In this document: one piece after another, positions 1 through 64,000 of the stretch
How positions within the stretch are numbered: the first letter of the stretch is position 1
Layout of the letters: the number at the start of each line of letters is the position of its first letter
IMG/VR virus record: IMGVR_UViG_2548876794_000003
Location: 64,001 to 128,000 of that record
DNA from: a virus
Lineage: Duplodnaviria; Caudoviricetes
Strand: one strand, 5' to 3'
DNA length: 64,000 nucleotides
The notes under the pieces: model-generated
The model's input: the letters and a program-made list of their open reading frames with translations, nothing else
Told to the model about the DNA's origin: nothing
The model's database searches: none
Translations under genes and position numbers: made by a program

Positions 1-208
1 CGTTTTCAAGAACCACCTTGCGAATTGTTACGCCGTCTTTTACTGCGCGGAATACTTCTTCAAGGTACGCTTTGATTTTGTTACCTTTAGCTTTTGGTAA
101 CAGGTTTACTGCTACAGTTGATAGTTCTGATTTAACGTAGTTTACTTCTGGTAATGCTAATACTGTTGTTGCTGCTTCTGTTACTGTTGCTTGTGTAGAT
201 GTTTTCAT
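1..208 (-). CDS. hypothetical protein, N-terminal part (runs off the window edge)
   Basis: ATG at 208 with SD AGGAG upstream; open frame MKTSTQATVTEAATTVLALPEVNYVKSEL... to the edge; not in the ORF track. Confidence 0.7.
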   Translation of the reverse strand, partial: MKTSTQATVTEAATTVLALPEVNYVKSELSTVAVNLLPKAKGNKIKAYLEEVFRAVKDGVTIRKVVLEN

Positions 209-460
209 GATATAATTTCTCCTGTGTAGATGCTTGCCTTGTTGCAAGTCATCTCTGACGCATGCTCAATATGCGTAGATGCTACCTATATGGTTAGTCA
301 TCGTTTCTCTTATGTAAGTAGTGGTGTTATAACCAGTTACTTACGTTGTAGTCTTCCAAACTACAACTTGTGAGCCTTTTATAAAGACTCGCCATTACAG
401 AAAAGAGTCCAATCTTTCCTATAATGAATCGTAATAAGTACGTCCAATACTTATTACATA

Positions 461-490
461 GACGGGTGTTTCCTCACTCGTCTTTTTTTT
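461..490 (+). terminator. intrinsic terminator-like hairpin with T-run
   Basis: GACGGGTG-tttcct-CACTCGTC followed by a long T run; the G-U pair forms only on the plus strand. Confidence 0.6.
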
Positions 491-493
491 TAT

Positions 494-558
494 TGCCTTC
501 CATCTGCGTTTGTACGGGCTTTGGACCGTTATACATTTGTATAGCCGCATTAAAAGCA
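494..558 (-). ncRNA. twister self-cleaving ribozyme (type P1)
   Basis: Minus strand reads UGCUUU-UAA-UGCG-GC-UAUAC(AAAU)GUAUA-ACGG-UCCAAAGC-CCGU-ACAAA-CGCA-GA-UGGA-AGGCA. P1, P2, P3, P4, both pseudoknots (UCCA/UGGA, GC/GC) and the UAA cleavage motif are present. Confidence 0.85.
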
Positions 559-585
559 GGGCTCTATATAGAACCCCTTATATGA

Positions 586-819
586 CTACATGCTCATATA
601 GTCATTCTTAGCGTATGCAAAGTGTTGTTCAGCAGGGCAGTGGAATAATAACCATTGGTTCTTGCCATCTTTAGATACTGAGATGACACTAGCTACTATG
701 TCCTTCCCTTGCTTAATCAACTTACATACGACATGATTACCAGCTAATTTGTGTCTGCTGATAATGTTCACCTGTGCTTCTGTGTATTCCTCTTTGCTTA
801 AATCTACTGACTTTACCAT
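586..819 (-). CDS. hypothetical protein
   Basis: 77-aa ORF with SD GGGAGAG. Confidence 0.65.
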   Translation of the reverse strand: MVKSVDLSKEEYTEAQVNIISRHKLAGNHVVCKLIKQGKDIVASVISVSKDGKNQWLLFHCPAEQHFAYAKNDYMSM

Positions 820-844
820 AATGTATCTCTCCCATTCCTATGTG

Positions 845-1342
845 TTATTTGTTGTTATGCATGAATAATGGTTTGCGTTTTAATTGATTAATGTAACGTT
901 CGTTATATGTGATATAGCGATTGCGTAAACGATCTGGAATATAGCGAAGTCCTATACGATACGCTCGCTCTTCTAATTTCAATTGAATCTTTCCTAATGT
1001 TGGCTTGTGCTTATGAACAACCATTGCTGCCATATTGGCTAATTGGTAACGGCATGCTGGATCATTGGCATGTCCTAGTTCATGTGCCATTGCGATAAGG
1101 TAGTTATCTACAATTTCTTTAACGCTAATGACAGCATCATTGCCCATCAAATCAAATAAAAGACGATCACATACATTCATGTAAATGTGACCGCCTTCGA
1201 ATAAACCGATTGCTTTGTAATTGAATAAAGAATCATCTTCTGTAAAGACTACATCTATATCCTTTAATTGCTCTGCGTATACGTTAGTTACATCACGTTG
1301 GATAGCTAAACGCAGGTTGTTCATAATGAATTGCTTGTTCAT
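845..1342 (-). CDS. HEXXH zinc metallopeptidase (ImmA/IrrE-like)
   Basis: AMAHELGHA plus downstream LEERAY; start moved to ATG 1342, which follows SD AAGGGAG. Confidence 0.65.
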   Translation of the reverse strand: MNKQFIMNNLRLAIQRDVTNVYAEQLKDIDVVFTEDDSLFNYKAIGLFEGGHIYMNVCDRLLFDLMGNDAVISVKEIVDNYLIAMAHELGHANDPACRYQLANMAAMVVHKHKPTLGKIQLKLEERAYRIGLRYIPDRLRNRYITYNERYINQLKRKPLFMHNNK

Positions 1343-1682
1343 CTTTAGTCGCTCCCTTTTTATCTTGGGCATAGGTATGCTGTTTCTAGGCAGATTTTGA
1401 TACGTTGTTTAGAAAAGCGAAATGGCATACCCGGGGCTCCAAAATATGTGTTTTTGAGTGTATATATATAATGGGTAGCCACAGGATTTTTTCATTTTTT
1501 CGTTTCCGCATAGGGTTTTTACAATCCGTATATATTTTTTATGTAGTCTTAGTTTCGTTTTAAATTGTCAGACTATTAAAGTCTTTAATGAGGCCTTAAG
1601 AAAAAATTGCGCCATAAGAAAGTTTGTGCAAAAATAGTAGCTGCCTTTCGAGGTACTAATACAAATGAGGGGAGAGATTTTA

Positions 1683-2060
1683 ATGGAAAATGAAAATCAA
1701 GATTATTTCAACGAGGACGACACCACATTCTATGACAATGGTGATGAAATTCTTATTAACAATGAGCAGTCTACATTCGGTGTATGTACAGTAGAGCAAG
1801 TAAAAGTTTCTGAGTCATTCGAAGATGAAGATGGTCGCCAACAATCAATGGAACGATTAGTTGTACAAGGTACTTTGCAAATCAACGACTATCTCGAAGA
1901 TATTGAAGCTATTCAGTTCGGAAATTATTTCGTACGCAACGTGAATGTCATTAGAGAAGTTATTACAAATGCACAAGTATATGTTCACTACGAGTTTGTT
2001 GCTGACGGTGTTACGATTGTTCCACCTCAACCAATCAAGGAAGTGGGGGAAGTAGAATGA
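1683..2060 (+). CDS. acidic hypothetical protein, first gene of the late cluster
   Basis: ORF with SD GGGGAGAG before ATG 1683; ATGA overlap with the next gene. Confidence 0.7.
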
Positions 2061-2797
2061 CAAATGTACAAGATGAAGTCGTAGAGGAAGCGGCAGAGGA
2101 AGTTCTACCAGAAGGTTTTGATTTAACCGCCCTGGCAGGAAATGATTCGCCAACTGGTTTAACCCCTGTGGAGCGTAGACTACAGTTTGAAGAAAATGTG
2201 AAGAATATCTGGGGATTTAGCGAGACTGGATGCGAAGCAAAAAGCGCAGCTATGGCCATGCTATCAACCAAAACAGGAATGTATGCACGTATTCCAATTA
2301 CCTGTAAAGGTGAAGGATGTCCGTATGCATCGACTTGTAAGCTGTTGCCGTACGACCTTGCCCCAGTCGGAGAACCTTGTCCTATTGAAGCGGCAGAGAT
2401 TGAGTTACGTTTCAGCGGTTATGCAGAGGACTTCGGCTATCTTGAAAATACAATCAGCTTCACAGACCGCGCCTTAATTAGTGACTTGATTAACCAAGAT
2501 ATTCTACTTGAACGATGTAAGTCGTTGATGGCTGCAGAAGGCGTACCAGTAGTAGATGTCGTAGCTGGAATCAGTGAACAAGGTGAAGAGTTTTATCAAC
2601 CGCAAGTATCAAAACACTGGGAAGCGTACGAGCGAATCATTAAACGCCGTAACGAAATTTACAATTTACTATTAGCTACACGTAAAGACCGTAAAGGCGA
2701 GCAAGATGTTGGTTCAACAGCTATGGATCAAATCATGTCGTTTGTACAAGATGCAGACTACGCAGAAATTGATACACGCCCAGAGAATATTCAATAG
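2057..2797 (+). CDS. Cys-motif phage protein, candidate terminase small subunit
   Basis: [12 protein letters not shown]...PCPIE putative Zn site, helical C-terminus, upstream of TerL; function inferred from synteny only. Confidence 0.4.
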
Positions 2798-2809
2798 GAG
2801 GAATACATA

Positions 2810-3154
2810 ATGAAAATTGGACCAACTGGTTCTGATTTAGGAGATTCGATTTTAGCCGCATTTAGTTCTGGCGGTTTTCGAGAAAACATCCTCAATTCAA
2901 ATAAAGCAATTCAAAATGTACATGCTGGCGGTATGCTCGGCGGTATTTCACAATCGGTCAATGCCTATCGAGATACTGGCGACCTTGCAAGATCAATTAA
3001 AGCTGCGCACTCAAATGAAGATGGCGCATTAAACTATGGTCGTATTGCAGGTAGCGTATTGACTGCTGGTGTCGGTTATCGTGCATTAAGTGGTGGTGGT
3101 TTGTATCGTGATAAGGACGGTCAAACAAACATTGCTGGCGTACCGTTTATTTAG
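2810..3154 (+). CDS. small Gly-rich, membrane-type virion protein
   Basis: SD AGGAGG; Gly/Ala-rich hydrophobic segments. Confidence 0.55.
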   Translation: MKIGPTGSDLGDSILAAFSSGGFRENILNSNKAIQNVHAGGMLGGISQSVNAYRDTGDLARSIKAAHSNEDGALNYGRIAGSVLTAGVGYRALSGGGLYRDKDGQTNIAGVPFI

Positions 3155-3166
3155 GAGGGGCTGTAA

Positions 3167-4153
3167 ATGGTATTCTCAAACGGTTTCGCAGTAAGCGGAG
3201 CTCTAGCTGGTGGCGCAGTTGGTGGTACGACAGGTATCATCGCCGCCGCCAATAGTGACAACCCAGCAGGCGTCATGGGCTCTGCCGGTGTCGGTTCTGC
3301 AATTGGGGCAACAGTCGGTGGTATCGGAGCAGGTGTATTACCAAACTTCGGTGAAGCTGGCAAGAAAGTCGGTACTGGTTTAGCAAAAGGTTTATTCGTT
3401 CAACCAGCACATGCTTATATGAATAGCTTCAAAACGGTCTCTGGCAACGGGAGTTTGCGAACAGCTGTCGGCAGTTTAGGCATTGGCAGTGGGATGGCAG
3501 GTGCCGGTATTGGTATGTACTTTGGAAACAAATTCACCGGTGGAGATGGTTCTGGTGCCTTGACTGGTGCCGCGATTGGTGGAGCTGCTGGTTTAGCCGC
3601 GCCATTAGCACTTGGAGCAACGTCTGCAGCAGTTGGTTTTGGAGGAATGGCCTTACTAAAAAACTCTGGGCGTATTATGTCTGGAGTTGGTTCAGTAGGG
3701 ATAGGTACAGCGCTAGGTTCAGCCGCAACAGCTGGGCATCTTCTCGCACCAAAAACGTTGAAAGGTACATCTTTCGATCCGCGTACAGGCAACGCGCTTG
3801 CTCGTGGTGTTAAACGCGCGGGCTACTTTGCGACAAATCCAGTACAAAAATATGCAAAGTTCGCAACAGGCGTTGCTGGCAAGATGTTTAAGTATGAGAA
3901 TGCTTCTGCTAAATTGAACAGCAAAGGTAAGATGGTTCATACACCTGGTCGAATGCGCTTGTCCAAATTAGGATTAGGTGTCGGCGCAGTAGGGATGTTA
4001 ATTGCATCTGGTACATCAGCAACAAAAGATTATCTAAATCGTAGTGGTTCTCCAAGTGGGGCATCGACTCCTACACCAAAACCATACAGCTATGTAGATA
4101 ATGGCGGTGCGACAGGTGACTTAGTGTTTGCTATGCACAACAATCGAAATTAA
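3167..4153 (+). CDS. Gly/Ala-rich (glycine-zipper-like) basic membrane protein
   Basis: Many GxxxG repeats; SD AGGAGG. Confidence 0.6.
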   Translation: MVFSNGFAVSGALAGGAVGGTTGIIAAANSDNPAGVMGSAGVGSAIGATVGGIGAGVLPNFGEAGKKVGTGLAKGLFVQPAHAYMNSFKTVSGNGSLRTAVGSLGIGSGMAGAGIGMYFGNKFTGGDGSGALTGAAIGGAAGLAAPLALGATSAAVGFGGMALLKNSGRIMSGVGSVGIGTALGSAATAGHLLAPKTLKGTSFDPRTGNALARGVKRAGYFATNPVQKYAKFATGVAGKMFKYENASAKLNSKGKMVHTPGRMRLSKLGLGVGAVGMLIASGTSATKDYLNRSGSPSGASTPTPKPYSYVDNGGATGDLVFAMHNNRN

Positions 4154-4168
4154 CAAGGAGGAGATACG

Positions 4169-4609
4169 ATGCCGGCATTAGGTTCTATCCTTCGATCCGC
4201 TTCTGGGTTCAACAAATTCAAGAACTCAAATAAAGGTCGAATGGTCAGCATAGGTCTTAGTGGATTAGGTTTTGTCCATGAATACAATGAAAATCGCGCA
4301 GAAGGCGATGGTGTTGCAAAGTCTGCCGTAAAAGGTGCGGGTAATGCATTCATTATGGATGCTGTCGGGATGCCTGTGTACTTTGGTGCTATGGCGTTAG
4401 GTGGAGCTGTAAAAGGTGGCGGCGCAATCGCTTCAAGTGTTGCACGAACATCAAGAGAGATGGCGCGTAGCAATCAAGCATTTGCGACGTCAACGTTCGT
4501 TGATACTCAACAAGCCTACACGATGCGACAAGCAGGTATGCAACAAGTGCAATCATCCGAAATGAATACAAAACGGGCATTACTCGGTAATGAAGCGAGG
4601 TATATGTAG
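4169..4609 (+). CDS. Gly-rich protein with C-terminal TMRQAGM motif (paralog A)
   Basis: SD AAGGAGG; C-terminus aligns with the next gene. Confidence 0.65.
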   Translation: MPALGSILRSASGFNKFKNSNKGRMVSIGLSGLGFVHEYNENRAEGDGVAKSAVKGAGNAFIMDAVGMPVYFGAMALGGAVKGGGAIASSVARTSREMARSNQAFATSTFVDTQQAYTMRQAGMQQVQSSEMNTKRALLGNEARYM

Positions 4610-5020
4610 ATGAATATTTCGCCCTCTGTATTACGTTCGTTCAAAAAGACAGGAGCACTAGTAACTGCTGGCGCAACGATATTGGATTATGGCATCAATA
4701 AAGCACAAGGTAAGTCGACAATGGAAGCGGCAGGAAGCGCAGCGGGAACAGCTGTAATGTCTCATTTTTTACCATGGTACGCTACGTTTGCTTTGCAAGC
4801 ACATCCTTTATTAAAAGGGGCAGTAGGAGAAAGTGTAAGAGAAGTAGACATGAAGTCACGCGACTTTGCGCGAAACAATCAAGCATTTTCTAACTCTTAC
4901 TTCTCTGATAACTCTCAAACGTTTACGATGCGACAAGCAGGTATGGCCTCAATTGAGCGAGCGAAATATAATCAGCAGAATGCCATGTTAGGTAGCGAAG
5001 CAAAATATATGAACTATTAA
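4610..5020 (+). CDS. protein with C-terminal TMRQAGM motif (paralog B)
   Basis: NQAF...D..Q..TMRQAGM...N....LG.EA.YM shared with 4169-4609. Confidence 0.65.
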   Translation: MNISPSVLRSFKKTGALVTAGATILDYGINKAQGKSTMEAAGSAAGTAVMSHFLPWYATFALQAHPLLKGAVGESVREVDMKSRDFARNNQAFSNSYFSDNSQTFTMRQAGMASIERAKYNQQNAMLGSEAKYMNY

Positions 5021-5035
5021 ATGAGGTGAAAAGAA

Positions 5036-5962
5036 ATGGTTAAAATATCTAGATCAGCACGTAATGCCAAAAACCAGCATCACATCAAACAACACGAAGC
5101 CCTACGAGGGAAATTCGAAAATGATAATATGATGCCTAAGAAGTATGGTTTCGATGAACATGTCGAAGACTATAAAAAACAAGGTGGAGACGTCGGTAAC
5201 TACAAGGATTTTAAAGAATTCGCTCTGCAGAATACAGGACGTAAAACACAAGCTGCAAAAGATATGCAGATGAAAAAAGAAGAAATGCTACGTTTGAATC
5301 GCCACAATACTCAGCAGCGTCAACGAATGCTAGAGGAATCGCGTAAGCCAAATACGAAACCTTCTAGCAACCCTATTGAAATGAGCGCAGCGGAAGAAGC
5401 TCAAATGTTTAGAGAATTGAATCAACCACAAAATGAGAGATCAGTGACTCGACAAGAGCGTAGGCAAGCAGAGAAAGCAAAAGCTCGAACGCAGCGAAGT
5501 GAAGCACCGCCAAAAGGTGTTGACCAATCTTACTACGAAAACGTATATCGAGAAGGAAACTCTCGTCCAGAAAAACGTTTAGCTAAACAACTGGCAAGCA
5601 AGCACATGGGATTACAGAATCATGTAGATACATTCCAAAAAGCAGTGAAGAGTGGAAAGTTAAAGGATGAAGAAGAAATTCGAAGTGAATTACGTGGTAT
5701 CGGTAAACGATTGAATCACAAAGGTGAAGATATGGATGACTGGGTAGATAAAATGAGTTCATCTAAATCATTTGATGGCCTTCAAAAAGAAGTAAAAGAT
5801 CACCGATTCGAAGCAAACTTACATGACAAGATGATAGCGAACAAAGGCTATCAAGCTGGTGTTGGTGCGCTAGGTACAGTCTGGCTTGTGAATAATATGG
5901 CTGCGGGCAAGGGGCAACAATCTAACTCGCAACTTTATGGCCAACAACAGTCCTATTACTAA
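5036..5962 (+). CDS. basic hydrophilic protein with C-terminal hydrophobic segment
   Basis: 308-aa ORF, SD GAGGTG. Confidence 0.6.
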   Translation: MVKISRSARNAKNQHHIKQHEALRGKFENDNMMPKKYGFDEHVEDYKKQGGDVGNYKDFKEFALQNTGRKTQAAKDMQMKKEEMLRLNRHNTQQRQRMLEESRKPNTKPSSNPIEMSAAEEAQMFRELNQPQNERSVTRQERRQAEKAKARTQRSEAPPKGVDQSYYENVYREGNSRPEKRLAKQLASKHMGLQNHVDTFQKAVKSGKLKDEEEIRSELRGIGKRLNHKGEDMDDWVDKMSSSKSFDGLQKEVKDHRFEANLHDKMIANKGYQAGVGALGTVWLVNNMAAGKGQQSNSQLYGQQQSYY

Positions 5963-6004
5963 TAGTAAAAAAATAAAGGACTAAAAAGGGAGTAATAAAT
6001 ACAT

Positions 6005-9000
6005 ATGCCGAAGAATAAATTATCCGCTATCGAAGTAGAACGATTTAAAGAGATTATGGCAAACCCTGTAATGTGGGCTCGTGCATTCATTCGCACCTTC
6101 AATCCGAAGACGAAAAAGCATGAACCTTGGGTAGCCCGCTGGTATCAAGCAGAAATCTTACTAGATGAATCGGTCAAAAAGGTTGCTAGGTGTGGACGCC
6201 GTACGGGTAAACATTTGCTCTTCATTTGTGAATTGCTGGAAGGTCCAACTCCCTTGGAAGAATCAGCAGCCATGTCCTATAGAAATAGGAAGGGTTCAGA
6301 GACTACGAGCGCAAATGTTTTAATACAACACGAGAGAGGTTATGCCACATGAAATTTGTAGCAGAACGAAAAATCGAAAATCGCGTACTATCAGTAAACA
6401 TTAAATTTGATAGCTACGGTGAAGGCGACTTAACAGATGAACAGGAAAAAGCGTTGGTTAGCGCATTCGGCAATCCTGTCATCTCAGTAGGTGGCGAGTT
6501 TAAAGCGAAGTTTGACGAGAAAGGTCAATTCGTAGAAGATCCAGAAGCAATCGGTGAAGAAGTATCGTTCATTATCGTTAATAAGACGGCAGAGCTTGGC
6601 GAGAATTTCGTAGCGTCATATTCTATTGGGTTAGATAAAGCAGCTGCATACATTAATGAAAAATCTCTATTAAAAGAGGATTACTTACAAGCCGTAGCTC
6701 GCTGTGAGCTTTTCGAAAAAACTATCCAAGATCGCGCGGTTGCCGCAGCTGATAAGTTACAAGCAAAATCAACTGCATTCACAACTGGCTACCCACGCGA
6801 TTTCTTTGCATAAGGAGGACGGATCATGCAACTAAAATACACAAGTAGTATTCGTAAACGCATTATCTGCTTAAATGTAGAGACGACAAACTTCACTACA
6901 AACGAGCGAATCGCCTTAGAAGAATTAGGCGAGCCAGTCATTGAAATGGAGAAAATGTTCAAAGGTAAATATCCTGTGCAATTTTCTAAAACAATTCGTA
7001 CTGGCTTGAAGTTAGCTATCCGCTTCGATGGTCGTGAAAATATTGAAGAAGCATCGCAAGCCGCAAATGAATTTGTAGAGGAATTAGGCGAACTAATCCG
7101 TACAAAAATGAGCGACCTTATGGAAACATACGATGATGTCAATTTTATTTTTGACCGTAAGAATGGATTAACTACCCTATAGATTGTATTAAAAAAGATA
7201 TAGTCCGCCCCTGTTTTTAACAGGGTAGCGAAAACAGAGACCATGTGCGTAAATGGTCTTTACAAGGGGTCCACCCAACCAAACCAACGTATTCTGTATG
7301 TTACGCCATACGAGACGCAAGTACGTTTAATCTTTATGCGTCTAAACGAAATGATTGACGGTAGCCCGCTTCTACAAGAGCAAGTTGCTCGTCGTATCAA
7401 AAACCCATTCATGATTGAATTTAAAAATGGCTCTGCTATCATGGGCTTCACGACAGGTGCTTCGTCTGGTACAGGCGGTGCTTCTATTCGTGGCCAACGT
7501 GCCGATTATATTCACATGGATGAAGTGGATTAACCATATAGTCCACTATAAATAGGGTGAATTGCTGGAAGGTTTGGTGTAAAATCTGCATCAGAATAAT
7601 CAGCAGCCATGCTGTTAGGAGGTTTTATTATGGGAGAACTTATTTTCCTAAATGAACATAATGAAGTAAAAGAAGCGATTGAACACGACAAACAGGACAT
7701 GTTGAATATGCTAGACACAATCCAAAAAGTAGTAGAGGATGGCGAAGCTGTCTCTTTATACATTGGATGTGCGCTAACAGACAATACAAGTATAAGCTGG
7801 TCATCTGGACGTTTTAATTATAACCAACGCGCCAGACTAATTAGTGAATTACATGATGAACAATGTGCTCATGCTTTAGATTTACTTGATGACTAACGGA
7901 GGGTTCAGAGACTATTAATAGCGCCCTACATAGATGATATAGTCCGAAGTGAAAACGTATATGACCGAAGCTGACTTTGATACCGTAACAACAATTGCCG
8001 CTGAACGTAGCGACATCGGTATCTTCTTGTCATCTACTCCAACAGGTGCTCGCTCTAAGTTCTATCAAGCGTGTACCGATAAATCAATGGGCTTCACTGA
8101 ACATTTCCATCCATCAAGCCATAACCCGAACTGGGATGCCACGATGGAAGCTCAATTCAGAGCTCAACTTACGCCGTCTGGTTACACGCATGAAATCGAA
8201 GCAGATTTCGGCGCGCAAGATACCGGTGTATTCAACAAAGATAAGGTCGATAAAGCAATGTCATTCCAAAACTATTACTACAATCCGCTATCTGTTATCC
8301 AGTTGGATCGCGTGAAGCGTGAAGCGGAGAATGGGACCCCGACACCAATTAACAGAGTGTACGATGGTATACCTGTGCCACGAAATACATTCCGTACGAT
8401 GGGCGTCGACTGGGATAAATACCAAGCATCAAGTAGTATATTGATAATGGACTATGACATTGAATCGAAAAAATTCATTGTTGTTAAACGTATTGAAGTA
8501 CCGAAAGCGGAGTATTCATACGATGCAGCAGTTAATTTGATTGTTGAACTAAACGAAATATATAATCCGACATGGATCTACTGTGACCGCGGATCAGGCG
8601 AGTATCAAATAGAACGTCTACATATTATTGGGGAAGAACGTCCAGAGACGGGCCTTAAACATAAAGTGAAGGGCTGGCAGTTTGCTAACAAAATTGACGT
8701 AATGGACCCAGTTACAAAAGAGATGGTTAAAGAGCCAATGAAACCATTCATGGTTAACCAATTGATTATGGCCTTCGAGCGTGAGCAATTGATTCTTTCT
8801 CCATTCGATGAAATCTTACATAAGCAATTAATCGACTATGAAGTAGTGCGCCAGCAACAAAATGGTGCGCCAATTTTCACTTCTGAAAATGAACACTTTG
8901 TCGATACATTAGGTTTGGCTTTCCTTGCATTCGTACTCGAATTTACGGAGCTTACCAATACAATCAAAAAAGTTCGATATGAAATGGCGATGTCATCTAT

Positions 9001-9217
9001 ACAAAAACGCCCTGGTCAAAAACGTGTAGAAACATCGTTACGCCAAGCAGCCGCAAGTGAAACAAGCTTTAGTCAACAAATTGAAGCGGCACACCATGAC
9101 GGCGACCTACCAGGGGATCGTCCTACATGGACGCAAGTACGAAATTCTTCTCGTCGACGCTCTAACGGACGCGGTTGGGGGAGTCGTACAGGCGGCGCAA
9201 CAAGAACTGTTTGGTAA
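6005..9217 (+). CDS. terL: terminase large subunit, spliced: join(6005..6208,7231..7530,7958..9217), 587 aa
   Basis: Joining restores Walker A CGRRTG|KTETM and Walker B YIHMDEVD|YM. Also Q motif RWYQ, SIRGQRAD, coupling motif SSTP, and RNase H-like nuclease MGVDW...HFVD. Confidence 0.92.
6349..6813 (+). CDS. intron-encoded protein 1, function unknown, no homing-endonuclease motif seen
   Basis: 154 aa, SD GAGAGG, acidic; no LAGLIDADG, GIY-YIG or HNH motif. Confidence 0.8.
   Translation: MKFVAERKIENRVLSVNIKFDSYGEGDLTDEQEKALVSAFGNPVISVGGEFKAKFDEKGQFVEDPEAIGEEVSFIIVNKTAELGENFVASYSIGLDKAAAYINEKSLLKEDYLQAVARCELFEKTIQDRAVAAADKLQAKSTAFTTGYPRDFFA
6826..7182 (+). CDS. intron-encoded protein 2, probable distant paralog of 6349-6813
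   Basis: 118 aa, SD AAGGAGG; shares the pattern I..R....N...E.....G.PVI.....FK.K. Confidence 0.8.
   Translation: MQLKYTSSIRKRIICLNVETTNFTTNERIALEELGEPVIEMEKMFKGKYPVQFSKTIRTGLKLAIRFDGRENIEEASQAANEFVEELGELIRTKMSDLMETYDDVNFIFDRKNGLTTL
7531..7957 (+). mobile_element. group I intron 2 in terL (427 nt), ORF in the P6a loop
   Basis: P1 AGUGGAU/GUCCACU with U7530-G7541. P10 CAUAUA (7535-7540) pairs with exon UAUAUG (7958-7963). P3 7553-7559/7922-7928. P, Q, R, S elements present. P6a 7612-7618/7893-7899; terminal G7957. Confidence 0.93.
7630..7896 (+). CDS. intron-encoded small acidic protein (88 aa), function unknown
   Basis: SD AGGAGG 7617-7622, ATG 7630; no endonuclease motif. Confidence 0.75.
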   Translation: MGELIFLNEHNEVKEAIEHDKQDMLNMLDTIQKVVEDGEAVSLYIGCALTDNTSISWSSGRFNYNQRARLISELHDEQCAHALDLLDD

Positions 9218-9231
9218 AAATATAGCCTTTT

Positions 9232-9267
9232 TATCCTCTTAGCTGTAAAATGCTAAGGGGATTTTTC
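9232..9267 (+). terminator. intrinsic terminator after terL
   Basis: ATCCTCTTAGC-tgtaaaat-GCTAAGGGGAT followed by TTTT. Confidence 0.6.
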
Positions 9268-9286
9268 AATAAGGAGGACTTTTCAC

Positions 9287-11128
9287 ATGGCAGACTACAA
9301 CGAGCAACCGATTAACTACAAACCAAAGATTGAGTATAGTCGTGATTACTATACAGACGGCTATGTTCCATACAGTGACGAACCTGTAGAAACTATACCG
9401 TTAAACCCAGACGGTGATTTGTTCGAAGATGAACGTAAAGAGATTCTTGATAAAATCGAAAAGATTGAAAAGCTGTTAGATATTGCGCCGGAAGATGTAC
9501 GAAAGATATTGACACCTTCCTTGCAATACTATAAAAGAGATTTGTCTAGCGACAAGTGGCACGTTCCAGATGAAAGTGAGTTTGTAAGGAATGATGAAAC
9601 AACGTCAGATGATATGCCAACACCAGATGATGATATGGATGACTACACTCCAAACGCTGACATCTCAGACGACATACCAAAACTTTTTCCAGATGACATC
9701 GAACTGGATAAAGAACTTGGAGATGTAGAGCCTTTCGTTAAAGCGGCCATCAAAAAGCGTTTAGACGACACGAAGGTAATTTATCAAGATTACGTGGACA
9801 GTTTGTATCGTTCATTGTCTCGATTCTGGAAAGATAATATGTCGGTCGCTATTCCAGCTGGCGTTGGTTCTATAAAAGAACTTCAAATGCACTATATACT
9901 TTCTGGCCAAAGCATTCCTAATACACTGAAACATGTATCGGATAGTATCACGCGGAGCCAAATCAAGCGTAAACAAAACACGTTATTCTTTACTAAGATT
10001 TACAACATCGACAAAACGATTGCGCATCTACGACAAAATGATGCAGCGCAAACATTACGTGATGCTTACTACGAAGGTCGTGACAAAGCGAAATCTTACG
10101 GTGATTCAATCTCAGGGGATGACTGGCGTAATTCAAAATACATTACTGCCAACGATTACTTAGACACACATCAAAACCAAGAGCTTGCTAGGGCAAGGCA
10201 TGAATACGACGAGAAGTATTTCAAAGCAACGAAAAATTTCTATAAATATTTAATGAGCTCTTGTACTTTAACAGATGGTATTTTACGTGCTTACACGAAC
10301 GAAGCTACGAGTAAAGCAGTTCTTATGCGAAACGGTATAGACATCAACAAACATGTCGAAGAAGAAGCCAAGCTAAAAGAGCACGAAGCTAAGGCACTAA
10401 AGAAAACGACCGAAGCGCGTATTGAGAAGTCCATCTCAAATGAAGCGGAACGAGTAGAGAAAATTAAGTCCGCTATTAAGAAGAGTGACGAAGATGTCGC
10501 AAAGTTCTTTAGTGACTTTGCAGATCCAGCCGATTTCACAGGTGCAACATCATCATCTGACAACAGCAAGGGTGAAAGCAATAGCTCAGATAATTACGAT
10601 GTTTCATATGAGGATGGCAAACAATCGAAGAAGGCTCAGAAGATAATTGACTTTGCCCTGAAATATTACAAGGAGAACAAATCCAAAATTTATTACAATA
10701 ACAATTCCGCAAAAGGTCGGGGCAAGAAACGTGCCGACGGTAAATTAGGAATGGATTGTACTTTATTTACATACCTAGTAATGAAAGAAGCCCTTGGTAT
10801 CAATACTGGCGAAATAAAATCTGTAGGCCAACAATTAAATATGCCAGGTGGTAAGCGAATTTATGTCGGAGGAAAAATAGATAAAATGATGCCGGGCGAC
10901 ATTTGTTATCAAGTTGCTGGCAAAACTGGTTATCAAGGACATCCAGCAAGTGTCAACATTGACGGGCATAGTATGAGCAAGTCATGGTCGCATGTGTATA
11001 TCTATCTTGGTGATCATAAGTGCGTAGAATGCACGAAGTGGAGTGGAGCAGGTGTGGATGGACTTCATTATCAAGAAAGATTTAAAGACACGTACGCTTC
11101 GACCACCATGTTCGTACGACGCTTTTAA
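9287..11128 (+). CDS. virion-associated protein with C-terminal NlpC/P60 cell-wall peptidase
   Basis: MDCTLFT (Cys), MPGDI, SHVYIYLG (His), CVE; long helical N-terminal region. Confidence 0.75.
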   Translation: MADYNEQPINYKPKIEYSRDYYTDGYVPYSDEPVETIPLNPDGDLFEDERKEILDKIEKIEKLLDIAPEDVRKILTPSLQYYKRDLSSDKWHVPDESEFVRNDETTSDDMPTPDDDMDDYTPNADISDDIPKLFPDDIELDKELGDVEPFVKAAIKKRLDDTKVIYQDYVDSLYRSLSRFWKDNMSVAIPAGVGSIKELQMHYILSGQSIPNTLKHVSDSITRSQIKRKQNTLFFTKIYNIDKTIAHLRQNDAAQTLRDAYYEGRDKAKSYGDSISGDDWRNSKYITANDYLDTHQNQELARARHEYDEKYFKATKNFYKYLMSSCTLTDGILRAYTNEATSKAVLMRNGIDINKHVEEEAKLKEHEAKALKKTTEARIEKSISNEAERVEKIKSAIKKSDEDVAKFFSDFADPADFTGATSSSDNSKGESNSSDNYDVSYEDGKQSKKAQKIIDFALKYYKENKSKIYYNNNSAKGRGKKRADGKLGMDCTLFTYLVMKEALGINTGEIKSVGQQLNMPGGKRIYVGGKIDKMMPGDICYQVAGKTGYQGHPASVNIDGHSMSKSWSHVYIYLGDHKCVECTKWSGAGVDGLHYQERFKDTYASTTMFVRRF

Positions 11129-11154
11129 TACATTAAAAAATAGGGGGACAGTAT

Positions 11155-12792
11155 ATGTTTTCATTTTCTAAGAAAGAAGAAAAGAAATTGAGTAGTACCA
11201 GTATTCATAGTTCTAGTTTACAAAACCTAGTAGCGAAAGCTGTTGGTCTTATCCGTAGACAAGGCGAGGACCGCAATCAATTCGTCTATCCCGAATACGA
11301 CCTTGAAGAAATCAAGACAGCAATCGAGGCAGATTCATACATAAAACAAGCCGTTACAAAATATACATACTTAATTTATAAAGCTGGCGTGAAGCTGGAC
11401 AGCGAAAACAAAGAAGCAATTCAATACGTGAAGAAACGTTTGAAAATTATTAGTTACGCAACAGACAAGCCATTCGAATTGTTGATGCAGGAAATCGCGG
11501 ATGACCTATATCGCTTTAGCAATGCGTTTCTTGTGAAGTCCCGACAAGAGTGGTCCATCGTTTCGTTAAAAGCTGAACCAATTGGTGGTAGCACATTCCA
11601 ACCTGTATCTGGTTACTTCCGTATTGATCCCGCTTCCGTTTCAATAAAGCGCGACGAAAATGGCGTCATCAAAGAATACCGTCAAATCGTTGACGGCAAA
11701 GAGAAAATCTTCAAACCAGAAAACGTTGTACATATGTATTTTGACAGAGGTCCAAATGACGCCTTCGGTATGCCACGTATTGCAGCAGCATTAGAAGATG
11801 TTAAGTTGCTTCGTAAAATCGAGGGGAATGTTATTAGCTTAATCTATCGCTTTTCACTACCAATCTATCATTGGCGTGTGGGGGCGACTGGGGTAGGGCA
11901 GTCTGGTACACAAAGCGAAATTGATAAGCTTCGTATGGAACTAGAACGAATGGCAGACGATGGTTCAATCATTACCAATGAACGTGTTGATGTAGCCACA
12001 ATCGGAGCGGAGGGTTCGGCTATCGACGTCACGAACTATCTAAATTATTTCGAGCGACGCGTGTTCACTGCATTAAGTGTGTCGGATTCACAAATGGGGC
12101 GAGGCACAACCGCTGGAGATGCTGACGCAATGGAGAGTCGAGCACATGATGTCATTAAGTTTGTTCAACGAATCATTTCTATTTTCGTGGAGAACGAAAT
12201 TATCAATGAACTTTTACTAGAAGGTGGCTTTGATCCAATACTGAGCGAAGACGATGCAGTTAATTACATCTTTAATGAAATTGCACTTGATACACGTATC
12301 AAATTAGAAAATCATGAAATGCTTAAATATCAATCTAACTTAACTACACTTGAAGAAGCTCGTCGTGCGATTGGTAAAAAAGAAGAAGTAGATGAAGAAC
12401 GTCTATACGCTCGTCTTATTACAGACCAATCATCTGCGAATACGATTGAAAAACAAACAGAAAGCTCTGTACAAATTCTCCAAGAGCAGGCAAAAGTAGA
12501 TGCAGCTGCAGCAGAGAAGGCTGCTCAAACTGCTGAGAAGATTGCTGATAAAACAGCTAAGGCAGCGGCACAACAAGGAACCGTCCAAAATAACCAAAAT
12601 AAAAATAATGGCAATGGTAAAGTGGCGAGCAATACACCGAACAACGACATTGCTACACGTAACCGCCCAACGAATCAACATGGCACAACTTCTGTAAATG
12701 TGAAAGAAGCGGATGATGGAGAGCTGATTGCCCAAAAAAGATTAGAAAAAATAAAAAAGATTTTCAATCTGTATATAATAAGTTCGATTTAA
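11155..12792 (+). CDS. portal protein
   Basis: Lies between terminase and protease; FSNAFLVK, RIDPASVSI, VVHM...FGMPRI motifs typical of portals. Confidence 0.85.
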   Translation: MFSFSKKEEKKLSSTSIHSSSLQNLVAKAVGLIRRQGEDRNQFVYPEYDLEEIKTAIEADSYIKQAVTKYTYLIYKAGVKLDSENKEAIQYVKKRLKIISYATDKPFELLMQEIADDLYRFSNAFLVKSRQEWSIVSLKAEPIGGSTFQPVSGYFRIDPASVSIKRDENGVIKEYRQIVDGKEKIFKPENVVHMYFDRGPNDAFGMPRIAAALEDVKLLRKIEGNVISLIYRFSLPIYHWRVGATGVGQSGTQSEIDKLRMELERMADDGSIITNERVDVATIGAEGSAIDVTNYLNYFERRVFTALSVSDSQMGRGTTAGDADAMESRAHDVIKFVQRIISIFVENEIINELLLEGGFDPILSEDDAVNYIFNEIALDTRIKLENHEMLKYQSNLTTLEEARRAIGKKEEVDEERLYARLITDQSSANTIEKQTESSVQILQEQAKVDAAAAEKAAQTAEKIADKTAKAAAQQGTVQNNQNKNNGNGKVASNTPNNDIATRNRPTNQHGTTSVNVKEADDGELIAQKRLEKIKKIFNLYIISSI

Positions 12793-13325
12793 TGCGTACT
12801 GATTTAGTGAAGCATCAAAATAAGGGCTTCGATGATTTCGATGAAATTATTAAAATCAGTAAAGATGCACTCTTAAAAGAAATTAATGCGTTAATTGAAA
12901 ATGCATCGCATACTGGTTCTACTCGTTGCATCAACGACCACAAGCTCAAAGAACGCTACTCGATTAAAGCGTTGACTATGAGTGAAGCTAAGAAGCATGC
13001 ACGAGAAAAGGTTTCAACTTTATTGAACGACATCCAATCGCTTATCAAAAAAGGCGAAGACGTTCAAGCTGTTTTTTCATCTCTGGAATATCGTTTACGT
13101 TTCCTTATGGAATACATCATTCCTAAAACGTATTGGTACAGCTATGCACAAACAGCGAGACAGCTCGGCACTAAAAAGATTTACGTGCAATTCGGTGACA
13201 GTGAAGATCGTGAAGAACACGAAGCAACTATCGACACAGCCCGCGTTGATTTCAATGAAATCCCCGCTTATCACTCGTACTGTAGCTGTCGTTTAAGTTT
13301 AAAAAAGGAAGGAGTAACTGCGTAA
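12792..13325 (+). CDS. head morphogenesis (Mu gpF / SPP1 gp7-like) domain, possibly a -1 extension of the portal
   Basis: C-terminal IPAYHSYCSC resembles the PPxHPNCRC motif; no SD; frame open upstream to 12717. Confidence 0.6.
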   Translation: MRTDLVKHQNKGFDDFDEIIKISKDALLKEINALIENASHTGSTRCINDHKLKERYSIKALTMSEAKKHAREKVSTLLNDIQSLIKKGEDVQAVFSSLEYRLRFLMEYIIPKTYWYSYAQTARQLGTKKIYVQFGDSEDREEHEATIDTARVDFNEIPAYHSYCSCRLSLKKEGVTA

Positions 13326-14714
13326 ATGGATTTCAAAGAATATGAAGGATTCAAACCAATTGACAGTACAGTCGTTGGAAAGATGAATTTCACAGAAGCC
13401 GACAAACAAGTAGCGGCAGAAAATGCTATTAAATTACCGAACAAAGGATTAATTGTTGAGATTGAAGCAATTCATGAATCTGTAACGAGTAACTTTACTC
13501 GTTATACAAAAGAAAGCATGAAGCAAGGTCTACCATCATGGACAGCACCGTACGCTAAACCAGTCATCCTACATCACAACGAGAAAGACGGGAAAGTCAT
13601 CGGACGTGTACTGTCTGCAGAATACAGAGAGAATGGTGAAGCGGGACTGCCTTGTGTCGTTATTCAAGCCGTCATCTATGATGAAGATGCGATTGAACAA
13701 GTACTCGATGGCAGATTATTAACAACTTCAATCGGTGTGCGAGTGAACGATGTAAGATGCTCAATTTGTGATCATCACATTATTTCTGAGAAGGATGGCT
13801 GTCCTCACCACGCTCGTGGAACATTCTATAATGGACAGCTTTGCACATGGGATATGAATGACATGTATGTTAAGGAAATTTCATATGTCGTTGTACCTAG
13901 TGATAAGTTCTCAAAAAATACTCGCATTTTGGAAAACAATAGTGTAAAATCTGTGACGTTCTCAGAGAGTGCAAATTTTAACAACCTAGAGGGAGGTTCA
14001 AACATGGTACAAAAAACGTCAGAGGATCTAGGTAATCAACAACCTACGACTTCTACACCAGCTCCAGCGACAAGCGTTGAACCGCAAACATCTGTTAGCT
14101 TCACTGAAAGCGAACAGTATAAAGCGGATCAACAAACAATCATGGAACTGAAAGAAAGTGCGAACAACGAAACTCAACTTCGTCAACGCGCTGAACAACA
14201 AGTTGTGTCAAAAGAAACGGAACTGCGCTCCGTACTTCTTGACTCACTTAACGGCATCTCAATTGCTAACGGCAAAGGGGAACTGAACCGTAGCAAATTT
14301 GAAAACCGTACAATTGAATCTTTAAAAGACCGTCTTGCTGACGAGCTTGAAGAATTAACAATGAACGGTATTCAAAAAGAGGAGCCTGCAGAGCATGAAC
14401 CCGAAACAACTTCGGAAAATCCTGCCGGTGAAAATGTGCAAACATTAGAACCTGTGCAACGTGGTGTATACGCTGAATCTGCCAACGACAATTCGAAAGA
14501 AGATCCAGCAACAAAAACAACACAAGAAGAACCAGTGAACACTAGCGGTATCGCTGTAAAAGAAAGTGCTGCTAACATTTCTAAAGCAGAGAATCCTACT
14601 ATTGCAGTTGAATCAACTAAAACAACTGGTATCAAAATCATGTCTAACATGGAACTTGAAGAAGCGGCAGCTAACATCTTTAGTAACGTTGCATCTCAAC
14701 ATATCAAATACTAA
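13326..14714 (+). CDS. prohead protease fused to scaffold
   Basis: LHHN...VIGRV, TTSIG, CSICD...CPH Zn insert, KEISYVVVPSD; acidic, coiled-coil-like C-terminal half. Confidence 0.85.
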   Translation: MDFKEYEGFKPIDSTVVGKMNFTEADKQVAAENAIKLPNKGLIVEIEAIHESVTSNFTRYTKESMKQGLPSWTAPYAKPVILHHNEKDGKVIGRVLSAEYRENGEAGLPCVVIQAVIYDEDAIEQVLDGRLLTTSIGVRVNDVRCSICDHHIISEKDGCPHHARGTFYNGQLCTWDMNDMYVKEISYVVVPSDKFSKNTRILENNSVKSVTFSESANFNNLEGGSNMVQKTSEDLGNQQPTTSTPAPATSVEPQTSVSFTESEQYKADQQTIMELKESANNETQLRQRAEQQVVSKETELRSVLLDSLNGISIANGKGELNRSKFENRTIESLKDRLADELEELTMNGIQKEEPAEHEPETTSENPAGENVQTLEPVQRGVYAESANDNSKEDPATKTTQEEPVNTSGIAVKESAANISKAENPTIAVESTKTTGIKIMSNMELEEAAANIFSNVASQHIKY

Positions 14715-14735
14715 TCACAGGAGTGAAAATTAAAC

Positions 14736-16334
14736 ATGGCTATTAATCCAAGTAATTACACAGGTCAACAATTCCTACAACCAGGGGGCCGCGGCGAAAC
14801 ATTCCAAGCGAATTTACCGGGCTACCGTAACGAAACTGACCGCATCAATCGTACAAATACAAAATTAAATGCATCTGAGCATGACATTTTAAACATCAAA
14901 TATCAAATGGATGACCGCTTACCAGTATTATTCACATATGGTTATGGCTATGGTTACAACCAAATGGTAATGCCGCGTGGTCGTATCGTTGCAATCGATC
15001 CAACAATGGATTTAACAGACTTCGACATGAAGAAACAACACAACACATTAACATTAGCAAACGGTGGTGTTCCTGTTCGTTTACGTCAAATGGGTGATAA
15101 ATACGATACATTCGTAGACGCTAAAGAAACTGATATTATCGAAGTAGCAGCACAAGGCGCTGACATGAGTGGTATCGGTAAAGAATGGACTCCAGTAACA
15201 GCTGGTACATATAATGCTCGTGGCTTCGAAGGATTCAAAGTCGGCGGAGCATTAAAACAATTAACTGATGGCGGATTCAAAGTCGATGCTGACACTGGTC
15301 GAATCGTAAATGGCGCTGGTGTTCCTGTAGCAGTTCGCGCTGGTAACATTCCAGTAGGTATGATTATGCGTAATGAATACACTCGTGATGACGATGCATT
15401 CAACGGTATGATGCCGGGTGCAATCGCAACGGATAAATTAGTTGAGTTACCTTGGTTCGCATACAAGAACAAAGCTGAACTAAACCCATGGTCATCTGTA
15501 TACGGAAACTTATTCCCGGGTGCTTTATTAAAACCAGACGAAAACGGTCGTATCACAATCTCTCCATTATCATATGAAGAAGCAGTAGCGGCTATGACAA
15601 TCTCTGAATACGAAGCTGAACGTCAACAAGTTATCGGTCAAGTATACGAAGCTTCTAACAACTTACTTCCAGAAGGTGCTGCTCGTTTCGCAACTTGGGC
15701 ATTAGAGGACCGCATGAACTTTGCTGAATTCAATCCAGCTGTTTGGTATCAAAATGGTCGTCGTGGTGAAGATGCAATTGCTCGCTCTCCATTCCGTTCT
15801 AACAACGAATACCCTGGTTATCCATATGATCCTGCATTCCGCGAAAATGACTTACACATGAACGGTGGCACAAACACTTTAGATGTTTATAGCACACGCA
15901 TGAACGCAGAGCATCAATTCGAGAACCTTGGCATCCCAGGTCTTACAGATGGTCAAAACGTAGCTGACCGTACATTACCATTAACACACGCTGGCATGAT
16001 TGCTGCAGGTGAAACAGCTGAAACACAAATCGACTTCTTCCTACGTACAGCTGACGTAAATGTTCACGACATCCAAATCAAAGTCGGTGCATTGGATGCT
16101 GTTCCAGCTACAGAAGGCGCATTAATTGGCGACACTGGCTTGAAAATTGTCTATGCTGACGACCTACAAGGTATCGTTCAATTAAAAGTTGTAGACTTCG
16201 AGAAGTTTAAAGTATTTGGTGCTCAACCAACAGAAGTGAAACTTAGCTACTCTAAACGTGGTCTTGCTGGTGTTCCAACATTCCTTGACTGGGACGGCGC
16301 AATCGGTACAATCAAAGTCTTACTTACTAAATAA
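14736..16334 (+). CDS. capsid decoration/cement-type structural protein
   Basis: Sits between protease and MCP; strongly biased codon usage; VMPRGRIVA motif. Confidence 0.55.
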   Translation: MAINPSNYTGQQFLQPGGRGETFQANLPGYRNETDRINRTNTKLNASEHDILNIKYQMDDRLPVLFTYGYGYGYNQMVMPRGRIVAIDPTMDLTDFDMKKQHNTLTLANGGVPVRLRQMGDKYDTFVDAKETDIIEVAAQGADMSGIGKEWTPVTAGTYNARGFEGFKVGGALKQLTDGGFKVDADTGRIVNGAGVPVAVRAGNIPVGMIMRNEYTRDDDAFNGMMPGAIATDKLVELPWFAYKNKAELNPWSSVYGNLFPGALLKPDENGRITISPLSYEEAVAAMTISEYEAERQQVIGQVYEASNNLLPEGAARFATWALEDRMNFAEFNPAVWYQNGRRGEDAIARSPFRSNNEYPGYPYDPAFRENDLHMNGGTNTLDVYSTRMNAEHQFENLGIPGLTDGQNVADRTLPLTHAGMIAAGETAETQIDFFLRTADVNVHDIQIKVGALDAVPATEGALIGDTGLKIVYADDLQGIVQLKVVDFEKFKVFGAQPTEVKLSYSKRGLAGVPTFLDWDGAIGTIKVLLTK

Positions 16335-16495
16335 CATACTCATACATATCTAACTTTACAGGGCTCCTTGTAAAGTGTCTTGCATACATTTATCATCGCA
16401 TACTTGTATGCAAGCATACATAACATAACTTAAAAAACATAAAAACAGGGAAGGGGAATAAAATCCCTTCCTATTATATAGGAGGAAATTCAATC

Positions 16496-17728
16496 ATGAA
16501 TTTAACTGAATCATTACAGCACATTAATGCATTACGTCAAAACGTAACAAATGCTACGGAAGCATACGAACAAGGGAAAACAGCGGAACGTCCATCGGTT
16601 TCATTACAGTCAATCGACTTAATGGAACGTATGGCTCGTAACGTAAACGGTGACTTCTCAATGGGTCGCGCAAACATTCGCGAAACATTACAAACAACAG
16701 ACGTTGTTAAATTAATTCCGAAAGTATTAGAAGGTCAATTACGTGAAGCAGCTGAACCAGAATACTTAGGTACACGCTTTATGAAAACTGTACACGTCGA
16801 AGGCGGTTCATCAACTGTGTTCGTTATCCCAGTAGTAGGCGAATTAGTTGCTAGTGAAGTCGGAGAGGGTACTCGTTACAACGAAGATAACTTAGACCAA
16901 ACTACAATCGAGAACAGCACGTTAGAAATTCGTGTTAAAAAGATCGGCTTAAAAGTCTCTATTACAGAAGAAGCCATCCAAGACAGTTCTTTCGACATCC
17001 TTGGTTTAAACACTCGTAAAATGGGCCGCGCAATGGCACGTTACAAAGAGGAATGGATTTTCAACTCTTTCTCTAGCCATGGTCGTCCAGTATTCAACAA
17101 CGCAATTCGTTCGCAAGCTGCCGAAGCTGGTACAACTGGTCGCGCTGCTGACGGTACTTTCAATGACACAATGAGCTCAGAAGATTTCCTTGAATTAGTA
17201 ATGGCATTAATGGGCCAAGGTATGAACCCAACTGACGTAATTATGCATCCACTTGTTTGGACTGTATTCGCTCGTAACTCAATGGTTGGTAACGGTATGA
17301 CTTGGGGCGCATTAGGCGGCCAAAACGTTCACCCATGGGGCGCTGTACAAGGTACACCAGGACCATTCGGTTTAGCTAACAACGGCGAAGGTCAACAATA
17401 CATCATGGAACCTTCACAAGTTCAAAACCGTATTCCGTTCCCATTAACAATCAACTTCTCACCATTCGTAAACTTCGATAAAGTGAGCAAACGTTTTGAT
17501 ATGTACTGCATCGACCGTAATGAGGTTGGTACAATCGCACAAAAAGAAGCGTTATCTATGGACGAATGGACAAACCCAGAAGTCGATGTACGCTTATTAA
17601 AAACAAAAGAACGCTATGGTGTCGGCATTGACAACAACGGTCGCGGTATCACAACTGCTCTTAACATTGCAGCAGCTCCAACTTACCCAGTACCACCAAC
17701 TGTTACTGTGAACACTAAGTCAGTCTAA
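16496..17728 (+). CDS. major capsid protein (HK97 fold)
   Basis: 410 aa; LIPKVL...EVGEG...KKIGLKVSITEEAIQDS...MGRAMAR, ERYGVGI; strong SD and codon bias. Confidence 0.88.
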   Translation: MNLTESLQHINALRQNVTNATEAYEQGKTAERPSVSLQSIDLMERMARNVNGDFSMGRANIRETLQTTDVVKLIPKVLEGQLREAAEPEYLGTRFMKTVHVEGGSSTVFVIPVVGELVASEVGEGTRYNEDNLDQTTIENSTLEIRVKKIGLKVSITEEAIQDSSFDILGLNTRKMGRAMARYKEEWIFNSFSSHGRPVFNNAIRSQAAEAGTTGRAADGTFNDTMSSEDFLELVMALMGQGMNPTDVIMHPLVWTVFARNSMVGNGMTWGALGGQNVHPWGAVQGTPGPFGLANNGEGQQYIMEPSQVQNRIPFPLTINFSPFVNFDKVSKRFDMYCIDRNEVGTIAQKEALSMDEWTNPEVDVRLLKTKERYGVGIDNNGRGITTALNIAAAPTYPVPPTVTVNTKSV

Positions 17729-17762
17729 CAAAAATGGAAGCCAATTAAGGAGGCATTAACAC

Positions 17763-18221
17763 ATGGATGTAATGGCAACGGTTAAATTGGCACGAGGACA
17801 GGTCGCATTCTTTGACGATCTGACTCGTATCCATTTAACAATCACTCAACCGATGGGACTTGTTGTTCCCGGTATGAACACAACAAACTTACGAATTGCT
17901 GTAGGTAGCGGTCGCTTGGAATTACTAAGCGGCACATTATCTTCGGATGAAGCTATTGAGCAAGAACGTTTAGGCAAGGTGCGCAGTTTAAAAACTACAC
18001 CTATCGCAACACAACCTGTTGCACCAAAGGTAGAAGCGAAAGCTCCTGCTAAAAAAGCTGAACCTAAGACAGAAGTAAAACCTGTTGAAGAAACTCCAGC
18101 TGAACCAGTAGTAGAAGAGGCTGAACCTAAAAAGGTTCCTGCTAAAGCTGCTACTAAAAAAGCTCCTGCTAAGAAAGTAGCTCCTAAAAAAGCTGAACCC
18201 AAAGAAGAAGCTTCAAAATAA
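17763..18221 (+). CDS. head-associated protein with Lys/Ala/Pro/Glu-rich tail
   Basis: Repeats KKAEPK/KKAPAK; follows the MCP. Confidence 0.6.
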   Translation: MDVMATVKLARGQVAFFDDLTRIHLTITQPMGLVVPGMNTTNLRIAVGSGRLELLSGTLSSDEAIEQERLGKVRSLKTTPIATQPVAPKVEAKAPAKKAEPKTEVKPVEETPAEPVVEEAEPKKVPAKAATKKAPAKKVAPKKAEPKEEASK

Positions 18222-18252
18222 TTAAATAATCCATAAAGGAGCGTGTTTAGAC

Positions 18253-19005
18253 ATGTACACACAATTCGGTCTAGTGGGAATGGTCTTTGATCCAGATAAG
18301 GATCACATCGCCATTGAATTCTCACTTGCACTAGAAGCTAGTACGGTAAATCTAAACACGCTTATTTTGTCTGATAAAGAGATTGGTGAAGAAGTTCCCT
18401 TCACTGTTTCTGTAGATAAAAATAGCGTGTATGTTAAACCGACTAGCTCCAATACAAGCGTATATATAGTAACACTACGACGAGGTATCACATCTATTAC
18501 AGGAGATAAGTTGGATCGCACCTTCCGCTACCATGTAGCAACTGGCATCACAATTGAGGACCGACCAACAATTAGCTATCCAGTAGACTTCCAGCGATTG
18601 GACGAACCACGTTTAGAAATCAAACCAGACAAGGCAGATGTATCACATTATGAAGTTGAGGTGAGTTCCGACACAGCATTTCACAAGAAAAGCTTTCGCG
18701 CAATTGTTAGCGGAAAAACGAAACTCAATTATGACTTGCCAGCAGAAGGGCAGTACTACGTGCGCGTCCGTACAATCGACGGTGACGAGCATGGAGTATG
18801 GTCAGATGCCGTTTCATTTATTTACGAAGCAGACTCCTGCGATAAGAAAGGCGATGAAGCAAATGAAGGTCCTTCTATCGAAACAGACCTTATCTGTACA
18901 AGCCAACCAGAATCGGGCACGAAACCAAAGTCGTTCATATTTGAATTCGATGAAGATATTGACGAATTTATTGGACGAATCAAAGTTGAAAAGAGGTTGA
19001 TCTAA
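18253..19005 (+). CDS. Ig-like/FN3 domain structural protein
   Basis: IEFS..L...TV, YEVEVS, YYVRVR...GVWS. Confidence 0.6.
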   Translation: MYTQFGLVGMVFDPDKDHIAIEFSLALEASTVNLNTLILSDKEIGEEVPFTVSVDKNSVYVKPTSSNTSVYIVTLRRGITSITGDKLDRTFRYHVATGITIEDRPTISYPVDFQRLDEPRLEIKPDKADVSHYEVEVSSDTAFHKKSFRAIVSGKTKLNYDLPAEGQYYVRVRTIDGDEHGVWSDAVSFIYEADSCDKKGDEANEGPSIETDLICTSQPESGTKPKSFIFEFDEDIDEFIGRIKVEKRLI

Positions 19006-19628
19006 TGCGTAAATCAGTCGAGTTCGATGTGAAGATTTATGATAACAAAATTGAAATCATTCCATTGGAAGAAGTAGACGGTAATCATAACTATGAAATA
19101 ACAATCGAAGATATACAGGCTAAGAATTCTAATCGTTCACTAGAGCGAATTAAATACAATTTCACAACAGAAATGTACCCATGTTTCGTATCGCTTGAAT
19201 CAGTGAAGTCGCTAGTAGAGGATCTTGGTTTAGACGACAACCTATTGCTTTATTACATTCGCGAAGCATCTGAGGAAGCAGAGTACCGTTCGAGCTGCCC
19301 AATTGATTACGACAAGTTGCCATTTTGGGTACGACAGTATGTACGGTACAAAGCAGCCTACGATGCATTGTTCCGTACGATGTTATCGAATGTGCCAGAA
19401 GCAGGGTACAGCGGTACGTTGGCAGACATCACATTCAACAACCCATCATCGCAAGCGTCTGCTAAATCAGTATTAAATGAGTTAAAAGGTGAACTTGATA
19501 AATGGAAGCAAGAAGTTGAAAACTGTGGGCAGTATGGCTACGCTGAACCACGTCGCACAATTCACCATATTAGAAATCGTAACCATGGCCATCACGTTAA
19601 TTTAACTACCATTGGAAGGTTGCGATAA
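19005..19628 (+). CDS. head-tail adaptor (neck) protein
   Basis: Synteny; YIREAS..A, QYVRYKAAYD helical motif. Confidence 0.5.
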   Translation: MRKSVEFDVKIYDNKIEIIPLEEVDGNHNYEITIEDIQAKNSNRSLERIKYNFTTEMYPCFVSLESVKSLVEDLGLDDNLLLYYIREASEEAEYRSSCPIDYDKLPFWVRQYVRYKAAYDALFRTMLSNVPEAGYSGTLADITFNNPSSQASAKSVLNELKGELDKWKQEVENCGQYGYAEPRRTIHHIRNRNHGHHVNLTTIGRLR

Positions 19629-19631
19629 ACA

Positions 19632-20078
19632 ATGAATCATTTTGACAAAGGCATTGAACGTATCATCAATAAGCTACAAACCGATTCGTATGCAATTATT
19701 CGTGGGGACATTATTTGTTCCTGCGTCGATTATGCAACGAAGCAAGCTAATCCCGACTGTCCTAAATGCTTGGGACTAGGGCGCAACCTGCGCATCAAAT
19801 CTATTAAGGCAGCCATTCGCACGAGTGAAGGTAGCTTTCAAAACATGGCGGTCGATGAAAAATCCGTTGTTTACAAAGGCTATATGACAGAGCGATACAG
19901 TCGCTTACTCAGTAAAGATGACGTTGTGGTTGAAGGAATGAATGCTTATCACGTTACTAAGAAATCTGACAAACGTTCGGATAGTATTACACCTGTTTAC
20001 AGTGTTGTGTTCTTGGCACCAAAGAAAAAGAATCCCGAGAAATTCGTTCGGAAGTTCTATGAGGTGATGAATAAATGA
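19632..20078 (+). CDS. head closure/neck protein with Zn finger
   Basis: CSC...CPKCLGLG motif; synteny. Confidence 0.55.
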   Translation: MNHFDKGIERIINKLQTDSYAIIRGDIICSCVDYATKQANPDCPKCLGLGRNLRIKSIKAAIRTSEGSFQNMAVDEKSVVYKGYMTERYSRLLSKDDVVVEGMNAYHVTKKSDKRSDSITPVYSVVFLAPKKKNPEKFVRKFYEVMNK

Positions 20079-21060
20079 CCAGCATTTTATTTTCTGGAAA
20101 GGCGAAAACACTAGCATCTATCTGCGAGCCACAAACATTTAATACATACGAAGAAGCGTACGAATACTTCGGGGACTGCGAGCTTGTAGATGCTTATAAA
20201 ACTGCAAAGGTGTTTGGAGTAGAAGATGTGTACCTTGTAAATATGCAGGAGAAAACAGACCATATTGATTTTGTTGAATTGGTAGAGAATGTACCGGTCG
20301 ATTACTTTGTGCCATTGGATATTCATATCAATGATCGCTTCTATGATTTGGTAGACGGCGCATATCTTCACTATGCAGTCGACTACATGAATAGAATGAG
20401 CCCCATGAGTAAAGTGACCGTACTGTTCACTGACGAGCATGCATCGCTGTATGAAGATATTGATGAATACCTTGAAGCAGTACGAAAGGGTAGAGATGCA
20501 ATCTACAAACAAACAGCAACTCAAAACGGTGGTTCACGAATCGCTTATGTAGCAAATAACTTGCTTAATTATCCATTTGCGAATGTAGCACTAGGGTGCC
20601 TTCTCGAAACGACAGGGGTACTCGATGCAATTAAATATGTAGGTCTAGGGAATTCGGTATTCGATTTATCCATTGAAGATATGGGAGACATGGAAGTTGC
20701 ATACTTTCGTACAGATGTAGATGGTATCGCTCATGGTGAAAACCTATTGAATTTCGCTCCAAACAGTTCGGTCGTTAAATCTATTTTAGTAGATCGACTA
20801 TTAAAATACATAGATGCCTACATTAACGTAGATCAATACATAGGACGACTAAATCGTCCATACATACAAAACTTAATTCGTAATGCTATCGACAAAGCGT
20901 TTGAAGCATTAAAAAATCACGATACGTGAAGGATTATGAAATCTTAAATGTGGAGTTTGTAAGACAAACGAATTACACATACAGCGTTATCGTTAACGCA
21001 GCTATTTCTATTCCATTCTCGACCGAACGTATTCGTGTGGAATTTGAAGGAGATAACTAA
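20075..21060 (+). CDS. short tail-sheath-like protein; full length needs a -1 shift at A6 20911-20916
   Basis: N-terminus resembles the sheath N-terminus (EAYEYFG..LVDAYK.A). The -1 frame continues SRYVKDYEILNVEF...IRVEFEGDN to TAA 21060, next to the following start. Confidence 0.55.
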
Positions 21061-21061
21061 C

Positions 21062-21897
21062 ATGAAAAGCAGAAGTGGAATAAACTCTACAGCATCTTTC
21101 GAATGCTTACTTGCTGACCATACGGAGCGATTAGCACCTCTATCTGTGAGCAAGCCTCGAAAAAAATCAGAGGTGCAAAAGCCCACAGATCCCAATAAAG
21201 ACAAGGAGTTAGAGGATTACTTAGAAAAAATAAAGATAAAATACAAGATATTTTACAAGAATCGAATAAAGACGCTTCTACAGACGGTACTAATAATGGT
21301 GACGAGGATAAAACCGAAGTCATCAATCCAAACGCAAGTAAATCACTCAAAGCAGATGGCAACGCTTCTATCGAAGATTTCATTGAGATGGTCGGTATGG
21401 TGATTGCAAAAACAACAGATGAAGATATTGAATTCTGTTTCAACGAAGGAGACCGCATCAAGCGGGACCCAGACGTAGACATCAATAAGACCTTTATCCG
21501 TTACAACATTTTAAGTCGAACACCGGAGAGAGAATTGAAGCCTGTACCGCGTGAAGAATACATTGCAGAGAAAGGCGTTCCCAAAAGCGAACGTCGTGTT
21601 CTCAGTGTAAGAGCGCAACGGTTCCGTTCAATCATTCAATTCGACGTCTTTGCAGCTGATTACAAGCAAGCAACTAAAGCTATGAATGAATTAGAAGACG
21701 CCATCTTCTCATATATGCATTACTTCAAACGTAATGGCGTCGGGGAGATCATCTTTAAGCAGCAACTAACCGATACGGCACTAGACACATATCGAGAGAA
21801 TTTTTCGATTAAAAGTCTGCAATATCAAGTGGTTACAGAAAAGCAATTTGTTATTTTCGATGGCATCATTGATGACCTTGAAATAGCGACAACTTAA
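21062..21897 (+). CDS. tail completion/terminator-like protein; needs a -1 shift at A6 21225-21230
   Basis: SD AAGGAG plus ATG 21062; the frame of 21388-21897 is open back to 21199 with no start codon; IIQFDVFAADY motif; lies just before the sheath. Confidence 0.55.
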
Positions 21898-21913
21898 AGG
21901 AGGATTCCTACCA

Positions 21914-24900
21914 ATGGGACTTATTGAAAACGAAGCATTACTGCCAGGTACATTAACGGAAGTAACAAGCGAATATAGCTACGGCTACGACACATCACAA
22001 TTCGGTACAACTGAATCAATCGTGATTGTTGGTACTGCCTTCCATGGACCAACTGGCGCAGCAATTGCAATCTACTCACCAGAACACGCTGAATACATGT
22101 TTGGTAAAGGGTACGATTCAAACACGAAGAAAGAAGCTACTTTAGTTCCAGCAATTAAAGATGCTTACGAAAAAGGCTGTCGCACAATTTACGCAGTACG
22201 CGTATCTGGTGAAAACGCCGAGAAGGATTACGAGTTCGCAGTAGATTCTAGCTTACGTCTACGTATGAAAGCAGCGTTCCCTACGAATGATGCGAAAGAG
22301 TACTTCTTAGTATATGACAATACAGCTGGCGCAGAAAAATTAAAATTCTACAAACCAGCCAACCGCGCAACAATCGTCGAGAAACGTTTGGGCCTAGTTG
22401 AAGCGGAAAACGCAGTACTTGTTAATACAATTGAGCTTGCAAATGATTATTCGTTAGATAGTAACTCTGAATTATCAGAAGTAATTGATCTATTAAACGA
22501 TCACCAATACAACAACGTTCTTCGCTTATCTATCGTAGATGAATCGGGCGTTGAGGTTACAACTAGCAGTGAAGAAGCTCGACGTTTAACACTAGGCGCT
22601 TTACTACCAGGCCTATATACAATCGGTCGTTCAAATTCTATCTGTACACCAGTCACTACACTAGATTATAAACTTTGCATTGAAGATGAAGATAAACCAT
22701 TCAAATCGTTTGATGGTGTTGTTTACAAACAAATCATCTTGAATACAGATGTTTCATCTGACTATCCAGTGTTCTCTGCATCACATGCGCCATTAAAAGA
22801 AATCTTAAATGAAGTGGCCATCTTCACATCGGCACCATTCGATTTCTTAGAAACGCAAGGTCTAGTTGACCGCGCATTCGAAAAAGACAACACAGACTAC
22901 GAAGAAGTAGCTATTTCAAACTTCGAGCTTTATAAAAAATTAGGCTCTGGTTATGCGACTACAGCATACGCTGAACGTCGTGTTAAAAAAGATGCAACAG
23001 GTAAAGTGATTAAAGAATTAGCGCCACGCGTTAAAGAAACGCCACTTACTGATGCAAACCGCGTACAAGAAATTCCTGACGGTATCTATTCTGTAATTCA
23101 AAACTTATCTACAGATTACCGCGTATTAGCTGGCGTTGGCGCAGATGAAGAAATCAAAGACCGCGTTCCTCGTGCGAAAGATTTCCAAGTTGTTTCTCCA
23201 ATCAGTGCGAATGTATTCAGTAGCATGATTAAAGCAACACCGATCGTCAATGAAGATGCAATCGACAATGATTTTGTTAAATCGTACAAATTCGAAATTC
23301 ATGAAGTTGAAGAAGAAGATACGATGACCGCTTCAATTGATTCTGTTTACACAGATGAAGTGATGGAAGTTCTTCCATTATTATCTTATACAACACAAGA
23401 TGAATTAGACAAAATCAAAAAAATGAATATCGAAAACGGCACACGTACTTTAGTTAAAGACAATGGTACTGGCAAAGTAAACTTATTCATTTATGACGAA
23501 AACAACGGCTACCGTAAATTCTCTAACGCATTACTTGAAAACAAACTGGTTATCTCTGACGGCAAAATCTACAAAGGTATTGCAACAGATGGTGTAGTTG
23601 ATTTCCAAGAAGTAGCGGTAGGGGACGACGGTTTCGAAGTACAAACAGGTGAAACAACTTCTGTTAAATACCAATTCGTATTAGGTGAAAATAATGCGCA
23701 TGTTTATGTATTTGAAGTATTAGCTGCTAACTTAACACAAACTGTCTACGCTGATCCTGCTGCATTAGCTGCTGGTAAAGTGGTTACACCATTAGGTGAC
23801 GCAGAAACAATGTTCTCTGAAAATGAAGAGAAAACAGTTATCTACGCACAATCAAACTACTTCGAGATGAACCCAGTTATCGTTCGTAGTGCTTACATGG
23901 ATAACCTTACAATCGAAGAATTAGTTGAAATGCTAAATGGTCACTCTGCATTAAATCATATCTTCACATTCGACATGACAGAAGCGGGCATGAAAGAAAA
24001 AGATTCATACCTATCTGAGATTGCTGAGATCACTGCGCCAGACGTAGAGAACCCAGCAACAGGCGAAATTGCAGTCGTGTTATTCCATGAGTCAGTTGAA
24101 TTAAAAGAGGACCGCGAGATTGTTTATAACTACTCTCAATACATCCCTTATAAAACATCTGACAACTTTGCTCGTCAATTAGCGCAACACGCTACATACA
24201 CAACGCTGAAAACTGGTACTACTCATGGTGTTATCGGTCTTAAATTGCAAGGCGATAAATCGTTAAAAGGCGTAAAGGCTCGTGAAGAACGTCTAATGGA
24301 ACTTGACTTCGATTTACACGCTAAAACAAAACAAGGTAAACCAATGATTGGCCGTAACAGCGAGCCTTATCCAATTGGCGATAACGTATCAATCACAGAA
24401 TTCCAAAGCGACTTCATTGATGAAGACAACTCTAAATTCACAATGAACGGTGCCGCTGCATACGCTGGTATGGTAACTGTATTGTCGAAAGACCAAAGCT
24501 CTACAAACCAACCAATCGCTTTACGCTCTGTGAACTATACATACTCTAACTACCAACTATCACGCTTAACACAAGCTGGTTTCGTTACAGTGAAAGATAC
24601 AGTTACAAACGGCCTTGTTATTACTGATGGTGTAACAATGGCACAAGCTGACGATCCAATGCGTCGTTTATCTGTTAAACGTGTGCTTAGTGAAGTAACG
24701 AAAATCATTCGTGCTGCTGGTGATCCATTCATTGGTAAACCAAACAACGACTCGAACCGTAACTCACTTCAAACTGCAATCAAGTCTGGTCTTGAATCAA
24801 TCAAAGGCGTGTTAATCGACGGCTACCGTTTCACACTGAATACGGACCGTAACACTCAGAAGTATTCATACATCGACATTGATTATGCAATTCGTCCAGT

Positions 24901-24952
24901 ATACGAAATCCGAGAAATCCGCAACCGCATTACTGTACAAGACGAAATCTAA
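21914..24952 (+). CDS. contractile tail sheath protein (1012 aa)
   Basis: LPGTLTE, VIVGTAFHGP at the N-terminus; LTQAGFVT, RRLSVKR, PFIGKPN, IRPVYEIREI at the C-terminus. Confidence 0.88.
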   Translation: MGLIENEALLPGTLTEVTSEYSYGYDTSQFGTTESIVIVGTAFHGPTGAAIAIYSPEHAEYMFGKGYDSNTKKEATLVPAIKDAYEKGCRTIYAVRVSGENAEKDYEFAVDSSLRLRMKAAFPTNDAKEYFLVYDNTAGAEKLKFYKPANRATIVEKRLGLVEAENAVLVNTIELANDYSLDSNSELSEVIDLLNDHQYNNVLRLSIVDESGVEVTTSSEEARRLTLGALLPGLYTIGRSNSICTPVTTLDYKLCIEDEDKPFKSFDGVVYKQIILNTDVSSDYPVFSASHAPLKEILNEVAIFTSAPFDFLETQGLVDRAFEKDNTDYEEVAISNFELYKKLGSGYATTAYAERRVKKDATGKVIKELAPRVKETPLTDANRVQEIPDGIYSVIQNLSTDYRVLAGVGADEEIKDRVPRAKDFQVVSPISANVFSSMIKATPIVNEDAIDNDFVKSYKFEIHEVEEEDTMTASIDSVYTDEVMEVLPLLSYTTQDELDKIKKMNIENGTRTLVKDNGTGKVNLFIYDENNGYRKFSNALLENKLVISDGKIYKGIATDGVVDFQEVAVGDDGFEVQTGETTSVKYQFVLGENNAHVYVFEVLAANLTQTVYADPAALAAGKVVTPLGDAETMFSENEEKTVIYAQSNYFEMNPVIVRSAYMDNLTIEELVEMLNGHSALNHIFTFDMTEAGMKEKDSYLSEIAEITAPDVENPATGEIAVVLFHESVELKEDREIVYNYSQYIPYKTSDNFARQLAQHATYTTLKTGTTHGVIGLKLQGDKSLKGVKAREERLMELDFDLHAKTKQGKPMIGRNSEPYPIGDNVSITEFQSDFIDEDNSKFTMNGAAAYAGMVTVLSKDQSSTNQPIALRSVNYTYSNYQLSRLTQAGFVTVKDTVTNGLVITDGVTMAQADDPMRRLSVKRVLSEVTKIIRAAGDPFIGKPNNDSNRNSLQTAIKSGLESIKGVLIDGYRFTLNTDRNTQKYSYIDIDYAIRPVYEIREIRNRITVQDEI

Positions 24953-25013
24953 TAGGTCGCGGCGATGCCGCTTCCTTCTATATTAATACATACATAATAA
25001 GGAGTGTCTCTCA

Positions 25014-25649
25014 ATGACAGCATATAACAACTCAATGACTTCTGAGTATACTCAAACGTATACTACATTCTCTGGTTGCGATATTGTATGTAGCTTTGGT
25101 GCCGTAGTAATCGGTTCATTACAAGCTATTACATACTCTATTTCTCGTGAGAAAGCGCCTAACTATACTTTCGGGAGTGCCGAAGTAAGAAGTTTCAGTC
25201 GTGGTAAACGCGGGATTGCCGGTTCAATGGTGTTCTCAGTATTTGACCAAGATGCTTTACTACAAGCGCTGAAAAAACAATCTGGTACAATTAACAAAAT
25301 CGGTAATGTAAATGGTGACATTTCAACAGACTCTCCATTATCAATTGATGAATGGGATGACTTAATGACAGGTAAAATTGCTTCATCTACAAATGCGGTA
25401 GAACGTACAAACGCTATCGTTGATGAAGTAGAACCACATTATGCCGATGAAATTCCACCATTCGATGTAACAATTTCATTCGCCAACGAATACGGCCAAA
25501 AATCTGTAATCGTTATCTATGGTCTTGAAATTATCAATGAAGGTACTGGTTTCTCAACCGACACTGTAACTTCTGAACGTGCTTGCACATTCGTAGCTCG
25601 CCGCGTCGATCCGATGAAAACTGTTGATAGCGACACAGTTTCAGGCTAA
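25014..25649 (+). CDS. tail tube protein
   Basis: Follows sheath; FSGCDI, LQAITYS, RGKRGIAGSMVF, DEIPPFDVTISFANEYG. Confidence 0.8.
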   Translation: MTAYNNSMTSEYTQTYTTFSGCDIVCSFGAVVIGSLQAITYSISREKAPNYTFGSAEVRSFSRGKRGIAGSMVFSVFDQDALLQALKKQSGTINKIGNVNGDISTDSPLSIDEWDDLMTGKIASSTNAVERTNAIVDEVEPHYADEIPPFDVTISFANEYGQKSVIVIYGLEIINEGTGFSTDTVTSERACTFVARRVDPMKTVDSDTVSG

Positions 25650-25661
25650 AATGGGCTACTG

Positions 25662-25695
25662 AAAAGCGAAGGGCAAAACGCCTTTCGCTTTTTTT
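25662..25695 (+). terminator. intrinsic terminator after the tube gene
   Basis: AAAAGCGAAGGGC-aaaac-GCCTTTCGCTTTTTTT. Confidence 0.85.
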
Positions 25696-25716
25696 ATTAG
25701 AGAGGAGGAGTAATAC

Positions 25717-26517
25717 ATGGTAAAAACAATTACAAAATCAGCAGATGGTGCTTACAATAAGCGTGTAAGTAATGATAAAATCGTGACGTTTCAAAAGAAG
25801 ATAGACGATAAGTACAAGAGCAAAAATCGCTTTAGTGACTTTAAGCGAACAAACACTTCTTTCTCCGGATGCGACATGGTGGCTTCGGTTCATATCGAAC
25901 TCCCCAGCAAGAACGATCCGAGCAAGGTGAGCTCACATACGCTGGTCATCGGTGAAATGCAGACGTTCACCTATTCTGTACATATGGATAAATACCCTGT
26001 GCGTTCGCTTGGCAACGTGAATGCAAAAGCTTTTACAGAAGGGCCACGTACAATTGCAGGGACACTAATCTTCTCTGTGTTCGACCGCCATTTTTATCAA
26101 CGTATTCTAAGTCTTGCGGAATCAACTGGTAACTATGTAGATTCAAAGCACAGTTTGATGGATGAACTTCCACCATTCGACATCACAATCAGCTTCACGA
26201 ATGAGTATGGCTCGAAAGCACATTTAACAGTCTATGGTATTAGCATCATTGATGAAGGACAAGTTATGAGTATGAATGACATTTATACAGAAAACACGTA
26301 TCAGTATATGGCCAACGACATTGAATACATGACAACAGAAGATGTCGTCTATCGTGATTCGGAAAAAACGTACAATTTAATCGGTGTAAATGACACCAAA
26401 ACCAAAGCGTCTTCTTATAAGCCTGTCGCATCTAGCTTACACAGTTCTGACAAAGAGGGTGCGGAGGATGCAGATGTATCAGAAGATAAGAAAAATAATA
26501 GCGTTTCTGCTAAATAA
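25717..26517 (+). CDS. tail tube-like paralog 2
   Basis: FSGCDM, GPRTIAGTLIFSVFD, DELPPFDITISFTNEYG match 25014-25649. Confidence 0.75.
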   Translation: MVKTITKSADGAYNKRVSNDKIVTFQKKIDDKYKSKNRFSDFKRTNTSFSGCDMVASVHIELPSKNDPSKVSSHTLVIGEMQTFTYSVHMDKYPVRSLGNVNAKAFTEGPRTIAGTLIFSVFDRHFYQRILSLAESTGNYVDSKHSLMDELPPFDITISFTNEYGSKAHLTVYGISIIDEGQVMSMNDIYTENTYQYMANDIEYMTTEDVVYRDSEKTYNLIGVNDTKTKASSYKPVASSLHSSDKEGAEDADVSEDKKNNSVSAK

Positions 26518-26534
26518 ACTAGGGAGGGGAATAA

Positions 26535-28205
26535 ATGAATTTTAATATTCGAGATAAGAACGGATACGTTGTTAAGCATGGACCGTTCCATAGCAAATAC
26601 GATATACCAGTAGAGCAAGACGATTACGCTATCGACATTCTAGACGAAGCGGGTGATGTTGTTAAAACGCAGCTACTTACCTATCACGATGAATCACATC
26701 AACATAACATTTCCATTTGCTACATCTTAGGTAACGAAATGCTAGTCGCTTCGAATGAGAGCGTTGACGTAACAATTACTTCTTCGGAAGGGGAAAAGTC
26801 AACGATGATTGCAACATCAACACCACAGCCGTTGTACGCGCATGACGGGGTGAACATCCTTTCAATCAACAACCACGAGAAAACATTTGAAGTTAAAAAC
26901 GATTCGAATGTAATGAGTGCTTTCTTTGGCACAGACGAATTGTCGCCGCTTCGTTATTTTGAAACATTGACAGATGCCGTAGATAAATATGACGCTGTTC
27001 AAAAAATGAATCGTATCTTAGTAACACAGTATGAGAATACAGGCATTCGATACATGAACAATCGCATCTATTTAAATAACCAGGACATCGCTAAATGTAT
27101 TGTGCGCGACGCTACTACACAACGAGTTATTTGCACGTTATTTGACGAAGGGGCATTACCAACTGGACAAAATGAATTATGCCGAGTAGATGCCTATGAT
27201 GAAAAAGGGGACTACTTATGTAGCCAGTTCTGCGTTTGCTTTGAACAGGAGAGCTTACAAACGGTCCTTAGCAATAAAAAGGCATGGATGAATGACTATC
27301 GTTTGTATATTGAACGCAACAGTTACCTATACGAAACGGAGCCAGAAGATGTGACTCAATTTAATTTACTTAGAGGGTTCCATAAAGAACGCTATGAATT
27401 TGCGCCACCGTCGTTAGTTGAAGCTAATGATGAAGGGTTGCTATATGAATTAGGTATTGACGAGGAAGTAATCGGTGAGCTATTTACAGACCTCACATTA
27501 GCTGTTGCTTCTATAGATCAGTACGATCCAAATGCAACCTATCGTATGGCAATTGATAAATCAGAGTTTACAATCGAATGGACTTTGATTAAAATGTTAG
27601 GCGATCCTGCTTGCTACTGGATTGAATCAGATGGTAATGCCATTACGCCTATCGTTTTCATCAGTGAAGAAGTAGAGCGTATGCAAACAATGGCCGCTTA
27701 CGACAGCAATACATACATAACGAAATATCTACCAGCTATCCGACAAGTAGAGACATCTGACACGATTGCTATGTTCAATTCGTTCAATGGTTCGGAAGCA
27801 ACGACAACATACGAAATACCATATAGCTTCGCATCGCTACTTGTTCAGCACTCATATGCCAACGAGGACGCACTACCAGTAAGCTTCTTTCTATTAAAAG
27901 AGCAGTTTGGTTACATGAGCGAAGATGCTTTCCCGAATGTGTTCACACTTGATCGCACATTAAAACGTTTAATTGTGGATAACGACAATACATACTTACT
28001 ACATATCACTGCATATAATGCAGAGAATCAAAACATCGAATCATTTGTATATGACGACATTTCTCTATTAATGCGTAAATACTACTTGGTTATCGTGACG
28101 GTTTACCACCGTCCATCAAAAACACCAGTTGGGCTGCTTGTTATTCAACCGAATGGCAAGCACATCGAGTATCAGGCTGAACGCTGTAACGTGGAGGTGA
28201 GATAG
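26535..28205 (+). CDS. hypothetical acidic structural protein
   Basis: 556-aa ORF with SD within the tail module. Confidence 0.6.
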   Translation: MNFNIRDKNGYVVKHGPFHSKYDIPVEQDDYAIDILDEAGDVVKTQLLTYHDESHQHNISICYILGNEMLVASNESVDVTITSSEGEKSTMIATSTPQPLYAHDGVNILSINNHEKTFEVKNDSNVMSAFFGTDELSPLRYFETLTDAVDKYDAVQKMNRILVTQYENTGIRYMNNRIYLNNQDIAKCIVRDATTQRVICTLFDEGALPTGQNELCRVDAYDEKGDYLCSQFCVCFEQESLQTVLSNKKAWMNDYRLYIERNSYLYETEPEDVTQFNLLRGFHKERYEFAPPSLVEANDEGLLYELGIDEEVIGELFTDLTLAVASIDQYDPNATYRMAIDKSEFTIEWTLIKMLGDPACYWIESDGNAITPIVFISEEVERMQTMAAYDSNTYITKYLPAIRQVETSDTIAMFNSFNGSEATTTYEIPYSFASLLVQHSYANEDALPVSFFLLKEQFGYMSEDAFPNVFTLDRTLKRLIVDNDNTYLLHITAYNAENQNIESFVYDDISLLMRKYYLVIVTVYHRPSKTPVGLLVIQPNGKHIEYQAERCNVEVR

Positions 28206-28206
28206 C

Positions 28207-28818
28207 ATGTATTCAATTAATACAACGTCACCATTCGTCAATTACGTTCCGACTGGCACCGCTTCAAAGAAAAATGACGCAGGCAAGGTTGCGACAACGT
28301 GGGATTCATCCATTGGCCGCAAACGATACTATTCGTCATTGAATGCGGAAATCTACATAGGCAGTTACTTTATTGATGAAATTATTTCAATTCAATATAG
28401 TGTACAGCAAAACAGTATGCCGCTATCTGGCTACAATTCATACACATACGATGAAGTAGCTAATGGTAGTCGTATCGTTCAAGGTCAATTCGTCATCAAC
28501 TTAACACGTCCTAACTATTTGTTCGACCTAATGAAAAAGGTCAACTTAAACAAAGATGTGGTTGTAGAGAAGAAAAATGGCGAGACCGTTACATACAAAC
28601 AAAAATACACGTCGCTCGAACGAGATAAACGACCATTGTTCTACTCTGAATTCAACATCGAAGTGATGTTCGGCAAGCAGAATTCGCAAGGTGATGCTGC
28701 GTTTCATGTACTTGAAAACGTATCAATCACAGGTAGTCAAATCGCATTAGATACAACTGGGCAACCTGTCGGTGAAGTGTATAGCTTCATGGCAAAAGAC
28801 ATTGTACCAATCGGATAA
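28207..28818 (+). CDS. tail tube-like paralog 3
   Basis: IQYSVQ...GYNSYTYDEVANGSRIVQGQFVIN, EVYSFMAKD. Confidence 0.6.
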   Translation: MYSINTTSPFVNYVPTGTASKKNDAGKVATTWDSSIGRKRYYSSLNAEIYIGSYFIDEIISIQYSVQQNSMPLSGYNSYTYDEVANGSRIVQGQFVINLTRPNYLFDLMKKVNLNKDVVVEKKNGETVTYKQKYTSLERDKRPLFYSEFNIEVMFGKQNSQGDAAFHVLENVSITGSQIALDTTGQPVGEVYSFMAKDIVPIG

Positions 28819-28836
28819 AGAAGGGGAGAACCATTC

Positions 28837-29451
28837 ATGAAAATTAAAGACTTTACTAACGCTGGACTAGCTGACAATTCAGTGGTCGCACCTAGCGAGC
28901 CAGTAGCTCCAGTAGCTATGACAACAGAGAAACAAAATGTTACAGAGGAAATTGAAATCCAAGCAGAAAATGCAACAGAAGAAGTGATGGTTGCACCAAC
29001 AAATGCTATTCAATCAGATACTCCAACGTTTGATTATGCAGATTCAAAAGACTTGTATAAAGGATTAGGAAAACGACCGAAACGCAAGTATGAAAAATTC
29101 GAAGATATTCCAGCCGAAGTCATCGAATCATTTAAACGTAAATACGGTCGCATCTTCTCATTAACATTCCAGAGCGATAAGTTTATTGTACGAACAGTTC
29201 CTCGTGATATTTATACACAAGGTATGCTAAATTCAACTGCAGAATTAACACAAGAAGATTTAGCAAAAGAACACGTTGACTCTCGTAACCAACGCATCTA
29301 TACGCGACAAGAATTCTTCGCATCACAAATTGTTTTATGGCCAGAAGATGCAGAATGGCTATTACGTGAAAACGCAGGTTATGCAGCATCTATTACGGAT
29401 GAAGCGATTTTACGTTCTGGTTTTGAAATCCCTACATCGGAAGAGCTGTAG
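28837..29451 (+). CDS. tail assembly chaperone-like protein A
   Basis: FKRKYGRIF...FIVRTVPRDIY...AG; upstream of the tape-measure-position gene. Confidence 0.55.
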   Translation: MKIKDFTNAGLADNSVVAPSEPVAPVAMTTEKQNVTEEIEIQAENATEEVMVAPTNAIQSDTPTFDYADSKDLYKGLGKRPKRKYEKFEDIPAEVIESFKRKYGRIFSLTFQSDKFIVRTVPRDIYTQGMLNSTAELTQEDLAKEHVDSRNQRIYTRQEFFASQIVLWPEDAEWLLRENAGYAASITDEAILRSGFEIPTSEEL

Positions 29452-29463
29452 GGGGTAACATTT

Positions 29464-30255
29464 ATGCGAGTAGAGGGGCAAGTTACAACAGAAGCGGAGA
29501 CTCTTCCTGTACCAGAAGTTGATTTAACAGAGCTGTTTATCAATCTGTCAGAAGAACACCGCAATGTATTCATCACAACAATTGGTCAACAGCTATTCAT
29601 CTATCGTTCGCTTGGGCGCAAAGAATATAGCGACATCTTAGAGAACCCAGACCTAACTGATTTTTCAAGAGAAGAAGTTATCTGCGATGTTTGCACATTA
29701 TACCCACGCAACTTTAATTTCAAAAAATGTTCAGCTGGCACACCAACTATCCTGCGCAAGAAAATCTTAAAAGATTCTTTACTGGATAGTTTAGAAGCCC
29801 GTCGAAACATTCTTATCTACTATCGCTCTGAAATGTACACTCTCGAAAATCAAATTACGTGCATTATCAATGAAGCATTTCCGAACCTTGATATTGAAGA
29901 AATCGAAGCGTGGGACATTGAAAAAACGACGAAATACTTAACGCGCGCTGAATGGAAACTTCAAAATTTACGTGGTGTTCCATTTGCTGATTACTTGGAC
30001 ATGTTAGTAGATGAAGACGCGGTGTCAGATGAAGCTGGAACAGATGCAATGCCAGAGAATTCTACAACAGTATCTAAGAAGAAATCAGAACCAGCTAAGA
30101 AAGGTGTCCCGTTGACAACAGAGCAGAAGCAAGAGTTGGCACGACTAAAAGCGAAGTACCCAGAAATTGATTGGGATAAAGAATCCGTTTTAACTGGGAA
30201 CATTCGAAAAGAAGGCGTGGACGACGTAGCACCAGCGCTACGCACACCTAAATAA
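29464..30255 (+). CDS. tail assembly chaperone-like protein B
   Basis: FIYRSLGRKEY...CTLYP...AGTP, similar to protein A. Confidence 0.55.
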   Translation: MRVEGQVTTEAETLPVPEVDLTELFINLSEEHRNVFITTIGQQLFIYRSLGRKEYSDILENPDLTDFSREEVICDVCTLYPRNFNFKKCSAGTPTILRKKILKDSLLDSLEARRNILIYYRSEMYTLENQITCIINEAFPNLDIEEIEAWDIEKTTKYLTRAEWKLQNLRGVPFADYLDMLVDEDAVSDEAGTDAMPENSTTVSKKKSEPAKKGVPLTTEQKQELARLKAKYPEIDWDKESVLTGNIRKEGVDDVAPALRTPK

Positions 30256-30282
30256 TAATTACATACGAAGGAGTGATATTGT

Positions 30283-33200
30283 ATGGAGGATAAACTGCGT
30301 GAAGAAAAGCAGCAGTCCCCATTCGACCACATCGTCTCCTATGGGACAGCAGCTCTATCTTTAGGATTTGGAGCTGCTGTTTTTAATAAAGAAGGCGGAT
30401 TGAAAATGGTGGCGAATGCGAGTACCGTATTAAAGCGCGCAACTGGTGATCTGCAGGAACAATTTGCACAGGTAGACCGCAGTAATTTTACAACGAAAGA
30501 TTTGAAGAATCTCTACAATCGTGCCTTCCACGATCAAACAGGTGGATTTAAAGGCGCTAAAAAATATATAGACGAGGGACACAACGCCCCCTCACTGCGA
30601 GTCGATGGTTCTAGTGGCGTATTGAACTCTTTACGACAAGTCGAGAACAAACTGGCCACGTTCGAAAACGACGCAAAGAATGGCTTCATCGAGCGTACTG
30701 TACTTCGACCACTTGCAAATAAACATAATGACCGTTACAAATTCGAAGCCGTTGAAGATAAGAAACGTTTGGACCAACTAATCTACTTCATGAATAAAAA
30801 CATCTCGAACAAAATGGCTATCTACAAGAAAGCCGACTCGTTAAAAATTGCGAATAAGATGGGCGGCCGTAGCCAAATTGATTCTATTTATGAAGAATTA
30901 AAATCAATCAAAACTGCGAAGGAGAAAAGTTATACTGTCGATAAAGAATTCGACCAAAAAATCCTGAGTGACCTTCGCGAAAAAGCCTACGACATTAATG
31001 CACTAGAACGTACGCATGGCACGATACGAAAGCCAGACAAGATGCTGTCACCAGAGCAAATGGTTACAGTTAAAGACGTCTTAGATAATCCAGAGCTCTA
31101 TCGTGAATCTATGTTGAGTAGGCGAGTGAAAGGCAGTAAAGAACCGCAAGTCATGCCAGCCATTCAATACCTGCAGGAAAAAATGCAAGATTTTACGAAT
31201 AGGGGAGAAGGAGAGCGTTTCGGACAATTGCTTATGGACCGCAGTGTTTTACGTCGTGATATAAAGACTAACGAGGTATATTCTCTGAAAGACTTCCACG
31301 ACTTGGTTGCAAACCCGATTGATGAATTTGGTACAACAATGATTGGTAAAATTTTAAAAGTATTCGATGTTAAGAAGCGATTCGAGCAACCATCATTCTT
31401 ACGGATAAATCCAGGCCCACAAACAATGGACGCCCTACTCGCTTCGAGCGAAGGAAGTAAAACCGCATCTATTAATAATACATATTTCCGTTTGTACGAC
31501 AGAACATATCGTCAAACAAATGATGGTTTAGAAGAAGTTGAAGCACTGAGAGATTCCTACTTGGTTTCTAAAAACGGTACTGTACGTTCATTGTATGGTG
31601 ATATGATTGGCGATCGTGGCCATCGTACGACAGATAGCAAGTGGCGAAACGCATTAGATATTGGCAAGACTTCGGGTATTACGTTCTTCGATATGATTGG
31701 CAACATCTCTGAATATGGTGGTTCAAATACAAACCCACGCGTTGCTATTGAATCTTTAGTGAAGAACGGACTCGATAATTTAAGCGAGCTTGCCACAGCA
31801 AAACAAACATACAAAGATGCTGCTGAAAGGTTAAAAGTCGTGAACGCTTCGACAACTGTGACTGACGAAGAGAAGGCAGCTTTATACGCAATGCGTGATG
31901 CAGGATTTGAAACGATTGATAAGTATGTAGAGCAATCACGTACTGTTTACCGATTTTATGATAAGAATGCACAGGCATCTAATAACGACACAATTAGACG
32001 TTTATTGAACACAGGAGGATTCGACAAGTCCGCAGAAGATATGCTCAAGATGCTTAACCAAGATGATGAATCGTTGTTACAGAACATCGTTACAGGTTAC
32101 AACGATTTTAATAAAGACAACTCTGCATTTTTAAATAAGAACGTATTATCGACGATGCGACGTTATGTTGAAAATCCAAAGACTGCCCTTGACCATGTAT
32201 CAATCAAGAACGACTCACAAATGACCGGTAAATTATTTGGTACGGAAAATCGTTCAAGTAACTTCATTGACGAACTTCGTTTAGAGATTGAAAAAGAAGC
32301 CTATATGCGACAGGCTCGTCATGTACGCACAGACGATGGGCAAGTAAACATTCGTGGACTAAGCGACTTAATTGGCGGTTCTGGTGCGCAATATGATCAA
32401 GTAAGGAACGCACAAAATGTAGCTGACTTCGCTACGTTCCAATCTTTAACAGGTGTTTATAAGGATGCCACTGACAACAAGTCTGTACAAGAATCTGCCG
32501 ACATGGCAGAACAAGCTATCAAGCTATTCGCTCGTCGTGAAGGTGATGACCAACGGAATGATATATCCGAACGATTAGTAAACAATGTATTAAACAAGAC
32601 AAACAAATTTGAAACAAGCTATGACATCCATATGCAACAGGAGAATATCGTAGAAGGTTTTGGTAACGATGCGTGGATACACATGAATAAGGCAATTTCG
32701 CCAATGGACTTGCTTCGAAACTTGAACGATAAGGAATTTAGAAAGTCATTCGTTAAGCAGTTTGTAGCTGGCCGTAATGATATGGAGAATGTGACAACCG
32801 CTACGATGATGCCATATTTCTTCCTAAATCGCCTAAATGATCCGCTTGAAAAAATCGGAGTAGGTTTGTCATCTGAATATCGCGGAAGCTCTGTAGACTT
32901 AATGCGTGGCATTGTAATGAAAAGAGCACTACCTATTGCAATGGGTATTACTGGCTATAACTACATGAACGACTTTTCGCAAGCAACAACAGGCGTCGGC
33001 ATTACAGAGTCGTTCTTATCGAACGCTGCGAACATTGACTTGGGTATGCGCGGTGTCGCTGATATAACAGGTGTTAGCGATTGGTTAAAAGATGAACGTG
33101 CTTTAAACCCAATTGCTCAATACCTATTCGGTGAAGAGTATATGGATAAAGATGAACGTGCTGACTACTATCAAAATGGTTATAGCGCAATGCGTAAAGG

Positions 33201-36200
33201 CCGTTGGTGGTCGTTCGGTTCATTAAATGAATTTAGAGGTAGCAAGGTTCAATACTGGCAACCTAATTTGTTACGTCGAGTAACCAGCGACTATCACGAT
33301 GAATCCTTGTATGATGGATTTCTTGATAAATGGAGCCACAGCTGGATGCCAACACCAACCAACCCACTATCTCCATTAAATGCGTTGATGGATCCATATT
33401 GGTTGGAAAACAAACATTACGAAGATCGACCGTATATGGTGTCGGGAAAAATGTTCACCGAAGAAACACCATGGGGACCACTGTTAAATGCGACAGTTGG
33501 TAACGTATTGAAACCACAAATACAGATGCACCAAGAACGATTGAACAGCGATTATGTCGATGTACGTGCCATTATTGAACGACGAAACAGAGAAACGATG
33601 GAGCGAGCTAATGGTGAAAATCGCAACCTTGCTCGATTCAAAGATGGTGCGATTGAAGCGGTAAACTTCACATCATATGATGCACCCACTGAATCACAAC
33701 GCATTGTTCGTATAAATCAAAGCAATGGTCAATCTGATGTCACAGCGATGAACTACGGTGCATTCACTGGCGTTACAACAGGTGAAGCGTATATGCGTCA
33801 AAAAGCAATTAGTGAAGATGCTGCAGGTGGAGGAGCTACTGGCGAATTCTTAACAGGCGTAGCAGAAGGAACCAACCAAAGGCTAGGTAACTCTGCATTG
33901 ATGGACTACGGTAGCAAAGCTGGCGGTGTTATGGACCTAATGAGCTCGATTGGCAACGGTGGCGAAATCAGTGTCGGTACTGGTTTAAGCTTCGCAGATC
34001 GTGCGGAAATTGAAGGTGCTGGTGGCAATGTTGTCGCAAAACTATTTTCAACACTACGCCGCGAAAGTAATGAATCCATGAATATCGTCAGTGACTTGAA
34101 CTATAACACGCTAATGAATACTCGTTCCTATCGGCCTAGTAACTCACACGTACGAGAGGGTGGTGTTGTAACAACAGAATCACTTTACAAAGCGAGCGCT
34201 CGTTTCGGTGATGGTATTTTGGATAATAAAGAAGCAATATCCGATTTGAAAGGCTTATCTGGCGGGGATGACATGATTGGCGAGCTGGCTTACTCTGCTC
34301 GTTTCATTACAGGTATTTATGGTTACGGTTCATTCTTAGCTGCAGGGGGTAGCGCTAAGAACAAAGTATCTGACGCAAGTGACATGACCAGTCCTATTCG
34401 TAGCTTCTGGGATGCAAACCTTGGCGGTGTTGGTGGTAACTATCTTGAAATCTTCCGTCGTTTTATTCCATCAAATAACTTCTTAGAAAACAACTTTAAT
34501 CCATTGATGAATACTATGCCCGACTGGATGCCAGATAAATATCGTTTTGGCGATCCGTATACAGCGCTCCCTAAAGGTGAAATGCGTATGCCGGGTAAAG
34601 GGTATGAATCACTTAACGAGCTGCATTCTGATCAGTATGGACGTTATGGAGCATTTGACCGATACAAAATACTTTCGGATATTTCGCCCGGTTCAGAAGA
34701 GTACAAGATTTGGCGTGATATTGCGAAGGAAACGGTCTCTAGTCCCGAACTAAAAGAAGAGATGGACCGTATTAACGATCGTGTCAAAAAGCAAAACGAG
34801 AACTATGACTTCTTCGATTATCAATTTTTAGGAAAATCCACTCGTAAAGAGAAAGTGCAAATTTCCGAAGTAATCGACAACAACTTCTTCAAAGTAGCAG
34901 GGGATGACAAAACATACAGATTAGCTGGTGTGTCGGTCACAAATAAAAACAAAAAAGACGACGCATTATCTTTAACTGATGGCACACGCGCAATTGACCA
35001 ATTCCTTGCACCAGGTCAAGAAGTCGTGATTTCACGAGACAAAGATACATTCGACGGCACCGACCAACAAAGCGGCGCTGTTAGTGCGGCGCTATTCATT
35101 AACGGTAAATCTGTTGGTAAAGAATTAATGGATATGGGGTATGCTGAAAAACGTGGTGACACGTCCGCTGCAGCTGCAGACAGTGTTTATTCTGCCACAC
35201 AGATTGCGCGTGGTAAGGCGTATGAAGCAATCGCCCATCTACCTATCCCTGTTTTTCAACAAAAATTCATGAAAGTACGAAATCCATTAGAATCGTATAA
35301 ACAAGAATTGGTGTACGGTACAAACTATACAAGTTGGAATCGCCCAATCGACAGTATCTTACTACCTGCTTTTGAACGTTCATTAATGAGTGACGGCGAA
35401 GTACTAATAGGAATTGGCGCAGCCGTAGCGAATCATCTCACTTATAAAATGACAGATGATAAAGCAAGCCGAGCTGTTGCCAATGTTGCGATGGCACTAT
35501 CTAATCGTGGTGCATTCATTGGTGGATTCTTAGCTAAAGGATTGAGCATACCAAACTCGCAAATTCGTAAAGCAGCCTTTGTTGGTGCTGGTGCGCAAGT
35601 TGCTGGCTACCTTTACACTCGTCAAGACCAACCGCTTCAAGAAGGCGTAATGGGAGGACTATTAGGTATGGGTGTTGGTCACTTATTGAAAGATATAGGC
35701 ATAAGAAAAGGCGGAGCAATTGGTGCCGCTACAGGCTTCCTTTTCGGTGGTATGAGTTCATCTGCTTTGAGTGACGACGCTTATGGCTTTGGCAACAAAT
35801 ACATTCCAGAACGAACTCGTGAAACTTGGGATATGCGTGAGTACTATGACCGCTTAGAATATGTTAAATACTCTGGTCTATTTGAAAAGGCTGCGCGTAA
35901 AGCGAAGCATAAAGAGCATATGGATATTGGGAAACTCGTAAAAGATTACGAGAAGCAGCGTGAAGAAAACCGTAAAGTAAATGAGCAACTTGGAGAATAT
36001 CGTCAAATCATCATGCAAGCTTACGCTCCGGGAAGTCAGCGTCGTGACCAACTGTTGAATGAAATTGATGGCAAGATGAATGTATTGAAAGAATCAGAAT
36101 TCAACATTGCAGTAGGCGACTACGCGAAATCAGCATTGATTTATAAACAAGCGATGGACTCTACCATCTATGGTCTAAAAGACGATGCTACGTGGTCTCA

Positions 36201-36729
36201 AATTGTACGTGCTACACCGACCAATGAGCGTGATCATTTTATGGCCTTCATGAAAGAAGCTAATCCTAAAAAACGTAAAGAGATATTAAAATATGTCTCA
36301 CCTTACGAAGCTAAGGTCTTGAAAACCGCTTGGGGTATGGAGACTGAAAAACAAGAATCGAATAGCTCTTACTTTGAACATCACCGTATGCCAGGGGCAA
36401 CATGGAGTGGGTGGCGTCCAGACAAAGACTTATCGGACATTCAAGTAAAAACTATACATAATGAAGGCCGATTGCTTTCAGACTTCGGATTCTTTGAATC
36501 ACAGCTACGTGATCCAGACGTTATCCGAGCAGACCAAGCTTCGCCTAATCAACCCGGTAGCGGCTTCCTACAGACGAAAATGGCAATGATTGCGACATTA
36601 AAAGGATATGGGCTAACTAATGTAAACGTAAACGTTGAGCCTAAAAAGGAAAGTGGTATGGAAGTTATCGCAAATGTGGCGAATATTACACAATACAATA
36701 TCCATAACGCTTTAACAAATTTACTATAA
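30283..36729 (+). CDS. giant virion protein (tape-measure position) with SNase-like OB domain and Gly-rich hydrophobic segments
   Basis: 2148 aa after the chaperones; EVIDNN...YRLAGV...INGKSVGKELMDMGYA near 34850-35150. Confidence 0.6.
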   Translation: MEDKLREEKQQSPFDHIVSYGTAALSLGFGAAVFNKEGGLKMVANASTVLKRATGDLQEQFAQVDRSNFTTKDLKNLYNRAFHDQTGGFKGAKKYIDEGHNAPSLRVDGSSGVLNSLRQVENKLATFENDAKNGFIERTVLRPLANKHNDRYKFEAVEDKKRLDQLIYFMNKNISNKMAIYKKADSLKIANKMGGRSQIDSIYEELKSIKTAKEKSYTVDKEFDQKILSDLREKAYDINALERTHGTIRKPDKMLSPEQMVTVKDVLDNPELYRESMLSRRVKGSKEPQVMPAIQYLQEKMQDFTNRGEGERFGQLLMDRSVLRRDIKTNEVYSLKDFHDLVANPIDEFGTTMIGKILKVFDVKKRFEQPSFLRINPGPQTMDALLASSEGSKTASINNTYFRLYDRTYRQTNDGLEEVEALRDSYLVSKNGTVRSLYGDMIGDRGHRTTDSKWRNALDIGKTSGITFFDMIGNISEYGGSNTNPRVAIESLVKNGLDNLSELATAKQTYKDAAERLKVVNASTTVTDEEKAALYAMRDAGFETIDKYVEQSRTVYRFYDKNAQASNNDTIRRLLNTGGFDKSAEDMLKMLNQDDESLLQNIVTGYNDFNKDNSAFLNKNVLSTMRRYVENPKTALDHVSIKNDSQMTGKLFGTENRSSNFIDELRLEIEKEAYMRQARHVRTDDGQVNIRGLSDLIGGSGAQYDQVRNAQNVADFATFQSLTGVYKDATDNKSVQESADMAEQAIKLFARREGDDQRNDISERLVNNVLNKTNKFETSYDIHMQQENIVEGFGNDAWIHMNKAISPMDLLRNLNDKEFRKSFVKQFVAGRNDMENVTTATMMPYFFLNRLNDPLEKIGVGLSSEYRGSSVDLMRGIVMKRALPIAMGITGYNYMNDFSQATTGVGITESFLSNAANIDLGMRGVADITGVSDWLKDERALNPIAQYLFGEEYMDKDERADYYQNGYSAMRKGRWWSFGSLNEFRGSKVQYWQPNLLRRVTSDYHDESLYDGFLDKWSHSWMPTPTNPLSPLNALMDPYWLENKHYEDRPYMVSGKMFTEETPWGPLLNATVGNVLKPQIQMHQERLNSDYVDVRAIIERRNRETMERANGENRNLARFKDGAIEAVNFTSYDAPTESQRIVRINQSNGQSDVTAMNYGAFTGVTTGEAYMRQKAISEDAAGGGATGEFLTGVAEGTNQRLGNSALMDYGSKAGGVMDLMSSIGNGGEISVGTGLSFADRAEIEGAGGNVVAKLFSTLRRESNESMNIVSDLNYNTLMNTRSYRPSNSHVREGGVVTTESLYKASARFGDGILDNKEAISDLKGLSGGDDMIGELAYSARFITGIYGYGSFLAAGGSAKNKVSDASDMTSPIRSFWDANLGGVGGNYLEIFRRFIPSNNFLENNFNPLMNTMPDWMPDKYRFGDPYTALPKGEMRMPGKGYESLNELHSDQYGRYGAFDRYKILSDISPGSEEYKIWRDIAKETVSSPELKEEMDRINDRVKKQNENYDFFDYQFLGKSTRKEKVQISEVIDNNFFKVAGDDKTYRLAGVSVTNKNKKDDALSLTDGTRAIDQFLAPGQEVVISRDKDTFDGTDQQSGAVSAALFINGKSVGKELMDMGYAEKRGDTSAAAADSVYSATQIARGKAYEAIAHLPIPVFQQKFMKVRNPLESYKQELVYGTNYTSWNRPIDSILLPAFERSLMSDGEVLIGIGAAVANHLTYKMTDDKASRAVANVAMALSNRGAFIGGFLAKGLSIPNSQIRKAAFVGAGAQVAGYLYTRQDQPLQEGVMGGLLGMGVGHLLKDIGIRKGGAIGAATGFLFGGMSSSALSDDAYGFGNKYIPERTRETWDMREYYDRLEYVKYSGLFEKAARKAKHKEHMDIGKLVKDYEKQREENRKVNEQLGEYRQIIMQAYAPGSQRRDQLLNEIDGKMNVLKESEFNIAVGDYAKSALIYKQAMDSTIYGLKDDATWSQIVRATPTNERDHFMAFMKEANPKKRKEILKYVSPYEAKVLKTAWGMETEKQESNSSYFEHHRMPGATWSGWRPDKDLSDIQVKTIHNEGRLLSDFGFFESQLRDPDVIRADQASPNQPGSGFLQTKMAMIATLKGYGLTNVNVNVEPKKESGMEVIANVANITQYNIHNALTNLL

Positions 36730-36754
36730 GGGAGCTTCGGCTCTCTTTTATTTT
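36728..36754 (+). terminator. intrinsic terminator with cUUCGg loop
   Basis: AAGGGAGC-TTCG-GCTCTCTTTTATTTT. Confidence 0.8.
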
Positions 36755-36837
36755 AAGCGAAACTATTTCATTTTGTAGATAATAGGATAAAATACAGGAT
36801 GCATTTTAAGATGCACTATTTAAAAAGGAGGGTTTTG

Positions 36838-39800
36838 ATGGTACAAGAATCATTTTGGGAAAACAGTTCCATTAAACGATTTAATGGAAAGCGACAGAAA
36901 GCATTGATTCAAGCTCGTTCAGAGAAGTCCGCACAGGATGCACTCGGCAACACACAAGCTGGTTACAAGGCTTTAGTAAACGAACACATGAAAGCGACTA
37001 GCTTTATGTATGCCAACCAGATTAAGGATGTTGTGTTAGATAACAAGTCACCTTATAAATTCTTAATGAACACTGGTAAAACAGCATTAAAAGAAAATCC
37101 AGATGTGCTTAATTCATATGCAGATTTCTTCAATGCAGCAGCGTCCACTTTTACAGTAAAGGAGAAAAGCGGACAGAAGTTCATGGCTGAAAACGTAGAG
37201 GTCAACAAGATTTTTACGATTAATAACCAATCCCGAGGTACAGAGACAGTTTCACTTAAAGATGAAGAAGCGGCATGGAAACGTATGCAGAAAGGCGCTT
37301 ATACCGTATTTGACTTTGAAACGTTCGGTGGGCGCAATGCGTTCGGTGTGCAAACATTGGACCAACTTACAGAATATAGTTTCGAAACCTTTGACAATAT
37401 TAAAGCGAAGAAGTCGTCGAATCGTATCGAGGGCGTTGTTGGGATTACCGATGCGAAGAAAGATGAATTTATCAAAAAATTCATTGGTGGCTCACGAGAC
37501 ATACAGGACACACGTAATTTAAATGGTGGATTAATTGACTTCACTCGCTTCACTGAATTAGAGCAAATTCAATTGAATACTTTAGCTCGTATGGGTAGTA
37601 AAGAAACAACAATTTCAAATGTGGACGAACAATTCAAGGATGGTTTTAACGGGCGCTATCGCGTAACTAAAACAATCGCCAATGAAGATGTAGAAATTTC
37701 AAAAGAGAACGTACTGCGTGGGGTTGAACGTCTACATGATATTGGTACTGTACAGCGCGCAGGTTCAGTGAATGGCTTACAAGTTTGGGAGAAAGATTTA
37801 GCTGATGCGATGTCAATTGCAACGAAAGGCGACCATGTATTAACTGGTCACAACGTAGCGCAGGCCGACGTTCCTTGGTTTAACCAAACATTAACTCGTG
37901 GATCGAAGCCATTTAGGGACTATTACTTTAAAGAGTTGCAAGGCGAGTTGGTTAAAACAACTGGAGGAGCTGTATTTGATTTACTTCCACTTGCACGTAT
38001 GGCCGACTTGAATGGCGCACTCTCTCGTGAGATTGAATCAAATCCAAACGCTCAGAAGCGACTTGGCGAAATGGGTTCTACTGCATTGCAACAAGAAACA
38101 TTGGTTGCAACGACACTATCTAAAAACGTCATCGAAAATACGACGAACGCACCACATACAGCTGCAGAAGATACCCGCCTATTTAATGAGATTATTCGAG
38201 GGGGGCGCATCAATTCTTCTGATAAAGAAACTCTTGTCGAAAAAGCTTTCCGTATGGCTAAAATGAATATGACAAACGAAGCGATACCTTTGACAGCTGC
38301 TCCATCTGAACAGCAAGTGAAGGAATCTAATGGCACAACGAAAAATATTGTAATGAACGCACGAAAAGGTCTGTTCAATTATAAAGGTTTATCTGGTGTC
38401 ATTGGTTATAATGTGGACCAGATTGATGGACGTATCCGTACTTCTAATGGATATGAAATTTCTCCAGATGGCTCAGTTAAGAGTGGATTTGGTGATGCTA
38501 TCATCAAGAAAGATGTCAGCTACGTTGCACAAGGCTTACAGAAATTAACGACAGGCAATGACGATGGCATGCTAGACATCATGAAGCGTATGGGGAAAAC
38601 CGACGCACATATGGCAGAAGGTGAGCTTTACAAGCTGGTTCTTTCTCCAGTACGTGAGGGGAACATTGAACCTAGCGCTAGTACGGCATCTGAAAAAACG
38701 AACATGAAGATGAATATGCCTGTAGCTCTGCTAGGTTCCCGCGATGAAATTCAACGTTATCTAAATGGCAATATGATTGCCTTTGCTAATGCGACCGAAC
38801 AATTGGACGGCAGCGTCAAGTTAGATCCGATTGAAAGTGGAATGAAGGAACTGGCGAATTACAACACAGTTACACATAAAGTAGAAGAAACGACGCCTTT
38901 AGACGTCATTAAACGCGGTGAAAAGAAAGCATTGAATGATTCATTTAACCGTAGTATCACTGAAAGTGAACTGCCGAAGATTGAGCGATACATGAAGTTC
39001 AGCGACACTGTAAAAGAATTTGCGAAGGAAAAACATATCGACATTGGTTCAGCTCGTAATGCTGTGATGGATGGCGCTATGGAAATCGCTTATCAAGTTT
39101 CTCGTGGTCGAACAATTACGAAGGATATGCAAGATATGGTTGGGCTTGATGCCTACAATATTCTTTCCAATAACGGAAAGCATGCACTTGATTATCGTTC
39201 ACTCGACAAGGCTGCCGCTTCACTAGACTTTATCGAAAGCGCACGCGCACCATTAAATCAACTGATTCAAGGGATTAAAGGCAAAAAGTTAGGCTCCTCA
39301 AAAGAAGAGCAGTTCGTATTCAAACAAGTGATGCAAGGAATTACTGCAGAATTGAATGATAGCTTTGTGCAAGCGAATGATCCGAAATTCAAAGCAGCAA
39401 ACAAACCATACATAAGTGTCCCTTCATACGAAAAGAATGTCATTCAATTATCTCGCCCAAGCTCGATGCGCGAGAAGAATGGTCGTGTAATGGGGCTTGA
39501 TACGCAAGAGAAAATGCTGCGTATCAATTTAGATGACTCACCAGAAACAAAACTGATTAACGCTGTGACAAAAACACTTCGTCGTAAAAGCGACGGTGCA
39601 ATCAAGAGTAGATTACTTTCACTAGCGGAGGAAAATAACATCGCATTAGATGGCACAAGTGAAATGAATCGTTATCAAGTAGCTCAAACTATTGTTGATA
39701 AGATTCACACGCAGCGTAAAGTCGATCCGCTTCTATTCGCACAAAGCGGTGTGTCAGCGAACGACTTTTCTAAAGGATCAGTAATACTTAGCAGTGAAGC

Positions 39801-42800
39801 ACATGCAGATAAGATTTCCTCTTACATTGACGACTACCTATCAAAATACCAGAAGGGGACGGTTGTCGATCTAAATCATTACTTTACAAAGTCGGGCGCA
39901 CTTAATAAGAATACGTTGATCAATGACGTTGTTGACAACTTCTTAATGGACTCAAATTACAATTTAAAAGACCATGGTTTTAATGATGAACAAGTTAAAT
40001 TTCTGCAGGATTCACGTAATCTTCGCCGCAAAGATTATACGAAATATGCGGAGGAGCTAATCAACGGTGTCCATAAGTCAGGCGCAAGCTTAGTATTCGA
40101 TGCAGATAAAGGCATCTTCGGTATGACTAGAGGTGGAGAGTACACAAACCTAGCCAATATCGTAGCGCGTGACCGATTCCATAATGGTGTGTTCTATACG
40201 CAAGTCGGCAAAAACCGATTACGCACAGGTACTTACTTAGGAATGTTTGGCGCCGGTGACAAAGATGAATACGCTTTAAGTGATGTAAAAGCTGTGTCTG
40301 GACTCGGAAAATCAATGGATGCTGCGCCAGGGAATCTGGACTGGAGTATTAAACGAGCAATCGAGAATGACGATGATCCGACGAAGAGTGTGGAGCGATG
40401 GTTAAAAAATATTAATAGTTCATTGCGTGAAGGTGCAAGTGTTGATTATTTCAATGAGAAAGATATGAAAGCCCAAGGGCAATTGAATATCTCTAAGTTG
40501 ATAGATAATCTAGGCAAAGTAAAAGGCATTGAGAACATGACTGCTGACGACGAAAGTGAAATTAAAGAACTTATTTCAAGAGCTCGCAAGGACAATTTCA
40601 GTTTTAGTAAGATGACCGATTCTACAAATATGTACATGCAGAAATCAATTAGTCCATTGCTACAATTCCTAACACAGGGCGTGAAAGACGAGTGGGTAAA
40701 AGACTCTGTAAAACGTATCGGAAACCGCGTGAAATCGAGCGCCAATGAAAAAGGGAATTATGGCGTAATTGACTTTCAAACAGAACTTGAAATGTTCAAT
40801 AATGCTTCTCGTGGTATTGATGCGCAAAACAGTTTTATTTCATTTGATGAAGATACAGCGCGTAAGGCCCTATTAACACCAGATGAATATACCGGTGAAT
40901 CGCTTGATAAGCGTGTGGGGATTGGTTCCAACTTGCGTACAGAATTAGGGGCTGCTAGAGACAACATGCTTTCAGAGGAACACACCCAAAAACGCCGTTC
41001 ATCATTTGAGCTTCAACGTGCTGCCTACTCACCTGCAGAGCTACATATGAAACTAAAAGAGGCTTATTTAGCAACAGACGATCAAGCGGAACGCACATCT
41101 ATTCAGAAACTAATGAATATCGGTAACGTGACAGAGGGGGCTGCTGTGATGAACTCACGAGTAGCCGATGCGATTATTCAAGGGTATGACAAACAGAAAA
41201 TAGATTTCTCAAAAGACCTGTTCTCACAAGAATTGAGCGCTGACGTAGAATCTATGACAAAAAAGGAATCGAAAGCCTATAAGAAAAGGATGGACAACAT
41301 CTCAAAAATGGCTCCTGTGTTTAAAGACAAGGGCAATCGCGGTTTCGATTTTAATTACGGAAAAGGTTACTATGTACGTCATGGTGAAACGCTCGCAAAT
41401 GTTCGTTCCGAATACGGCAACAATGTGTCTCCAGTAGCAGCGAAGTACGATGGCTTTGCTCGTTTCGGCTTGTTCACACGAGATGGTGCTCTTGTTTCGG
41501 CAAAAGATGCACAGGAGTTTCTACGCGAACAAGCTCGTAAAAAGCAAGTAAATATCAGTAACATTCAAGAGATGATTGATTTCGCTAAGAATTACTACGA
41601 CACAAAAATGTATGTTGATAAGCTAGACATGACAACATATCGTAAAATCCAAGAAGATAATCTTGAAAAACATATGACAAGTTTTACTTATCAATCATTA
41701 GGCGCCTTAGATGACCACAGTAAACCGTCACAAGGAATTGGAGCAGCATTAGATAACTTAGGCTTAAACCATTTAAAAGGTCGTACGCTTCGTCCAGAAT
41801 TCTTTAACGAGCTACTGTCTGGTGAAGCTTATGACAGTGGTGTACTAAAGACTGCAGCAAAAGGCGGCATGGGTTATCAAAAAGCAATTCAATCGGCTGG
41901 CTTTAAAGATGAAAGTGAATTCAAGCGTCAGCTAGAGAAGGAGCGTCACTTAGCCGGTGACATCCTGCAACAAGTAACAGGAGCAGACGCAATCGTTCAC
42001 TCGGATGATGTAAGCCACAAAAACGCTGGTGCTCGTATCAAATCTGCAATTAATGATATGCACTACAACCAATTAAACGCAGTCATGGACGAGCAAGGCT
42101 TGGCACGAGCTACGCCAGAAGCTATCCGAGAAGCGTCTCAACGAGTCGTTGATGCAGTGGGCGATGCCTTCGAAATCAACGGAAAAGATGGATTGTTTGT
42201 AGATAAAAATAACCGTATAGGATTGACTGGTGGCTTCAACTACTACAACGGCGATGGCGTAAATGTAAACCGGTTAAAAGAAGCATATGATGCGATGATG
42301 CCTGGCACTGATAAACCAGAAAATCAATTTGATAACATCGGGGCTTCTAACGGTAAGGTATCACGCCATGGTTACAATCTAATTAACGACACAACCAACT
42401 TCCAAGGTACAGGACGTACAGAAGTATTGGATGACACAGAGATTAATCGTAATAAAATAGCGATGAAATCAGGATTAAAAATGACTGACCGAGAATTGAA
42501 TATGTTAGAGTTACAACGATACGATAAAGATGAATTAAGCTCTATTCGTTCCGCAATGAATGATGACGCACTATTCAAACGTGCCTTTGGCCATGTATTG
42601 AATGACAATATGGAATTAGCCGACGGCGCGCAAGACATGAAAGTACTTGGACGATATACCGACGAAATCCGTCTAAACCAATTTGCTTCTGCGGGAGATG
42701 CATTATTGCTAAATGCTGACGGTAGCCAAGCGATGCAAAATGTCGAGAGCAACCTCATTAAGTCAGCTAATGCGCTACAAAAACAAAGTGGCGGTGCCGT

Positions 42801-45429
42801 TTCGTTAGAATCAGCAAAACAATATCACTCTGTTGTTAGTAACACGCAAGCGATGCGGTTCAACAATGGCACATTGTCCTTGAATGATTTATTAGAAGAA
42901 GGTAAATCTACTGCCGATAAAAAAATGAACTTCAAAGTAGTTAGCATCGGAGACCTAACTGTATCAAACGGCAACGATGGTGAGATCATTATGAAGGATG
43001 GTAGCTCTGTTTATAACCAAAATGTAGTGATTGATATGAAAGATAAATATTTAGGTGGCGTACCAGAGCGCATGGGTAATCGTTACTTAGCTATTGGTGC
43101 TGTACCGACCTCTGTAATTGGAGATGAAGTGTTAGACAAAAATCCTCACAAAACAATCAATTCAATCGTTTCAGCTCGACAAGCAATTATTGATGGCGAT
43201 GCTGGAACAGCCGAAGCAATTGAACGGAAGAAAGAATTAATCGTTGAAAAAGCAGGGCAATTGAACGATGACTTGTCAGAAGTAGTATTCGGCAAAAAAG
43301 GTGCTATCGGGCAACTAAGCTCTTATCGTGCGCAGCACTCTGCATTCGGTAAGGCGATGCTGCAAGATACTGCTCATGCACTGAATACATACAGTGAAGG
43401 TATGTTCCCGATGCTAGATAACGTTGAAATCGACGGCAAAAAAATCCGAGACCATTATGCGCAAGGTGGTTTAATGGATGTCAAAGTATTCGGTATGGGG
43501 CATGCAGAACGACTTGGCTTATTTGACCAAGAGTATCTGGACCACATCGGCTCTACAAAAGAAGATGTCATCAAGCAATTAGAAGGTGGCGTACTTGGTT
43601 TATCTCAACGTCATCCGGCTGTATACGAAGGTACAAAGCGTTCAACATACTTTGTACTGAACCGTTCGCTAGGCGATGAAGTCATCGAAAGTGCTGCGGG
43701 TGCATTGACTGCTAAAACCGATGCCGATGGTGATAGCCCTGGTAGTGAGCTTTCATCTTACACAGATAAGAAAACAGGACGCCGAGTGGACTCATTAGAG
43801 TATGCATTAAAAGGAGGAGCTGCCGGTGGGCAATTCTCTGCAGACATTAACGAAGCTTTCCAACAGCAAAAATCAAGTAACTATATCAACGCGTATGTTC
43901 GTAACCCACACTTCCAATCGAAGCTAGATAAAGCGAACGCAGAAGCATATGATATTATTCGTGACATTGACTTAGGCGAACGAGGTGAAGCAACCGCTGC
44001 TATGCAAGATGTAGCATGGGGTAAAGACGGCTCGGAGTTGGGCAAACTCCGTCCATCGTTACCACACTTATGGAATGAAAAAGAACGTGCAGAACTAATG
44101 GACGCTAAATCAGACCTACGCAATAAAGCATTGGCTTCTTACGCAACTGAACATAACTTATCGACAGCAGACGCTCTTACTCAACTACGTGGATCTGAAG
44201 AGGGTGGCAGAAGTTTTGAACTACACGAGGACTTTATCTCTCGACAAAAACAAGTAATTCGAGATACTGGTGATGCTGCGCAAGCGGATCTATACGAACG
44301 TGCTATGATTTATGAAGATAAATCCGACAGTTTCAAAGCCGCACAGATGGGTGCATTAAAACGACAAAGCGCTGGTGAAATTAACCTTAGCATGTACAAG
44401 GCTCGTAAGCTGCGTAACCTCTCTATTAACAATGGTTATACGAATGATGAATCACGATTCCTTGAGCATGTATTCGAAGCTTCCGAAGAAGCCTTCCTAT
44501 CTCCGAAGCATAGTGATAAAATCATCGTTGAAAATCCAGACGTGATGGACCAATTCAAACGAGCGTGGGGCTCTGCTACCGGTACACCTCAAAAAGGTGA
44601 TGAAGCGGGGACAGACCTACTGAAACAATACTTCCGCGACCAGACATCAACTCGTATGCGTTGGGAGAGTGAATCTAAGGAAGTTGTTGCGACGAAGATG
44701 GACCGCGCTGCGGATATGATTCAAGAAATCTTTAATAAGTCGGAGAACGGAAAAGATTTCAATATGTTCTTAGGTGCCGTTGGTCAATGGAAAAACGGTA
44801 TTCCAACATCACGAATTGAAGATGCAATGATTGGTATGAACTCATCATCTATGATGTCGCAAGTATATGGTGCGCTCTCAGAAGGCAATGGCGACCTTGG
44901 ATGGGAAACCCGCGACCTTCAAATGCGTGAGCGTATAGAAGGAGCTTTCAGTGACTCAAGACCGCTTCAAGGTAACGACTATATGCCACCAACAGTCCAG
45001 TCGCTTCGCAGCGAGTTTTCTGATAAAATGGGTGGCGTTAAAAACCTACTAAGTAAAGTTAGTGGTAAACAAGCGGTATTTGGTATTGCTGGTATGGCAG
45101 GAATGTCAATGCTAGGCGCATTCGTTGGCGGTAATCCTTCTGAGCCAACAGGACAACATGCAGCGCAAGCCCCATCAGCCGGTGGGTATGAATCAATGCC
45201 GTTATCAGACGGCACTGGATCGGTAAGCCAAATTCCTTCTGGTCAAGGTTATGTCGTGAATGTCAACGCACAATCACCAAAAGGACAAGCACATGCACAA
45301 GAAGCAATTCGACAAGCCGTTCGACAAGCAAGCGGCGGTTCTGTCAATATCTCTATGACAACGCGAAACGAATACAACAACTTGGACAACGAAAGCGTCA
45401 CAAGTATCCTGTCAAATGCGTTTAATTAG
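36838..45429 (+). CDS. single-chain two-barrel (beta+beta'-like) RNA polymerase with N-terminal DEDDh exonuclease, probably virion-packaged (2863 aa)
   Basis: Exonuclease: FDFET / GHNVAQAD / HTAAED. RNAP motifs in order: GNVTEGAAVMNSR, K-x7-K, DAIVHSDDVSHKNAG, GLKMTDRE, FGKKG...YRAQHSA, QRHP, TDADGD, ALKRQSAGEI. SD AAGGAGG before ATG 36838. Confidence 0.8.
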   Translation: MVQESFWENSSIKRFNGKRQKALIQARSEKSAQDALGNTQAGYKALVNEHMKATSFMYANQIKDVVLDNKSPYKFLMNTGKTALKENPDVLNSYADFFNAAASTFTVKEKSGQKFMAENVEVNKIFTINNQSRGTETVSLKDEEAAWKRMQKGAYTVFDFETFGGRNAFGVQTLDQLTEYSFETFDNIKAKKSSNRIEGVVGITDAKKDEFIKKFIGGSRDIQDTRNLNGGLIDFTRFTELEQIQLNTLARMGSKETTISNVDEQFKDGFNGRYRVTKTIANEDVEISKENVLRGVERLHDIGTVQRAGSVNGLQVWEKDLADAMSIATKGDHVLTGHNVAQADVPWFNQTLTRGSKPFRDYYFKELQGELVKTTGGAVFDLLPLARMADLNGALSREIESNPNAQKRLGEMGSTALQQETLVATTLSKNVIENTTNAPHTAAEDTRLFNEIIRGGRINSSDKETLVEKAFRMAKMNMTNEAIPLTAAPSEQQVKESNGTTKNIVMNARKGLFNYKGLSGVIGYNVDQIDGRIRTSNGYEISPDGSVKSGFGDAIIKKDVSYVAQGLQKLTTGNDDGMLDIMKRMGKTDAHMAEGELYKLVLSPVREGNIEPSASTASEKTNMKMNMPVALLGSRDEIQRYLNGNMIAFANATEQLDGSVKLDPIESGMKELANYNTVTHKVEETTPLDVIKRGEKKALNDSFNRSITESELPKIERYMKFSDTVKEFAKEKHIDIGSARNAVMDGAMEIAYQVSRGRTITKDMQDMVGLDAYNILSNNGKHALDYRSLDKAAASLDFIESARAPLNQLIQGIKGKKLGSSKEEQFVFKQVMQGITAELNDSFVQANDPKFKAANKPYISVPSYEKNVIQLSRPSSMREKNGRVMGLDTQEKMLRINLDDSPETKLINAVTKTLRRKSDGAIKSRLLSLAEENNIALDGTSEMNRYQVAQTIVDKIHTQRKVDPLLFAQSGVSANDFSKGSVILSSEAHADKISSYIDDYLSKYQKGTVVDLNHYFTKSGALNKNTLINDVVDNFLMDSNYNLKDHGFNDEQVKFLQDSRNLRRKDYTKYAEELINGVHKSGASLVFDADKGIFGMTRGGEYTNLANIVARDRFHNGVFYTQVGKNRLRTGTYLGMFGAGDKDEYALSDVKAVSGLGKSMDAAPGNLDWSIKRAIENDDDPTKSVERWLKNINSSLREGASVDYFNEKDMKAQGQLNISKLIDNLGKVKGIENMTADDESEIKELISRARKDNFSFSKMTDSTNMYMQKSISPLLQFLTQGVKDEWVKDSVKRIGNRVKSSANEKGNYGVIDFQTELEMFNNASRGIDAQNSFISFDEDTARKALLTPDEYTGESLDKRVGIGSNLRTELGAARDNMLSEEHTQKRRSSFELQRAAYSPAELHMKLKEAYLATDDQAERTSIQKLMNIGNVTEGAAVMNSRVADAIIQGYDKQKIDFSKDLFSQELSADVESMTKKESKAYKKRMDNISKMAPVFKDKGNRGFDFNYGKGYYVRHGETLANVRSEYGNNVSPVAAKYDGFARFGLFTRDGALVSAKDAQEFLREQARKKQVNISNIQEMIDFAKNYYDTKMYVDKLDMTTYRKIQEDNLEKHMTSFTYQSLGALDDHSKPSQGIGAALDNLGLNHLKGRTLRPEFFNELLSGEAYDSGVLKTAAKGGMGYQKAIQSAGFKDESEFKRQLEKERHLAGDILQQVTGADAIVHSDDVSHKNAGARIKSAINDMHYNQLNAVMDEQGLARATPEAIREASQRVVDAVGDAFEINGKDGLFVDKNNRIGLTGGFNYYNGDGVNVNRLKEAYDAMMPGTDKPENQFDNIGASNGKVSRHGYNLINDTTNFQGTGRTEVLDDTEINRNKIAMKSGLKMTDRELNMLELQRYDKDELSSIRSAMNDDALFKRAFGHVLNDNMELADGAQDMKVLGRYTDEIRLNQFASAGDALLLNADGSQAMQNVESNLIKSANALQKQSGGAVSLESAKQYHSVVSNTQAMRFNNGTLSLNDLLEEGKSTADKKMNFKVVSIGDLTVSNGNDGEIIMKDGSSVYNQNVVIDMKDKYLGGVPERMGNRYLAIGAVPTSVIGDEVLDKNPHKTINSIVSARQAIIDGDAGTAEAIERKKELIVEKAGQLNDDLSEVVFGKKGAIGQLSSYRAQHSAFGKAMLQDTAHALNTYSEGMFPMLDNVEIDGKKIRDHYAQGGLMDVKVFGMGHAERLGLFDQEYLDHIGSTKEDVIKQLEGGVLGLSQRHPAVYEGTKRSTYFVLNRSLGDEVIESAAGALTAKTDADGDSPGSELSSYTDKKTGRRVDSLEYALKGGAAGGQFSADINEAFQQQKSSNYINAYVRNPHFQSKLDKANAEAYDIIRDIDLGERGEATAAMQDVAWGKDGSELGKLRPSLPHLWNEKERAELMDAKSDLRNKALASYATEHNLSTADALTQLRGSEEGGRSFELHEDFISRQKQVIRDTGDAAQADLYERAMIYEDKSDSFKAAQMGALKRQSAGEINLSMYKARKLRNLSINNGYTNDESRFLEHVFEASEEAFLSPKHSDKIIVENPDVMDQFKRAWGSATGTPQKGDEAGTDLLKQYFRDQTSTRMRWESESKEVVATKMDRAADMIQEIFNKSENGKDFNMFLGAVGQWKNGIPTSRIEDAMIGMNSSSMMSQVYGALSEGNGDLGWETRDLQMRERIEGAFSDSRPLQGNDYMPPTVQSLRSEFSDKMGGVKNLLSKVSGKQAVFGIAGMAGMSMLGAFVGGNPSEPTGQHAAQAPSAGGYESMPLSDGTGSVSQIPSGQGYVVNVNAQSPKGQAHAQEAIRQAVRQASGGSVNISMTTRNEYNNLDNESVTSILSNAFN

Positions 45430-45440
45430 GGGGAACTATT

Positions 45441-48400
45441 ATGGCATCTACAAAGACTGCTAAAGAATTAAAAGAGCTTTATGGCACGATGAATAAAGAA
45501 AATCTCATTCTAACAGATGAAGATTTCTTCTTGCCGTCCATGGGCGACATGTACGTCAATTCAGTCGATAGCGCACGATTAAATGATTTTGCCGCTTCAC
45601 TGGAAGGCAATGCAGGTAAAGACAAAATGACGAAAGCTTCGTTCTATTTGGAAAATCCATTTGCGAGCGAACTTGGCTTCTATGAAAAGAATCACCTTAT
45701 TTTTGTAAAAGCAAAGCCATTGATTACAACGCAAGATGTACTTGCGGGAAAAGTCGATGGAGACACACTGACCTTCAAGGTCAGTGCTGTCGTTGGTGAT
45801 GACGATGGCAAAGCAAAGTCAAAGATTCAAGAAGAGGTAAAACGCGGTACTGAAAAAATCATCAACGCTGTTAATGACAAGGCTTCATTAGATTTGATGG
45901 ATCGACTAGAGAGCTTAGGATTAGATTTAAGTGATCCTAAGAATAGCGAGTACAAAAAATATTTACGTGAATCAAGTGAGCAAGAATTTAAAATTCGTTT
46001 CCTTGGAATCAATGCACCAGAGGTTTCAAAATGGACACATATGTCGAATATTAATGCGGATTATTTAAAAGTCGAATTTAAAGAATACGGAGACATCAAG
46101 AATGATGAAGCACATTATTATTGCCGACGCTACGAAGGCCGCAAAGATAAAGAAGTAATTGCCTTCGTAACATTGAGTGATGCAATGAGCCATGACGACG
46201 GAATTGACTTGGGTGAAATGTTTATCGAAACGAATAGCGAATATAGTCCATTAACAAAGAGTCGTATTAAATCAGAGAAAAAATTAGACTTCTATTATTT
46301 AAATACAGTAGGTGAGACTGAGAAGAAACGTCGTGAACAGGGTGATTTAGCGCAACGACGCGTAATCAAAGCAATCAATGCTTCTGCAGATGGTTATGTT
46401 TACCTAATGTTAAACACTTCTACTTTGAAGATGGCCACAGACCGCTATGCTTCTATCTTCGATGATGTGACAGCACTGAGTAAAGGTCCTATTAATAAAT
46501 TAAAATACATCTTTAGCCAACTTGTTAGCTACAACGATTATTCATATAAAGGCTATAATATGTGGGGAACTGACGCATATAATCGTTTCCTTGGAACACC
46601 ATATGTCATTACAGACGAAGGTTACGTGAACTTAGCTAAATATGTGATTGCTGGTGACGACGAGAAAATGGTTGACGTATTTCCAGACTATGGCGATACA
46701 CCTTGGTCTGGCGTAAACAATAACTATGCCGATAAGTATTTCAATTTAGCCAGTTATGATTTTGACAACTACGCTCTATATGATGCGACGAAGGTTGCTG
46801 GCGATGATATTGATGACCGCAGAAAGGTACAAGAAGAAATCTTCGGTCGTTCATTTGATGAATTGCGAGAATGGACTGTCGGTATTGGTGACACATTCTT
46901 CTTCGTTCCACCAACAAGTATCAATGTCACGAATGAAGTATCGAATGAACGCCTACGCACAATGCGTTCTAAAGGCTCGATGGTTAAAGGTGGCACCAAG
47001 GTAGATAAGTATATCGAGCTGGACTTGTATTTCAATGACGAGCGCGGTATCAATGGCTACCCTTGGGAGACAACTTTACCAAACGGAGATAAAACTACAT
47101 ATTATATGAATGGATTACGTGCTTTAATTTCGCAATTCAAGTTCACGCCATTTCTACCAATTGAAAATCGTTACATTAATCAGATGTGTAATATCGAAGC
47201 GGTCAATTTACTAACGTTAGAAATCTCTACAGTTGAGGGTTTCCCTCGAACATTAGTAGCTCGTGTCGTACTACAAGCATTTGATTGGCGTACTTATATG
47301 CCAGATTTACCGGCAAACATTCAAATGGATGACCAGCAAGATGAAGATGAATACTTCAACATTTTCGCTAAATCAATCGACTACGCTACGATGCGCTGGT
47401 ATTACCAACGTGCTATTCGAAGAGGGAATAAAGTAGATGGTCTTGATGCAAATTCCATTAAATACATAGAAAAAACATTGGGTAGCAATACTGCATTACA
47501 ACCAATGCACTTTGAAGATTCCGGTGTGAAGTTTTACGTTGCAAACGAAGATTACTTGAAGAAAATGCTTCAAGTGAAAATCAATGCACTTGATACGTCC
47601 AAAACATACGCAGTCTTAACAGATCTTGAAAAAGAACTGTTGGTCGACTTAGCTCCTTTAGGCAAAGCTGCAGATGATGCGCTTACTGACAAAATGATGG
47701 GGCAGTACACAACGAGCTTGATCGATAAATTAAAACCAGCCAAAGATGGCCGCCTACCTGTATTAACTGCAGAGAAAGCAAGCAAAGGGTTGGTTTATGG
47801 AAAAGCGAAACTGGGTTCTCCTAAGATCATGCGAGTTGAAACAAACGGCTTTATTTTTGATGACGAGTACTTCCCAGAATATATGAATCTTGTTCAATCG
47901 AGAATGGTTGACGCATTCAAGGATGTTCAAGGGAAAGAAAAGATTCTAAACGATGTGACACCTTACTACAAAGTAGGAGATGACTACATTACGTTTGGTG
48001 TGTGTCTGGACTTGTATATGCCAGGTTTTACAACACCTGCTCAAATTACAAACCTTATTGCGGAAGCATCTACCGCTACAGGAGTGAGCCGAGATAAATT
48101 TAATTTAGTAGATGAAAAACTATATATCAGTTATCGCGTTGAATTAAAAGATAAAGTTGGTGTAAAAACAGGTATTGACCGATTCATTACAACGGATTAT
48201 GACGGAGTTATCCAATATCCTGCTTTACCAAACACAACGAAGTCGGGCTACGATTATCAGATGTTAGCTTATGCTCAACAATATAAAAAAATCAAAGACA
48301 GCGATGAAGACACCCCGAACGAAGAAGTTGCTGATACAGCGAAGAATGTAGATTACATTAGTCCGTACACTTTGACTTATGATCAATATGAGATGGGCCA

Positions 48401-51400
48401 TGTGACCGTTCAAAATATTTCTGTTAGTACAACGAACAGCTTTATGAAGTATGGACTGAACGGTAGCGAAGGTTACGCCAGCCAGTACATGGGTTCAGAA
48501 GATTCTATTATTGAAATCACGCTTCACTCAATGGATGAATATGCAGTGGGGATGATTAATCAAATGACGTCGCTTCAAACACGCTACGCTCGTGATTACC
48601 GCTTGATTCTTCCAGCCTGCCCATTCCGAATTGATACAGAACTGACACGAACACTTGGGATTAATGAAATCATTTTAGATAAGGTAGAAGTAAGCACTGT
48701 TGCAGGAGCGCCGGGCTTATACGACATACATATTAGTGCTATCTCAATGGACCGTACTTTGCGTAGCCGAGAAGCATTAAACAAAGTGAACGATTGGACG
48801 AACAATGGTTCTATTGGTAACGATAACGCAACAGAGCTTAAATTGAAGTCTTATGACAATTTAAACGAAACATTGGCTGCGGCAGAGTTATATCCAGACC
48901 TTGAATTGCCAACAGTGAAAGAACTTGAATCGAAAGGATTTAACTTTATTCGTCATGTATTCGACAGAGATCGAAGTTATCCAGATCCCGATTTCTATTT
49001 CGTGTATGGGTACTTACTACAAGCAGACGTATTACGAGATGCTGTTTCACAAGCGTACGAGCAAAGTATTGCTGAGTCTACTTGGACTGATGAATACGGC
49101 GGTTCTGTTGAGCTGGAAACAAATAAGGAATTTGGGTACATCACTAAAAAAGAAGGCAAGAATACGAAAGACTTGCACGAAAGTATTAGTAAAGTTGAGG
49201 CAGCTGCAGATAAATCGAAGAGTGTCACAGAATACGTTAATAGTGGAGAAGCCTTAATTGATATTATCCAGTCTGCAGAGGATGCAGAAGGTTGGAGCGT
49301 TTCACCAAAAATACGTGTGCTAGGAATCGACCAGTATCATCAAGATTTATTGCACAGAGATGATGCAATGAAGAAAGGTAAGACAGGCGAGGAACGACAA
49401 GGCAAGTGGTTATCAGAACGAATGGATGAAGCAAGAGAAGCAAGTAAGCTAATCAAAGCCGCTTTAGATAAACCACTGTCAAGCATTGGTCAAGCACATG
49501 ATGCTCGTAAAGATGATGACTTTACTCGTCGTTTTAGTGACCGCGTAATCAGAGAATGTTTGAACGAGGACTTTGGCGATGCTCTCGCGAAATTAAATTT
49601 CTCTGCAGAAGAATTTACGGACAGCGGATCGCAGACAGCAGATTCATTCATCAAGATTTTAAAATCAATCGCTACAGCATTTAGCAGTAAAAAAGAGTGG
49701 ACTAAGAAGGCCGGTAAAGATGGCGACGCTAATTTTAAATATTTAGGTTACGCAATTGATACTGATACGAACAGCTCTGGTAATCGTTCTGCCGCTTCGA
49801 TTGATGATGCTGTTGAGAATGGCGTAGAGTTTTCTGTTTTCGGATTAAAAATGCTGAAACGCAAAAAGCTTAAAAAGCTTGAAGTATATGGCGAAATCCA
49901 TAAGCGTGTAGACGATGATGTAAGCGTGAATATGAACTATTACACGTTAGATCCGTACTACCGTCGTGAAGGTGTAACAGCAAAAGAAATTGAAGAGTAC
50001 AAGCGCGCGTGTTGTACAGATTACACTGTTGCAGCGCAGGCTTTCGTTCGTAATACGATGCTATTCCTTGCAAAAGCAATCGACGAATACATCTTCCCTA
50101 ACATTACATTTGACTTGATGGCCAGTGAACTTCGCGAAGCAATGAAGAGTGTAGAGAATAAGAAACTAGCAGATGAAATCAATGATTACGAAGATTTCCT
50201 TAATGACGAGGATAGACCAATCAATGCTGGTAAGTTATTTATCTGTTCATTAGCTGCAGCGACCAATTCACAAAAAGTTCTGGAGTACGTGAAGCAAGGT
50301 CGATATGAGGACTTAAATCAAATGGTTTACCAGTCTATTAATGAAAAAGGTACGGAGCTTTACGACAATAGCGAAGCAATCTTCTATCGTAAATTCTTCC
50401 GTAAACTAGTTGATTACAAAATGATTGATAACCTCGGAGCAGTAGGGAACGACGATAAGAACATCGTAACGGATCGACGTCGTGAATATCGTGAACGTGT
50501 TTACATTGAAGCGGCGAACAATCCTAGCGAATACATTACGCACTCGTTCCACGATATGACTGTCAATGATATGCGTGGGCGTATGGCTAGAGCATTTCCA
50601 ACGTTCTATATGTTGTTAGTAGATGAAGGGCGACGAATTGGTCTTTGGAAGCTACATGATAACTTCTATAACATCAACTCTATTTCTGAAATCGCAATCA
50701 CAAAATCTCGTAAGAATCCTGCAGACACGATTAAGATAACGATGTCCAATATGTTCCATACATATACAACGGATGACGAAGATATAAAAGTAAATTTTGA
50801 ATATGACTATCGAGATGTATTCAATTCTATCTTTAACTCCGAAGCTTACTACGAAAAAGAAGAAGCGAAGCGAATGGGGCAGCAACCATTGAATCGCGCA
50901 AAATTAAAACCTGGCATTCGTATGCATGTGCGTATGGGCTACAATTCAAACGCAGCCACTTTACCAATCATGTTCAACGGTAGAATCGCTGAGGTGTCAG
51001 CTGGCGAAACAGTTGAAATTGTAGGGCAAGGTGATGGTGTTGAGCTATTAAATACGATTTCCGTTCAAGAGTCTAAGTCCCTTAACCAAGGGAACGGTAA
51101 GCTATGGCTGTACTCAAAAGTAGATGGCCAACAAACGCCAAAAGAAATATTCGACAAAGTACTATGTAATAAAGGTACGATGACGTCGCGCGCCTTAGAT
51201 ACTGTATCGAATGGTTACTATCGTTCATACAATGAATACGGAATTGTTCACTTTGGCGATCCACGTTACAACGTTATATTCGAAAATGGTGAGCCATCAC
51301 AAAATATCTATGAAGCGACTACTCAACCTAAATGGTATAAGGAGCAATCTAAATCAGCAGAATATGGTTTAGAGGAGCCACCACAGATCAGCATCATGAC

Positions 51401-53615
51401 GCGTGGACGCACTGTATGGGATGTTTTCAACATCGCAGCAAGTATGTCACCAGATTTCATTTTGGGTATCGCACCGTTCGGTATGCGCTCTACACTGTTC
51501 CATGGGCATCCGCGTTTCTATTATGCTTACGATTACATAAAAGATAAAGATGGAAACTATTTAGAGAAGCGTAAACCATACCAACAGTTCCACTTGGTTT
51601 CCTCTATGAGCGACATTATTCAAAACAATATTACTGCGACATCTCAAAGCATTGCGACAAACGCAGTGGGACTGTACAAAACAAAATTCACAATTGGTGA
51701 AAAAGAATATACGACTGGACGACTATACGTTGACTGGGACATCTACCCAGAGAACCAGCGATCTATCGTACACGATACAGGGATTGTTTACAAAGGTAAC
51801 AATGAAGTCGTATCAAAAGTTCCGTTAATAGGGGACGCAACAAAAGTAATTACTGACCGAGCGTTCGAGTTGCCAAGTGGCGGTAAAGAGAAGGCATGGC
51901 GTTCAACAGCGAAAGCATTGAAACATTCTATTCACGATATGTATACAGGGAACATTATGCTTGTCGGGAATCCTTCTATTAAGCCGCATGACCGTTTAGA
52001 AATTTATGATACATATGAAAACATTAGTGGACCAGTGTTGGTTGAATCAGTAACGCACATTATGAGCCCGGATACAGGGTTTGTTACAGACGTTGTTCCG
52101 GATTGTATTGCGGTAGTGGATGACCGCTTCGAAACAACAACTCAATCTTTCGTGAACAACTATATTAAACCAGCAATGATTTATAGCGCTGTAACAACAG
52201 CAATCGCGGCTTCAACAAAATCCTTGTCACCGACGCTATCTCTGTTAAAATCATTTTCGAATTCCAAAGGTAAGCAAGTAAACTACGTTGCAAACACTGT
52301 GAAGAAACTGGTTGGTGATACAGATAAGGCAAAGGATGCGAGTAAAGTTTCAAGGAAAGGACTGCGCCTATTATATAAAGCATTAAATGCTTCTAAAGGT
52401 CAGCTCGGTTCCCTCGGTGCGAAACTTGGGTTAGCCGGCGCTGTTGGTGGACCCGCTGGTGTTGCTGCATTAACAATTGGTTTCTTTGTCGAATCACTTG
52501 TTTCAATGAGTATCGGTTATGCAGTCAACAATAAGATTAAACACTCGCTACGAAACAAGCAGGTGCTAGAGATTTATCCTATTAAGAAGAATACAAAAGT
52601 ACTGACTGCAGGGCTTACAGGTCAAATGGGCTTAGTCGTTGGTTCACCGACTGGTGGTATGAACGGTGTTGTCGATAGCGTTGTAGACTGGTTCGTTAAT
52701 AAGAGCGATGATAACCGCGTATTCGGTTTTGTTCGTGACACATTATTAGCAGACGATACAGTGGATTATATGCGTACTGTTGGGCGACGCAATGAAAACC
52801 TACTTCAAGATGGTACAGAATATGCGCGACAAAGCGTATTGAACAATGTACTTGCATCTGTATCGAAAGAAGAAGCGGTTCAGATTGGTGGCCTTTCCGA
52901 GTTACTGCTAACGCCACGCGTCACACCTCCTCCAAGTAGTGAGTCAACGGAGAGAAAAGCTAATTACGCAACGAAGATGAATGCAAAATATACAGAGCTA
53001 AAAGTAGACACTATTACCAACATGGGCGGCAATGCGAAGATTGTTGAGAATATGGTAGCAATCGAAGGTAGTGAGAAAATCGCTGACTACTTAGATCGTG
53101 GTATCTTGCGTTTAATTTGGAAAGAAAAATTTAACGATGAAAAAGATTACGAATACGTGACGTTTGAAACCAAAGGTGAGAACCTTAAAGCTCGTTGTAT
53201 CAAGACAGTTGTTTCTAAAAAGAACAGCGATACTTGCTACGATATTCCATTCCTGCATCCAGATGCATTAGCACTTCTCGAAGAAATTTGTCGAGTGGCC
53301 AGTAACTATTTGGTATCAGATGAAGAGGAAAAGAACGAGAACGAATCAAACTTCATTGCAGTAACATCTGCAGCGCGTATCGGTGATACGGAGTCACTGG
53401 CGTCAACAGGGCTATCATTCAAGTTGGAATCAAGCGGAAAAGATTCTAAAACAATTCTAAAAAATGTGCTACATGACATTAATGAAGCGATGGATGAAAT
53501 GCGAAGCGTTGGCTTACCAGACGACTACATTATCTTTGAACGTACAAAAATTAAAGAAGGCGGGATTTCTGAGGACGGTAAGAGTGTCCGTATAACAGTT
53601 TACCCACCAGCATAG
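45441..53615 (+). CDS. giant baseplate hub-type protein with N-terminal thermonuclease domain and degenerate C-terminal M15-like peptidase fold
   Basis: VDGDT, IRFLGINAPE, DAYNRFLG; hub-like LKPGIRMHVRMGY...FNGRIAEV and GNPSIKPHD...VESVTH. Confidence 0.7.
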   Translation: MASTKTAKELKELYGTMNKENLILTDEDFFLPSMGDMYVNSVDSARLNDFAASLEGNAGKDKMTKASFYLENPFASELGFYEKNHLIFVKAKPLITTQDVLAGKVDGDTLTFKVSAVVGDDDGKAKSKIQEEVKRGTEKIINAVNDKASLDLMDRLESLGLDLSDPKNSEYKKYLRESSEQEFKIRFLGINAPEVSKWTHMSNINADYLKVEFKEYGDIKNDEAHYYCRRYEGRKDKEVIAFVTLSDAMSHDDGIDLGEMFIETNSEYSPLTKSRIKSEKKLDFYYLNTVGETEKKRREQGDLAQRRVIKAINASADGYVYLMLNTSTLKMATDRYASIFDDVTALSKGPINKLKYIFSQLVSYNDYSYKGYNMWGTDAYNRFLGTPYVITDEGYVNLAKYVIAGDDEKMVDVFPDYGDTPWSGVNNNYADKYFNLASYDFDNYALYDATKVAGDDIDDRRKVQEEIFGRSFDELREWTVGIGDTFFFVPPTSINVTNEVSNERLRTMRSKGSMVKGGTKVDKYIELDLYFNDERGINGYPWETTLPNGDKTTYYMNGLRALISQFKFTPFLPIENRYINQMCNIEAVNLLTLEISTVEGFPRTLVARVVLQAFDWRTYMPDLPANIQMDDQQDEDEYFNIFAKSIDYATMRWYYQRAIRRGNKVDGLDANSIKYIEKTLGSNTALQPMHFEDSGVKFYVANEDYLKKMLQVKINALDTSKTYAVLTDLEKELLVDLAPLGKAADDALTDKMMGQYTTSLIDKLKPAKDGRLPVLTAEKASKGLVYGKAKLGSPKIMRVETNGFIFDDEYFPEYMNLVQSRMVDAFKDVQGKEKILNDVTPYYKVGDDYITFGVCLDLYMPGFTTPAQITNLIAEASTATGVSRDKFNLVDEKLYISYRVELKDKVGVKTGIDRFITTDYDGVIQYPALPNTTKSGYDYQMLAYAQQYKKIKDSDEDTPNEEVADTAKNVDYISPYTLTYDQYEMGHVTVQNISVSTTNSFMKYGLNGSEGYASQYMGSEDSIIEITLHSMDEYAVGMINQMTSLQTRYARDYRLILPACPFRIDTELTRTLGINEIILDKVEVSTVAGAPGLYDIHISAISMDRTLRSREALNKVNDWTNNGSIGNDNATELKLKSYDNLNETLAAAELYPDLELPTVKELESKGFNFIRHVFDRDRSYPDPDFYFVYGYLLQADVLRDAVSQAYEQSIAESTWTDEYGGSVELETNKEFGYITKKEGKNTKDLHESISKVEAAADKSKSVTEYVNSGEALIDIIQSAEDAEGWSVSPKIRVLGIDQYHQDLLHRDDAMKKGKTGEERQGKWLSERMDEAREASKLIKAALDKPLSSIGQAHDARKDDDFTRRFSDRVIRECLNEDFGDALAKLNFSAEEFTDSGSQTADSFIKILKSIATAFSSKKEWTKKAGKDGDANFKYLGYAIDTDTNSSGNRSAASIDDAVENGVEFSVFGLKMLKRKKLKKLEVYGEIHKRVDDDVSVNMNYYTLDPYYRREGVTAKEIEEYKRACCTDYTVAAQAFVRNTMLFLAKAIDEYIFPNITFDLMASELREAMKSVENKKLADEINDYEDFLNDEDRPINAGKLFICSLAAATNSQKVLEYVKQGRYEDLNQMVYQSINEKGTELYDNSEAIFYRKFFRKLVDYKMIDNLGAVGNDDKNIVTDRRREYRERVYIEAANNPSEYITHSFHDMTVNDMRGRMARAFPTFYMLLVDEGRRIGLWKLHDNFYNINSISEIAITKSRKNPADTIKITMSNMFHTYTTDDEDIKVNFEYDYRDVFNSIFNSEAYYEKEEAKRMGQQPLNRAKLKPGIRMHVRMGYNSNAATLPIMFNGRIAEVSAGETVEIVGQGDGVELLNTISVQESKSLNQGNGKLWLYSKVDGQQTPKEIFDKVLCNKGTMTSRALDTVSNGYYRSYNEYGIVHFGDPRYNVIFENGEPSQNIYEATTQPKWYKEQSKSAEYGLEEPPQISIMTRGRTVWDVFNIAASMSPDFILGIAPFGMRSTLFHGHPRFYYAYDYIKDKDGNYLEKRKPYQQFHLVSSMSDIIQNNITATSQSIATNAVGLYKTKFTIGEKEYTTGRLYVDWDIYPENQRSIVHDTGIVYKGNNEVVSKVPLIGDATKVITDRAFELPSGGKEKAWRSTAKALKHSIHDMYTGNIMLVGNPSIKPHDRLEIYDTYENISGPVLVESVTHIMSPDTGFVTDVVPDCIAVVDDRFETTTQSFVNNYIKPAMIYSAVTTAIAASTKSLSPTLSLLKSFSNSKGKQVNYVANTVKKLVGDTDKAKDASKVSRKGLRLLYKALNASKGQLGSLGAKLGLAGAVGGPAGVAALTIGFFVESLVSMSIGYAVNNKIKHSLRNKQVLEIYPIKKNTKVLTAGLTGQMGLVVGSPTGGMNGVVDSVVDWFVNKSDDNRVFGFVRDTLLADDTVDYMRTVGRRNENLLQDGTEYARQSVLNNVLASVSKEEAVQIGGLSELLLTPRVTPPPSSESTERKANYATKMNAKYTELKVDTITNMGGNAKIVENMVAIEGSEKIADYLDRGILRLIWKEKFNDEKDYEYVTFETKGENLKARCIKTVVSKKNSDTCYDIPFLHPDALALLEEICRVASNYLVSDEEEKNENESNFIAVTSAARIGDTESLASTGLSFKLESSGKDSKTILKNVLHDINEAMDEMRSVGLPDDYIIFERTKIKEGGISEDGKSVRITVYPPA

Positions 53616-53626
53616 GGGGAGAGAGA

Positions 53627-54001
53627 ATGGCTGGATTAAAAGATGTTATCGCCGAAAAGGTTGTATCTCCGTCGGTAAATAACGATGGCGACCATTTTGA
53701 TGTAGAAGCAATTGTCCGCACGATTGATGCAGACAATAGCACATGTACAATTACATATCGAAGCGGTGAAGGCCGCGTCACACGAGAAAACGTATTAGTT
53801 CGTACAGGTAGTGTTTCGTTCGTTGATTGGTTCCCAGAGAAAGGAGACCATGTTCTCGTCAACATTATCAATGGGCGACATTATGTAACTGGCCCTTCTG
53901 ATGCAGAGTTACGAGGGATGCGAAAACGGAATTCGCGACTGGTCAGTGACATTTATAGCGACATGACAGCGACAGATACACAAGGGGGTTGGATTTTCTA
54001 A
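53627..54001 (+). CDS. baseplate spike N-terminal OB-fold-like protein
   Basis: WFPEKGDHVLV motif typical of gp5/gpV OB domains; follows the hub. Confidence 0.55.
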   Translation: MAGLKDVIAEKVVSPSVNNDGDHFDVEAIVRTIDADNSTCTITYRSGEGRVTRENVLVRTGSVSFVDWFPEKGDHVLVNIINGRHYVTGPSDAELRGMRKRNSRLVSDIYSDMTATDTQGGWIF

Positions 54002-54702
54002 TGAGCGAAAAAGCAGCAGCCGTCACGTTTGTACAGGATGAACCAGCAGACAATATTATTGCTCGAATCAAAAAAGATGTAGCAAACACGAAAGCGGGAA
54101 TCGAGAAGGCACTCGTCAACAAGCATTCGAAATCGAGCTTGACTATGCGTAAGGATGGTGACATTACGCTAGCTTCAAATACGAAAACGCAAATGAAGCT
54201 AGATAACAATGGTAAATCCTTAGATATGACACAAGATAGCATCACGATTGCAAATAGACGAACGCTTGAAGTTGAGGATATTGTTATCAACAATCATAAA
54301 ATGAATCCTCAATTGCTTTACTATACGGATGGCGTGTCAGTATTAAACGATACAGATAGCTACGTATCGTCGTTTCAGATGCAGGGGAGTGTCATGGTGA
54401 AAGCGTGGGATGCTTCGAGCAAAAAGTATAAGATGATTCGCAGACCTGCGAACCTATCTATGTTTAGCCCACGTTTAAATACAGCACAGATTCCAAAAGA
54501 CCTTGGTGTTCCAGACACAGTGAAAGAGCAGATCGAGGAAATTGCTTCTACAAATCAAAGCGTATCGAACGCAAGTGAAGTAGAGAAAGCAACAGATGGC
54601 ACAGCTGCAGTGGAAACAGTTGCGGATAAAAAATCCAAAGTAGCTGATTCAATCGTAGCTAAAGGTGGCACACCCATTACAAAAACAGCTAAGAAACAAT
54701 AA
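54001..54702 (+). CDS. baseplate spike beta-strand-rich protein
   Basis: TAATG overlap start; SSLTMRKDGDITL-type beta repeats. Confidence 0.5.
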   Translation: MSEKAAAVTFVQDEPADNIIARIKKDVANTKAGIEKALVNKHSKSSLTMRKDGDITLASNTKTQMKLDNNGKSLDMTQDSITIANRRTLEVEDIVINNHKMNPQLLYYTDGVSVLNDTDSYVSSFQMQGSVMVKAWDASSKKYKMIRRPANLSMFSPRLNTAQIPKDLGVPDTVKEQIEEIASTNQSVSNASEVEKATDGTAAVETVADKKSKVADSIVAKGGTPITKTAKKQ

Positions 54703-54706
54703 AATT

Positions 54707-54743
54707 GTAACAAAAACACCTCAAAATGGGTGTTTTTTGTTAC
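54707..54743. terminator. bidirectional terminator between convergent genes
   Basis: GTAACAAAAACACC-tcaaaatg-GGTGTTTTTTGTTAC. Confidence 0.75.
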
Positions 54744-54746
54744 CTA

Positions 54747-55475
54747 CTATTCAATTGCACAGCCGACAGCGAATGCCGTTGCACATGCAAAGTCACACGC
54801 ACCACCAACAGCTAGTCCCACGCCAGGAATGAAATGCAATCCACCACACATAGAACCACAAGCAATTAATCCAGACATACTACAAGCAAAAGCTACACCA
54901 TTGAATTTAAACTTATAAGTAGCAATGCCTGAATCGTTAGCTTCTTCAACTTCTCCAATATTGAAAGAATTTAGAACATCATAACTTTCATCAGAGAAAT
55001 CTAATAAAACTGTGTTAGACATTAAAACTTTTTTCTCTTTTAAATCAATCCACATAATCTCGCGTAAGATTTTCTTATTGTCTTTATTATTGTTATCATA
55101 GTAATAAGCAGCATAACTTACGACATTTTCATAGTTTACGCCTTGGTCTTCTAGGTTTTTAAATTGTGTATAAGTTTGCGCATCTTTAGCTAGAAGGTAT
55201 CCTTTTTTCTTATAAGACTTTAGAATTTTTTTAGCTTCTGAATTACGATCTTTCTTAGCAACTTTGTTTACAGACTTTTTCACTTTTTTACTAAGCTCTT
55301 GATTGACTTCTGTACCAGACGCTTCTAATTGTTCAATAGCTTTTTGTACATCGCTATTCGGATTATCACATTGGCAATCTTCCTTTGCAATATTGCTAAC
55401 AGCTGTGGATTGTTGAGGCGTTAATGAGAACACCAGAATAAAGGCCATTGAGATAACACTTAAAATTTTCTTCAA
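54747..55475 (-). CDS. secreted halocin C8-like bacteriocin precursor (Gram-positive immunity/bacteriocin fusion type)
   Basis: Sec signal peptide, CQC near the N-terminus, and a hydrophobic six-Cys C-terminal peptide FKFNGVAFACSMSGLIACGSMC...GACDFACATAFAVGC. Confidence 0.7.
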   Translation of the reverse strand: MKKILSVISMAFILVFSLTPQQSTAVSNIAKEDCQCDNPNSDVQKAIEQLEASGTEVNQELSKKVKKSVNKVAKKDRNSEAKKILKSYKKKGYLLAKDAQTYTQFKNLEDQGVNYENVVSYAAYYYDNNNKDNKKILREIMWIDLKEKKVLMSNTVLLDFSDESYDVLNSFNIGEVEEANDSGIATYKFKFNGVAFACSMSGLIACGSMCGGLHFIPGVGLAVGGACDFACATAFAVGCAIE

Positions 55476-55497
55476 AACAAAGCAACTCCCTTAAATA

Positions 55498-55671
55498 TTA
55501 TGTAGTTTTTCTCTCTCTAACTCTGATTACTAAATAAACTAAAAGTGCCACAATAAAAGCTAGCAATTGATCTAGTAACATATCACCAGTGTTAAACCAT
55601 CTTATTAAAAAAACTAACCCAAAAATCAACATACCTAAAATACTTATTATTTTAATAACTTTTTCACCCAA
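55498..55671 (-). CDS. small two-helix membrane protein (57 aa), candidate immunity partner
   Basis: Not in the ORF track; SD GGAGGTG, TTG start; MGEKVIKIISILGMLIFGLVFLIRWFNTGDMLLDQLLAFIVALLVYLVIRVRERKTT. Confidence 0.7.
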   Translation of the reverse strand: MGEKVIKIISILGMLIFGLVFLIRWFNTGDMLLDQLLAFIVALLVYLVIRVRERKTT

Positions 55672-55717
55672 CTTATTACACCTCCAAACTCGACATTTTA
55701 AAGACAGTTTACTTTTA

Positions 55718-55747
55718 AATGTTTACATATTGGTTATTAATTGTCAA
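55718..55747 (-). promoter_or_regulatory. possible sigma-A promoter for the bacteriocin cassette
   Basis: Perfect TTGACA at 55747-55742; the -10 element is only a weak match (TAAACA/AAACAT). Confidence 0.35.
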
Positions 55748-56008
55748 ATTTGTATTTTATTAACCAATTACAATTACTCTTCAAAATGGCGTAACAGCGG
55801 CGTTTGTGAGGGGTGATTTTTTATTTTATAAAGTGGCTTGAGTGATGAAAATTTATTTAAAAATTGACTTTTAAATCAAGCAAGGGGATTTACTTTTAGA
55901 CGTATTACAAAAAGACTACTTGTTCATCTTTAAAAAACTTCTTTCTTCATGTAAACTTGCACGCGCAAGCAGTAAAATACTGCATGAAAGAAAGGGGTTT
56001 TTTATTTT

Positions 56009-56506
56009 ATGGTCGATTTTCAAACGACAAAAAACGGTGACATCGTGTTCAAAGACTACAATAAAAAAGCTGGAATTGTATTGAATATGCAGACAGCAGA
56101 TGCATGTATTGTTCTATCTCATTCTACAAGTAATCAACCGCAAAGCCGCGCCACAGATGGTATTCGGTTAACATTCAGAACCGTCACTGATGACGCAGGA
56201 CTAGACGTTGATATTGTTTCCGACAACGATGCAATATCTCAACAAATCGAATGGGAATGCAAAACAGAAATCGGTGAATTACCGATAAGTACGTTCGGGA
56301 GTACAGTGTACAAGAGTATGCACAAAGAGATTGGACTAGAAGAAACGGCAGAAGCTATCCGTTTGTCCATCCAATCTATCGTCGATCAATACATTACTGA
56401 TGCGACAGTGACGATTGAGCGTCATAAAGATGCTTCCGTTTTTAACTATCAAACATACCATGCAATGATTGAAGCAACAGGATTCCATCATTCATTTACT
56501 ATTTAG
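56009..56506 (+). CDS. baseplate wedge gp25-like protein
   Basis: DAISQQI...KTEIGELP..TFGS motif. Confidence 0.6.
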   Translation: MVDFQTTKNGDIVFKDYNKKAGIVLNMQTADACIVLSHSTSNQPQSRATDGIRLTFRTVTDDAGLDVDIVSDNDAISQQIEWECKTEIGELPISTFGSTVYKSMHKEIGLEETAEAIRLSIQSIVDQYITDATVTIERHKDASVFNYQTYHAMIEATGFHHSFTI

Positions 56507-56515
56507 GAGGACATT

Positions 56516-57295
56516 ATGAAAACAGCAAGTACGATTAAACAAGATATAAAAAATAACATGAACGTTGATTTCTACGAAGGTAGCTTTATCGACAACGTTC
56601 TTAATGCTATTGCCGACTCTGAGGAGAAGGTATACGAAGAAGTAGATAAGGCCCGTAGCCCTTACTTGTACAGTCAAGTTTTAAACTTCGCAGACAATTT
56701 AGATGACCTTGGCCAGATGTACAACCTCGTTCGCGAGGAAGGGGAAAGCGACCAAAACTATCTGTACCGCATTATTAATTGGAAGCTAATTTCAGAAGCA
56801 GGGAATAAAACAGCAATTCAAGCATCAATCATCAATCCTGTGAACGCTTCGTATATGGAGTATCTTCCGTTAACAAACGGCGCCAATACTGGTTCTATCT
56901 ATATCGTACCTAATGATTATGAGGTTGAAACGAAGTTAGCCGCCATCGAAGAAGCGAAGAAGAAAATCGAAGCCGTTGTTTCACCAGGGATGTACATGGA
57001 GTATGTTATTCCAGACATGGTTGCGATTGATTTAGACATTAAAATCGAAACTAGCAATTCAAATCAAACACTGCTAAAATCAGCGGTGAATTCGGCAATA
57101 CGAGAGTATGTCAATAACATTGCACCAAATGATTACTTAACAATCGGTGCGCTAAATCGTATTGGCATTAACTTAGCTGGTGTGGATTATTTCAATGTAA
57201 CGCAAGTGTACATTGGCGGCAGCGCAACAAAGTCGAATAAAAACTTACAAGAGATTGACAAGAAATTCGTACTGAATCTCGTCTCTTGGGATTAG
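56516..57295 (+). CDS. baseplate J-like wedge protein
   Basis: LDDLG...REEGESD..YLYRI, GN..AI, IREYVNNIAP. Confidence 0.7.
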   Translation: MKTASTIKQDIKNNMNVDFYEGSFIDNVLNAIADSEEKVYEEVDKARSPYLYSQVLNFADNLDDLGQMYNLVREEGESDQNYLYRIINWKLISEAGNKTAIQASIINPVNASYMEYLPLTNGANTGSIYIVPNDYEVETKLAAIEEAKKKIEAVVSPGMYMEYVIPDMVAIDLDIKIETSNSNQTLLKSAVNSAIREYVNNIAPNDYLTIGALNRIGINLAGVDYFNVTQVYIGGSATKSNKNLQEIDKKFVLNLVSWD

Positions 57296-57306
57296 GAGAA
57301 CCATAT

Positions 57307-60300
57307 ATGTTAGACAAGAAACAATTGTATGAAAATGCGATAATGCATTTCCCTCGACGCTCTGACATTCGTAAACGAAAAACCAGTAACGGTGCCAAGC
57401 TACTTCGCAGCATCTTAGAAGAAGCAGACGACTTCAATCAAGCCATCGAAGAGCTACGTGCTTCATTCTTTGCTATTAACTACAAGGGGAAAGCAGACGA
57501 ACTTCTATTGAACTTATCAATGTTTCCGGTTGGATCCGTTGCAGACGACATTCAGATGGACGGTTTCACACAGGCTCTTGATGAAAACCACTTCATGAAT
57601 GATGCGCAGACATTCATCGTTGAAGATGGCTTTTGCTACCTACATCGTCAAAACACGCTCTTTGTTTCATATCGAGCAAACGGTGATACATATACGGCTC
57701 AGTTAAAAGATATGACGTACTGGAACATCATTGATGAGTTTGCGATGATTTCTTCTATTGATCGCTTTGATAATGAGTCGAACGAAGAATTACTTAATCG
57801 CGTTTTCCTAAGTTATCGTAACGTGACAAATAGCTCTGCAATAGGATTGAAGAATGCCATTATAAACGCTGTCAGTAATCACGTAGAAATCATTCCAGAT
57901 GATATTGTCATTGAGCCAATGAACGAACAAAACTTACATACATACTTCGATGAAATCGAATTGATTGAAAACCTTAGCTTTATTAATAAAGATGTGCTGC
58001 GTCAAAAAGTATGGGGGCGCTCAAAGTGGGAGCATCCTTTTGCTGGTATTGAAAACGTACCGAGTGAATGGGATGTAGTCATGCCAGCCGTACAGGATGG
58101 GGTAGGCGACATTCGTGCCACTTACGCAAAAGACATTTCAGATTCTTTATTCAAAAGAGCTGTCGTCAATACATATAACAAATCAGAAGCTATGATTTCA
58201 AACTACATGCTTTCGAACAATATTGACGTTGATATTAACTTAGGCCTAACGAAACTTTCAAACCGGTTAAATTCTAAAAAGGTAAGTTACAAAGTGTCCG
58301 CAGAAAAAGTGACGGACGTTTCTAACGATGTTATTCGACTGAACAATGAATATAGCGGCAGAAGCGTCGGTCACTTGCAAGACATCGTTGCAAACTTAAC
58401 GGACTACCGAGCGAACATTACATCAAATAATCTACTTGAAGCTGGTCATGATTATCGTGTCACTGTAGAAGCGGAAGGTGACTATGACGCATTAAAAGTA
58501 GAACAACTTGAACTACTAAACAGCGATGGCTCTAAACGTTCATATCTACAGCCGAATGCTGGCTTTAAAAAGGACAGTGACGGTAATTACATTCCTGACA
58601 ACATTTTGAAGCGAATCAACTCTACAGAAGATATGTACAATGTACAGAACTTCGTGACAACATTAGATGGCATTGAGTTAGAGGACACAGCAAACAAAGG
58701 CCATGCTGAAATTTCTATTGAAGGAGCAAGTAACAAATACCTTATCATCAAAGAAAGCTGCCAAATGGTTTCGTTCACAGGTAACAATGCGTTGCTTAAG
58801 GCAGAAGGTTTCACGTTAACGAATGGCATGTTAACATCTCGAAACGAAAGTGACCGCATTACGATTGAAATGACTTGTCGTAATATGCAATTCGCTGTAT
58901 CAAGTGGGCGCATTAATTATGATTTGTACGTGAATGGTGAAAATGTAGCTTCCGAATCAAACATAACTACCGACGATGTAAAATATTCGTTTGATAAGCC
59001 AACTAAAATTAAGATGGTTATTCGCCCAGTCGGTACGCAAAGCACAATACTTTCAAACTTTATGTACAACAATTATGAATTGAGCATGAGCGTTGATGGG
59101 GCGAGCCTTTATCACAACAATACATTCGGTCACATTATTTACGAAGCGGATCCGGGCGCCAAGTTGATTTTAGACATGTCGTGCAAAACCGGATTCTCAC
59201 CAGTTATTGAATACATACATATTGGCGGTATCGTCAAAGGCAAAAAATACGTTGTTAGTAACATTATTCCGAAAGAGGATAGTCTACTTCTGTTAAAAGC
59301 AGATGGCGCAATTACCGTAGAAGATTTAACGGATGGTCGCGTTATTGGTCACGAATCAGATATGGTACTTGCACTTAGAAACAATGGTGCAACGCCGATG
59401 AATGTAAAGCTAAATATCGCGAACTATACAGACTTCTCAATTGAAAATTACACTATCAATCGCATCTTTACAGCAGGTGTTGAAAACTATTACTTATCGC
59501 TTCAACCAGGGGCGAGCATTTCATCGTTTATTACGAATGGTACATATAAAAAATCCGTCTATGAAAAAACTATTAAGGACGTATTGAACACTCAAAACGT
59601 TTACGTATCAAGTTACCAGAATGGATTCTTTGATGGCATCTCTGGTCACGAAGTTAAGCTGGTGCGCGATATGTTTTCAGATGCACCAACGTTTAACAGT
59701 TGTGAAATCATTTCAAAAAGCAACGTTCGTTATAACTTTATGGCAACGGCTAACAGTAGCATTTCAGTTGAGACAACTTACTTCAAACAAGATTTTGTTC
59801 AAATTGGTTGTGTAGCAATTGCTGGAGAACAGCATATTTGCTATAACACGCAACGTGTACTTAGCTCTATCACAGAGAATATACAGGTAGCGCGCTTATT
59901 CTATCCAGAACTAGAAGCGAGCCAACTGTACTGTTTCTATATCGAAACGTCGACAAGTGGCGCTAAAGTAACGTTCATGGACACAAATATTGGCACAAGT
60001 TATATCGGTGAATATGTAAAAATTGAATTGGATAATTTTGCATCGGACGAATCAAACTACATAAAAGAATCAGTCGTGGTGAGACGGAATGCCGTACTAT
60101 CAAATGTAATGTACCTAGATCGTACTTTCGTTAAGGAAGGCAAAGAAATTGATTTAGCGGAATATATGATTTCTCCACCACAAGGATTAGAGGTCGTTTA
60201 TGCAAACGGCACAGAACAAGCTTCTGAATCATTTTATGCGGAGCAAGATGGCTTCAACAAACTTAAAAAATCCAACATTGAAAGTATTGACTATATTATG

Positions 60301-62148
60301 GTCAACGGTTCAAAAGTAAGCAGCGCCTTATACACATTACTTAACAAAGAAGGCATTATCTGCTGGAATGATGAATCACTATATGGTAAGACAATCGACA
60401 TTCGCTACCGCTTCAAAGTCCCAATGTCGTTGCGTGTACTGAGCCTTGACTACCTGTACGAAAAAGTAGGGTACAAGGTTGACACACTTGAACACACAGG
60501 GACGTTTGTATTCGATAACGTAGGAACATACGTCGAGCTGTCAGATAGCGAGTACAGTTCAATAAGTGAAGCGGACAGCTACACAATCGAAGTGAACAAT
60601 GAGAACTATCGTGCAACAATCATCGGGAAGATGTTGATATTCCAACTAATCAATGATGACGATGCGATCCTTGTTAATAGTGGCTATTACTATCGAGGAG
60701 GAAACGAGTATTATCATTTTGCGCAACCATTCGAAGCTGACACTACTGGAGCGAACGGCATCAAAATTGAAAACGGCATGAAGTACGCAGGGCAATTAAA
60801 GCTATCACAGGAATCAGAGAATTTTATGCCAAACTCTAGCATGTTCCTAAATAAAATAGAAACGGTTTCTCATATTGATTTTGTAAATGAATACAATGTG
60901 AATGAAACAAGCGGAGCGAAGACGTACACAGCTTGCGACCACGCAGCATTTTGGAATACTTACAACATGAGCACAGGACTTGTAGATAGCTACAACGGCT
61001 ATGGCTTAAACTTTACGAGCAATGATGAAGCAGGATATGCGATGCTACAGCTGAATAAATTGTTCCTAGAAAAACGTGGTGTCGTTAGCTTGTATGCGTC
61101 ACAACAGCCTTTCATTGCAGTTGGGTACCAAAACGCAAACGGCGATAACCTAAATGACAGCTTTGCGCCAGTCAAGAAAGTTCCAATGATTGAGCATACG
61201 AAGAACTTATGGGAGCTTGATGTTACAACTTACTTAGTAAAAGGGCAAAGCATTTTCCTTTATATCAATCAAGCAATGACAGTAGACGATATTGTTACTG
61301 GCGTGAACATCACAGAGGATATGCATACAACAAATGTTGAGCGCTATGGCATAGGTTTTTCATTCCGTCGCTCAAAAGATGAAGTCATTACGATTCCATT
61401 GGCACAGGAAGATCTGTTGTACAAAGGATGCGAATTCTATAAAGGAGCTATCCGACAGGAGTCATCGCTTAATTGGGGCTATACAAACATTAAGAAGTTT
61501 GCAGAGAACTGGAACGATGTGAGCTATACAGGAATGGAGTTATACAAACAAAATGCCATTGTTAATAGAACAAACAGCGGTACGTTTGAAACGAAAGCTG
61601 CAACCATCCCTCGATTAAAATACGTCAGCGAGTTGTTGATCTACGTCGAAGAGTTGAAAAATAATCCAGACATTGAGATCAGCGTACTTACTTCGAAAAC
61701 ATCGAATGGCACTTACCGCACAGTGAATGTTTCAAAAATCGGCAACGGTGTCATCGTGCTAGAAGCTGGCGCACTAGATGCCTATGTGAAAATTGCAGCC
61801 ACTATTGTAGGCGAAGCACACATTAAAGCAATCGACATTTACGTGGCTTACAATTCATACGATGGCAATATGAGTTTGACGTATAACACAAATAGTAACT
61901 TCACGACGAAGATATATGACTTAGGAAGCGTTGTAGACTTCAAGGTGAAGAATGAATTAACAGCGGAAGATGCTCGTCTATACGTTCGTGGTATTCGGAT
62001 GGACGGTCGAAATTTCGTTCCGACAAAATGGTATGACATCGCAGAAGAACATGAATTTGTGCAATATAAATTCTTGCAATTTAAACTAATGCTCGAAACA
62101 GAAGATGCCTACGCAAAAATTAATAACTTTACAGTGGAGGTGCAGTGA
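57307..62148 (+). CDS. large baseplate structural protein
   Basis: WNIIDEFA...RFDNESNEELLNR wedge-like N-terminus, beta-rich remainder; start moved to ATG 57307. Confidence 0.6.
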   Translation: MLDKKQLYENAIMHFPRRSDIRKRKTSNGAKLLRSILEEADDFNQAIEELRASFFAINYKGKADELLLNLSMFPVGSVADDIQMDGFTQALDENHFMNDAQTFIVEDGFCYLHRQNTLFVSYRANGDTYTAQLKDMTYWNIIDEFAMISSIDRFDNESNEELLNRVFLSYRNVTNSSAIGLKNAIINAVSNHVEIIPDDIVIEPMNEQNLHTYFDEIELIENLSFINKDVLRQKVWGRSKWEHPFAGIENVPSEWDVVMPAVQDGVGDIRATYAKDISDSLFKRAVVNTYNKSEAMISNYMLSNNIDVDINLGLTKLSNRLNSKKVSYKVSAEKVTDVSNDVIRLNNEYSGRSVGHLQDIVANLTDYRANITSNNLLEAGHDYRVTVEAEGDYDALKVEQLELLNSDGSKRSYLQPNAGFKKDSDGNYIPDNILKRINSTEDMYNVQNFVTTLDGIELEDTANKGHAEISIEGASNKYLIIKESCQMVSFTGNNALLKAEGFTLTNGMLTSRNESDRITIEMTCRNMQFAVSSGRINYDLYVNGENVASESNITTDDVKYSFDKPTKIKMVIRPVGTQSTILSNFMYNNYELSMSVDGASLYHNNTFGHIIYEADPGAKLILDMSCKTGFSPVIEYIHIGGIVKGKKYVVSNIIPKEDSLLLLKADGAITVEDLTDGRVIGHESDMVLALRNNGATPMNVKLNIANYTDFSIENYTINRIFTAGVENYYLSLQPGASISSFITNGTYKKSVYEKTIKDVLNTQNVYVSSYQNGFFDGISGHEVKLVRDMFSDAPTFNSCEIISKSNVRYNFMATANSSISVETTYFKQDFVQIGCVAIAGEQHICYNTQRVLSSITENIQVARLFYPELEASQLYCFYIETSTSGAKVTFMDTNIGTSYIGEYVKIELDNFASDESNYIKESVVVRRNAVLSNVMYLDRTFVKEGKEIDLAEYMISPPQGLEVVYANGTEQASESFYAEQDGFNKLKKSNIESIDYIMVNGSKVSSALYTLLNKEGIICWNDESLYGKTIDIRYRFKVPMSLRVLSLDYLYEKVGYKVDTLEHTGTFVFDNVGTYVELSDSEYSSISEADSYTIEVNNENYRATIIGKMLIFQLINDDDAILVNSGYYYRGGNEYYHFAQPFEADTTGANGIKIENGMKYAGQLKLSQESENFMPNSSMFLNKIETVSHIDFVNEYNVNETSGAKTYTACDHAAFWNTYNMSTGLVDSYNGYGLNFTSNDEAGYAMLQLNKLFLEKRGVVSLYASQQPFIAVGYQNANGDNLNDSFAPVKKVPMIEHTKNLWELDVTTYLVKGQSIFLYINQAMTVDDIVTGVNITEDMHTTNVERYGIGFSFRRSKDEVITIPLAQEDLLYKGCEFYKGAIRQESSLNWGYTNIKKFAENWNDVSYTGMELYKQNAIVNRTNSGTFETKAATIPRLKYVSELLIYVEELKNNPDIEISVLTSKTSNGTYRTVNVSKIGNGVIVLEAGALDAYVKIAATIVGEAHIKAIDIYVAYNSYDGNMSLTYNTNSNFTTKIYDLGSVVDFKVKNELTAEDARLYVRGIRMDGRNFVPTKWYDIAEEHEFVQYKFLQFKLMLETEDAYAKINNFTVEVQ

Positions 62149-62149
62149 G

Positions 62150-63943
62150 ATGCTAATGGATTATAACCGAACAATCAATGACAACGGCGCATATTTTTAT
62201 GAGCCAGATTTCCTCGTGAACAATGCAGTATTTTACAATGCTACGAAGGTGACGATTAAATTAGATTATTTAAATCAAGGATTTGGAGTATTGGTTTCAA
62301 AAGGTGGATTCCAACATGCGTCGCTTATGGAGGACAGTTATGGCATATTCCTTGTAGAAGATGCTATCGAATTGGTTCGTTACATTGAAGGCACCCGTAC
62401 AGTTATCAACAAATATGCGTACCGCTTAACAATGCCTGTTAAAGCGATGACATTAGAAGTCTACAAGAATGGCGATTATCTGTACGTGATGAATAGCGGG
62501 AAAACGATTCTCTATACGAAGCTCGATGAATCTTATACAGCATATGGATTCGGTTTCTACTCTAATAGATGGAATACAATTCATTCTATTAACTATCAAT
62601 CAAATACGCCGCAAGAGTGGGATTTGAATGTACTTAGCTCAAAAGGTGGCAAGATTCAATTCTATCAAGATGGCTTCTCTATTGTAGACGCACGAAGCGA
62701 CGTACAAGTAGAACAAAGCCGCATTCATCTGCCAGCAGGGAAGTATTACTTAACGTATTCAGAGGTGCCGGTAGAAGGGCAATTTGACATCAAATGTTAC
62801 GCATATTATAGCGATGATGAAAAGATAAATGCCATAGATAAAAACATACTAAAGGGGAACCGATTAGAGCTCTCAGAGGATGCTTATATCAACGTTCATT
62901 TTTGTGGCCAATATGGAGCAATTGAACAAATTGCTATCAAAAAATTCCTTGCGTTACCGTACGTTGGAACGACTGGAACAAATGAAGCTAAAAGTGGAAG
63001 CCTTCTTCAAATCGACTTAGATCAAATCGTTGAATTTGAATTAGAGGGGCGCATTGTTTCTACGCCAATCACTGATTCAACTGCCGATGATAAATCGTAT
63101 TACTACGTTAAATACGAAGGCGTTGAATATCGTGAAGCGGAAACACGACTAGGGGAAGACTGTCTATTCTCAATGCTACTTAAGCAGGACGAGTTACTAT
63201 CGAAGAACTTAACAACTGGTAAGCAAGCAACATTGGCCATTGACTACTCTGAACCGCTTCTGTACTTACTGCATAATCTAGATGCAATCATTAGTCGGTT
63301 TGTCGTTCGTTACAAAGATGGAAGAGAGATTGACTACTTGAATGAGGTGACTGACAAGTACTATGTACCAAACACCATAACATCTCCTGTGCTTGCAGTG
63401 GATGAATACTACGAGCCATTAGACTTATCTAGCTCATATCGAATCATTGAGCATGAAAATGGCGCTGAGTATGCGTATACGAATCGAGAGCGTGAATGGT
63501 TCACAAATGAAAAAGCCGCGCTTTCGCTTGAAAAATCATTGCGCACTAATAATCCAGATGTCGTTGTATACGGAATCCCTAATGGAATCAACGTCCATAA
63601 AGAAAATATTTATCGAATCAGTGAAGGGGTAGATACGATTGAAAATTTCGCCGCGGAATATGACATGATTTCACCGTCTGATTACCAAGTCGACACGAAT
63701 GGTAGCTTCGTCATCTTAAAAAACGCTGTATCTAAAGCCTATGCTTACTTCGTAGTTGACTATTTAAAAGAGCGTTCATACGCAATCAATTACAACAAAG
63801 AGCTGCAGTCTTATGAGGTTGATATTTCAAGCTCCACATCGACAAAAATTTTATACGATTTTGGTGACGACGGTTCAGTGCGCCAGTATATTTCAACTGG
63901 TTTTAAGCCGGACGACAATAAATACATCGTGCTATCAATTTAA
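62150..63943 (+). CDS. baseplate/tail-associated beta-sandwich protein
   Basis: SD GGAGG before ATG 62150; Tyr- and beta-rich. Confidence 0.55.
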   Translation: MLMDYNRTINDNGAYFYEPDFLVNNAVFYNATKVTIKLDYLNQGFGVLVSKGGFQHASLMEDSYGIFLVEDAIELVRYIEGTRTVINKYAYRLTMPVKAMTLEVYKNGDYLYVMNSGKTILYTKLDESYTAYGFGFYSNRWNTIHSINYQSNTPQEWDLNVLSSKGGKIQFYQDGFSIVDARSDVQVEQSRIHLPAGKYYLTYSEVPVEGQFDIKCYAYYSDDEKINAIDKNILKGNRLELSEDAYINVHFCGQYGAIEQIAIKKFLALPYVGTTGTNEAKSGSLLQIDLDQIVEFELEGRIVSTPITDSTADDKSYYYVKYEGVEYREAETRLGEDCLFSMLLKQDELLSKNLTTGKQATLAIDYSEPLLYLLHNLDAIISRFVVRYKDGREIDYLNEVTDKYYVPNTITSPVLAVDEYYEPLDLSSSYRIIEHENGAEYAYTNREREWFTNEKAALSLEKSLRTNNPDVVVYGIPNGINVHKENIYRISEGVDTIENFAAEYDMISPSDYQVDTNGSFVILKNAVSKAYAYFVVDYLKERSYAINYNKELQSYEVDISSSTSTKILYDFGDDGSVRQYISTGFKPDDNKYIVLSI

Positions 63944-63955
63944 GGAGAGGACACA

Positions 63956-64000
63956 ATGAAGATCTATCCATCATTTAGCAAAATAGAAGAACGCCAATCC
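63956..64000 (+). CDS. start of the next structural gene (truncated by the window)
   Basis: SD AAGGAGAGG plus ATG 63956. Confidence 0.6.
   Translation, partial: MKIYPSFSKIEERQS

Follow-up and report, generated by a model that had tools for sequence, protein, structure and literature searches.

Reviews and a recent survey describe phage introns as carrying either an endonuclease or no cargo (PMC3984707, PMC3073962, PMC11878797). The locus described here raises the question of whether such an intron can also house ordinary genes of the phage itself. It lies in the window, a stretch of 64,000 nucleotides spanning bases 64001-128000 of a 178,960-bp IMG/VR phage record, where a group I intron (intron 1) in the terL gene encloses two open reading frames, ORF1 and ORF2. 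The original prediction cast this intron as a container for ordinary phage genes, with a new splicing or mobility factor as the alternative. Comparison of related loci makes the first view likely: the best explanation overall would be that the P8 loop of an endonuclease-free, widely shared intron carries two resident phage genes.

A terL gene interrupted at its P-loop

The terL gene is split into three exons within a head and packaging module that runs in the order terL, a 613-aa protein, portal, protease and major head protein. In a tblastn search, the uninterrupted 547-aa TerL of Moorella phage MTATph1 aligns with three collinear stretches of the window at 46% identity, and these delimit the exons (Table 1). 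Joining T6208 to A7231 restores the Walker-A P-loop as GRRTG|KTETM, which lines up with the intron-less TerL sequences of MTATph1 and of relative L015, and joining 7530 to 7958 restores DEVD|YMTE. In L015, the counterparts of exons 1, 2 and 3 are contiguous (L015:6415-8157). Gene callers fragment terL genes of this kind and mislabel the genes nested within them. Megablast and tblastn searches with the region and both ORFs against 50,697 phage records gave zero matches. Since relatives occur in two Bacillota metagenome-assembled genomes and among Bacillus and Moorella phages, the sequences suggest a Bacillota host for the window phage.

The features of intron 1 agree with its prediction as a group I intron in terL. 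The 5' splice site follows U6208, which forms a U6208·G6217 wobble within P1 with the internal guide sequence, and the terminal G is G7230, where exon ligation keeps the host reading frame and restores the P-loop. The core sequence of P4, P6, P7 and J8/7 is recognisable as well. Rfam at its gathering threshold gave no match in the whole window. RF00028 aligns with 6223-6317 at 34.3 bits (E 1.8e-6; gathering score 50), and its J8/7-P7-P9 part aligns weakly at about 7195-7225 (15 bits). The score falls below the cut-off because the 855-nt P8 insert splits the model. The perfect 11-bp P8 that had been called here was re-measured and stands at the same positions, its 11 perfect pairs closing a loop of exactly 855 nt that holds ORF1 and ORF2.

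Comparison among lineages shows that these helices are maintained. RNAalifold on seven lineages found the U·G at P1 in all seven, one fully compensated P1 pair, and two to three double compensatory changes per pair in P6. Between the window and L004, compensatory changes occur in P3, P5, P6, P8 and P9. The guide sequence tracks synonymous exon changes in L039 and L055, with compensated P1 pairs: in most lineages the partner of the exon sequence ACGGGT is GCTC or GCCC, and in L039 that of ACAGGT is GCCTGT. In ten of ten lineages the ORFs are bracketed by a P8 stem, its sequence unrelated from one lineage to the next, and the P8 3' arm starts -6 to +2 nt from the last stop codon in nine of the ten nested ones. 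Together, the compensated helices and bracketing stems indicate a ribozyme under structural selection, with its cargo always in P8. By these features intron 1 is classed as a group I intron, one that would be expected to splice.

Table 1. Features of the terL region, in window coordinates
Feature	Position	Strand	Remarks
terL exon 1	6005..6208	+	68 codons, ending ...GRRTG; from tblastn with MTATph1 TerL
P1	6205..6220	+	6205-6210 (exon end and first intron bases) paired with internal guide sequence 6215-6220
Group I intron 1, 1022 nt	6209..7230	+	between the Gly and Lys codons of Walker A
Intron 1 core, 5' half (P3, P4, P5, P6, P7 5' strand, P3')	6223..6317	+	RF00028 positions 49-158
P8 5' arm, TTTTAATACAA	6318..6328	+	perfect 11-bp complement of 7184-7194
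ORF1, 154 aa, pI 4.70	6349..6813	+	GAGAGG upstream; intact
ORF2, 118 aa, pI 5.13	6826..7182	+	AAGGAGG upstream; intact
P8 3' arm, TTGTATTAAAA	7184..7194	+	begins 1 nt past the ORF2 stop codon
J8/7, P7 3' strand (GATATAGTCC), P9 hairpin, terminal G	7195..7230	+	
terL exon 2	7231..7530	+	KTETM ... DEVD; from tblastn with MTATph1 TerL
Group I intron 2, 427 nt	7531..7957	+	intron 1 family, P4 16-mer in common
88-aa acidic ORF in intron 2 P6 loop	7630-7896		
terL exon 3	7958..9217	+	nuclease/C-terminal part; from tblastn with MTATph1 TerL
Terminator-like hairpin after terL exon 3	9233-9262		

Nested and free-standing forms of the pair

Relatives were gathered through the two ORF families and TerL exon 3; contig L004, with its matching layout, was reached through an ORF1 relative at 64% identity. 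One question raised by the original prediction was whether homologs elsewhere are free-standing or intron-nested, and both states occur. At least ten diverged lineages (the window, L004, L019, L021, L024, L039, L048, L049, L055 and L056) have an intron at the identical site, after the GGT of the P-loop glycine codon, with cargo nested in P8. Their gene order is upstream genes, exon 1, 5' core, ORF1, ORF2, 3' core and exon 2, and L055 holds an ORF2-like gene only. All ten share the core motifs AATTGC..GG, AATC(A/C)GCAGC, (G)TTCAGAGACTA and GATAGTCC, and the arrangement is present in about 20 independent assemblies. Because ten diverged lineages keep the site, the core and P8 stems of differing sequence around the ORFs, chance is ruled out.

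At least seven further lineages (L015/L025, L030, L047, L035/36/38, L052, L053 and L072) have an intron-less terL with the orthologous pair directly upstream. Here the upstream genes are followed by ORF1 and ORF2, in most cases a hairpin, and then the intron-less terL; L031 has this layout with one gene only. In L015/L025, the orthologs of ORF1 (37% identity, E 1e-21) and ORF2 (47% identity, E 1e-30) are followed by a hairpin, terL's own ribosome-binding site and the uninterrupted gene. By gene order, ORF1 and ORF2 would be, in this phage clade, the last two genes of the operon before terL. The free-standing loci contain no relics of exon 1 or the intron. Among about 60 loci there are likewise no intermediates, either as an ORF-less intron at the G|K site or as duplicated cargo.

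Phylogenies place the two states side by side. In the TerL tree, built from exons 2 and 3, nested and free-standing lineages are intermixed, and well-supported branches force at least four changes of state. A single nested clade is rejected by AU tests on both the TerL and the cargo data (p 2e-61 and 7e-75). The concatenated ORF1 and ORF2 tree is broadly congruent with the TerL tree, and both group L039 with L030 and L047, and L035 with L049 and L056. Since the cargo tree tracks phage lineage and not nested state, the cargo does not behave as a separate mobile element. With free-standing orthologs upstream of intron-less terL and a cargo tree resembling that of TerL, the predicted presence of ordinary phage genes in the intron is upheld.

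Because intron site and cargo position are identical throughout, a single origin of the nested form is favoured. The scatter of states then requires one of two histories: repeated rearrangement, or long coexistence with homologous exchange of cargo and terL between co-infecting phages. L024, whose cargo groups with the window clade and whose TerL groups with L015, looks from its sequences like a mosaic of such exchange. Exon 1 is too short for its tree to resolve whether it tracks the arrangement.

Two small acidic paralogs

The predicted pair of intact ORFs (154 and 118 aa), each with its own Shine-Dalgarno site, is present as described, with GAGAGG and AAGGAGG upstream. The proteins had been called acidic or neutral; their pI values place both as acidic, and neither contains a histidine. 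Both genes are under purifying selection, with pN of 0.25-0.35 against pS of 0.62-0.69 and dN/dS of 0.15-0.35; for ORF1 against L004, dN/dS is 0.15. An exhaustive HMMER search collected 77 clusters of stand-alone proteins of about 150 aa in the ORF1 family. An ATGA overlap between the extended exon 1 frame and the ORF1 start was considered as translational coupling and set aside; it is not conserved in L004, L019, L021 or L055.

ORF1 and ORF2 match each other at E 1e-3 in BLASTP and at E 7.7e-5 over the first 54 residues in hhalign. Their secondary-structure elements follow the same order, and iterative profiles merge the two families. By these comparisons they are distant paralogs, predicted to be small acidic alpha/beta proteins. 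Invariant positions are limited to M1, G24 and E33 among ORF1 proteins and to M1, E27, G35, P37, F83 and M95 among ORF2 proteins; a conserved set of catalytic residues is absent from both families. The 179-kb genome contains no further paralogs of either, and the ORF1-family profile found no member in the genomes of MTATph1 and vB_BceM_WH1. Searches with the window proteins together with 54 ORF1 and 15 ORF2 relatives gave no meaningful match to Pfam, PHROG or PDB sequences.

In an AlphaFold model of ORF2 (pLDDT 79), two strands and a helix are followed by three strands and a helix of 45 residues. Searches with this model (Foldseek on PDB and BFVD, VIA-align wide, ESM Atlas) yielded no nameable fold family. 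Its best PDB match, a mitoribosomal protein at Z 6.6, is not convincing. In the Atlas, a viral hypothetical cluster of 158 aa scores best (TM 0.74), and the same cluster also turns up for ORF1. The ORF2 model bears a weak resemblance to secretion-chaperone, CapZ and Rpb11-like alpha/beta sandwiches, which serve as leads only. Structure prediction for ORF1, from two sequences, is unusable at pLDDT 37, so its fold assignment rests on secondary structure and paralogy with ORF2.

What the pair is likely to be

The position of the pair raises the idea that it supplies the missing small terminase, or another packaging accessory of TerL, with nesting serving to couple expression. The pair does sit directly upstream of terL, the classical position of terS, ahead of a terL, portal, protease and major head protein module in which no other terS candidate was recognised. 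This reading is nevertheless improbable. Neither protein matches a terminase small-subunit family, the ORF2 model contains no helix-turn-helix, and in many cases a terminator-like hairpin lies between the pair and terL. In L073, moreover, the pair stands last in the upstream block, and the genes after it encode NUDIX and dCMP deaminase proteins instead of TerL, a layout suggesting that it belongs functionally to the upstream operon. The ORF1/ORF2 family is also missing from some relatives, including one 100%-complete genome, so the pair is not universally required. As a best guess, the two proteins would belong to the upstream gene block and have a non-enzymatic role of an assembly or chaperone type.

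A second possibility is that the two proteins form a new, perhaps two-subunit, homing endonuclease or mobility factor, and that the free-standing and nested forms represent stages of endonuclease-gene invasion. Such a pathway has been described for phage introns (PMC3984707, section 12). The genes alternate between a position adjacent to terL and one inside its intron, in a patchy pattern on the tree that one would also expect of a mobile element, and the intron family is polymorphic between near-identical phages (the window and L023). The proteins themselves speak against this. No profile match was found to LAGLIDADG, GIY-YIG, PD-(D/E)xK, EDxHD or Vsr-like nucleases, and no such fold appears among the matches of the ORF2 model. 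The absence of histidine from both proteins excludes HNH and His-Cys box chemistry. The claim that the ORFs are not recognisable homing endonucleases is supported by these profile searches and by the lack of histidine, and the suggested Foldseek comparison likewise gave no nuclease-like fold for ORF2, the ORF1 model being too poor for such use.

Genomic context weighs against nuclease function too. Free-standing copies lie beside intron-less P-loop DNA nearly identical to the spliced site, so an enzyme targeting that site would cut its own genome. The cargo tree follows phage lineages, and the L073 pair is not adjacent to terL. Taken with the acidic, histidine-free proteins and the lack of a conserved catalytic set, this makes an endonuclease or mobility role very unlikely, and ORF1 and ORF2 are, judged by their sequences, most probably ordinary phage genes and not homing endonuclease genes.

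The pair could also act as maturase-like splicing cofactors that assist the folding of an intron whose P8 loop spans 855 nt. Closing P8 over such a distance is demanding, the stop codon of ORF2 lies right against this helix, and in 10 of the 11 contexts considered the pair is found next to terL or within its intron (with no clear placement for L074). Orthologs are nonetheless under selection in at least seven lineages without a terL intron at this site, acidic proteins are poor candidates for RNA binding, and ORF-less introns of the same family occur in terL of L023 and L004. This role is accordingly rated as highly improbable. The splicing or mobility factor offered by the original prediction as its alternative is thus disfavoured in both forms, given selection on the pair in intron-less phages and the character of the proteins.

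That the ORFs are untranslated relics or chance frames in a large intron loop is close to refuted by conservation: their expression is deduced from sequence, yet the frames stay intact across lineages at 25-65% protein identity, pN remains well below pS, both ORFs have Shine-Dalgarno sites, and the family comprises 77 clusters.

A working model for cargo and splicing

With ORF1 and ORF2 taken as resident phage genes, the layout suggests how the locus may be expressed. No promoter or terminator matches were found from the upstream gene to the hairpin that terminates terL, which points to one transcript extending from the upstream gene through the end of terL. ORF1 and ORF2 would be translated from their own Shine-Dalgarno sites, on either the precursor RNA or the excised intron. 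TerL would be made only once the 5' and 3' halves of the core meet across the 855-nt loop. Its output would then be gated by splicing, whereas intron-less relatives have a hairpin and a separate ribosome-binding site. The original prediction goes further, in that the two proteins may be abundant and TerL thereby scarce. Because the stop codon of ORF2 lies right next to the 3' arm of P8, cargo translation and ribozyme folding are probably mutually exclusive on any one RNA molecule.

A broader proposal holds that the cargo acts jointly as an anchor for the intron, a shield of the P-loop, a splicing gate and a recurrent route of gene capture; that all four hold together is rather unlikely. As an anchor, the two useful phage genes would be the price of precisely deleting an endonuclease-free intron, which would be kept for that reason. 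As a shield, the intron would guard the P-loop site from the LAGLIDADG nuclease of an intein that, in related phages, targets the neighbouring codon boundary. As a gate, splicing would compete with cargo translation across P8, and the phage would use this step to tune how much TerL is made, or when, compared with products of the upstream operon. Lastly, the repeated switches between nested and free-standing states would reflect a recurrent way for self-splicing introns to take in resident genes next to them.

Relation to known intron systems

The T4 td intron with I-TevI, and the SPO1 DNA polymerase intron with I-HmuI in P8, are examples of phage introns whose peripheral loop encodes a homing endonuclease. 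Like introns of this kind, intron 1 has its group I ribozyme inserted where an essential gene of DNA metabolism encodes a conserved catalytic motif. It also shares with them a peripheral-loop ORF that has its own ribosome-binding site and an end abutting or overlapping P8 (PMC3073962, its Table 1). The terL introns of Bastillevirinae, for instance, carry VSR/HNH nucleases (PMC11878797). Intron 1 differs in holding two non-nuclease paralogs and no endonuclease, in having free-standing orthologs of its cargo in intron-less relatives, and in a cargo phylogeny that tracks the host phage. The literature searched contained no case of resident non-nuclease genes in a phage group I intron.

The closest precedent is rps3 of fungal mitochondria, which resides within the mL2449 group I intron of rnl (e.g. 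PMC5626475). Both cases involve an ordinary host gene, not a mobility gene, long kept in a group I intron loop. The fungal example concerns an organelle rRNA gene and a single cargo of known function, whereas the phage example concerns a protein-coding gene and two cargo genes. Unlike the fungal case, nested and free-standing states alternate here among close lineages.

Collaborative (trans) homing, together with endonuclease-gene invasion, offers a further comparison (Zeng, Bonocora and Shub 2009, reviewed in PMC3984707). As in that process, a gene is adjacent to the intron-bearing gene in some genomes and inside the intron in others, and the insertion site is also hit by another selfish element, here a LAGLIDADG intein (L026 and L057). 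The relocated genes at terL, in contrast, are without nuclease features, and their free-standing form sits beside an uninterrupted target site.

Bacterial and phage group I introns are usually seen as ribozymes that are empty or encode a homing endonuclease. The locus described here represents a conserved, multi-lineage case of an intron that appears to carry ordinary phage genes, with natural 'before and after' genomes for comparison. It offers a tractable system for studying ribozyme folding across a putatively translated 855-nt loop. Moreover, it permits tests of cargo as a stabiliser of an intron that has no mobility gene of its own, and of splicing as a meter of an essential packaging ATPase.

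Other elements at and near the site

Several other insertions mark terL in these phages. In the L026 and L057 groups, a LAGLIDADG intein separates the Lys codon from the Thr codon, 3 nt away from where intron 1 inserts. The window itself carries a second, shorter member of the intron 1 family between exons 2 and 3 (Table 1). By their distribution, the P-loop site of terL is evidently contested, and introns of this family come and go within the gene. L023 illustrates such turnover: its exon 3 is 100% identical to that of the window, and its VDWD|K motif is interrupted by an ORF-less intron of 244 nt. L004 also has an ORF-less intron in this motif, and L019 and L020 differ by an insertion with a LAGLIDADG ORF.

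Introns and inteins in related terL genes

Introns of the same family as intron 1, the group I intron in the Walker A motif (P-loop) of the large terminase gene terL, also interrupt terL exon 3 in two related phage contigs, L023 and L004, where they contain no ORF; their insertion points are the VDWD|K motif and a position close to residue 215. Exon 3 of L023 is 100% identical to that of the window, yet it carries an additional 244-nt intron; these endonuclease-less introns are therefore gained or lost between near-identical phages. A classical presence/absence polymorphism separates two further relatives, L019 and L020. Their TerL exons are identical; where exon 2 meets exon 3, one contig has an insertion that the other lacks, and this segment contains a 298-aa LAGLIDADG ORF.

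In two related lineages, inteins split the same P-loop at the Lys/Thr codon boundary (GK|C...HN|T), a position 3 nt from the intron 1 site, and thus intron and intein compete for one P-loop motif. With 974 annotated residues, the TerL of Bacillus phage vB_BceM_WH1 is roughly double the usual size and probably contains one or more inteins like those of the L026 group.

Features in and around terL in the window and related phages
Feature	Locus	Positions	Details
ORF-less intron, terL exon 3	L023	485-728	
ORF-less intron, terL exon 3	L004	6563-6730	
ORF-less intron, terL exon 3	L004	6917-7243	
Insertion difference from L020	L019	6173-7069	
TerL carrying a LAGLIDADG intein	L026	4270-7275	
TerL carrying a LAGLIDADG intein	L057	4360-7158	
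TerL of vB_BceM_WH1	L003	1312-4236	
Group I intron, family of intron 1	window	7531-7957	
Acidic ORF, 88 aa	window	7630-7896	pI 4.4; P6 loop of intron 7531-7957
Uninterrupted exon 1 frame	window	6005-6352	
ATGA overlap with ORF1 start	window	6349-6352	
Upstream protein with C-terminal motif	window	4169-4609	
Upstream protein with C-terminal motif	window	4610-5020	
Upstream protein with C-terminal motif	L026	2323-3486	
Upstream protein with C-terminal motif	L055	3056-3484	
Small protein resembling TerL exon 2 ATPase segment	L015	1722-2417	
Small protein resembling TerL exon 2 ATPase segment	L026	3528-4253	
Small protein resembling TerL exon 2 ATPase segment	L047	4088-4348	

Second intron and exon 1 frame in the window

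The window's terL holds a further group I intron, which has the 16-mer GTGAATTGCTGGAAGG in common with intron 1. Outside the window lineage, its 88-aa ORF was found in L004 alone (35% identity); its sole Pfam match, to Phage_BR0599, is weak and sub-threshold (E 5e-4), and no nuclease identity is recognisable. The exon 1 frame runs across the entire 5' core of intron 1 and ends at a TGA overlapping the start of ORF1, the first gene in that intron. This extended frame is probably lineage-specific, because the overlap is not conserved in L004, L019, L021 or L055, which also have an intron at the same site.

Genes upstream of terL

Proteins encoded 5' of terL conserve a motif at the C-terminus, of the approximate form F..(S/D)..Q.(Y/F)TMRQAGM ... 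(L/M)G(N/S)EA(R/K)Y(M/L), which distant relatives keep on proteins of differing length and which possibly acts as a signal for targeting or cleavage; these upstream proteins matched no family. Several relatives also encode, a few kb 5' of terL, the ATPase-segment-like protein of about 230-245 aa, and in L026 its gene adjoins terL on the upstream side.

What the first reader, a model, noticed from the sequence alone, without database searches (positions are those of the whole stretch)
7531..7957. Second intron carries an unrelated small gene in a different loop (P6a)
Seen: an 88-aa acidic ORF fills the P6a loop. Its SD overlaps the 5' stem strand and its TAA lies within the 3' strand. It has no nuclease motif. 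Inference: independent cargo capture by the same ribozyme lineage, suggesting a family of gene-carrying group I introns rather than a single accident.
Basis: partly seen in the sequence, partly recalled or inferred. Interest (0 to 1): 0.7.

Follow-up and report, generated by a model that had tools for sequence, protein, structure and literature searches.

The report
Phage intron carrying a non-nuclease gene
A very stripped-down self-splicing intron in a gut phage's DNA-packaging gene carries, in one of its RNA loops, a small acidic protein gene that is conserved and under selection but is not the usual homing nuclease; its function is unknown.

Summary
Window 7531-7957 is a 427-nt group I intron at the Walker B codon junction (DEVD|Y) of terL. 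Removing it and its sibling (6209-7230) gives a TerL that aligns without gaps to intron-free relatives.

An 88-aa ORF (7630-7896, pI 4.4) fills the P6a loop. The P6a stem is 7612-7618/7893-7899. The SD starts on the last stem base and the TAA lies in the 3' strand.

The gene is real:
- 6 of 7 polymorphisms among about 99.6%-identical relatives are synonymous.
- A diverged phage fragment (L014) has an 87-aa homologue (43% identity over 61 residues). It sits in the same loop of the same intron, with compensatory changes in P10, P3 and P6a.

No nuclease or other family matches. Both AlphaFold models show a helix, beta-hairpin, helix topology.

The ribozyme belongs to a widespread phage intron family whose other cargo is EndoVII/HNH or LAGLIDADG. 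It has lost P2, P7.1/7.2, P8 and P9, leaving a 153-nt core.

"Independent capture" is only partly supported. The cargo differs from intron 1's, but no free-standing donor gene was found.

Earlier notes of this scan concern this same genome only.

The parts
7231..7530 (+). terL exon 2 (100 codons, ends ...HMDEVD, Walker B)
   Evidence: Gap-free alignment of the spliced product with intron-free TerL of MTATph1 and 0305phi8-36; PHROG 675 terminase large subunit.
7531..7957 (+). Group I intron 2 (427 nt; 153 nt without the P6a loop)
   Evidence: U before the 5' splice site, terminal G, and P1, P10, P3-P7 pairings. The site is empty in about 50 terL relatives. The orthologous intron is present in L014.
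7531..7533 (+). TAA in frame with exon 2, formed by the first three intron bases; it stops exon-2 ribosomes at the splice site
   Evidence: Sequence. The role of such stops in letting the intron fold is discussed in PMC3984707.
7525..7546 (+). P1: exon GUGGAU (7525-7530) pairs with the internal guide GUCCAC (7541-7546), with a U.G wobble at the splice site
   Evidence: The same pairing occurs in L014 intron C. L014 intron B has GCGGAU/GUCCGC, a compensatory version.
7535..7540 (+). P10 guide CAUAUA, which pairs with the first six bases of exon 3 (UAUAUG, 7958-7963)
   Evidence: L014 has AUGUA/UACAU: the exon's synonymous TAT-to-TAC change is matched by A-to-G in the guide.
7553..7559 (+). P3 5' strand UAGGGUG (partner CGCCCUA, 7922-7928)
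   Evidence: Compensatory versions occur in five sibling introns: UUUGUG/CGCAAA, CAGGGUG/CGCCCUG, UUAGGUG/CGCCUAA, CUGGUG/CGCCAG.
7562..7606 (+). P4 (7562-7567/7601-7606) enclosing P5 (7573-7579/7589-7595)
   Evidence: The blocks GAATTGCTGGAAGGT and AATCAGCAGCCATG are identical in intron 1 and conserved in about 70 IMG/VR family members.
7607..7618 (+). P6 (CC, 7607-7608) and the P6a 5' strand (CUGUUAG, 7612-7618)
   Evidence: In L014 intron C the P6a stem is CUGUUAA/UUAACAG, with one double-compensatory pair.
7618..7622 (+). Shine-Dalgarno GGAGG of ORF88; its first base is the last base of the P6a 5' strand; 7 nt spacer to the ATG
   Evidence: Sequence. L014 has AAGGAG at the equivalent place.
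7630..7896 (+). ORF88: 88-aa acidic protein (P0001) in the P6a loop; the stop TAA 7894-7896 lies in the P6a 3' strand
   Evidence: 6 synonymous versus 1 non-synonymous polymorphism. 87-aa homologue P0006 in the same loop of L014. pI 4.4. Helix, beta-hairpin, helix models.
7893..7903 (+). P6a 3' strand (CUAACGG, 7893-7899) and P6 3' strand (GG, 7902-7903)
7910..7944 (+). P7 5' strand GACUA (7910-7914), J7/3, P3 3' strand (7922-7928), a 3-4 nt linker in place of P8, J8/7 AGAUGAUA (7932-7939), P7 3' strand UAGUC (7940-7944)
   Evidence: Comparison with family members that have P7.1/7.2 and P8 and with the P8-containing sibling intron in L007.
7945..7957 (+). 13-nt 3' tail ending in the terminal G (7957); no P9 hairpin
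   Evidence: Family members have P9, P9.1 and P9.2 here.
7958..9217 (+). terL exon 3 (419 codons)
6209..7230 (+). Sibling intron 1 at Walker A (GRRTG|KT), with two paralogous cargo genes in its P8 loop (context, not the finding)
   Evidence: Cargo homologues lie free-standing upstream of terL in L251, L282 and L257.

Best explanation
Window 7531-7957 is a functional, strongly reduced group I intron of the phage IA2-like family. It interrupts terL between the Walker B Asp codon and the next codon.

Shown:
- The RNA keeps P1, P10, P3, P4, P5, P6, P6a, P7 and J8/7.
- It has lost P2, P7.1/7.2, P8 and P9.
- Its P6a stem closes a 274-nt loop that holds a real protein-coding gene, ORF88. The gene has its own strong SD and no own promoter.
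- ORF88 is not a nuclease by any test available.

Inferred mechanism:
- terL is transcribed as one pre-mRNA.
- Exon-2 ribosomes stop at the TAA made by the first three intron bases, which lets the ribozyme fold.
- P6a brings the ends of the insert together, so the core tolerates the cargo.
- ORF88 is translated from the pre-mRNA or the excised intron. Its stop codon lies in the P6a 3' strand, a few bases before P6 and P7. A terminating ribosome must therefore melt the core, so translation and splicing of one molecule alternate. By recollection, the I-TevI gene in the T4 td intron behaves this way.

Most likely role (about 55%): a trans-acting, fast-evolving accessory protein that rides in the intron. 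It would be a small acidic helical-hairpin protein that binds another protein, for example in phage-host or phage-phage conflict. It would be made late together with terminase and would take no part in splicing or homing.
For: Intron:
- The spliced TerL aligns gap-free with intron-free homologues.
- The DEVD|Y site is empty in about 50 relatives.
- P1 has a U.G wobble, the intron ends in G, and P10 and P3-P7 pair as expected.
- There are double-compensatory changes against the L014 orthologue in P10, P3 and P6a.
- The RNA parts are about 85-90% identical between the two lineages by my count from the alignment, although synonymous exon sites differ at 64%.
- Sibling introns with the same core blocks score 70-79 bits on Rfam RF00028.

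Gene:
- 6 of 7 polymorphisms among 10 relatives are synonymous, P = 0.009.
- A homologue of the same length sits in the same loop with the same MGE[LI][IL]FLNEH start despite synonymous differences.
- Both have an SD at the same place.
- The two AlphaFold models give the same topology; the P0006 model has pLDDT 74.8.

Not a nuclease or maturase:
- No Pfam, PHROG or NCBIfam match.
- pI 4.4 and 4.5.

Fast evolution:
- dN is 0.57 for ORF88 against 0.077 for the adjacent exon over the same lineage split.

Transcription:
- No promoter or terminator signal inside the intron.
Against: - Splicing and translation are inferred, not observed.
- P8 is a conserved core helix of group I introns. A P8- and P9-less intron may not self-splice and may need a helper, which leaves room for the cofactor rival.
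- The function of ORF88 is unsupported by any homology. Only two sequence clusters exist and no structural match was found.
- The 'conflict protein' role rests only on size, charge and evolutionary rate.
- The polymorphism test rests on 7 sites.
Confidence: 0.55

Rival explanations
1. ORF88 is a splicing cofactor, a new non-LAGLIDADG 'maturase'. It would stabilise the reduced ribozyme in place of the missing P8/P9 domain, for its own intron and, in L014, for the neighbouring ORF-less P8-less intron B.
For: - P8-less members of this family were seen only in the two lineages that carry ORF88 or ORF87: window intron 2 and L014 introns B and C.
- About 70 other family members keep P8. A targeted IMG/VR pattern scan found no other P8-less member; its hits kept a short P8 hairpin or were not introns.
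- The P8-containing siblings (intron 1, the L007 third intron, L014 intron A) show that the loss is specific.
Against: - Net charge is -12 and -9, which is unfavourable for RNA binding.
- There is no similarity to any RNA-binding or maturase family.
- The co-occurrence rests on two related lineages, so it is effectively one evolutionary event.
- The protein evolves about 7 times faster than TerL, while the RNA it would bind is highly conserved.
Confidence: 0.12
2. ORF88 is linked to the host gene. It would be a small coiled-coil, prefoldin-beta-like chaperone or regulator of terminase or packaging, kept in the intron so that its dosage follows terL transcription.
For: - It is obligately co-transcribed with terL.
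- Intron 1's cargo genes are normally terL-adjacent genes, so this gene neighbourhood tends to end up in terL introns.
- The helix, beta-hairpin, helix topology resembles prefoldin beta: 1fxk_A at Z 5.5 with 72 residues aligned, and Pfam Prefoldin_2 at E 0.015 for P0006 only.
Against: - Both prefoldin signals are within noise. Z below 8 is common for helical hairpins, and P0001 does not hit the Pfam model.
- No homologue lies near terL in any of 53 relatives, which package DNA without it.
- The rapid evolution is unlike a partner of the slowly evolving TerL.
Confidence: 0.13
3. ORF88 is the decaying remnant of a homing endonuclease gene that once occupied P6a. It is either no longer functional, or it keeps only a domain.
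For: - By recollection, P6a is the classic HEG site in T4 td and nrdB introns.
- One weak PADLOC hit to a model called HEase: E 0.004, 14.9 bits, residues 22-77.
- The intron has no nuclease of its own.
Against: - Synonymous polymorphisms are in excess.
- The ORF is intact at the same length, with a conserved N-terminus, in a lineage where synonymous sites are saturated.
- P0006 does not hit the HEase model, and the model finds nothing in this genome.
- There is no GIY-YIG, HNH, LAGLIDADG or PD-(D/E)xK motif.
- The protein is acidic.
Confidence: 0.07

Closest known systems
Phage T4 td intron with I-TevI (group IA2); comparison from my own knowledge, with Gibb & Edgell 2010 as cited in PMC3984707
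   Same: A group I intron in an essential phage gene. An ORF with its own SD is looped out of P6a and its 3' end runs into core pairings, so translation and splicing interfere. There is an in-frame stop early in the intron.
   Different: The cargo here is an 88-aa acidic protein with no nuclease motif, instead of a 245-aa GIY-YIG endonuclease. The ribozyme lacks P2, P7.1/7.2, P8 and P9. No late promoter or significant SD-sequestering hairpin was found.
IA2-like phage intron family seen in IMG/VR and in terL of close relatives (L017, L030, L014 intron A, L007 third intron; Rfam RF00028 at 62-81 bits)
   Same: Identical or near-identical P3/J3-4/P4, P4'/P6, P6'/J6-7/P7 and J8/7-P7' blocks. The guide-sequence layout is the same, with the P10 partner directly 5' of the P1 partner.
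   Different: Those members keep P2, P7.1/7.2, P8 and P9-P9.2. They are ORF-less or carry EndoVII/HNH or LAGLIDADG genes in other loops (P5, and downstream of P7). Intron 2 is not detected by RF00028 even at E <= 10.
Intron 1 of the same terL (6209-7230), with orthologues in L199 and L267
   Same: Same ribozyme lineage, same gene, cargo without a nuclease motif, conserved across lineages.
   Different: Intron 1's cargo is two paralogous genes in the P8 loop with free-standing homologues upstream of terL in intron-free relatives. ORF88 is unrelated, lies in P6a, has no known free-standing homologue, and is shared with a much closer lineage only.
Fungal mitochondrial mL2449 group I intron encoding ribosomal protein Rps3 (my own knowledge)
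   Same: A group I intron loop houses a conserved gene that is not a homing endonuclease or maturase.
   Different: That cargo is a known host housekeeping gene in an organelle rRNA intron. Here the cargo is an orphan phage protein in a protein-coding gene's intron.
Introns in terL of Bastillevirinae phages (PMC11878797)
   Same: Multiple group I introns in phage terL genes. Some splice only in vivo.
   Different: All loop-encoded proteins reported there were classed as endonucleases. None is a small acidic non-nuclease protein.

Membership tests
Group I intron | P1 helix between the 5' exon end and an internal guide, with a U.G wobble at the splice site | tested here: met
   GUGGAU (7525-7530) pairs with GUCCAC (7541-7546), with U7530.G7541. 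A compensatory version occurs in L014 intron B (GCGGAU/GUCCGC).
Group I intron | Terminal guanosine at the 3' splice site, and P10 pairing of the guide with the 3' exon | tested here: met
   G7957. CAUAUA (7535-7540) pairs with UAUAUG (7958-7963). An A-U to G-C double change in L014 is coupled to a synonymous exon change.
Group I intron | Core helices P3-P7 in the canonical order, with the P3/P7 pseudoknot and the P4-P6 domain | tested here: met
   All are located and complementary. P3 differs compensatorily in five siblings. Blocks are shared with about 70 family members.
Group I intron | Conserved J8/7-P7' segment and P7 (guanosine-binding helix) | tested here: met
   AGAUGAUAUAGUCC at 7932-7945 matches the family and the Rfam consensus AAGAUAUAGUC.
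Group I intron | P8 helix between P3' and J8/7 | tested here: not met
   Only 3 nt (7929-7931) separate P3' from J8/7 and no hairpin is possible. The same holds in L014 introns B and C. Siblings have P8.
Group I intron | P9 helix after P7' | tested here: not met
   A 13-nt unstructured tail, 7945-7957.
Group I intron | Score at or above the gathering threshold of Rfam RF00028 | tested here: not met
   No hit to intron 2 at gathering or at E <= 10. Siblings L014 intron A (79 bits) and the L007 third intron (70.5 bits) pass.
Group I intron | Guanosine-dependent self-splicing | not testable with these tools
   Inferred from the essential host gene, conservation in at least 24 contigs, and conservation of the RNA above the synonymous rate.
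Subgroup IA2 (phage type) | P7.1/P7.2 between P7 and P3' | tested here: not met
   Only 7 nt (UUAAUAG, 7915-7921) lie between P7 and P3'. Typical relatives have two hairpins there.
Homing endonucleases (LAGLIDADG, GIY-YIG, HNH/His-Me, PD-(D/E)xK, EDxHD) | Match to a family model or a catalytic motif | tested here: not met
   Pfam, PHROGs and NCBIfam give nothing. The PADLOC HEase hit at 14.9 bits, E 0.004, is not shared by P0006 and is not found in the genome scan.
Group I intron maturases | LAGLIDADG-derived fold, or a basic RNA-binding surface | tested here: not met
   No LAGLIDADG match. pI 4.4 and 4.5, net charge -12 and -9.
Prefoldin beta-like coiled-coil hairpin | Helix, beta-hairpin, helix with an antiparallel coiled coil, and a significant match to a model or structure | tested here: inconclusive
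   The topology fits. 1fxk_A gives Z 5.5, rmsd 3.6 over 72 residues, within the noise for helical hairpins. Pfam Prefoldin_2 gives E 0.015 for P0006 only.

The most novel reading that the evidence does not exclude
ORF88 is a new kind of intron-encoded splicing cofactor. It would make up for the missing P8/P9 domain, so that intron 2 (and L014 introns B and C) would be protein-dependent mini group I introns with cores of about 140-155 nt, the smallest natural ones known. A weaker version is also open: the 153-nt core self-splices without P8 and P9, which would redefine the minimal natural group I ribozyme.
Probability: 0.12. Interest if true: 0.85.

Novelty: new variant of a known kind. Interest (0 to 1): 0.62.

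Why it matters
Loop ORFs of phage group I introns are, as far as surveys report, homing endonucleases (PMC11878797, PMC3984707). Here a conserved non-nuclease gene under selection lives in the loop. This shows that an intron can serve as a stable address for ordinary or accessory phage genes.

It also gives a simple test system. Expression of the cargo is tied to transcription of an essential late gene, and its translation must alternate with ribozyme folding.

The carrier ribozyme lacks P8 and P9 yet is conserved above the synonymous rate. That makes the minimal requirements of natural group I splicing directly testable with a minigene of about 150 nt.

The same clade shows three intron sites, plus inteins, in TerL catalytic motifs, and an intron present or absent among 99.6%-identical strains. 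It is therefore a good natural system for studying intron spread without an intron-encoded nuclease.

Tried and rejected
- Rfam on the window (gathering) and on 6300-8200 (E <= 10). Nothing on intron 2; only a 15-bit hit on the 3' end of intron 1.
- Pfam PF09356 Phage_BR0599 (18.9 bits, below its cut-off of 22.9) and the PADLOC HEase hit. Neither is shared by the homologue P0006, so both are treated as chance.
- The exhaustive phmmer hits P0005 and P0007 are long repeat proteins and spurious.
- The metagenome hit L303 is a bacterial patatin-like membrane protein that matched the peptide pattern. It is not a homologue.
- No homologue in IMG/VR by peptide patterns, in GenBank phages by tblastn, in the rest of this genome, or within 4 kb of terL in 53 relatives.
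- The ESM Atlas gave only unnamed clusters.
- PDB sequence profile: nothing below E 0.01.
- Foldseek against BFVD with the P0001 model and against PDB with the P0006 model: nothing at E <= 0.001. MADS-box rows have a similar topology but TM <= 0.34.
- VIA wide search: best Z 5.8, generic helical hairpins.
- A hairpin sequestering the SD or start codon: the folds are not better than shuffles, z -0.9 and -0.7.
- A possible L5 to J3/8 kissing pair (AUCU/AGAU) is not conserved in L014 and was dropped.
- No own promoter or terminator in the intron.
- GC content of the ORF (36.7%, against 39.5% for the genome) is not distinctive.
- No covariance model was built. Exact core blocks and hand-checked covariation were used instead.
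Full report
**Setting.** The window is bases 64001-128000 of a single 178,960-bp phage contig. Its TerL is distantly related to those of Moorella phage MTATph1 (46%) and Bacillus phages vB_BceM_WH1 and 0305phi8-36. No GenBank phage is close at the DNA level. About two dozen contigs from gut and other metagenomes are 99.4-99.8% identical over this region.

**The intron is real.** terL appears as three ORF fragments.
- Joining 6005-6208, 7231-7530 and 7958-9217 gives a 587-aa protein.
- This protein aligns without any gap at either junction with the uninterrupted TerL of MTATph1 and 0305phi8-36: GRRTG|KTETM against GRRTGKTTTV, and MDEVD|YMTEAD against LDEIDYMDEGE.
- The finding's coordinates, 7531-7957, are therefore exactly the second intervening sequence.
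- Among 53 terL relatives fetched from IMG/VR, this DEVD|Y site is empty in all but three cases: the window's own species, the L014 lineage, and L267. L267 holds a 331-nt, full-size, ORF-less intron at the same phosphodiester bond.

**Anatomy of the RNA.** I derived the following by eye and checked it by script.

| Element | Pairing or sequence | Coordinates |
|---|---|---|
| P1 | GUGGAU / GUCCAC, U.G at the splice site | 7525-7530 / 7541-7546 |
| P10 | CAUAUA / UAUAUG | 7535-7540 / 7958-7963 |
| P3 | UAGGGUG / CGCCCUA | 7553-7559 / 7922-7928 |
| P4 | UUGCUG / CAGCAG | 7562-7567 / 7601-7606 |
| P5 | 7 bp | 7573-7579 / 7589-7595 |
| P6 | CC / GG | 7607-7608 / 7902-7903 |
| P6a | CUGUUAG / CUAACGG | 7612-7618 / 7893-7899 |
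| P7 | GACUA / UAGUC | 7910-7914 / 7940-7944 |
| J8/7 | AGAUGAUA | 7932-7939 |
| Terminal G | | 7957 |

- The first three intron bases are TAA, in frame with exon 2.
- Four blocks are identical in intron 1 and occur nowhere else in the genome.

**Family.**
- The same blocks pulled about 70 introns out of 250 IMG/VR loci.
- Typical members have P2, P7.1/7.2, P8 and P9-P9.2. Rfam RF00028 recognises them at 62-81 bits.
- These include two close siblings: L014 intron A (79 bits) and a third terL intron present in some strains of this very phage (L007:4809-5057, 70.5 bits).
- Intron 2 itself gets no Rfam hit even at E <= 10, because it is heavily reduced. It has no P2. Seven nt stand in place of P7.1/7.2, 3 nt (7929-7931) in place of P8, and a 13-nt tail in place of P9.
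- Without the P6a loop it measures 153 nt.
- The L007 sibling shares the unusual J7/3 UUAAUAG with intron 2 but keeps P8 and P9. The reduction is therefore a derived loss.
- A pattern scan of IMG/VR for compact P7...J8/7 arrangements found 35 stretches. The intron-like ones keep a short P8 hairpin and a few are not introns at all, so none is a further P8-less member.
- P8-less members were seen only in the window and in L014 introns B and C.

**Evidence that the reduced intron works.**
- TerL is essential, and the intron is fixed in all near-identical contigs.
- The orthologous intron in L014 has the same reduced architecture.
- The two differ by double-compensatory changes. In P10 an A-U pair becomes G-C, and the exon side of that change is a synonymous TAT-to-TAC. 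In P3 a U-A pair becomes C-G. In P6a a G-C pair becomes A-U.
- Between the two lineages, synonymous sites of the adjacent exon differ at 64%. The intron RNA parts are about 85-90% identical by my count from the alignment.
- Splicing itself was not observed.

**The ORF.**
- ATG 7630 to TAA 7894-7896 encodes 88 residues.
- GGAGG (7618-7622) lies 7 nt upstream of the ATG. Its first G is the last base of the P6a 5' strand. The TAA lies inside the 3' strand.
- The 95-aa form from ATG 7609 that gene callers report has no SD, and the ATG is absent in L014.
- Among ten relatives the ORF has 7 variable sites, of which 6 are synonymous. P = 0.0003 against all possible changes and 0.009 against transitions only. 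In either other frame only 1 of 7 would be synonymous.
- An exhaustive phmmer search of 1.84 billion representatives found its own cluster and one true homologue, P0006 (87 aa, 43% identity over 61 residues), plus two spurious repeat proteins.
- P0006 is encoded on L014, a 913-nt contig, in the P6a loop of the intron at the same DEVD|Y site. Its SD directly follows the 5' strand and its TAA lies in the 3' strand.
- The N-terminal MGE[LI][IL]FLNEH and the K[VM]VEDGE motif are conserved despite synonymous differences.
- dN between the two genes is 0.57, against 0.077 for the flanking exon. The protein is maintained but evolves about 7 times faster than TerL.

**What the protein is not, and the little that can be said.**
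- It is acidic: pI 4.40, net charge -12. P0006 has pI 4.51.
- Pfam, PHROGs, NCBIfam, PADLOC and PDB sequence searches give no significant match and none shared by both homologues.
- A weak PADLOC 'HEase' hit (14.9 bits) is not shared by P0006 and does not reappear in a genome scan.
- It is unrelated to the two cargo proteins of intron 1 and has no paralogue in the genome.
- AlphaFold gives the same topology for both homologues: a long helix, a beta-hairpin and a second helix. pLDDT is 56 for P0001 and 74.8 for P0006.
- Structure searches return only generic helical hairpins. Prefoldin beta appears at Z 5.5 and MADS-like rows at TM about 0.3, all within noise.

**How it most likely works.**
- There is no promoter- or terminator-like signal inside the intron. 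The ORF must therefore be read from the terL pre-mRNA or from the excised intron.
- The TAA at the intron's first codon releases exon-2 ribosomes. The review PMC3984707 connects this feature with letting the intron fold.
- P6a clamps the 274-nt insert.
- The ORF's stop lies only about 6 nt before the P6 3' strand and 14 nt before P7. A terminating ribosome must therefore unfold the core, so translation and splicing of a given molecule must alternate. By my own recollection, this is the situation described for I-TevI in the td intron (Gibb & Edgell 2010, listed in PMC3984707).
- I found no significant SD-masking hairpin.
- My best guess for the role, at about 55%, is a trans-acting accessory protein riding in the intron.
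- The rivals are a splicing cofactor (12%), a packaging-linked factor (13%) and a nuclease remnant (7%).

**On 'independent capture'.**
- Intron 1's two cargo genes are found free-standing, in the same order, just upstream of terL in the intron-free relatives L251, L282 (one gene detected) and L257 (one gene detected). They lie inside the orthologous intron in L199 and L267.
- For ORF88 no donor is known.
- The ORF88 arrangement is shared only with L014, whose TerL fragment is about 89% identical to the window's.
- L199 (65% identical) has intron 1 with cargo but an empty intron 2 site.
- The two cargo events are thus different in content, loop and age. Only the first can be called a capture on present evidence.
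- In my sample of the wider family, most of the long loop inserts I examined hold endonuclease ORFs: EndoVII/HNH-type (L062, L186, L129) or LAGLIDADG_2 (L129, L040). A survey of Bastillevirinae introns likewise reports only endonucleases (PMC11878797).

**Verdict.**
- The item is a new variant of a known kind: a group I intron with a loop ORF. It is made interesting by a conserved non-nuclease cargo and by a ribozyme that has lost P8 and P9.

Noticed in passing
L007:4809-5057 (also L009); site = window about 8417, between GAT and AAA of ...VDWD|KYQ: Some strains about 99.5% identical to the window carry a third, 249-nt ORF-less intron of the same lineage in the TerL nuclease motif. It has P8 and P9 and scores 70.5 bits on Rfam RF00028. 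The window and most relatives lack it. Intron presence or absence is thus polymorphic within one phage species, without any intron-encoded nuclease.
   Followed up: partly
L014:1-780: A 913-nt contig of a related phage (TerL fragment about 89% identical) has three sibling introns within 780 nt. They are separated by micro-exons of 18 nt (RGQRAD) and 24 nt (YIHMDEVD). Introns B (142 nt, ORF-less) and C sit at near-identical GGAT|TATAT sites 24 nt apart, which suggests ectopic spread to a look-alike site. Intron B would be an exceptionally small group I intron.
   Followed up: partly
window 6261-6305, 7598-7914; L007:4920-4975; L014: The three introns of the window's species all read CAGCCATG...AGGGTTCA, whereas all three introns of L014 read CAGCCAAx...GAAGGTTCA. 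Introns within one genome are more alike at these positions than orthologous introns in different genomes. This suggests gene conversion between intron copies in the same gene.
   Followed up: no
L253:2270-5275 and L264:2813-5248: In these terL relatives the Walker A site (GRR[IT]GK|C...HN|TET) holds an in-frame intein instead of intron 1. The same P-loop codon is thus used by both inteins and group I introns in this clade.
   Followed up: no
L267:3670-4000 and about 4441-4776: L267 has a full-size 331-nt ORF-less intron at exactly the intron 2 site. It has the same GUCCAC guide but a divergent P3-P6 and is not detected by Rfam. It also has intron 1 with cargo and a further Rfam-positive intron in exon 3.
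   Followed up: partly
window 6349-7182; L251:2577-3403; L199:1710-2567: Homologues of the two intron 1 cargo genes (154 and 118 aa) lie free-standing directly upstream of terL in the intron-free relative L251, with one of the two detected in L282 and in L257. They lie inside the intron in L199 and L267.
   Followed up: partly
L012, equivalent to window 7378: One short gut-metagenome contig has G>T at window 7378, turning Glu50 of exon 2 into a stop. It is probably a sequencing or assembly error or a defective genome.
   Followed up: no
L030 (four RF00028 hits at 3089-4943) and L111 (three core matches at 5431-6209): Other IMG/VR contigs carry three or four introns of this family packed within 1-2 kb. 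Multi-intron genes seem common for this ribozyme lineage.
   Followed up: no

Follow-up and report, generated by a model that had tools for sequence, protein, structure and literature searches.

RNA polymerases (RNAPs) that are delivered by the phage particle allow the viral programme to start independently of the host enzyme. To our knowledge only a few types are known, namely the polymerase of N4, the multisubunit enzymes of phiKZ and AR9, gp66 of crAss-like phages and gp96 of P23-45. As far as we know, two-barrel polymerases are thought to require no separate editing nuclease. The closest precedent for the protein described here is gp96 of Thermus phage P23-45 (also P74-26, G20c and TSP4). 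P23-45 gp96 is a two-barrel RNAP of the virion that is fused to the tape measure and has a non-virion RNAP as its partner (PMC10770324). This virion RNAP was proposed to reside at the entry pore and to transcribe the pre-early genes, including that of the second RNAP (PMC10770324). Another large single-chain enzyme, gp66 of the crAss-like phage phi14:2 (PDB 6VR4), transcribes efficiently from single-stranded or denatured DNA but only poorly from double-stranded templates, and QDE-1 is cited there as showing the same template preference (10.1101/2020.03.07.982082).

Links between two-barrel polymerases and hydrolytic enzymes have been described in other systems. In some Bacillus jumbo phages an HD hydrolase is fused to the beta subunit (PMC7824862), and in archaeal PolD the two-barrel DNA polymerase DP2 works with the proofreading subunit DP1 (PMC4996933). 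The protein studied here likewise pairs a two-barrel polymerase with a dedicated 3'-5' exonuclease, whereas PolD has its nuclease on a subunit of its own and makes DNA. The nuclease of PolD is of the Mre11/calcineurin type and not of the DEDDh type.

Here we analyse a window of 64,000 nucleotides, bases 64001-128000 of IMGVR_UViG_2548876794_000003, a viral record of 178,960 bp that was judged ~78% complete. The original prediction, made from the sequence of the window, was that an intact DEDDh exonuclease is fused to an RNA polymerase, in an architecture not known as a characterised one. Proofreading or trimming of transcripts, processing of genome ends on entry and destruction of defence nucleic acids or oligonucleotide signals were suggested as possible functions. 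A full-text literature search agreed with the point on the architecture: no paper was found on a phage tail protein that combines a two-barrel RNAP with an exonuclease.

A giant gene in the tail module of a contractile-tailed phage

The window contains the structural module of a contractile-tailed phage (Table 1). Three giant genes of 2,148, 2,876 and 2,724 codons lie on the + strand, and the middle one encodes the fusion protein. The gene order is sheath, tube, chaperone-like genes, first giant gene, fusion gene and hub/lysin giant gene. BLASTP detected no paralogy among the three giant proteins of the window. The residues of the fusion protein are counted throughout from base 36799, the beginning of the open reading frame (ORF). 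Because of a hairpin and a strong Shine-Dalgarno sequence upstream, and since the resulting length of 2,863 aa equals that of a database copy of the protein (P0002), the sequence suggests that the true start is residue 14 (ATG at 36838). A contig of 248,626 bp carries a protein of the same 90%-identity cluster, and the genome of the source phage is therefore probably ~250 kb in size.

Table 1. Features of the fusion locus and its surroundings. Positions are counted from the first base of the window.
Feature	Position	Strand	Remarks
Large terminase	7949-9217		Contractile-tail structural module
Portal	11155-12792		Contractile-tail structural module
Major head protein	16496-17728		Contractile-tail structural module
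Sheath	21914-24952		Contractile-tail structural module
Upstream giant gene	30283-36729	+	2,148 aa; Gly-zipper segment, Pfam Gly-zipper match weak
Terminator-like hairpin	36728-36747	+	Between first and second giant genes; 1 found against 0.1 expected in shuffles
Full fusion ORF	36799-45429	+	2,876 aa (P0001)
Shine-Dalgarno sequence AAAGGAGGG	36824-36832	+	Strong; precedes ATG at 36838
Fusion gene (middle giant gene) from likely start	36838-45429	+	2,863 aa; ORF list and translation
Predicted DEDDh (DnaQ-like) 3'-5' exonuclease domain	37246-38268	+	Residues ~150-490
ExoI, VFDFETFG	37306-37329	+	D172, E174; motif from residue 170; D and E invariant in 39/39 relatives
ExoII, GHNVAQAD	37846-37869	+	N352, D357; motif from residue 350; N in 37/39, D in 38/39 relatives
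D394 in VFDLLPLAR	37978-37980	+	Retained in 39/39 relatives
ExoIII, HTAAED	38155-38172	+	H453, D458; H in 39/39, D in 38/39 relatives
Predicted single-chain two-barrel RNA polymerase core	41236-44118	+	Residues 1480-2440 as modelled
Basic pair of beta-like barrel, K1616 ... E1623-K1624	41644-41670	+	Invariant in 33-sequence alignment A2
beta'-like barrel, R2271-H-P ... D2308-A-D-G-D	43609-43734	+	Metal-binding triad; R, P and three Asp invariant in A2
Conserved C-terminal module	45016-45426	+	Hydrophobic segment and GY-x-(I/V)N motif; common to tape-measure-slot proteins, Bacillus jumbo phages
Gly-rich hydrophobic (membrane) segment	45070-45132	+	Residues 2758-2778; Kyte-Doolittle scan
Downstream giant gene, hub or lysin-like	45441-53615	+	2,724 aa; phrog_20474, E 7e-183

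The sheath relates the source phage to the Bacillus phages 0305phi8-36, vB_BceM_WH1 (WH1), Edson and vB_BauM_KLEB27-3 (KLEB27-3) and to a Moorella phage. The order of genes around the fusion gene is found again in 0305phi8-36, WH1 and KLEB27-3, which places the fusion gene in the tape-measure position. In BLASTP searches the first giant protein matched WH1 gp096, which in turn matched gp145 of 0305phi8-36, a virion protein detected by mass spectrometry, and the downstream giant protein matched WH1 gp094. The protein between them in 0305phi8-36 is gp146, a 'hypothetical tape measure protein' that was found in virions by mass spectrometry (PMC2147016). It shares with the fusion protein its slot between homologous giant genes and the C-terminal module, which is the best-conserved region in the alignment of the fusion family. 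HMM matches to this module were located at the C-termini of WH1 gp095 (6.9e-9), KLEB27-3 gp034 (3.7e-5) and 0305phi8-36 gp146 (3.9e-5). The match to gp146 agrees with an earlier description of the 0305phi8-36 lineage, in which conservation among the tape-measure-slot proteins is limited to the last 60 residues (PMC2147016). We therefore read the fusion protein as a multi-domain occupant of the tape-measure slot, in a large phage that has a contractile tail and is of the 0305phi8-36 type.

Just upstream on the other strand, at 61701-64247 of G000 (- strand), lies an ORF of 848 aa with a DWDMD motif, a candidate for a second, non-virion RNAP. It had an embedding score of 0.92 to RdRP (PF05183) clusters in the Atlas, and searches with PF05183 and against PHROGs and the PDB gave no match. 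In 0305phi8-36, gp99 is a clear PF05183 gene (PMC2147016).

The N-terminal domain is predicted to be an intact DEDDh exonuclease

The ExoI, ExoII and ExoIII motifs that had been noticed in the window are all present in the fusion ORF. ExoIII contains the H-x4-D arrangement (H453, D458) that defines the DEDDh subtype, and D394 presumably corresponds to the 'iDTl' motif of DnaQ-type enzymes, which it resembles in our own reading. All five catalytic residues are retained in 38-39 of the 39 relatives, despite a mean pairwise identity of the domain of only 23%. In the family alignment the domain is conserved as well as the polymerase active site. Judged by this pattern of conservation, the domain is intact, as originally predicted, and under purifying selection.

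The domain is poorly visible to standard annotation. Neither Pfam nor PHROGs gave a significant family for the whole fusion protein or pieces of it, the Pfam search with P0001 gave no significant match to PF00929, and phmmer searches of PDB sequences with the single exonuclease domain or the whole protein gave no match. These negative results explain why the domain has stayed unannotated. Among the relatives, PF00929 matched 2 of 37, with a best E of 0.0013. A weak AcrIIA4 match at residues 276-306 (E 0.002-0.019) was below our cut-off and was taken as chance. When a profile of the domain was compared to PDB chains, the best match was the TREX1 homologue Plex9.1 (E 9e-5), with all three motifs aligned, followed by weaker matches to RNase T, TREX2, ExoI and MrfB.

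An AlphaFold model built with a 37-sequence alignment reached a pLDDT of 88.7 and a pTM of 0.88. The RNase H-like DEDD fold is thus predicted with high confidence, and the model could be superposed on solved exonucleases, with the highest score for Pol III epsilon (12.2; rmsd 3.0, 170/175 residues), followed by ExoI (12.1), the Cas2-linked DnaQ domain (11.3), TREX2 (11.2), the exonuclease domains of DinG and PolC (11.0) and TREX1 (10.6). RNase T, Orn and REXO2 were also among the Foldseek neighbours. Of the ESM Atlas neighbours among the matches listed, 9 of 10 belong to PF00929 and the remaining one has no common family. The best match in BFVD was a fragment, a UniProt YprB RNase H-like domain protein (E 1.3e-8). 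Its motifs and its modelled fold mark the domain as a true member of the DEDDh exonucleases, and its active site is intact. It differs from the DnaQ-like DEDDh enzymes of PF00929 (Pol III epsilon, ExoI, TREX1/2, RNase T) in three respects: its sequence has diverged beyond the reach of the Pfam model, it has an insertion of ~180 residues between ExoI and ExoII, and it is embedded in a tail-module protein of 2,863 aa together with an RNAP.

The same polypeptide carries a two-barrel RNA polymerase core

As had been proposed, the exonuclease shares its ORF with RNAP motifs, and these belong to a genuine two-barrel RNAP in the same polypeptide. The DADGD motif begins at residue 2308 (nt 43720), in frame with the exonuclease motifs, and includes D2308, D2310 and D2312. 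R2271-x-P and D2308-x-D-x-D together resemble the NRxP...NADFDGD segment of beta', and both were retained in all relatives except one, P0008, which was left out of alignment A2 with its 33 sequences. The best PDB profile alignment of the beta'-like barrel was to the NADFDGD region of phiKZ gp55, with an E of 0.46 that is not significant alone. A model of the core (residues 1480-2440) had a pLDDT of 84 and gave 35 Foldseek matches at E<=1e-3, all of them RNAP largest subunits among the matches listed. The best match was beta' of the AR9 nvRNAP (E 9.8e-5). Moreover, the model aligned with QDE-1, P74-26 gp62 and P23-45 gp96 over model residues 126-889, which include both barrels. According to its motifs and model, the chain holds a two-barrel polymerase in the order beta then beta', and RNA synthesis is its predicted activity, with DNA synthesis as a further possibility.

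The fusion protein differs from P23-45 gp96 in several respects. Sequence similarity between the two proteins is absent, and in the Foldseek comparison the nearest structures to the fusion core are beta' subunits of the cellular type. Within the fusion protein the polymerase is close to the C-terminus, whereas it is N-terminal in gp96, and the source phage has a contractile tail, unlike the P23-45 system. No exonuclease is mentioned for gp96 (PMC10770324). Compared to phi14:2 gp66, both are large single-chain two-barrel RNAPs and both genes are flanked by giant neighbours; gp66 is packaged in the virion, whereas packaging of the fusion protein is presumed, on the indirect grounds of the structural annotations in WH1 and KLEB27-3 and of the mass-spectrometric detection of its slot-mate gp146, which lacks the RNAP.

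The fusion is widespread and the two domains stay together

An exhaustive phmmer search with residues 130-520 retrieved 38 proteins. Nearly all were 2,660-3,150 aa long, with the domain in the same place near the N-terminus, and most had a DxDxD near residue 2,300. Searching from the RNAP end gave 7 proteins, 5 of them new, and the exonuclease motifs were intact in all 5. Altogether the same architecture is present in over 40 clusters (50% identity), in genomes of ~180-250 kb, and the relatives repeat the layout of three giant genes. As judged from these sequences, the linkage of exonuclease and polymerase is obligate across the family, in which the domains never occur apart.

A tblastn search of 50,697 phage records with the fusion protein gave no match at 1e-5, a word-indexed search of proteins retrieved nothing besides the query, and no related locus was found with the single exonuclease domain. 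The cultured members of the family surfaced through profile searches only.

It could be argued that the domain has lost its activity and persists as a structural remnant, or that the fusion is an artefact of assembly or annotation, and the lack of significant matches in Pfam and PHROGs would fit such a view. However, the near-identical protein has 12 members in its 90% cluster, from NCBI, ENA and Logan assemblies, one of them on the 248,626-bp contig, and the architecture recurs not only in the many clusters but also in three cultured phage genomes. The retention of the catalytic residues at such low identity, at the level of the polymerase active site, speaks against a remnant. We consider either possibility extremely improbable, and the concern that the fusion might be an assembly chimera can be set aside given the many independent assemblies.

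P0008 deserves a separate comment. In this protein the ExoII and ExoIII residues are lost, and so are R-x-P, DxDxD and the lysines, and the frame of 2,692 aa is still open. The loss of both active sites in a frame that is still open may indicate a joint use of the two activities and an additional structural role of the protein.

Cultured relatives and gp146 of 0305phi8-36

WH1 gp095 (2,515 aa) matched the exonuclease profile with an E of 8.5e-9 and the polymerase profile with an E of 1.9e-14, and contains FDIENIG, GQNINTYD, HMALQD and DHDGD. For KLEB27-3 gp034 (2,434 aa) the respective values were 5.4e-10 and 2.1e-12, and its motifs are YDTEILG, GYNVHNFD, HFGLSD and DYDGD. The copy of Edson is 94% identical to that of WH1. 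The annotations of the members of WH1, Edson and KLEB27-3 go no further than 'virion structural protein', 'hypothetical protein' or 'structural protein', with structural annotations for those of WH1 and KLEB27-3.

The situation in 0305phi8-36 is different. With default filters the profile of the fusion family did not match gp145 or gp146, and once the filters were removed, scores were confined to two parts of gp146, the exonuclease-like stretch and the C-terminal part. Candidate exonuclease motifs follow each other in order in gp146 (LDIETTG, GQNVADAD, LDTL and HLARAD). This stretch reached 13.0 bits, whereas the highest score among 500 shuffles was 8.7, and the hhalign probability was only 4%. 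It is located in the middle of gp146 (~1200-1700), unlike the N-terminal domain of the fusion protein, and gp146 has neither a DxDxD nor a match to the polymerase profile. A relationship of these motifs to the fusion domain is therefore taken as a lead only, drawn from sequence comparison.

Possible functions of the nuclease

Both enzyme folds, their catalytic residues, their linkage across the family and the place of the gene in the tail module are firm, and on this basis a mechanism can be proposed; to the explanation as a whole we assign a probability of roughly 0.6. From N- to C-terminus the protein consists of the DEDDh exonuclease (~150-490), ~950 residues, the RNAP (~1440-2440), the membrane segment and the C-terminal module. 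We infer that it is packaged with the tail and ejected upon infection, and that its C-terminal part would anchor it at the entry pore. There, on the model of P23-45 gp96, the polymerase would transcribe the earliest phage genes as the DNA enters, and the candidate second polymerase, RdRP/YonO-like and encoded just upstream, may take over later. Since its link to the polymerase would keep the nuclease at the pore, the nuclease might act in cis, on 3' ends that form at this site. We tentatively favour the 3' ends of the incoming linear DNA as its target, which could be trimmed or converted to annealable single-stranded terminal repeats. We lean, not decisively, towards DNA rather than RNA as substrate, because the best structural and profile neighbours of the domain are DNA exonucleases (epsilon, ExoI, TREX1/2, Plex9.1, PolC and DinG).

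The same neighbours count against a nuclease that serves the RNA product, that is, one that trims, proofreads or rescues the nascent or backtracked 3' end in place of Gre/TFIIS-assisted cleavage. There is an analogy in the DEDDh ExoN of coronaviruses, which serves the viral RNA polymerase. That exonuclease and polymerase are never apart in the family, and that the sole member with a dead exonuclease (P0008) has a dead polymerase too, would be expected from such a role, and RNase T, Orn and REXO2 are among the structural neighbours. On the other hand, the accuracy of a few early transcripts ought to be of minor importance, two-barrel enzymes are themselves capable of RNA cleavage in the active site, and no model places the nuclease site near the RNA 3' end across the ~950 residues between the domains. 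In addition, gp146 apparently keeps exonuclease-like motifs without DxDxD, which is a weak argument in the same direction. We place a role at the RNA end second, after one at the DNA ends, and regard it as somewhat doubtful.

A different task at the DNA end would be resection of the entering genome end, such that the polymerase receives a single-stranded template. The preference of phi14:2 gp66, and of QDE-1 as cited with it, for single-stranded templates would suit this idea (10.1101/2020.03.07.982082). However, a 3'-5' exonuclease removes the template strand of genes that are read inward from the end. In the complete genome of 0305phi8-36, all annotated genes that follow the right terminal repeat towards the interior, including the RdRP-like polymerase gene, are read in the inward direction, so the template strand would be lost. 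Resection for this purpose would work only for outward-facing genes or for entry at a nick, and we regard it as quite improbable.

The nuclease could also be an injected weapon that is merely carried by the polymerase protein and attacks host or defence nucleic acids, such as 3' ends of host DNA or RNA, retron or other single-stranded DNA, or linear oligonucleotide signals. Its delivery would precede all phage gene expression, gp146 may bear a nuclease without a polymerase, and extra hydrolases are known from other phage polymerases, for instance the HD domain on beta of Bacillus jumbo phages (PMC7824862). Yet one or few tethered copies per infection are poorly suited to bulk degradation, and the coupled loss in P0008 points to a task in common with the polymerase, which makes a weapon unlikely. 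To a similar degree we doubt that the domain is an editing or cleavage module of the two-barrel polymerase, or that the 'RNAP' extends or repairs the entering nucleic acid in a manner like PolD. If the former were true, this would be the first two-barrel polymerase with a separate, fused 3'-5' exonuclease that acts on its own product, and the module could enable the injected transcriptase to proofread, or to be rescued from backtracking, independently of the host.

Implications for phage-delivered polymerases

The fusion is a further and widespread type of two-barrel phage RNAP, presumably delivered by the tail. Standard annotation misses it despite its occurrence in more than 40 clusters. These results also suggest that the label 'tape measure' in the 0305phi8-36 lineage covers an enzyme carrier. 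In all members of the type the polymerase is joined to a nuclease, and this nuclease equals the polymerase active site in its degree of conservation. Cultured Bacillus phages carry the protein (WH1, Edson and KLEB27-3), so the question of the nuclease is directly testable. Since no editing nuclease is expected for a two-barrel polymerase, the task of this one, be it at the ends of DNA or RNA or on molecules of the host, would be informative about the first seconds of infection.

Start and transcription of the giant genes

The exonuclease-RNA polymerase (RNAP) protein lies in the middle of three giant genes, in ORF 36799-45429. Its real start is likely the ATG at 36838, 13 codons within this ORF. 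Since a terminator-like hairpin follows the first giant gene and a strong SD then precedes this ATG, the giant genes may form separate transcription units.

Features in the window, in the whole record (G000) and in Bacillus phage 0305phi8-36 (L002)
Feature	Position	Strand	Remark
Terminator-like hairpin with T-run	window 36728-36747		3′ of first giant gene
Strong SD AAAGGAGGG and start	window 36824-36840		upstream of ATG 36838
848-aa ORF	window 1-247, running upstream to G000 61701	-	DWDMD at its end
759-aa ORF	G000 59262-61541		comes after 848-aa ORF
Terminase ORF, 422 aa	window 7949-9217		large terminase family profile match
Third giant gene, 2,724 aa	window 45441-53615		
DEDDh-like motifs of gp146	L002:35697-37319		residues about 1180-1720

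Insertion and database neighbours of the exonuclease domain

Pfam weakly matches the anti-CRISPR AcrIIA4, below the cut-off, to a stretch of the exonuclease domain's insertion (residues 276-306, counted from 36799; window 37624-37716; E 0.002-0.019); this match is probably due to chance. The exonuclease model was matched in BFVD by the UniProt viral proteins A0A8S5RKK9 and A0A7R7G2L5_1 (one a fragment of 1,009 aa, the other the initial piece of a long protein) with E-values of 1e-8 to 1e-7. One of these carries the automatic name 'YprB ribonuclease H-like domain-containing protein', and the superfamily had therefore already been flagged automatically at least once.

Other genes of the phage

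Residues 1944-2404 of the third giant protein match phrog_20474 ('endolysin'; E 7e-183), and the protein is homologous to gp094 of Bacillus phage WH1. It probably serves in the tail as a hub or as a protein that digests the cell wall. The 848-aa ORF showed an embedding similarity of 0.92 to RdRP/YonO-type polymerase clusters and no match in Pfam PF05183, PHROGs or PDB; together with the 759-aa ORF it may represent a split second polymerase. The large terminase gene looks interrupted, because the 422-aa ORF covers only positions 381-612 of the family profile.

Relatives of the exonuclease-RNAP protein

The 'tape measure' protein gp146 of 0305phi8-36, verified by mass spectrometry, shares a C-terminal module with the exonuclease-RNAP family, and harbours in order the DEDDh-like motifs LDIETTG, GQNVADAD, LDTL and HLARAD. 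However, gp146 lacks DxDxD. In the relative P0008 (2,692 aa), the ExoII and ExoIII aspartates were lost jointly with the RNAP R-x-P, DxDxD and lysines, while the frame is still open at full length. P0008 looks like a catalytically dead version of the exonuclease-RNAP protein, with a role that is perhaps purely structural.

Follow-up and report, generated by a model that had tools for sequence, protein, structure and literature searches.

Does a giant gene in the tail module of a tailed phage encode an RNA polymerase (RNAP) that is carried into the cell by the virion? To date, delivery of two-barrel RNAPs by the virion has been demonstrated for phiKZ-like phages (multisubunit), crAss-like podoviruses, and one Thermus siphovirus. 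In the window (the whole 64,000-nucleotide stretch of DNA analyzed here, from the Caudoviricetes record IMGVR_UViG_2548876794_000003), a sequence-only reading had proposed a further single-chain enzyme of this kind based on nine motifs arranged in the order expected for the beta and then the beta' subunit. All nine lie within one open reading frame (ORF; 36799/36838-45429, plus strand), and every coordinate given for them converts exactly to residues of this ORF:

41122, plus strand: GNVTEG..., from aa 1442
41641, plus strand: RKIQEDNLEKHM, from aa 1615
41986, plus strand: DAIVHSDDVSHKN, from aa 1730
42469, plus strand: SGLKMTDRE, from aa 1891
43288, plus strand: FGKKGAIG..., from aa 2164
43606, plus strand: QRHP, from aa 2270
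43717-43734, plus strand: TDADGD, aa 2307-2312
44353, plus strand: ALKRQSAGEI, from aa 2519
44509, plus strand: the His of LSPKH, aa 2571

The real start of the ORF is probably the ATG at 36838; an AAGGAGG ribosome-binding site lies just before it (36825-36831), and the database copy of the protein (P0002) has 2863 aa, the length given by this ATG. Residue numbers are counted here from the ATG at 36799. By sequence, the whole protein returned nothing useful from Pfam, PHROG, or PDB, tblastn searches of 50,697 phage records gave no match to either the core or the full-length protein, and a search for relatives in IMG/VR and the GTDB species genomes found none. A cultured homolog, gp095 of Bacillus phage vB_BceM_WH1, surfaced only afterwards, via profile and synteny, despite the null tblastn result. 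From the N- to the C-terminus, the predicted order of parts is a DEDDh exonuclease, ~950 aa, barrel B, an insert of ~390 aa, a clamp-like region, barrel A, a bridge helix, trigger-loop-like helices, and a membrane-type helix followed by a conserved tail, with the following positions:

36838..45429, plus strand: giant ORF, 2863 aa from ATG 36838 or 2876 aa (P0001) from ATG 36799
37276..38208, plus strand: predicted DEDDh (DnaQ-like) 3'-5' exonuclease domain (aa ~160-470), from motif conservation and PDB profile matches
38209..41115, plus strand: ~950-aa stretch with no function assigned (aa ~471-1439), conserved in length and order (hmmalign, 126 full-length homologs)
41125..41688, plus strand: predicted barrel B, a beta-like double-psi barrel (aa ~1443-1630), with conserved E/K/K and five single-chain RNAP structures aligning from model residues 13-15
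41134-41136, 41644-41646, and 41668-41670, plus strand: barrel-B residues E1446, K1616, and K1624, respectively
aa ~1505-1566, plus strand: all-beta insert separating the barrel-B halves, with only weak biotinyl/lipoyl-type matches (E 0.5-1)
41701..42867, plus strand: lineage-specific region between the barrels (aa ~1635-2023), with H1740 (42016-42018) and a KGxKxxDRE motif (42469-42495)
42868..43332, plus strand: clamp-like region (aa ~2024-2178) corresponding to the N-terminus of beta'/Rpb1, from beta'/Rpb1/RpoA' alignments; it holds the K2166 motif (43288)
43333..43803, plus strand: predicted barrel A, a beta'-like double-psi barrel (aa ~2179-2335), from conservation, profile A5, and matches to isolated double-psi barrels
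43609-43617 and 43720-43734, plus strand: barrel-A residues R2271-x-P2273 and metal-binding D2308-A-D-G-D2312, respectively
44275..44433, plus strand: bridge-helix-like helix of 53 residues (aa 2493-2545, model 1064-1116), with G2526 (44374-44376) in an AGEINL motif
44443..44580, plus strand: trigger-loop-like helical pair (aa 2549-2594, model 1120-1165), with invariant K2570 (44506-44508)
45046..45426, plus strand: C-terminal module (aa 2750-2876), from a Kyte-Doolittle scan and block conservation
45073-45129, plus strand: glycine-zipper-type hydrophobic helix (aa 2759-2777), from a Kyte-Doolittle scan

Conservation was assessed in 116 distant homologs that are 16-38% identical, and the best-conserved residues of the whole protein in this set form the catalytic signature of two-barrel RNAPs, whose invariant residues have been defined previously (PMC2919709). 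Conservation of DxDGD, named beforehand as a refuting check, proved to be the top-conserved feature of the whole family (D2308 in 116, D2310 and D2312 in 115 each, and G2311 in 100 of the 116 sequences). The Arg-x-Pro signature, represented by R446/P448 in Rpb1 and R425/P427 in E. coli (PMC2919709), corresponds to R2271 and P2273 (115/116 each) and lies 37 residues before the triad here and 38 in most members; the spacing of 37 versus 35 in E. coli beta' (R425, D460) was given correctly in the sequence-only reading. The same is true for the K-x7-K spacing of the barrel-B lysines K1616 (115/116) and K1624 (114/116), which is that of E. coli beta K1065/K1073 and has its counterpart in Rpb2 K979/K987 (PMC2919709). 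E1446 of the GNVTEG motif, conserved in 107 members, may correspond to the acidic residue of barrel B (Rpb2 D837, QDE-1 D709; PMC2919709), although it is a Glu instead of the usual Asp; the first Gly of this motif is not conserved. Other highly conserved positions include H1740 (114/116), G2526 (115/116), K2570 (116/116), and the N2529 site (Asn or Asp in 112/116), followed by K2166 (92/116). The His that had been proposed for the trigger loop has to be given up, since H2571 is variable (Lys in 35, His in 29, Asn in 27, and Ser in 18 of the 116) and it is the adjacent K2570 that is invariant. When the published filter [RK]xPx{20,100}DxDxD was applied to all six frames of the 179-kb genome, it matched at only three places (the giant ORF, an upstream RdRP-like candidate, and the Pol III alpha gene), which places the motif set beyond chance.

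An AlphaFold (AF2) model covering residues 1430-2600 reached a pLDDT of 86.1 and a pTM of 0.84. An earlier run on a 4-sequence alignment was poor (pLDDT 48) and was left out of the results. The top 50 Foldseek matches in PDB were all RNAP chains, almost all of them largest (beta'-type) subunits (E 1e-5 to 1e-3), and VIA-align returned 396 chains at Z>=8. The highest scores were obtained for QDE-1 (Z 10.8-11.1, 281-316 residues, rmsd 3.4-4.2), P74-26 gp62, which is a P23-45-type non-virion RNAP (Z 9.8), and RDR2 (Z 7.5-9.9), accompanied by Pol I, RpoA', beta', and Rpb1 (Z 8.4-8.9), the non-virion RNAPs of phiKZ and AR9 (Z 8.1), P23-45 gp96 (Z 7.6-7.7), and crAss gp66 (Z 5.8). In BFVD, a library of virus structures, the top matches were a phage protein (9e-13), a 'minor tail protein' (1.7e-7), and crAss-like proteins. 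The single-chain enzymes (QDE-1, RDR2, P74-26 gp62, P23-45 gp96, and crAss gp66) align from model residues 13-15 to ~1167 and thus match across both barrels, in agreement with the pair of double-psi barrels that had been proposed. The beta'/Rpb1 subunits align over model 595-1171, with beta', Rpb1, and RpoA' chains entering at model 594-597 with their own residues 12-26 and beta' alignments extending through the bridge-helix region, and isolated double-psi barrel domains align at model 750-890 (Z ~6). The bridge helix had been placed at ALKRQSAGEI, where the model indeed has its 53-residue helix.

Profile searches point in the same direction for barrel A. Profile A5 matched phiKZ gp55 (1.1e-3), ASFV RPB1 (4.5e-3), Pol I (0.016), and AR9 beta' (0.05), all in register on RxP...DxDGD, with the triad aligned to NADFDGD of the phiKZ, ASFV, Pol I, and AR9 subunits. 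When barrel A of individual members was scanned, PF00623 was matched by two (best 4.5e-4) and LEF-9 by one, and the PF05183 profile gave no match. For barrel B, the profile found no RNAP beta subunit in PDB and only weak biotinyl/lipoyl matches, hhalign against E. coli RpoB gave nothing, and per-member Pfam scans gave nothing; these searches gave no evidence of homology between barrel B and the beta subunit. Its fold is suggested by the alignment ranges together with the conserved residues. K1616 and K1624 are on beta-strands of the confident model (model residues 185-200) and would be structurally equivalent to the beta lysines, and the QDE-1 alignment begins at model 15, which is chain residue 707, so that E1446 (model 17) would fall on D709 only if this stretch is ungapped, range ends alone being reported. 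The region between the barrels is confidently modeled, yet it lies outside the coverage of the structural matches, and its profile found no RNAP in PDB. The beta equivalence that had been claimed for DAIVHSDDVSHKN and SGLKMTDRE thus finds no support, and conservation of the latter is moderate (K in 75, R in 92, and E in 56 of the 116).

Taken together, the predicted fold and the conserved residues support the view that residues ~1440-2600 constitute a complete single-chain two-barrel RNAP with an intact set of catalytic-site residues. It could be argued that the protein is only a tape measure or another structural component in which a polymerase-like fold persists as an inactive relic or the motifs arise by chance, as its position and size are like those of a tape-measure gene (PMC2147016) and Pfam and PHROG give no matches. 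Such a reading seems hardly credible: the Asp triad, RxP, both lysines, and the bridge-helix Gly are kept at 98-100% in 116 sequences that otherwise diverge to 16-38% identity, which contradicts a relic, and the confident model matches RNAPs across ~1150 residues. We consider it very likely that the giant ORF encodes an active two-barrel nucleotide polymerase, the type of template and product being a property that cannot be read from its sequence.

The specificity of this enzyme has to be considered along with the N-terminal domain, which is predicted by motif and profile to be a DEDDh exonuclease. The motifs ExoI (D172/E174, FDFET), ExoII (N352/D357), and ExoIII (H453/D458) occur in order; D172, E174, and H453 are invariant in 90 homologs, and N352, D357, D394, and D458 are at least 90% conserved. 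In PDB, the profile of this domain matched 9mrc (1.4e-5), E. coli ExoI (2e-4), exonuclease domains of family-B polymerases, and RNase T. DNA polymerases, rather than RNAPs, typically have a 3'-5' exonuclease in the same chain, and QDE-1, the best structural match, has both RNA-dependent (RdRP) and DNA-dependent (DdRP) RNA polymerase activity. In addition, where E. coli beta' has N458, 66 of the 116 members have Lys and 26 have Asn. These features would suit an RdRP, a primase-like enzyme, or a DNA polymerase with a DEDDh proofreader (cf. archaeal PolD), but we regard another specificity of this sort as improbable. The exonuclease is ~1000 residues away from the polymerase core, separated from it by the ~950-aa stretch that has no sequence match in Pfam, PHROG, or PDB; a separate Pol III alpha replicase is encoded in the genome, so a replicative role for the giant protein is not needed; R2271 (beta' R425) is near-invariant; the barrel-A profile matches are all DNA-dependent RNAPs; and the structural matches shown comprise hundreds of RNAP chains and no PolD chain.

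How the putative RNAP relates to known enzymes is less uniform. The QDE-1/RDR2/YonO clade provides the best overall structural match; in its enzymes, as in the core, a single chain carries the two barrels in identical order, and a bridge helix and a trigger-loop-like element with a Lys come after them. In the core, however, ~690 residues separate the barrels. An all-beta insert in barrel B is absent from RdRP/YonO enzymes (PMC7824862), and membership of the giant ORF in the RdRP/YonO family (PF05183) is not supported despite its QDE-1-like fold. Multisubunit beta/beta' enzymes and the phiKZ and AR9 RNAPs resemble the core in the in-register barrel-A profile, the Arg-to-Asp distance (37-38 versus 35), and the structurally matched N-terminal clamp region of beta', but their subunits are split where one chain is found here, and no Pfam RNAP domain is above threshold in the giant ORF.

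With regard to architecture, P23-45 gp96 (PDB 8H2M/8H2N) is likewise a single-chain two-barrel RNAP within a giant tail-module protein with a membrane segment downstream, and its match covers model 13-1164 with no detectable sequence similarity. In P23-45 this tape-measure-fused virion RNAP is paired with a non-virion RNAP (PMC10770324), and a second, non-virion polymerase candidate is encoded by the present phage as well. However, P23-45 is a siphovirus whose RNAP is N-terminal in a 5002-aa tape measure, whereas here the tail is contractile and the RNAP lies mid-protein; moreover, gp96 is clamp-less, flat, and without exonuclease, in contrast to the clamp-like region and N-terminal DEDDh exonuclease of the giant ORF, which in turn is without the metallopeptidase of gp96. 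Gp66 of crAss phage phi14:2 (PDB 6VR4; matched over 377 residues) is similar in having more than 2000 aa, a mid-protein two-barrel RNAP, a gene in the structural block, and a history of being missed by standard annotation. The crAss-like phages, on the other hand, are podoviruses in which gp66, an ejection protein packed in the capsid, carries DFDxD and has QDE-1 as its closest kin, whereas the present protein has DxDGD, a myovirus tail module, and profiles pointing to beta'-type enzymes over RdRPs.

Whether the enzyme travels in the virion is addressed mainly by its gene neighborhood, which confirms the tail-module location. Sheath and tube paralogs are followed by the giant ORF, flanked by two other giants, and then by baseplate J, so that the gene has the tube/chaperone genes on one side and the baseplate hub on the other. 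The adjacent genes are as follows:

30283..36729, plus strand: upstream giant ORF, 2148 aa, by position equal to 0305phi8-36 gp145 and WH1 gp096
45441..53615, plus strand: downstream giant ORF, 2724 aa, a baseplate hub with cell-wall-degrading domains (PHROG 20474 at 7e-183)

A Bacillus spizizenii contig has the same upstream neighbor (2124 aa), and tblastn of the downstream giant matched 0305phi8-36 gp147 ('baseplate hub'), a Moorella phage, and WH1 gp094. A loose NVN...NIS/T pattern is common to the C-terminal ends of the two upstream giants, but BLASTP of these ends was not significant. As to tape-measure criteria, the position fits, but two giants share the slot and at least 1500 residues are globular enzyme domains. 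A profile search placed at least 146 sequence clusters (50% identity) in the family, nearly all of them 2650-3550 aa long and collinear from end to end. Its members are widespread in manure, food-fermentation, fecal, air, soil, and wastewater samples, and none of the listed sequencing runs holding them is on record as RNA. In the cultured member, WH1 gp095, both the barrel-A profile (1.2e-16, RYP...KADHDGD) and the exonuclease profile (1e-9) find a match; a literature search found no paper on it.

A non-virion polymerase, for example a late-gene RNAP that is expressed late and merely encoded in the structural block, would also account for an active enzyme. In 0305phi8-36, the same slot (sheath, tube, chaperones, giant, giant, hub) is occupied by gp146 ('hypothetical tape measure protein'), which is similar in size at 2537 aa. 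Mass spectrometry detected gp146 in virions, but it has no DxDxD and no polymerase-profile match, and for this reason virion presence of the RNAP-bearing version is deduced from gene position and from the unreferenced annotation of WH1 gp095 as 'virion structural protein'. Either the polymerase module was lost or replaced in 0305phi8-36, or it was gained in the lineage of WH1 and the window. A terminator-like hairpin between the upstream giant and the polymerase gene could also mark a separate transcription unit. Nevertheless, we find a non-virion enzyme unlikely. The slot between the tube/chaperone and hub genes is constant in the window, the B. spizizenii contig, and WH1, with ME3_36 of Acinetobacter phage ME3 as a weaker candidate homolog in the same slot; the downstream hub gene begins only 11 nt past the end of the polymerase ORF; and the annotation in WH1 and the 'minor tail protein' among the BFVD look-alikes agree with a virion component. 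Furthermore, the most conserved block of the protein is the C-terminal module (0.42-0.47 versus ~0.25 elsewhere; Y2818, N2821, and N2850 in the tail), whose glycine-zipper helix is predicted to be a membrane segment and resembles those of tape-measure and ejection proteins.

The non-virion role also appears to be filled by a separate RdRP-like candidate. The genome record (179 kb, 78% complete by CheckV) contains no canonical RNAP Pfam families and no PF05183 match at E<=1, and a pair of upstream genes at genome positions 61701-64208 and 59262-61541 (minus strand) is a candidate non-virion RNAP:

1..208, minus strand: N-terminal end of the first gene of the split RdRP/YonO-like polymerase candidate, most of which lies beyond the window

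This split candidate carries RSP...DWDMD, and its nearest ESM-Atlas clusters carry PF05183 RdRP (score 0.92); it has no Pfam or PDB sequence match, and a word-based homolog search found only itself.

Since a tail-block protein holds a complete RNAP, phages of this group probably bring a transcription enzyme of their own into the cell, in the manner of crAss-like phages and P23-45; for the giant ORF itself, we lean toward a DNA-dependent RNAP that the virion delivers to transcribe early genes. If P23-45 gp96 and crAss phi14:2 gp66 are taken as models, the protein would be a component of the virion, most likely housed in the lumen of the tail, at or next to the place of the tape measure, and would be ejected at infection, when the C-terminal helix may engage the membrane. 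The polymerase module would then transcribe the first-entering phage DNA with no requirement for the host RNAP, and the first transcripts plausibly include the upstream split polymerase gene; as a guess, the exonuclease might serve during entry to trim or degrade the 3' ends of nucleic acids. When intergenic regions were screened by k-mers for a repeated motif resembling a promoter, the only outcome was a 22-bp iteron array, with no promoters. It speaks against virion delivery that a folded core of ~1170 residues must traverse the tail tube or be stored there unfolded. The whole explanation, conjectural steps included, in which the product of the ORF is a protein of several domains from a 0305phi8-36-like jumbo myovirus (genome ~180-250 kb, Bacillus-type host), is in our view reasonably probable.

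A bolder version is that the protein delivers a single-chain RNAP and a DEDDh exonuclease via a contractile tail, in a tape-measure-like protein, and that the enzyme, whose barrel B would have a flap-like beta insert and whose barrel A would be of the beta' type, stands outside the RdRP/YonO clade as a fused-barrel relative of cellular beta/beta'. It would extend to 0305phi8-36-like jumbo myoviruses including the cultured Bacillus phages WH1 and Edson and possibly Acinetobacter phage ME3, and we hold it as a tentative and rather doubtful proposal. If it is true, these proteins would form a new, deep-branching lineage that connects multisubunit with single-chain RNAPs, and the fused exonuclease would add nucleic-acid 3'-end processing, which to our knowledge is known for no virion RNAP, to this class of enzymes. 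In any case, the fused exonuclease and the possible beta/beta'-like affinity bear on the kinship of single-chain and multisubunit RNAPs.

We found no functional annotation of this family and no paper describing it, and the present analysis adds a large family to the candidates for virion RNAPs in jumbo myoviruses of Bacillus-type hosts. The presence of gp095 in the cultured phage WH1 makes the idea directly testable. More generally, these observations suggest that phages of different tail types share a recurrent strategy of hiding the first transcription enzyme in a giant tail or ejection protein, which would help to explain the apparent lack of an RNAP in many large phages.

The motifs that a sequence-only reading had assigned to a hidden single-chain two-barrel RNA polymerase (RNAP) were each found at the exact nucleotide listed, all of them within a single giant open reading frame (ORF), P0001. 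The parts of this protein are as follows (window positions; residues numbered from 36799; features from barrel B onward are based on the predicted model and, for barrel B, on structural alignment ranges as well):

36799-45429, plus strand: polymerase-bearing giant ORF P0001, 2876 aa
37276-38208, plus strand (aa ~160-470): DEDDh 3′-5′ exonuclease domain, conserved family-wide, intact and on the same chain as the polymerase
aa ~1443-1630: barrel B, a beta-like barrel with K-x7-K
aa ~1635-2023: lineage-specific insert
aa ~2024-2178: clamp-like beta′ N-terminal region
aa ~2179-2335: barrel A, a beta′-like double-psi barrel with the Asp triad
aa 2493-2545: bridge-like helix of 53 residues
aa 2549-2594: trigger-loop-like helices

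P0001 is the central one of three adjoining giant ORFs (2148, 2876 and 2724 aa). ATG 36838, which lies seven bases 3′ of an AAGGAGG site, is probably the true start and yields the 2863-aa form present in public databases. A terminator-like hairpin with a T-run (36728-36747) is located immediately 3′ of the upstream giant's stop codon and 90 nt ahead of the start of the polymerase ORF, which a gap of only 11 nt separates from that of the third giant.

Homologues of P0001 numbered three in a word-based search (29-36% identity) and 146 when 1.8 billion representatives were searched in full with a HMMER profile; nearly all of the 146 are 2650-3550 aa long and collinear over their full length. In the core alignment of 116 sequences, which are 16-38% identical to the query and have a mean column identity of 11%, the DxDGD motif, on whose conservation among homologues the sequence-only reading had made its claim depend, is near-invariant: D2308 is present in 116/116 sequences, D2310 and D2312 in 115/116 each, and G2311 in 100/116 (otherwise Ser). 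Similar conservation is seen for R2271, P2273, K1616 and G2526 (115/116 each), E1623 and K1624 (114/116 each), K2570 (116/116) and E1446 (107/116), as well as for H1740 (114/116), which, judged from the alignment, is clearly functional. Two-barrel RNAPs share eight invariant residues (PMC2919709): the three Asp of the triad, the Arg and Pro of Arg-x-Pro, a pair of Lys at a distance of eight residues and an Asp of barrel B. Seven of them are present and near-invariant in the P0001 family, which has a conserved Glu in place of the barrel-B Asp. The spacings proposed earlier also agree with E. coli, in which R425 and D460 are 35 residues apart (37-38 here) and K1065/K1073 are spaced as in P0001. 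The His suggested for the trigger loop did not hold, as H2571 is variable in the family and it is the adjoining K2570 that is invariant. When a motif filter for RNAPs, [RK]xPx{20,100}DxDxD (PMC10770324 supplement), was applied to all six frames of the genome, only three places were detected, namely P0001, a polymerase candidate upstream of it and a Pol III alpha.

AlphaFold gave a pLDDT of 48 with four sequences and a confident model of aa 1430-2600 with 68 (pLDDT 86.1, pTM 0.84). The top 50 Foldseek matches of this model in the PDB are all RNAP chains, almost all of them largest (beta′-type) subunits (E 1e-5 to 1e-3). An aligner independent of Foldseek ranked the single-chain RNAP QDE-1 first (Z 10.8, 284 residues, rmsd 3.8) and P74-26 gp62 second (Z 9.8), followed by Pol I, archaeal RpoA′, Mtb beta′, Pol II and vaccinia (Z 8.2-8.8), the phiKZ and AR9 non-virion RNAPs (Z 8.1), P23-45 gp96 (Z 7.7), RDR2 (Z 7.5) and crAss gp66 (Z 5.8, 377 residues); when Foldseek's own list was re-aligned, QDE-1 reached Z 11.1 (rmsd 3.4) and 396 chains had Z of at least 8. 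The alignments of single-chain RNAPs extend from model residue 13-15 to about 1167 and take in both of the barrels that the sequence-only reading had expected such a model to contain. Those of beta′/Rpb1 chains start at about 595, with the N-terminus of these chains, and double-psi barrels that are isolated or designed fall on 750-890. The domain reading of the model follows from these ranges. Within barrel B, we infer residue-level equivalences from the ends of the alignment ranges and from conservation.

Sequence profiles point to the same relationship for barrel A, whose profile (115 sequences) found RNAP largest subunits as eight of its nine best PDB matches, in register on RxP...DxDGD (phiKZ gp55, 1.1e-3; ASFV RPB1 homologue, 4.5e-3; Pol I A190, 0.016; AR9 beta′, 0.05). 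Two family members match PF00623 (4.5e-4) and one matches LEF-9; PF05183 (RdRP) has no match anywhere in the genome. No profile search with barrel B or with the middle region recovered an RNAP, so the proposed correspondence of DAIVHSDDVSHKN and SGLKMTDRE to motifs of beta stays putative. An all-beta insert between the barrel-B halves (window 41311-41496, aa ~1505-1566) has weak biotinyl/lipoyl-type (sandwich-barrel-hybrid-like) matches (E 0.5-1). Beta barrels of the cellular type are distinguished by a flap-like insert of the sandwich-barrel-hybrid class, which RdRP/YonO enzymes lack (Iyer et al., PMC7824862); the insert in barrel B may, as a lead, be the counterpart of this flap-like insert.

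In the exonuclease domain, D172, E174 and H453 are invariant among 90 homologues, and N352, D357, D394 and D458 are conserved in at least 90%; its profile matches DEDD exonucleases such as E. coli ExoI. To our knowledge, no other virion RNAP carries a fused DEDDh exonuclease. The exonuclease is separated from the polymerase by about 950 residues. The last 130 residues of P0001 form its most conserved block, and one glycine-zipper-type hydrophobic helix is located at aa 2759-2777.

The window belongs to a 178,960-bp IMG/VR virus record rated 78% complete, and near-identical copies of the P0001 protein are present on contigs of up to 248,626 bp. Along the window, the terminase gene is followed by those for portal, protease, major capsid protein and a tail sheath of 1012 aa; next come the tube paralogues, then the three giants, and last a baseplate-J protein. 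Tail sheath and third giant, a hub with wall-degrading domains (PHROG 20474, 7e-183), have distant kin in the Bacillus phages 0305phi8-36, WH1, Edson and KLEB27-3 and in Moorella phage MTATph1. Since the neighbours are structural and 0305phi8-36 has the same order around gp146, which occupies the polymerase slot, the earlier placement in the tail module is right. In that phage, gp146 is called a 'hypothetical tape measure protein' and was detected in virions by mass spectrometry (PMC2147016). Three paralogous small proteins 3′ of the sheath (25014-25649, 25717-26517 and 28207-28818) match PHROG 9206 'major head protein', a label that is probably wrong because their position and comparison with 0305phi8-36 gp140/gp141 identify them as tail tube paralogues. 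The terminase ORF (7949-9217) matches just positions 381-612 of an 807-position large-terminase profile, which fits a gene split by upstream intervening sequences.

No paper on the P0001 family was found in the literature, and the database copies that were looked up all lack a name or are called 'hypothetical protein'. Some are on ~236-kb contigs in assemblies of Bacillus spizizenii and B. atrophaeus, which have the same three giants with a Rap/Phr-AimP-like cassette inserted ahead of the polymerase gene. The B. spizizenii cassette (L005:6476-9867 on a ~237-kb contig, minus strand, between first giant and polymerase gene) encodes a RapH_N/TPR protein and a 44-aa YopL_AimP/Phr-like peptide, and looks like a quorum-sensing or arbitrium-like insertion within the tail module. 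Other phages have the following genes in the slot:

WH1 gp095, ME3 gp36 and 0305phi8-36 gp146: slot equivalents, among L002:14624-22237, L007:11552-19099 and L008:18173-22984 (stretches of relatives)

The cultured homologue, Bacillus phage vB_BceM_WH1 gp095 (2515 aa, annotated 'virion structural protein'), aligns to the barrel-A profile with a value of 1.2e-16 through RYP...KADHDGD, and also has the DEDDh exonuclease domain (profile 1e-9); its counterpart of aa ~1430-2650 of P0001 spans about aa 1150-2250. In Acinetobacter phage ME3 gp36 the motif reads REP...DHDQD, the profile matches weakly and BFVD yields a structural match, and 0305phi8-36 gp146 has neither a DxDxD motif nor a profile match. 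The three differ in motif; loss, replacement or gain of the polymerase module has taken place in the group. In the same slot, MTATph1 CDS0027 (1309 aa; L003:12513-19869) has a DEDD exonuclease-like DLET motif; it may be interrupted, since a transposase gene and short ORFs come after it.

A polymerase candidate and a replicase are also present in the genome:

genome 61701-64208 and 59262-61541 (window 1-208; L001:263-5209), minus strand: split RdRP/YonO-like polymerase candidate, two adjoining genes
genome 156055-158961 (L009): Pol III alpha-type replicase, PF07733 at 1e-67

The split candidate lies just upstream, and its genes encode 835 and 759 aa. The first ends soon after RSP...DWDMD and has no Pfam or PDB sequence match; its nearest ESM-Atlas clusters bear PF05183 RdRP (score 0.92, 24/30 matches). 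An RdRP-like orf99 is also known in 0305phi8-36 (PMC2147016). P0001 and the split candidate may parallel the virion and non-virion RNAP pair of P23-45. A replicative role of the P0001 polymerase is unlikely, as the genome encodes its own Pol III alpha. Outside the window, a 22-bp repeat with the core TGAATATATTTTGCGC occurs about 15 times in an intergenic array (G000:C1:169782-170554 of the whole record), which resembles the iterons found at replication origins rather than a set of promoters.

The two-barrel interpretation is thus supported by the conserved active-site set, the confident model and the barrel-A profile matches. Conservation and the predicted structure show that this giant protein of the tail module has, besides its exonuclease and a membrane-type helix at the C-terminal end, a two-barrel polymerase whose fold and active-site set are intact and strongly conserved. 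P0001 is very probably an active two-barrel polymerase. Precedents of the same kind are crAss gp66 and P23-45 gp96, from which it differs in its contractile-tailed jumbo-phage setting, its mid-protein polymerase location, its fused exonuclease and a sequence signature that is beta′-like rather than RdRP-like. By analogy with them, we somewhat favor a virion-delivered early-gene RNAP: the protein would be incorporated into the tail, ejected and engage the membrane, and its polymerase would transcribe the first-entering DNA independently of the host RNAP.
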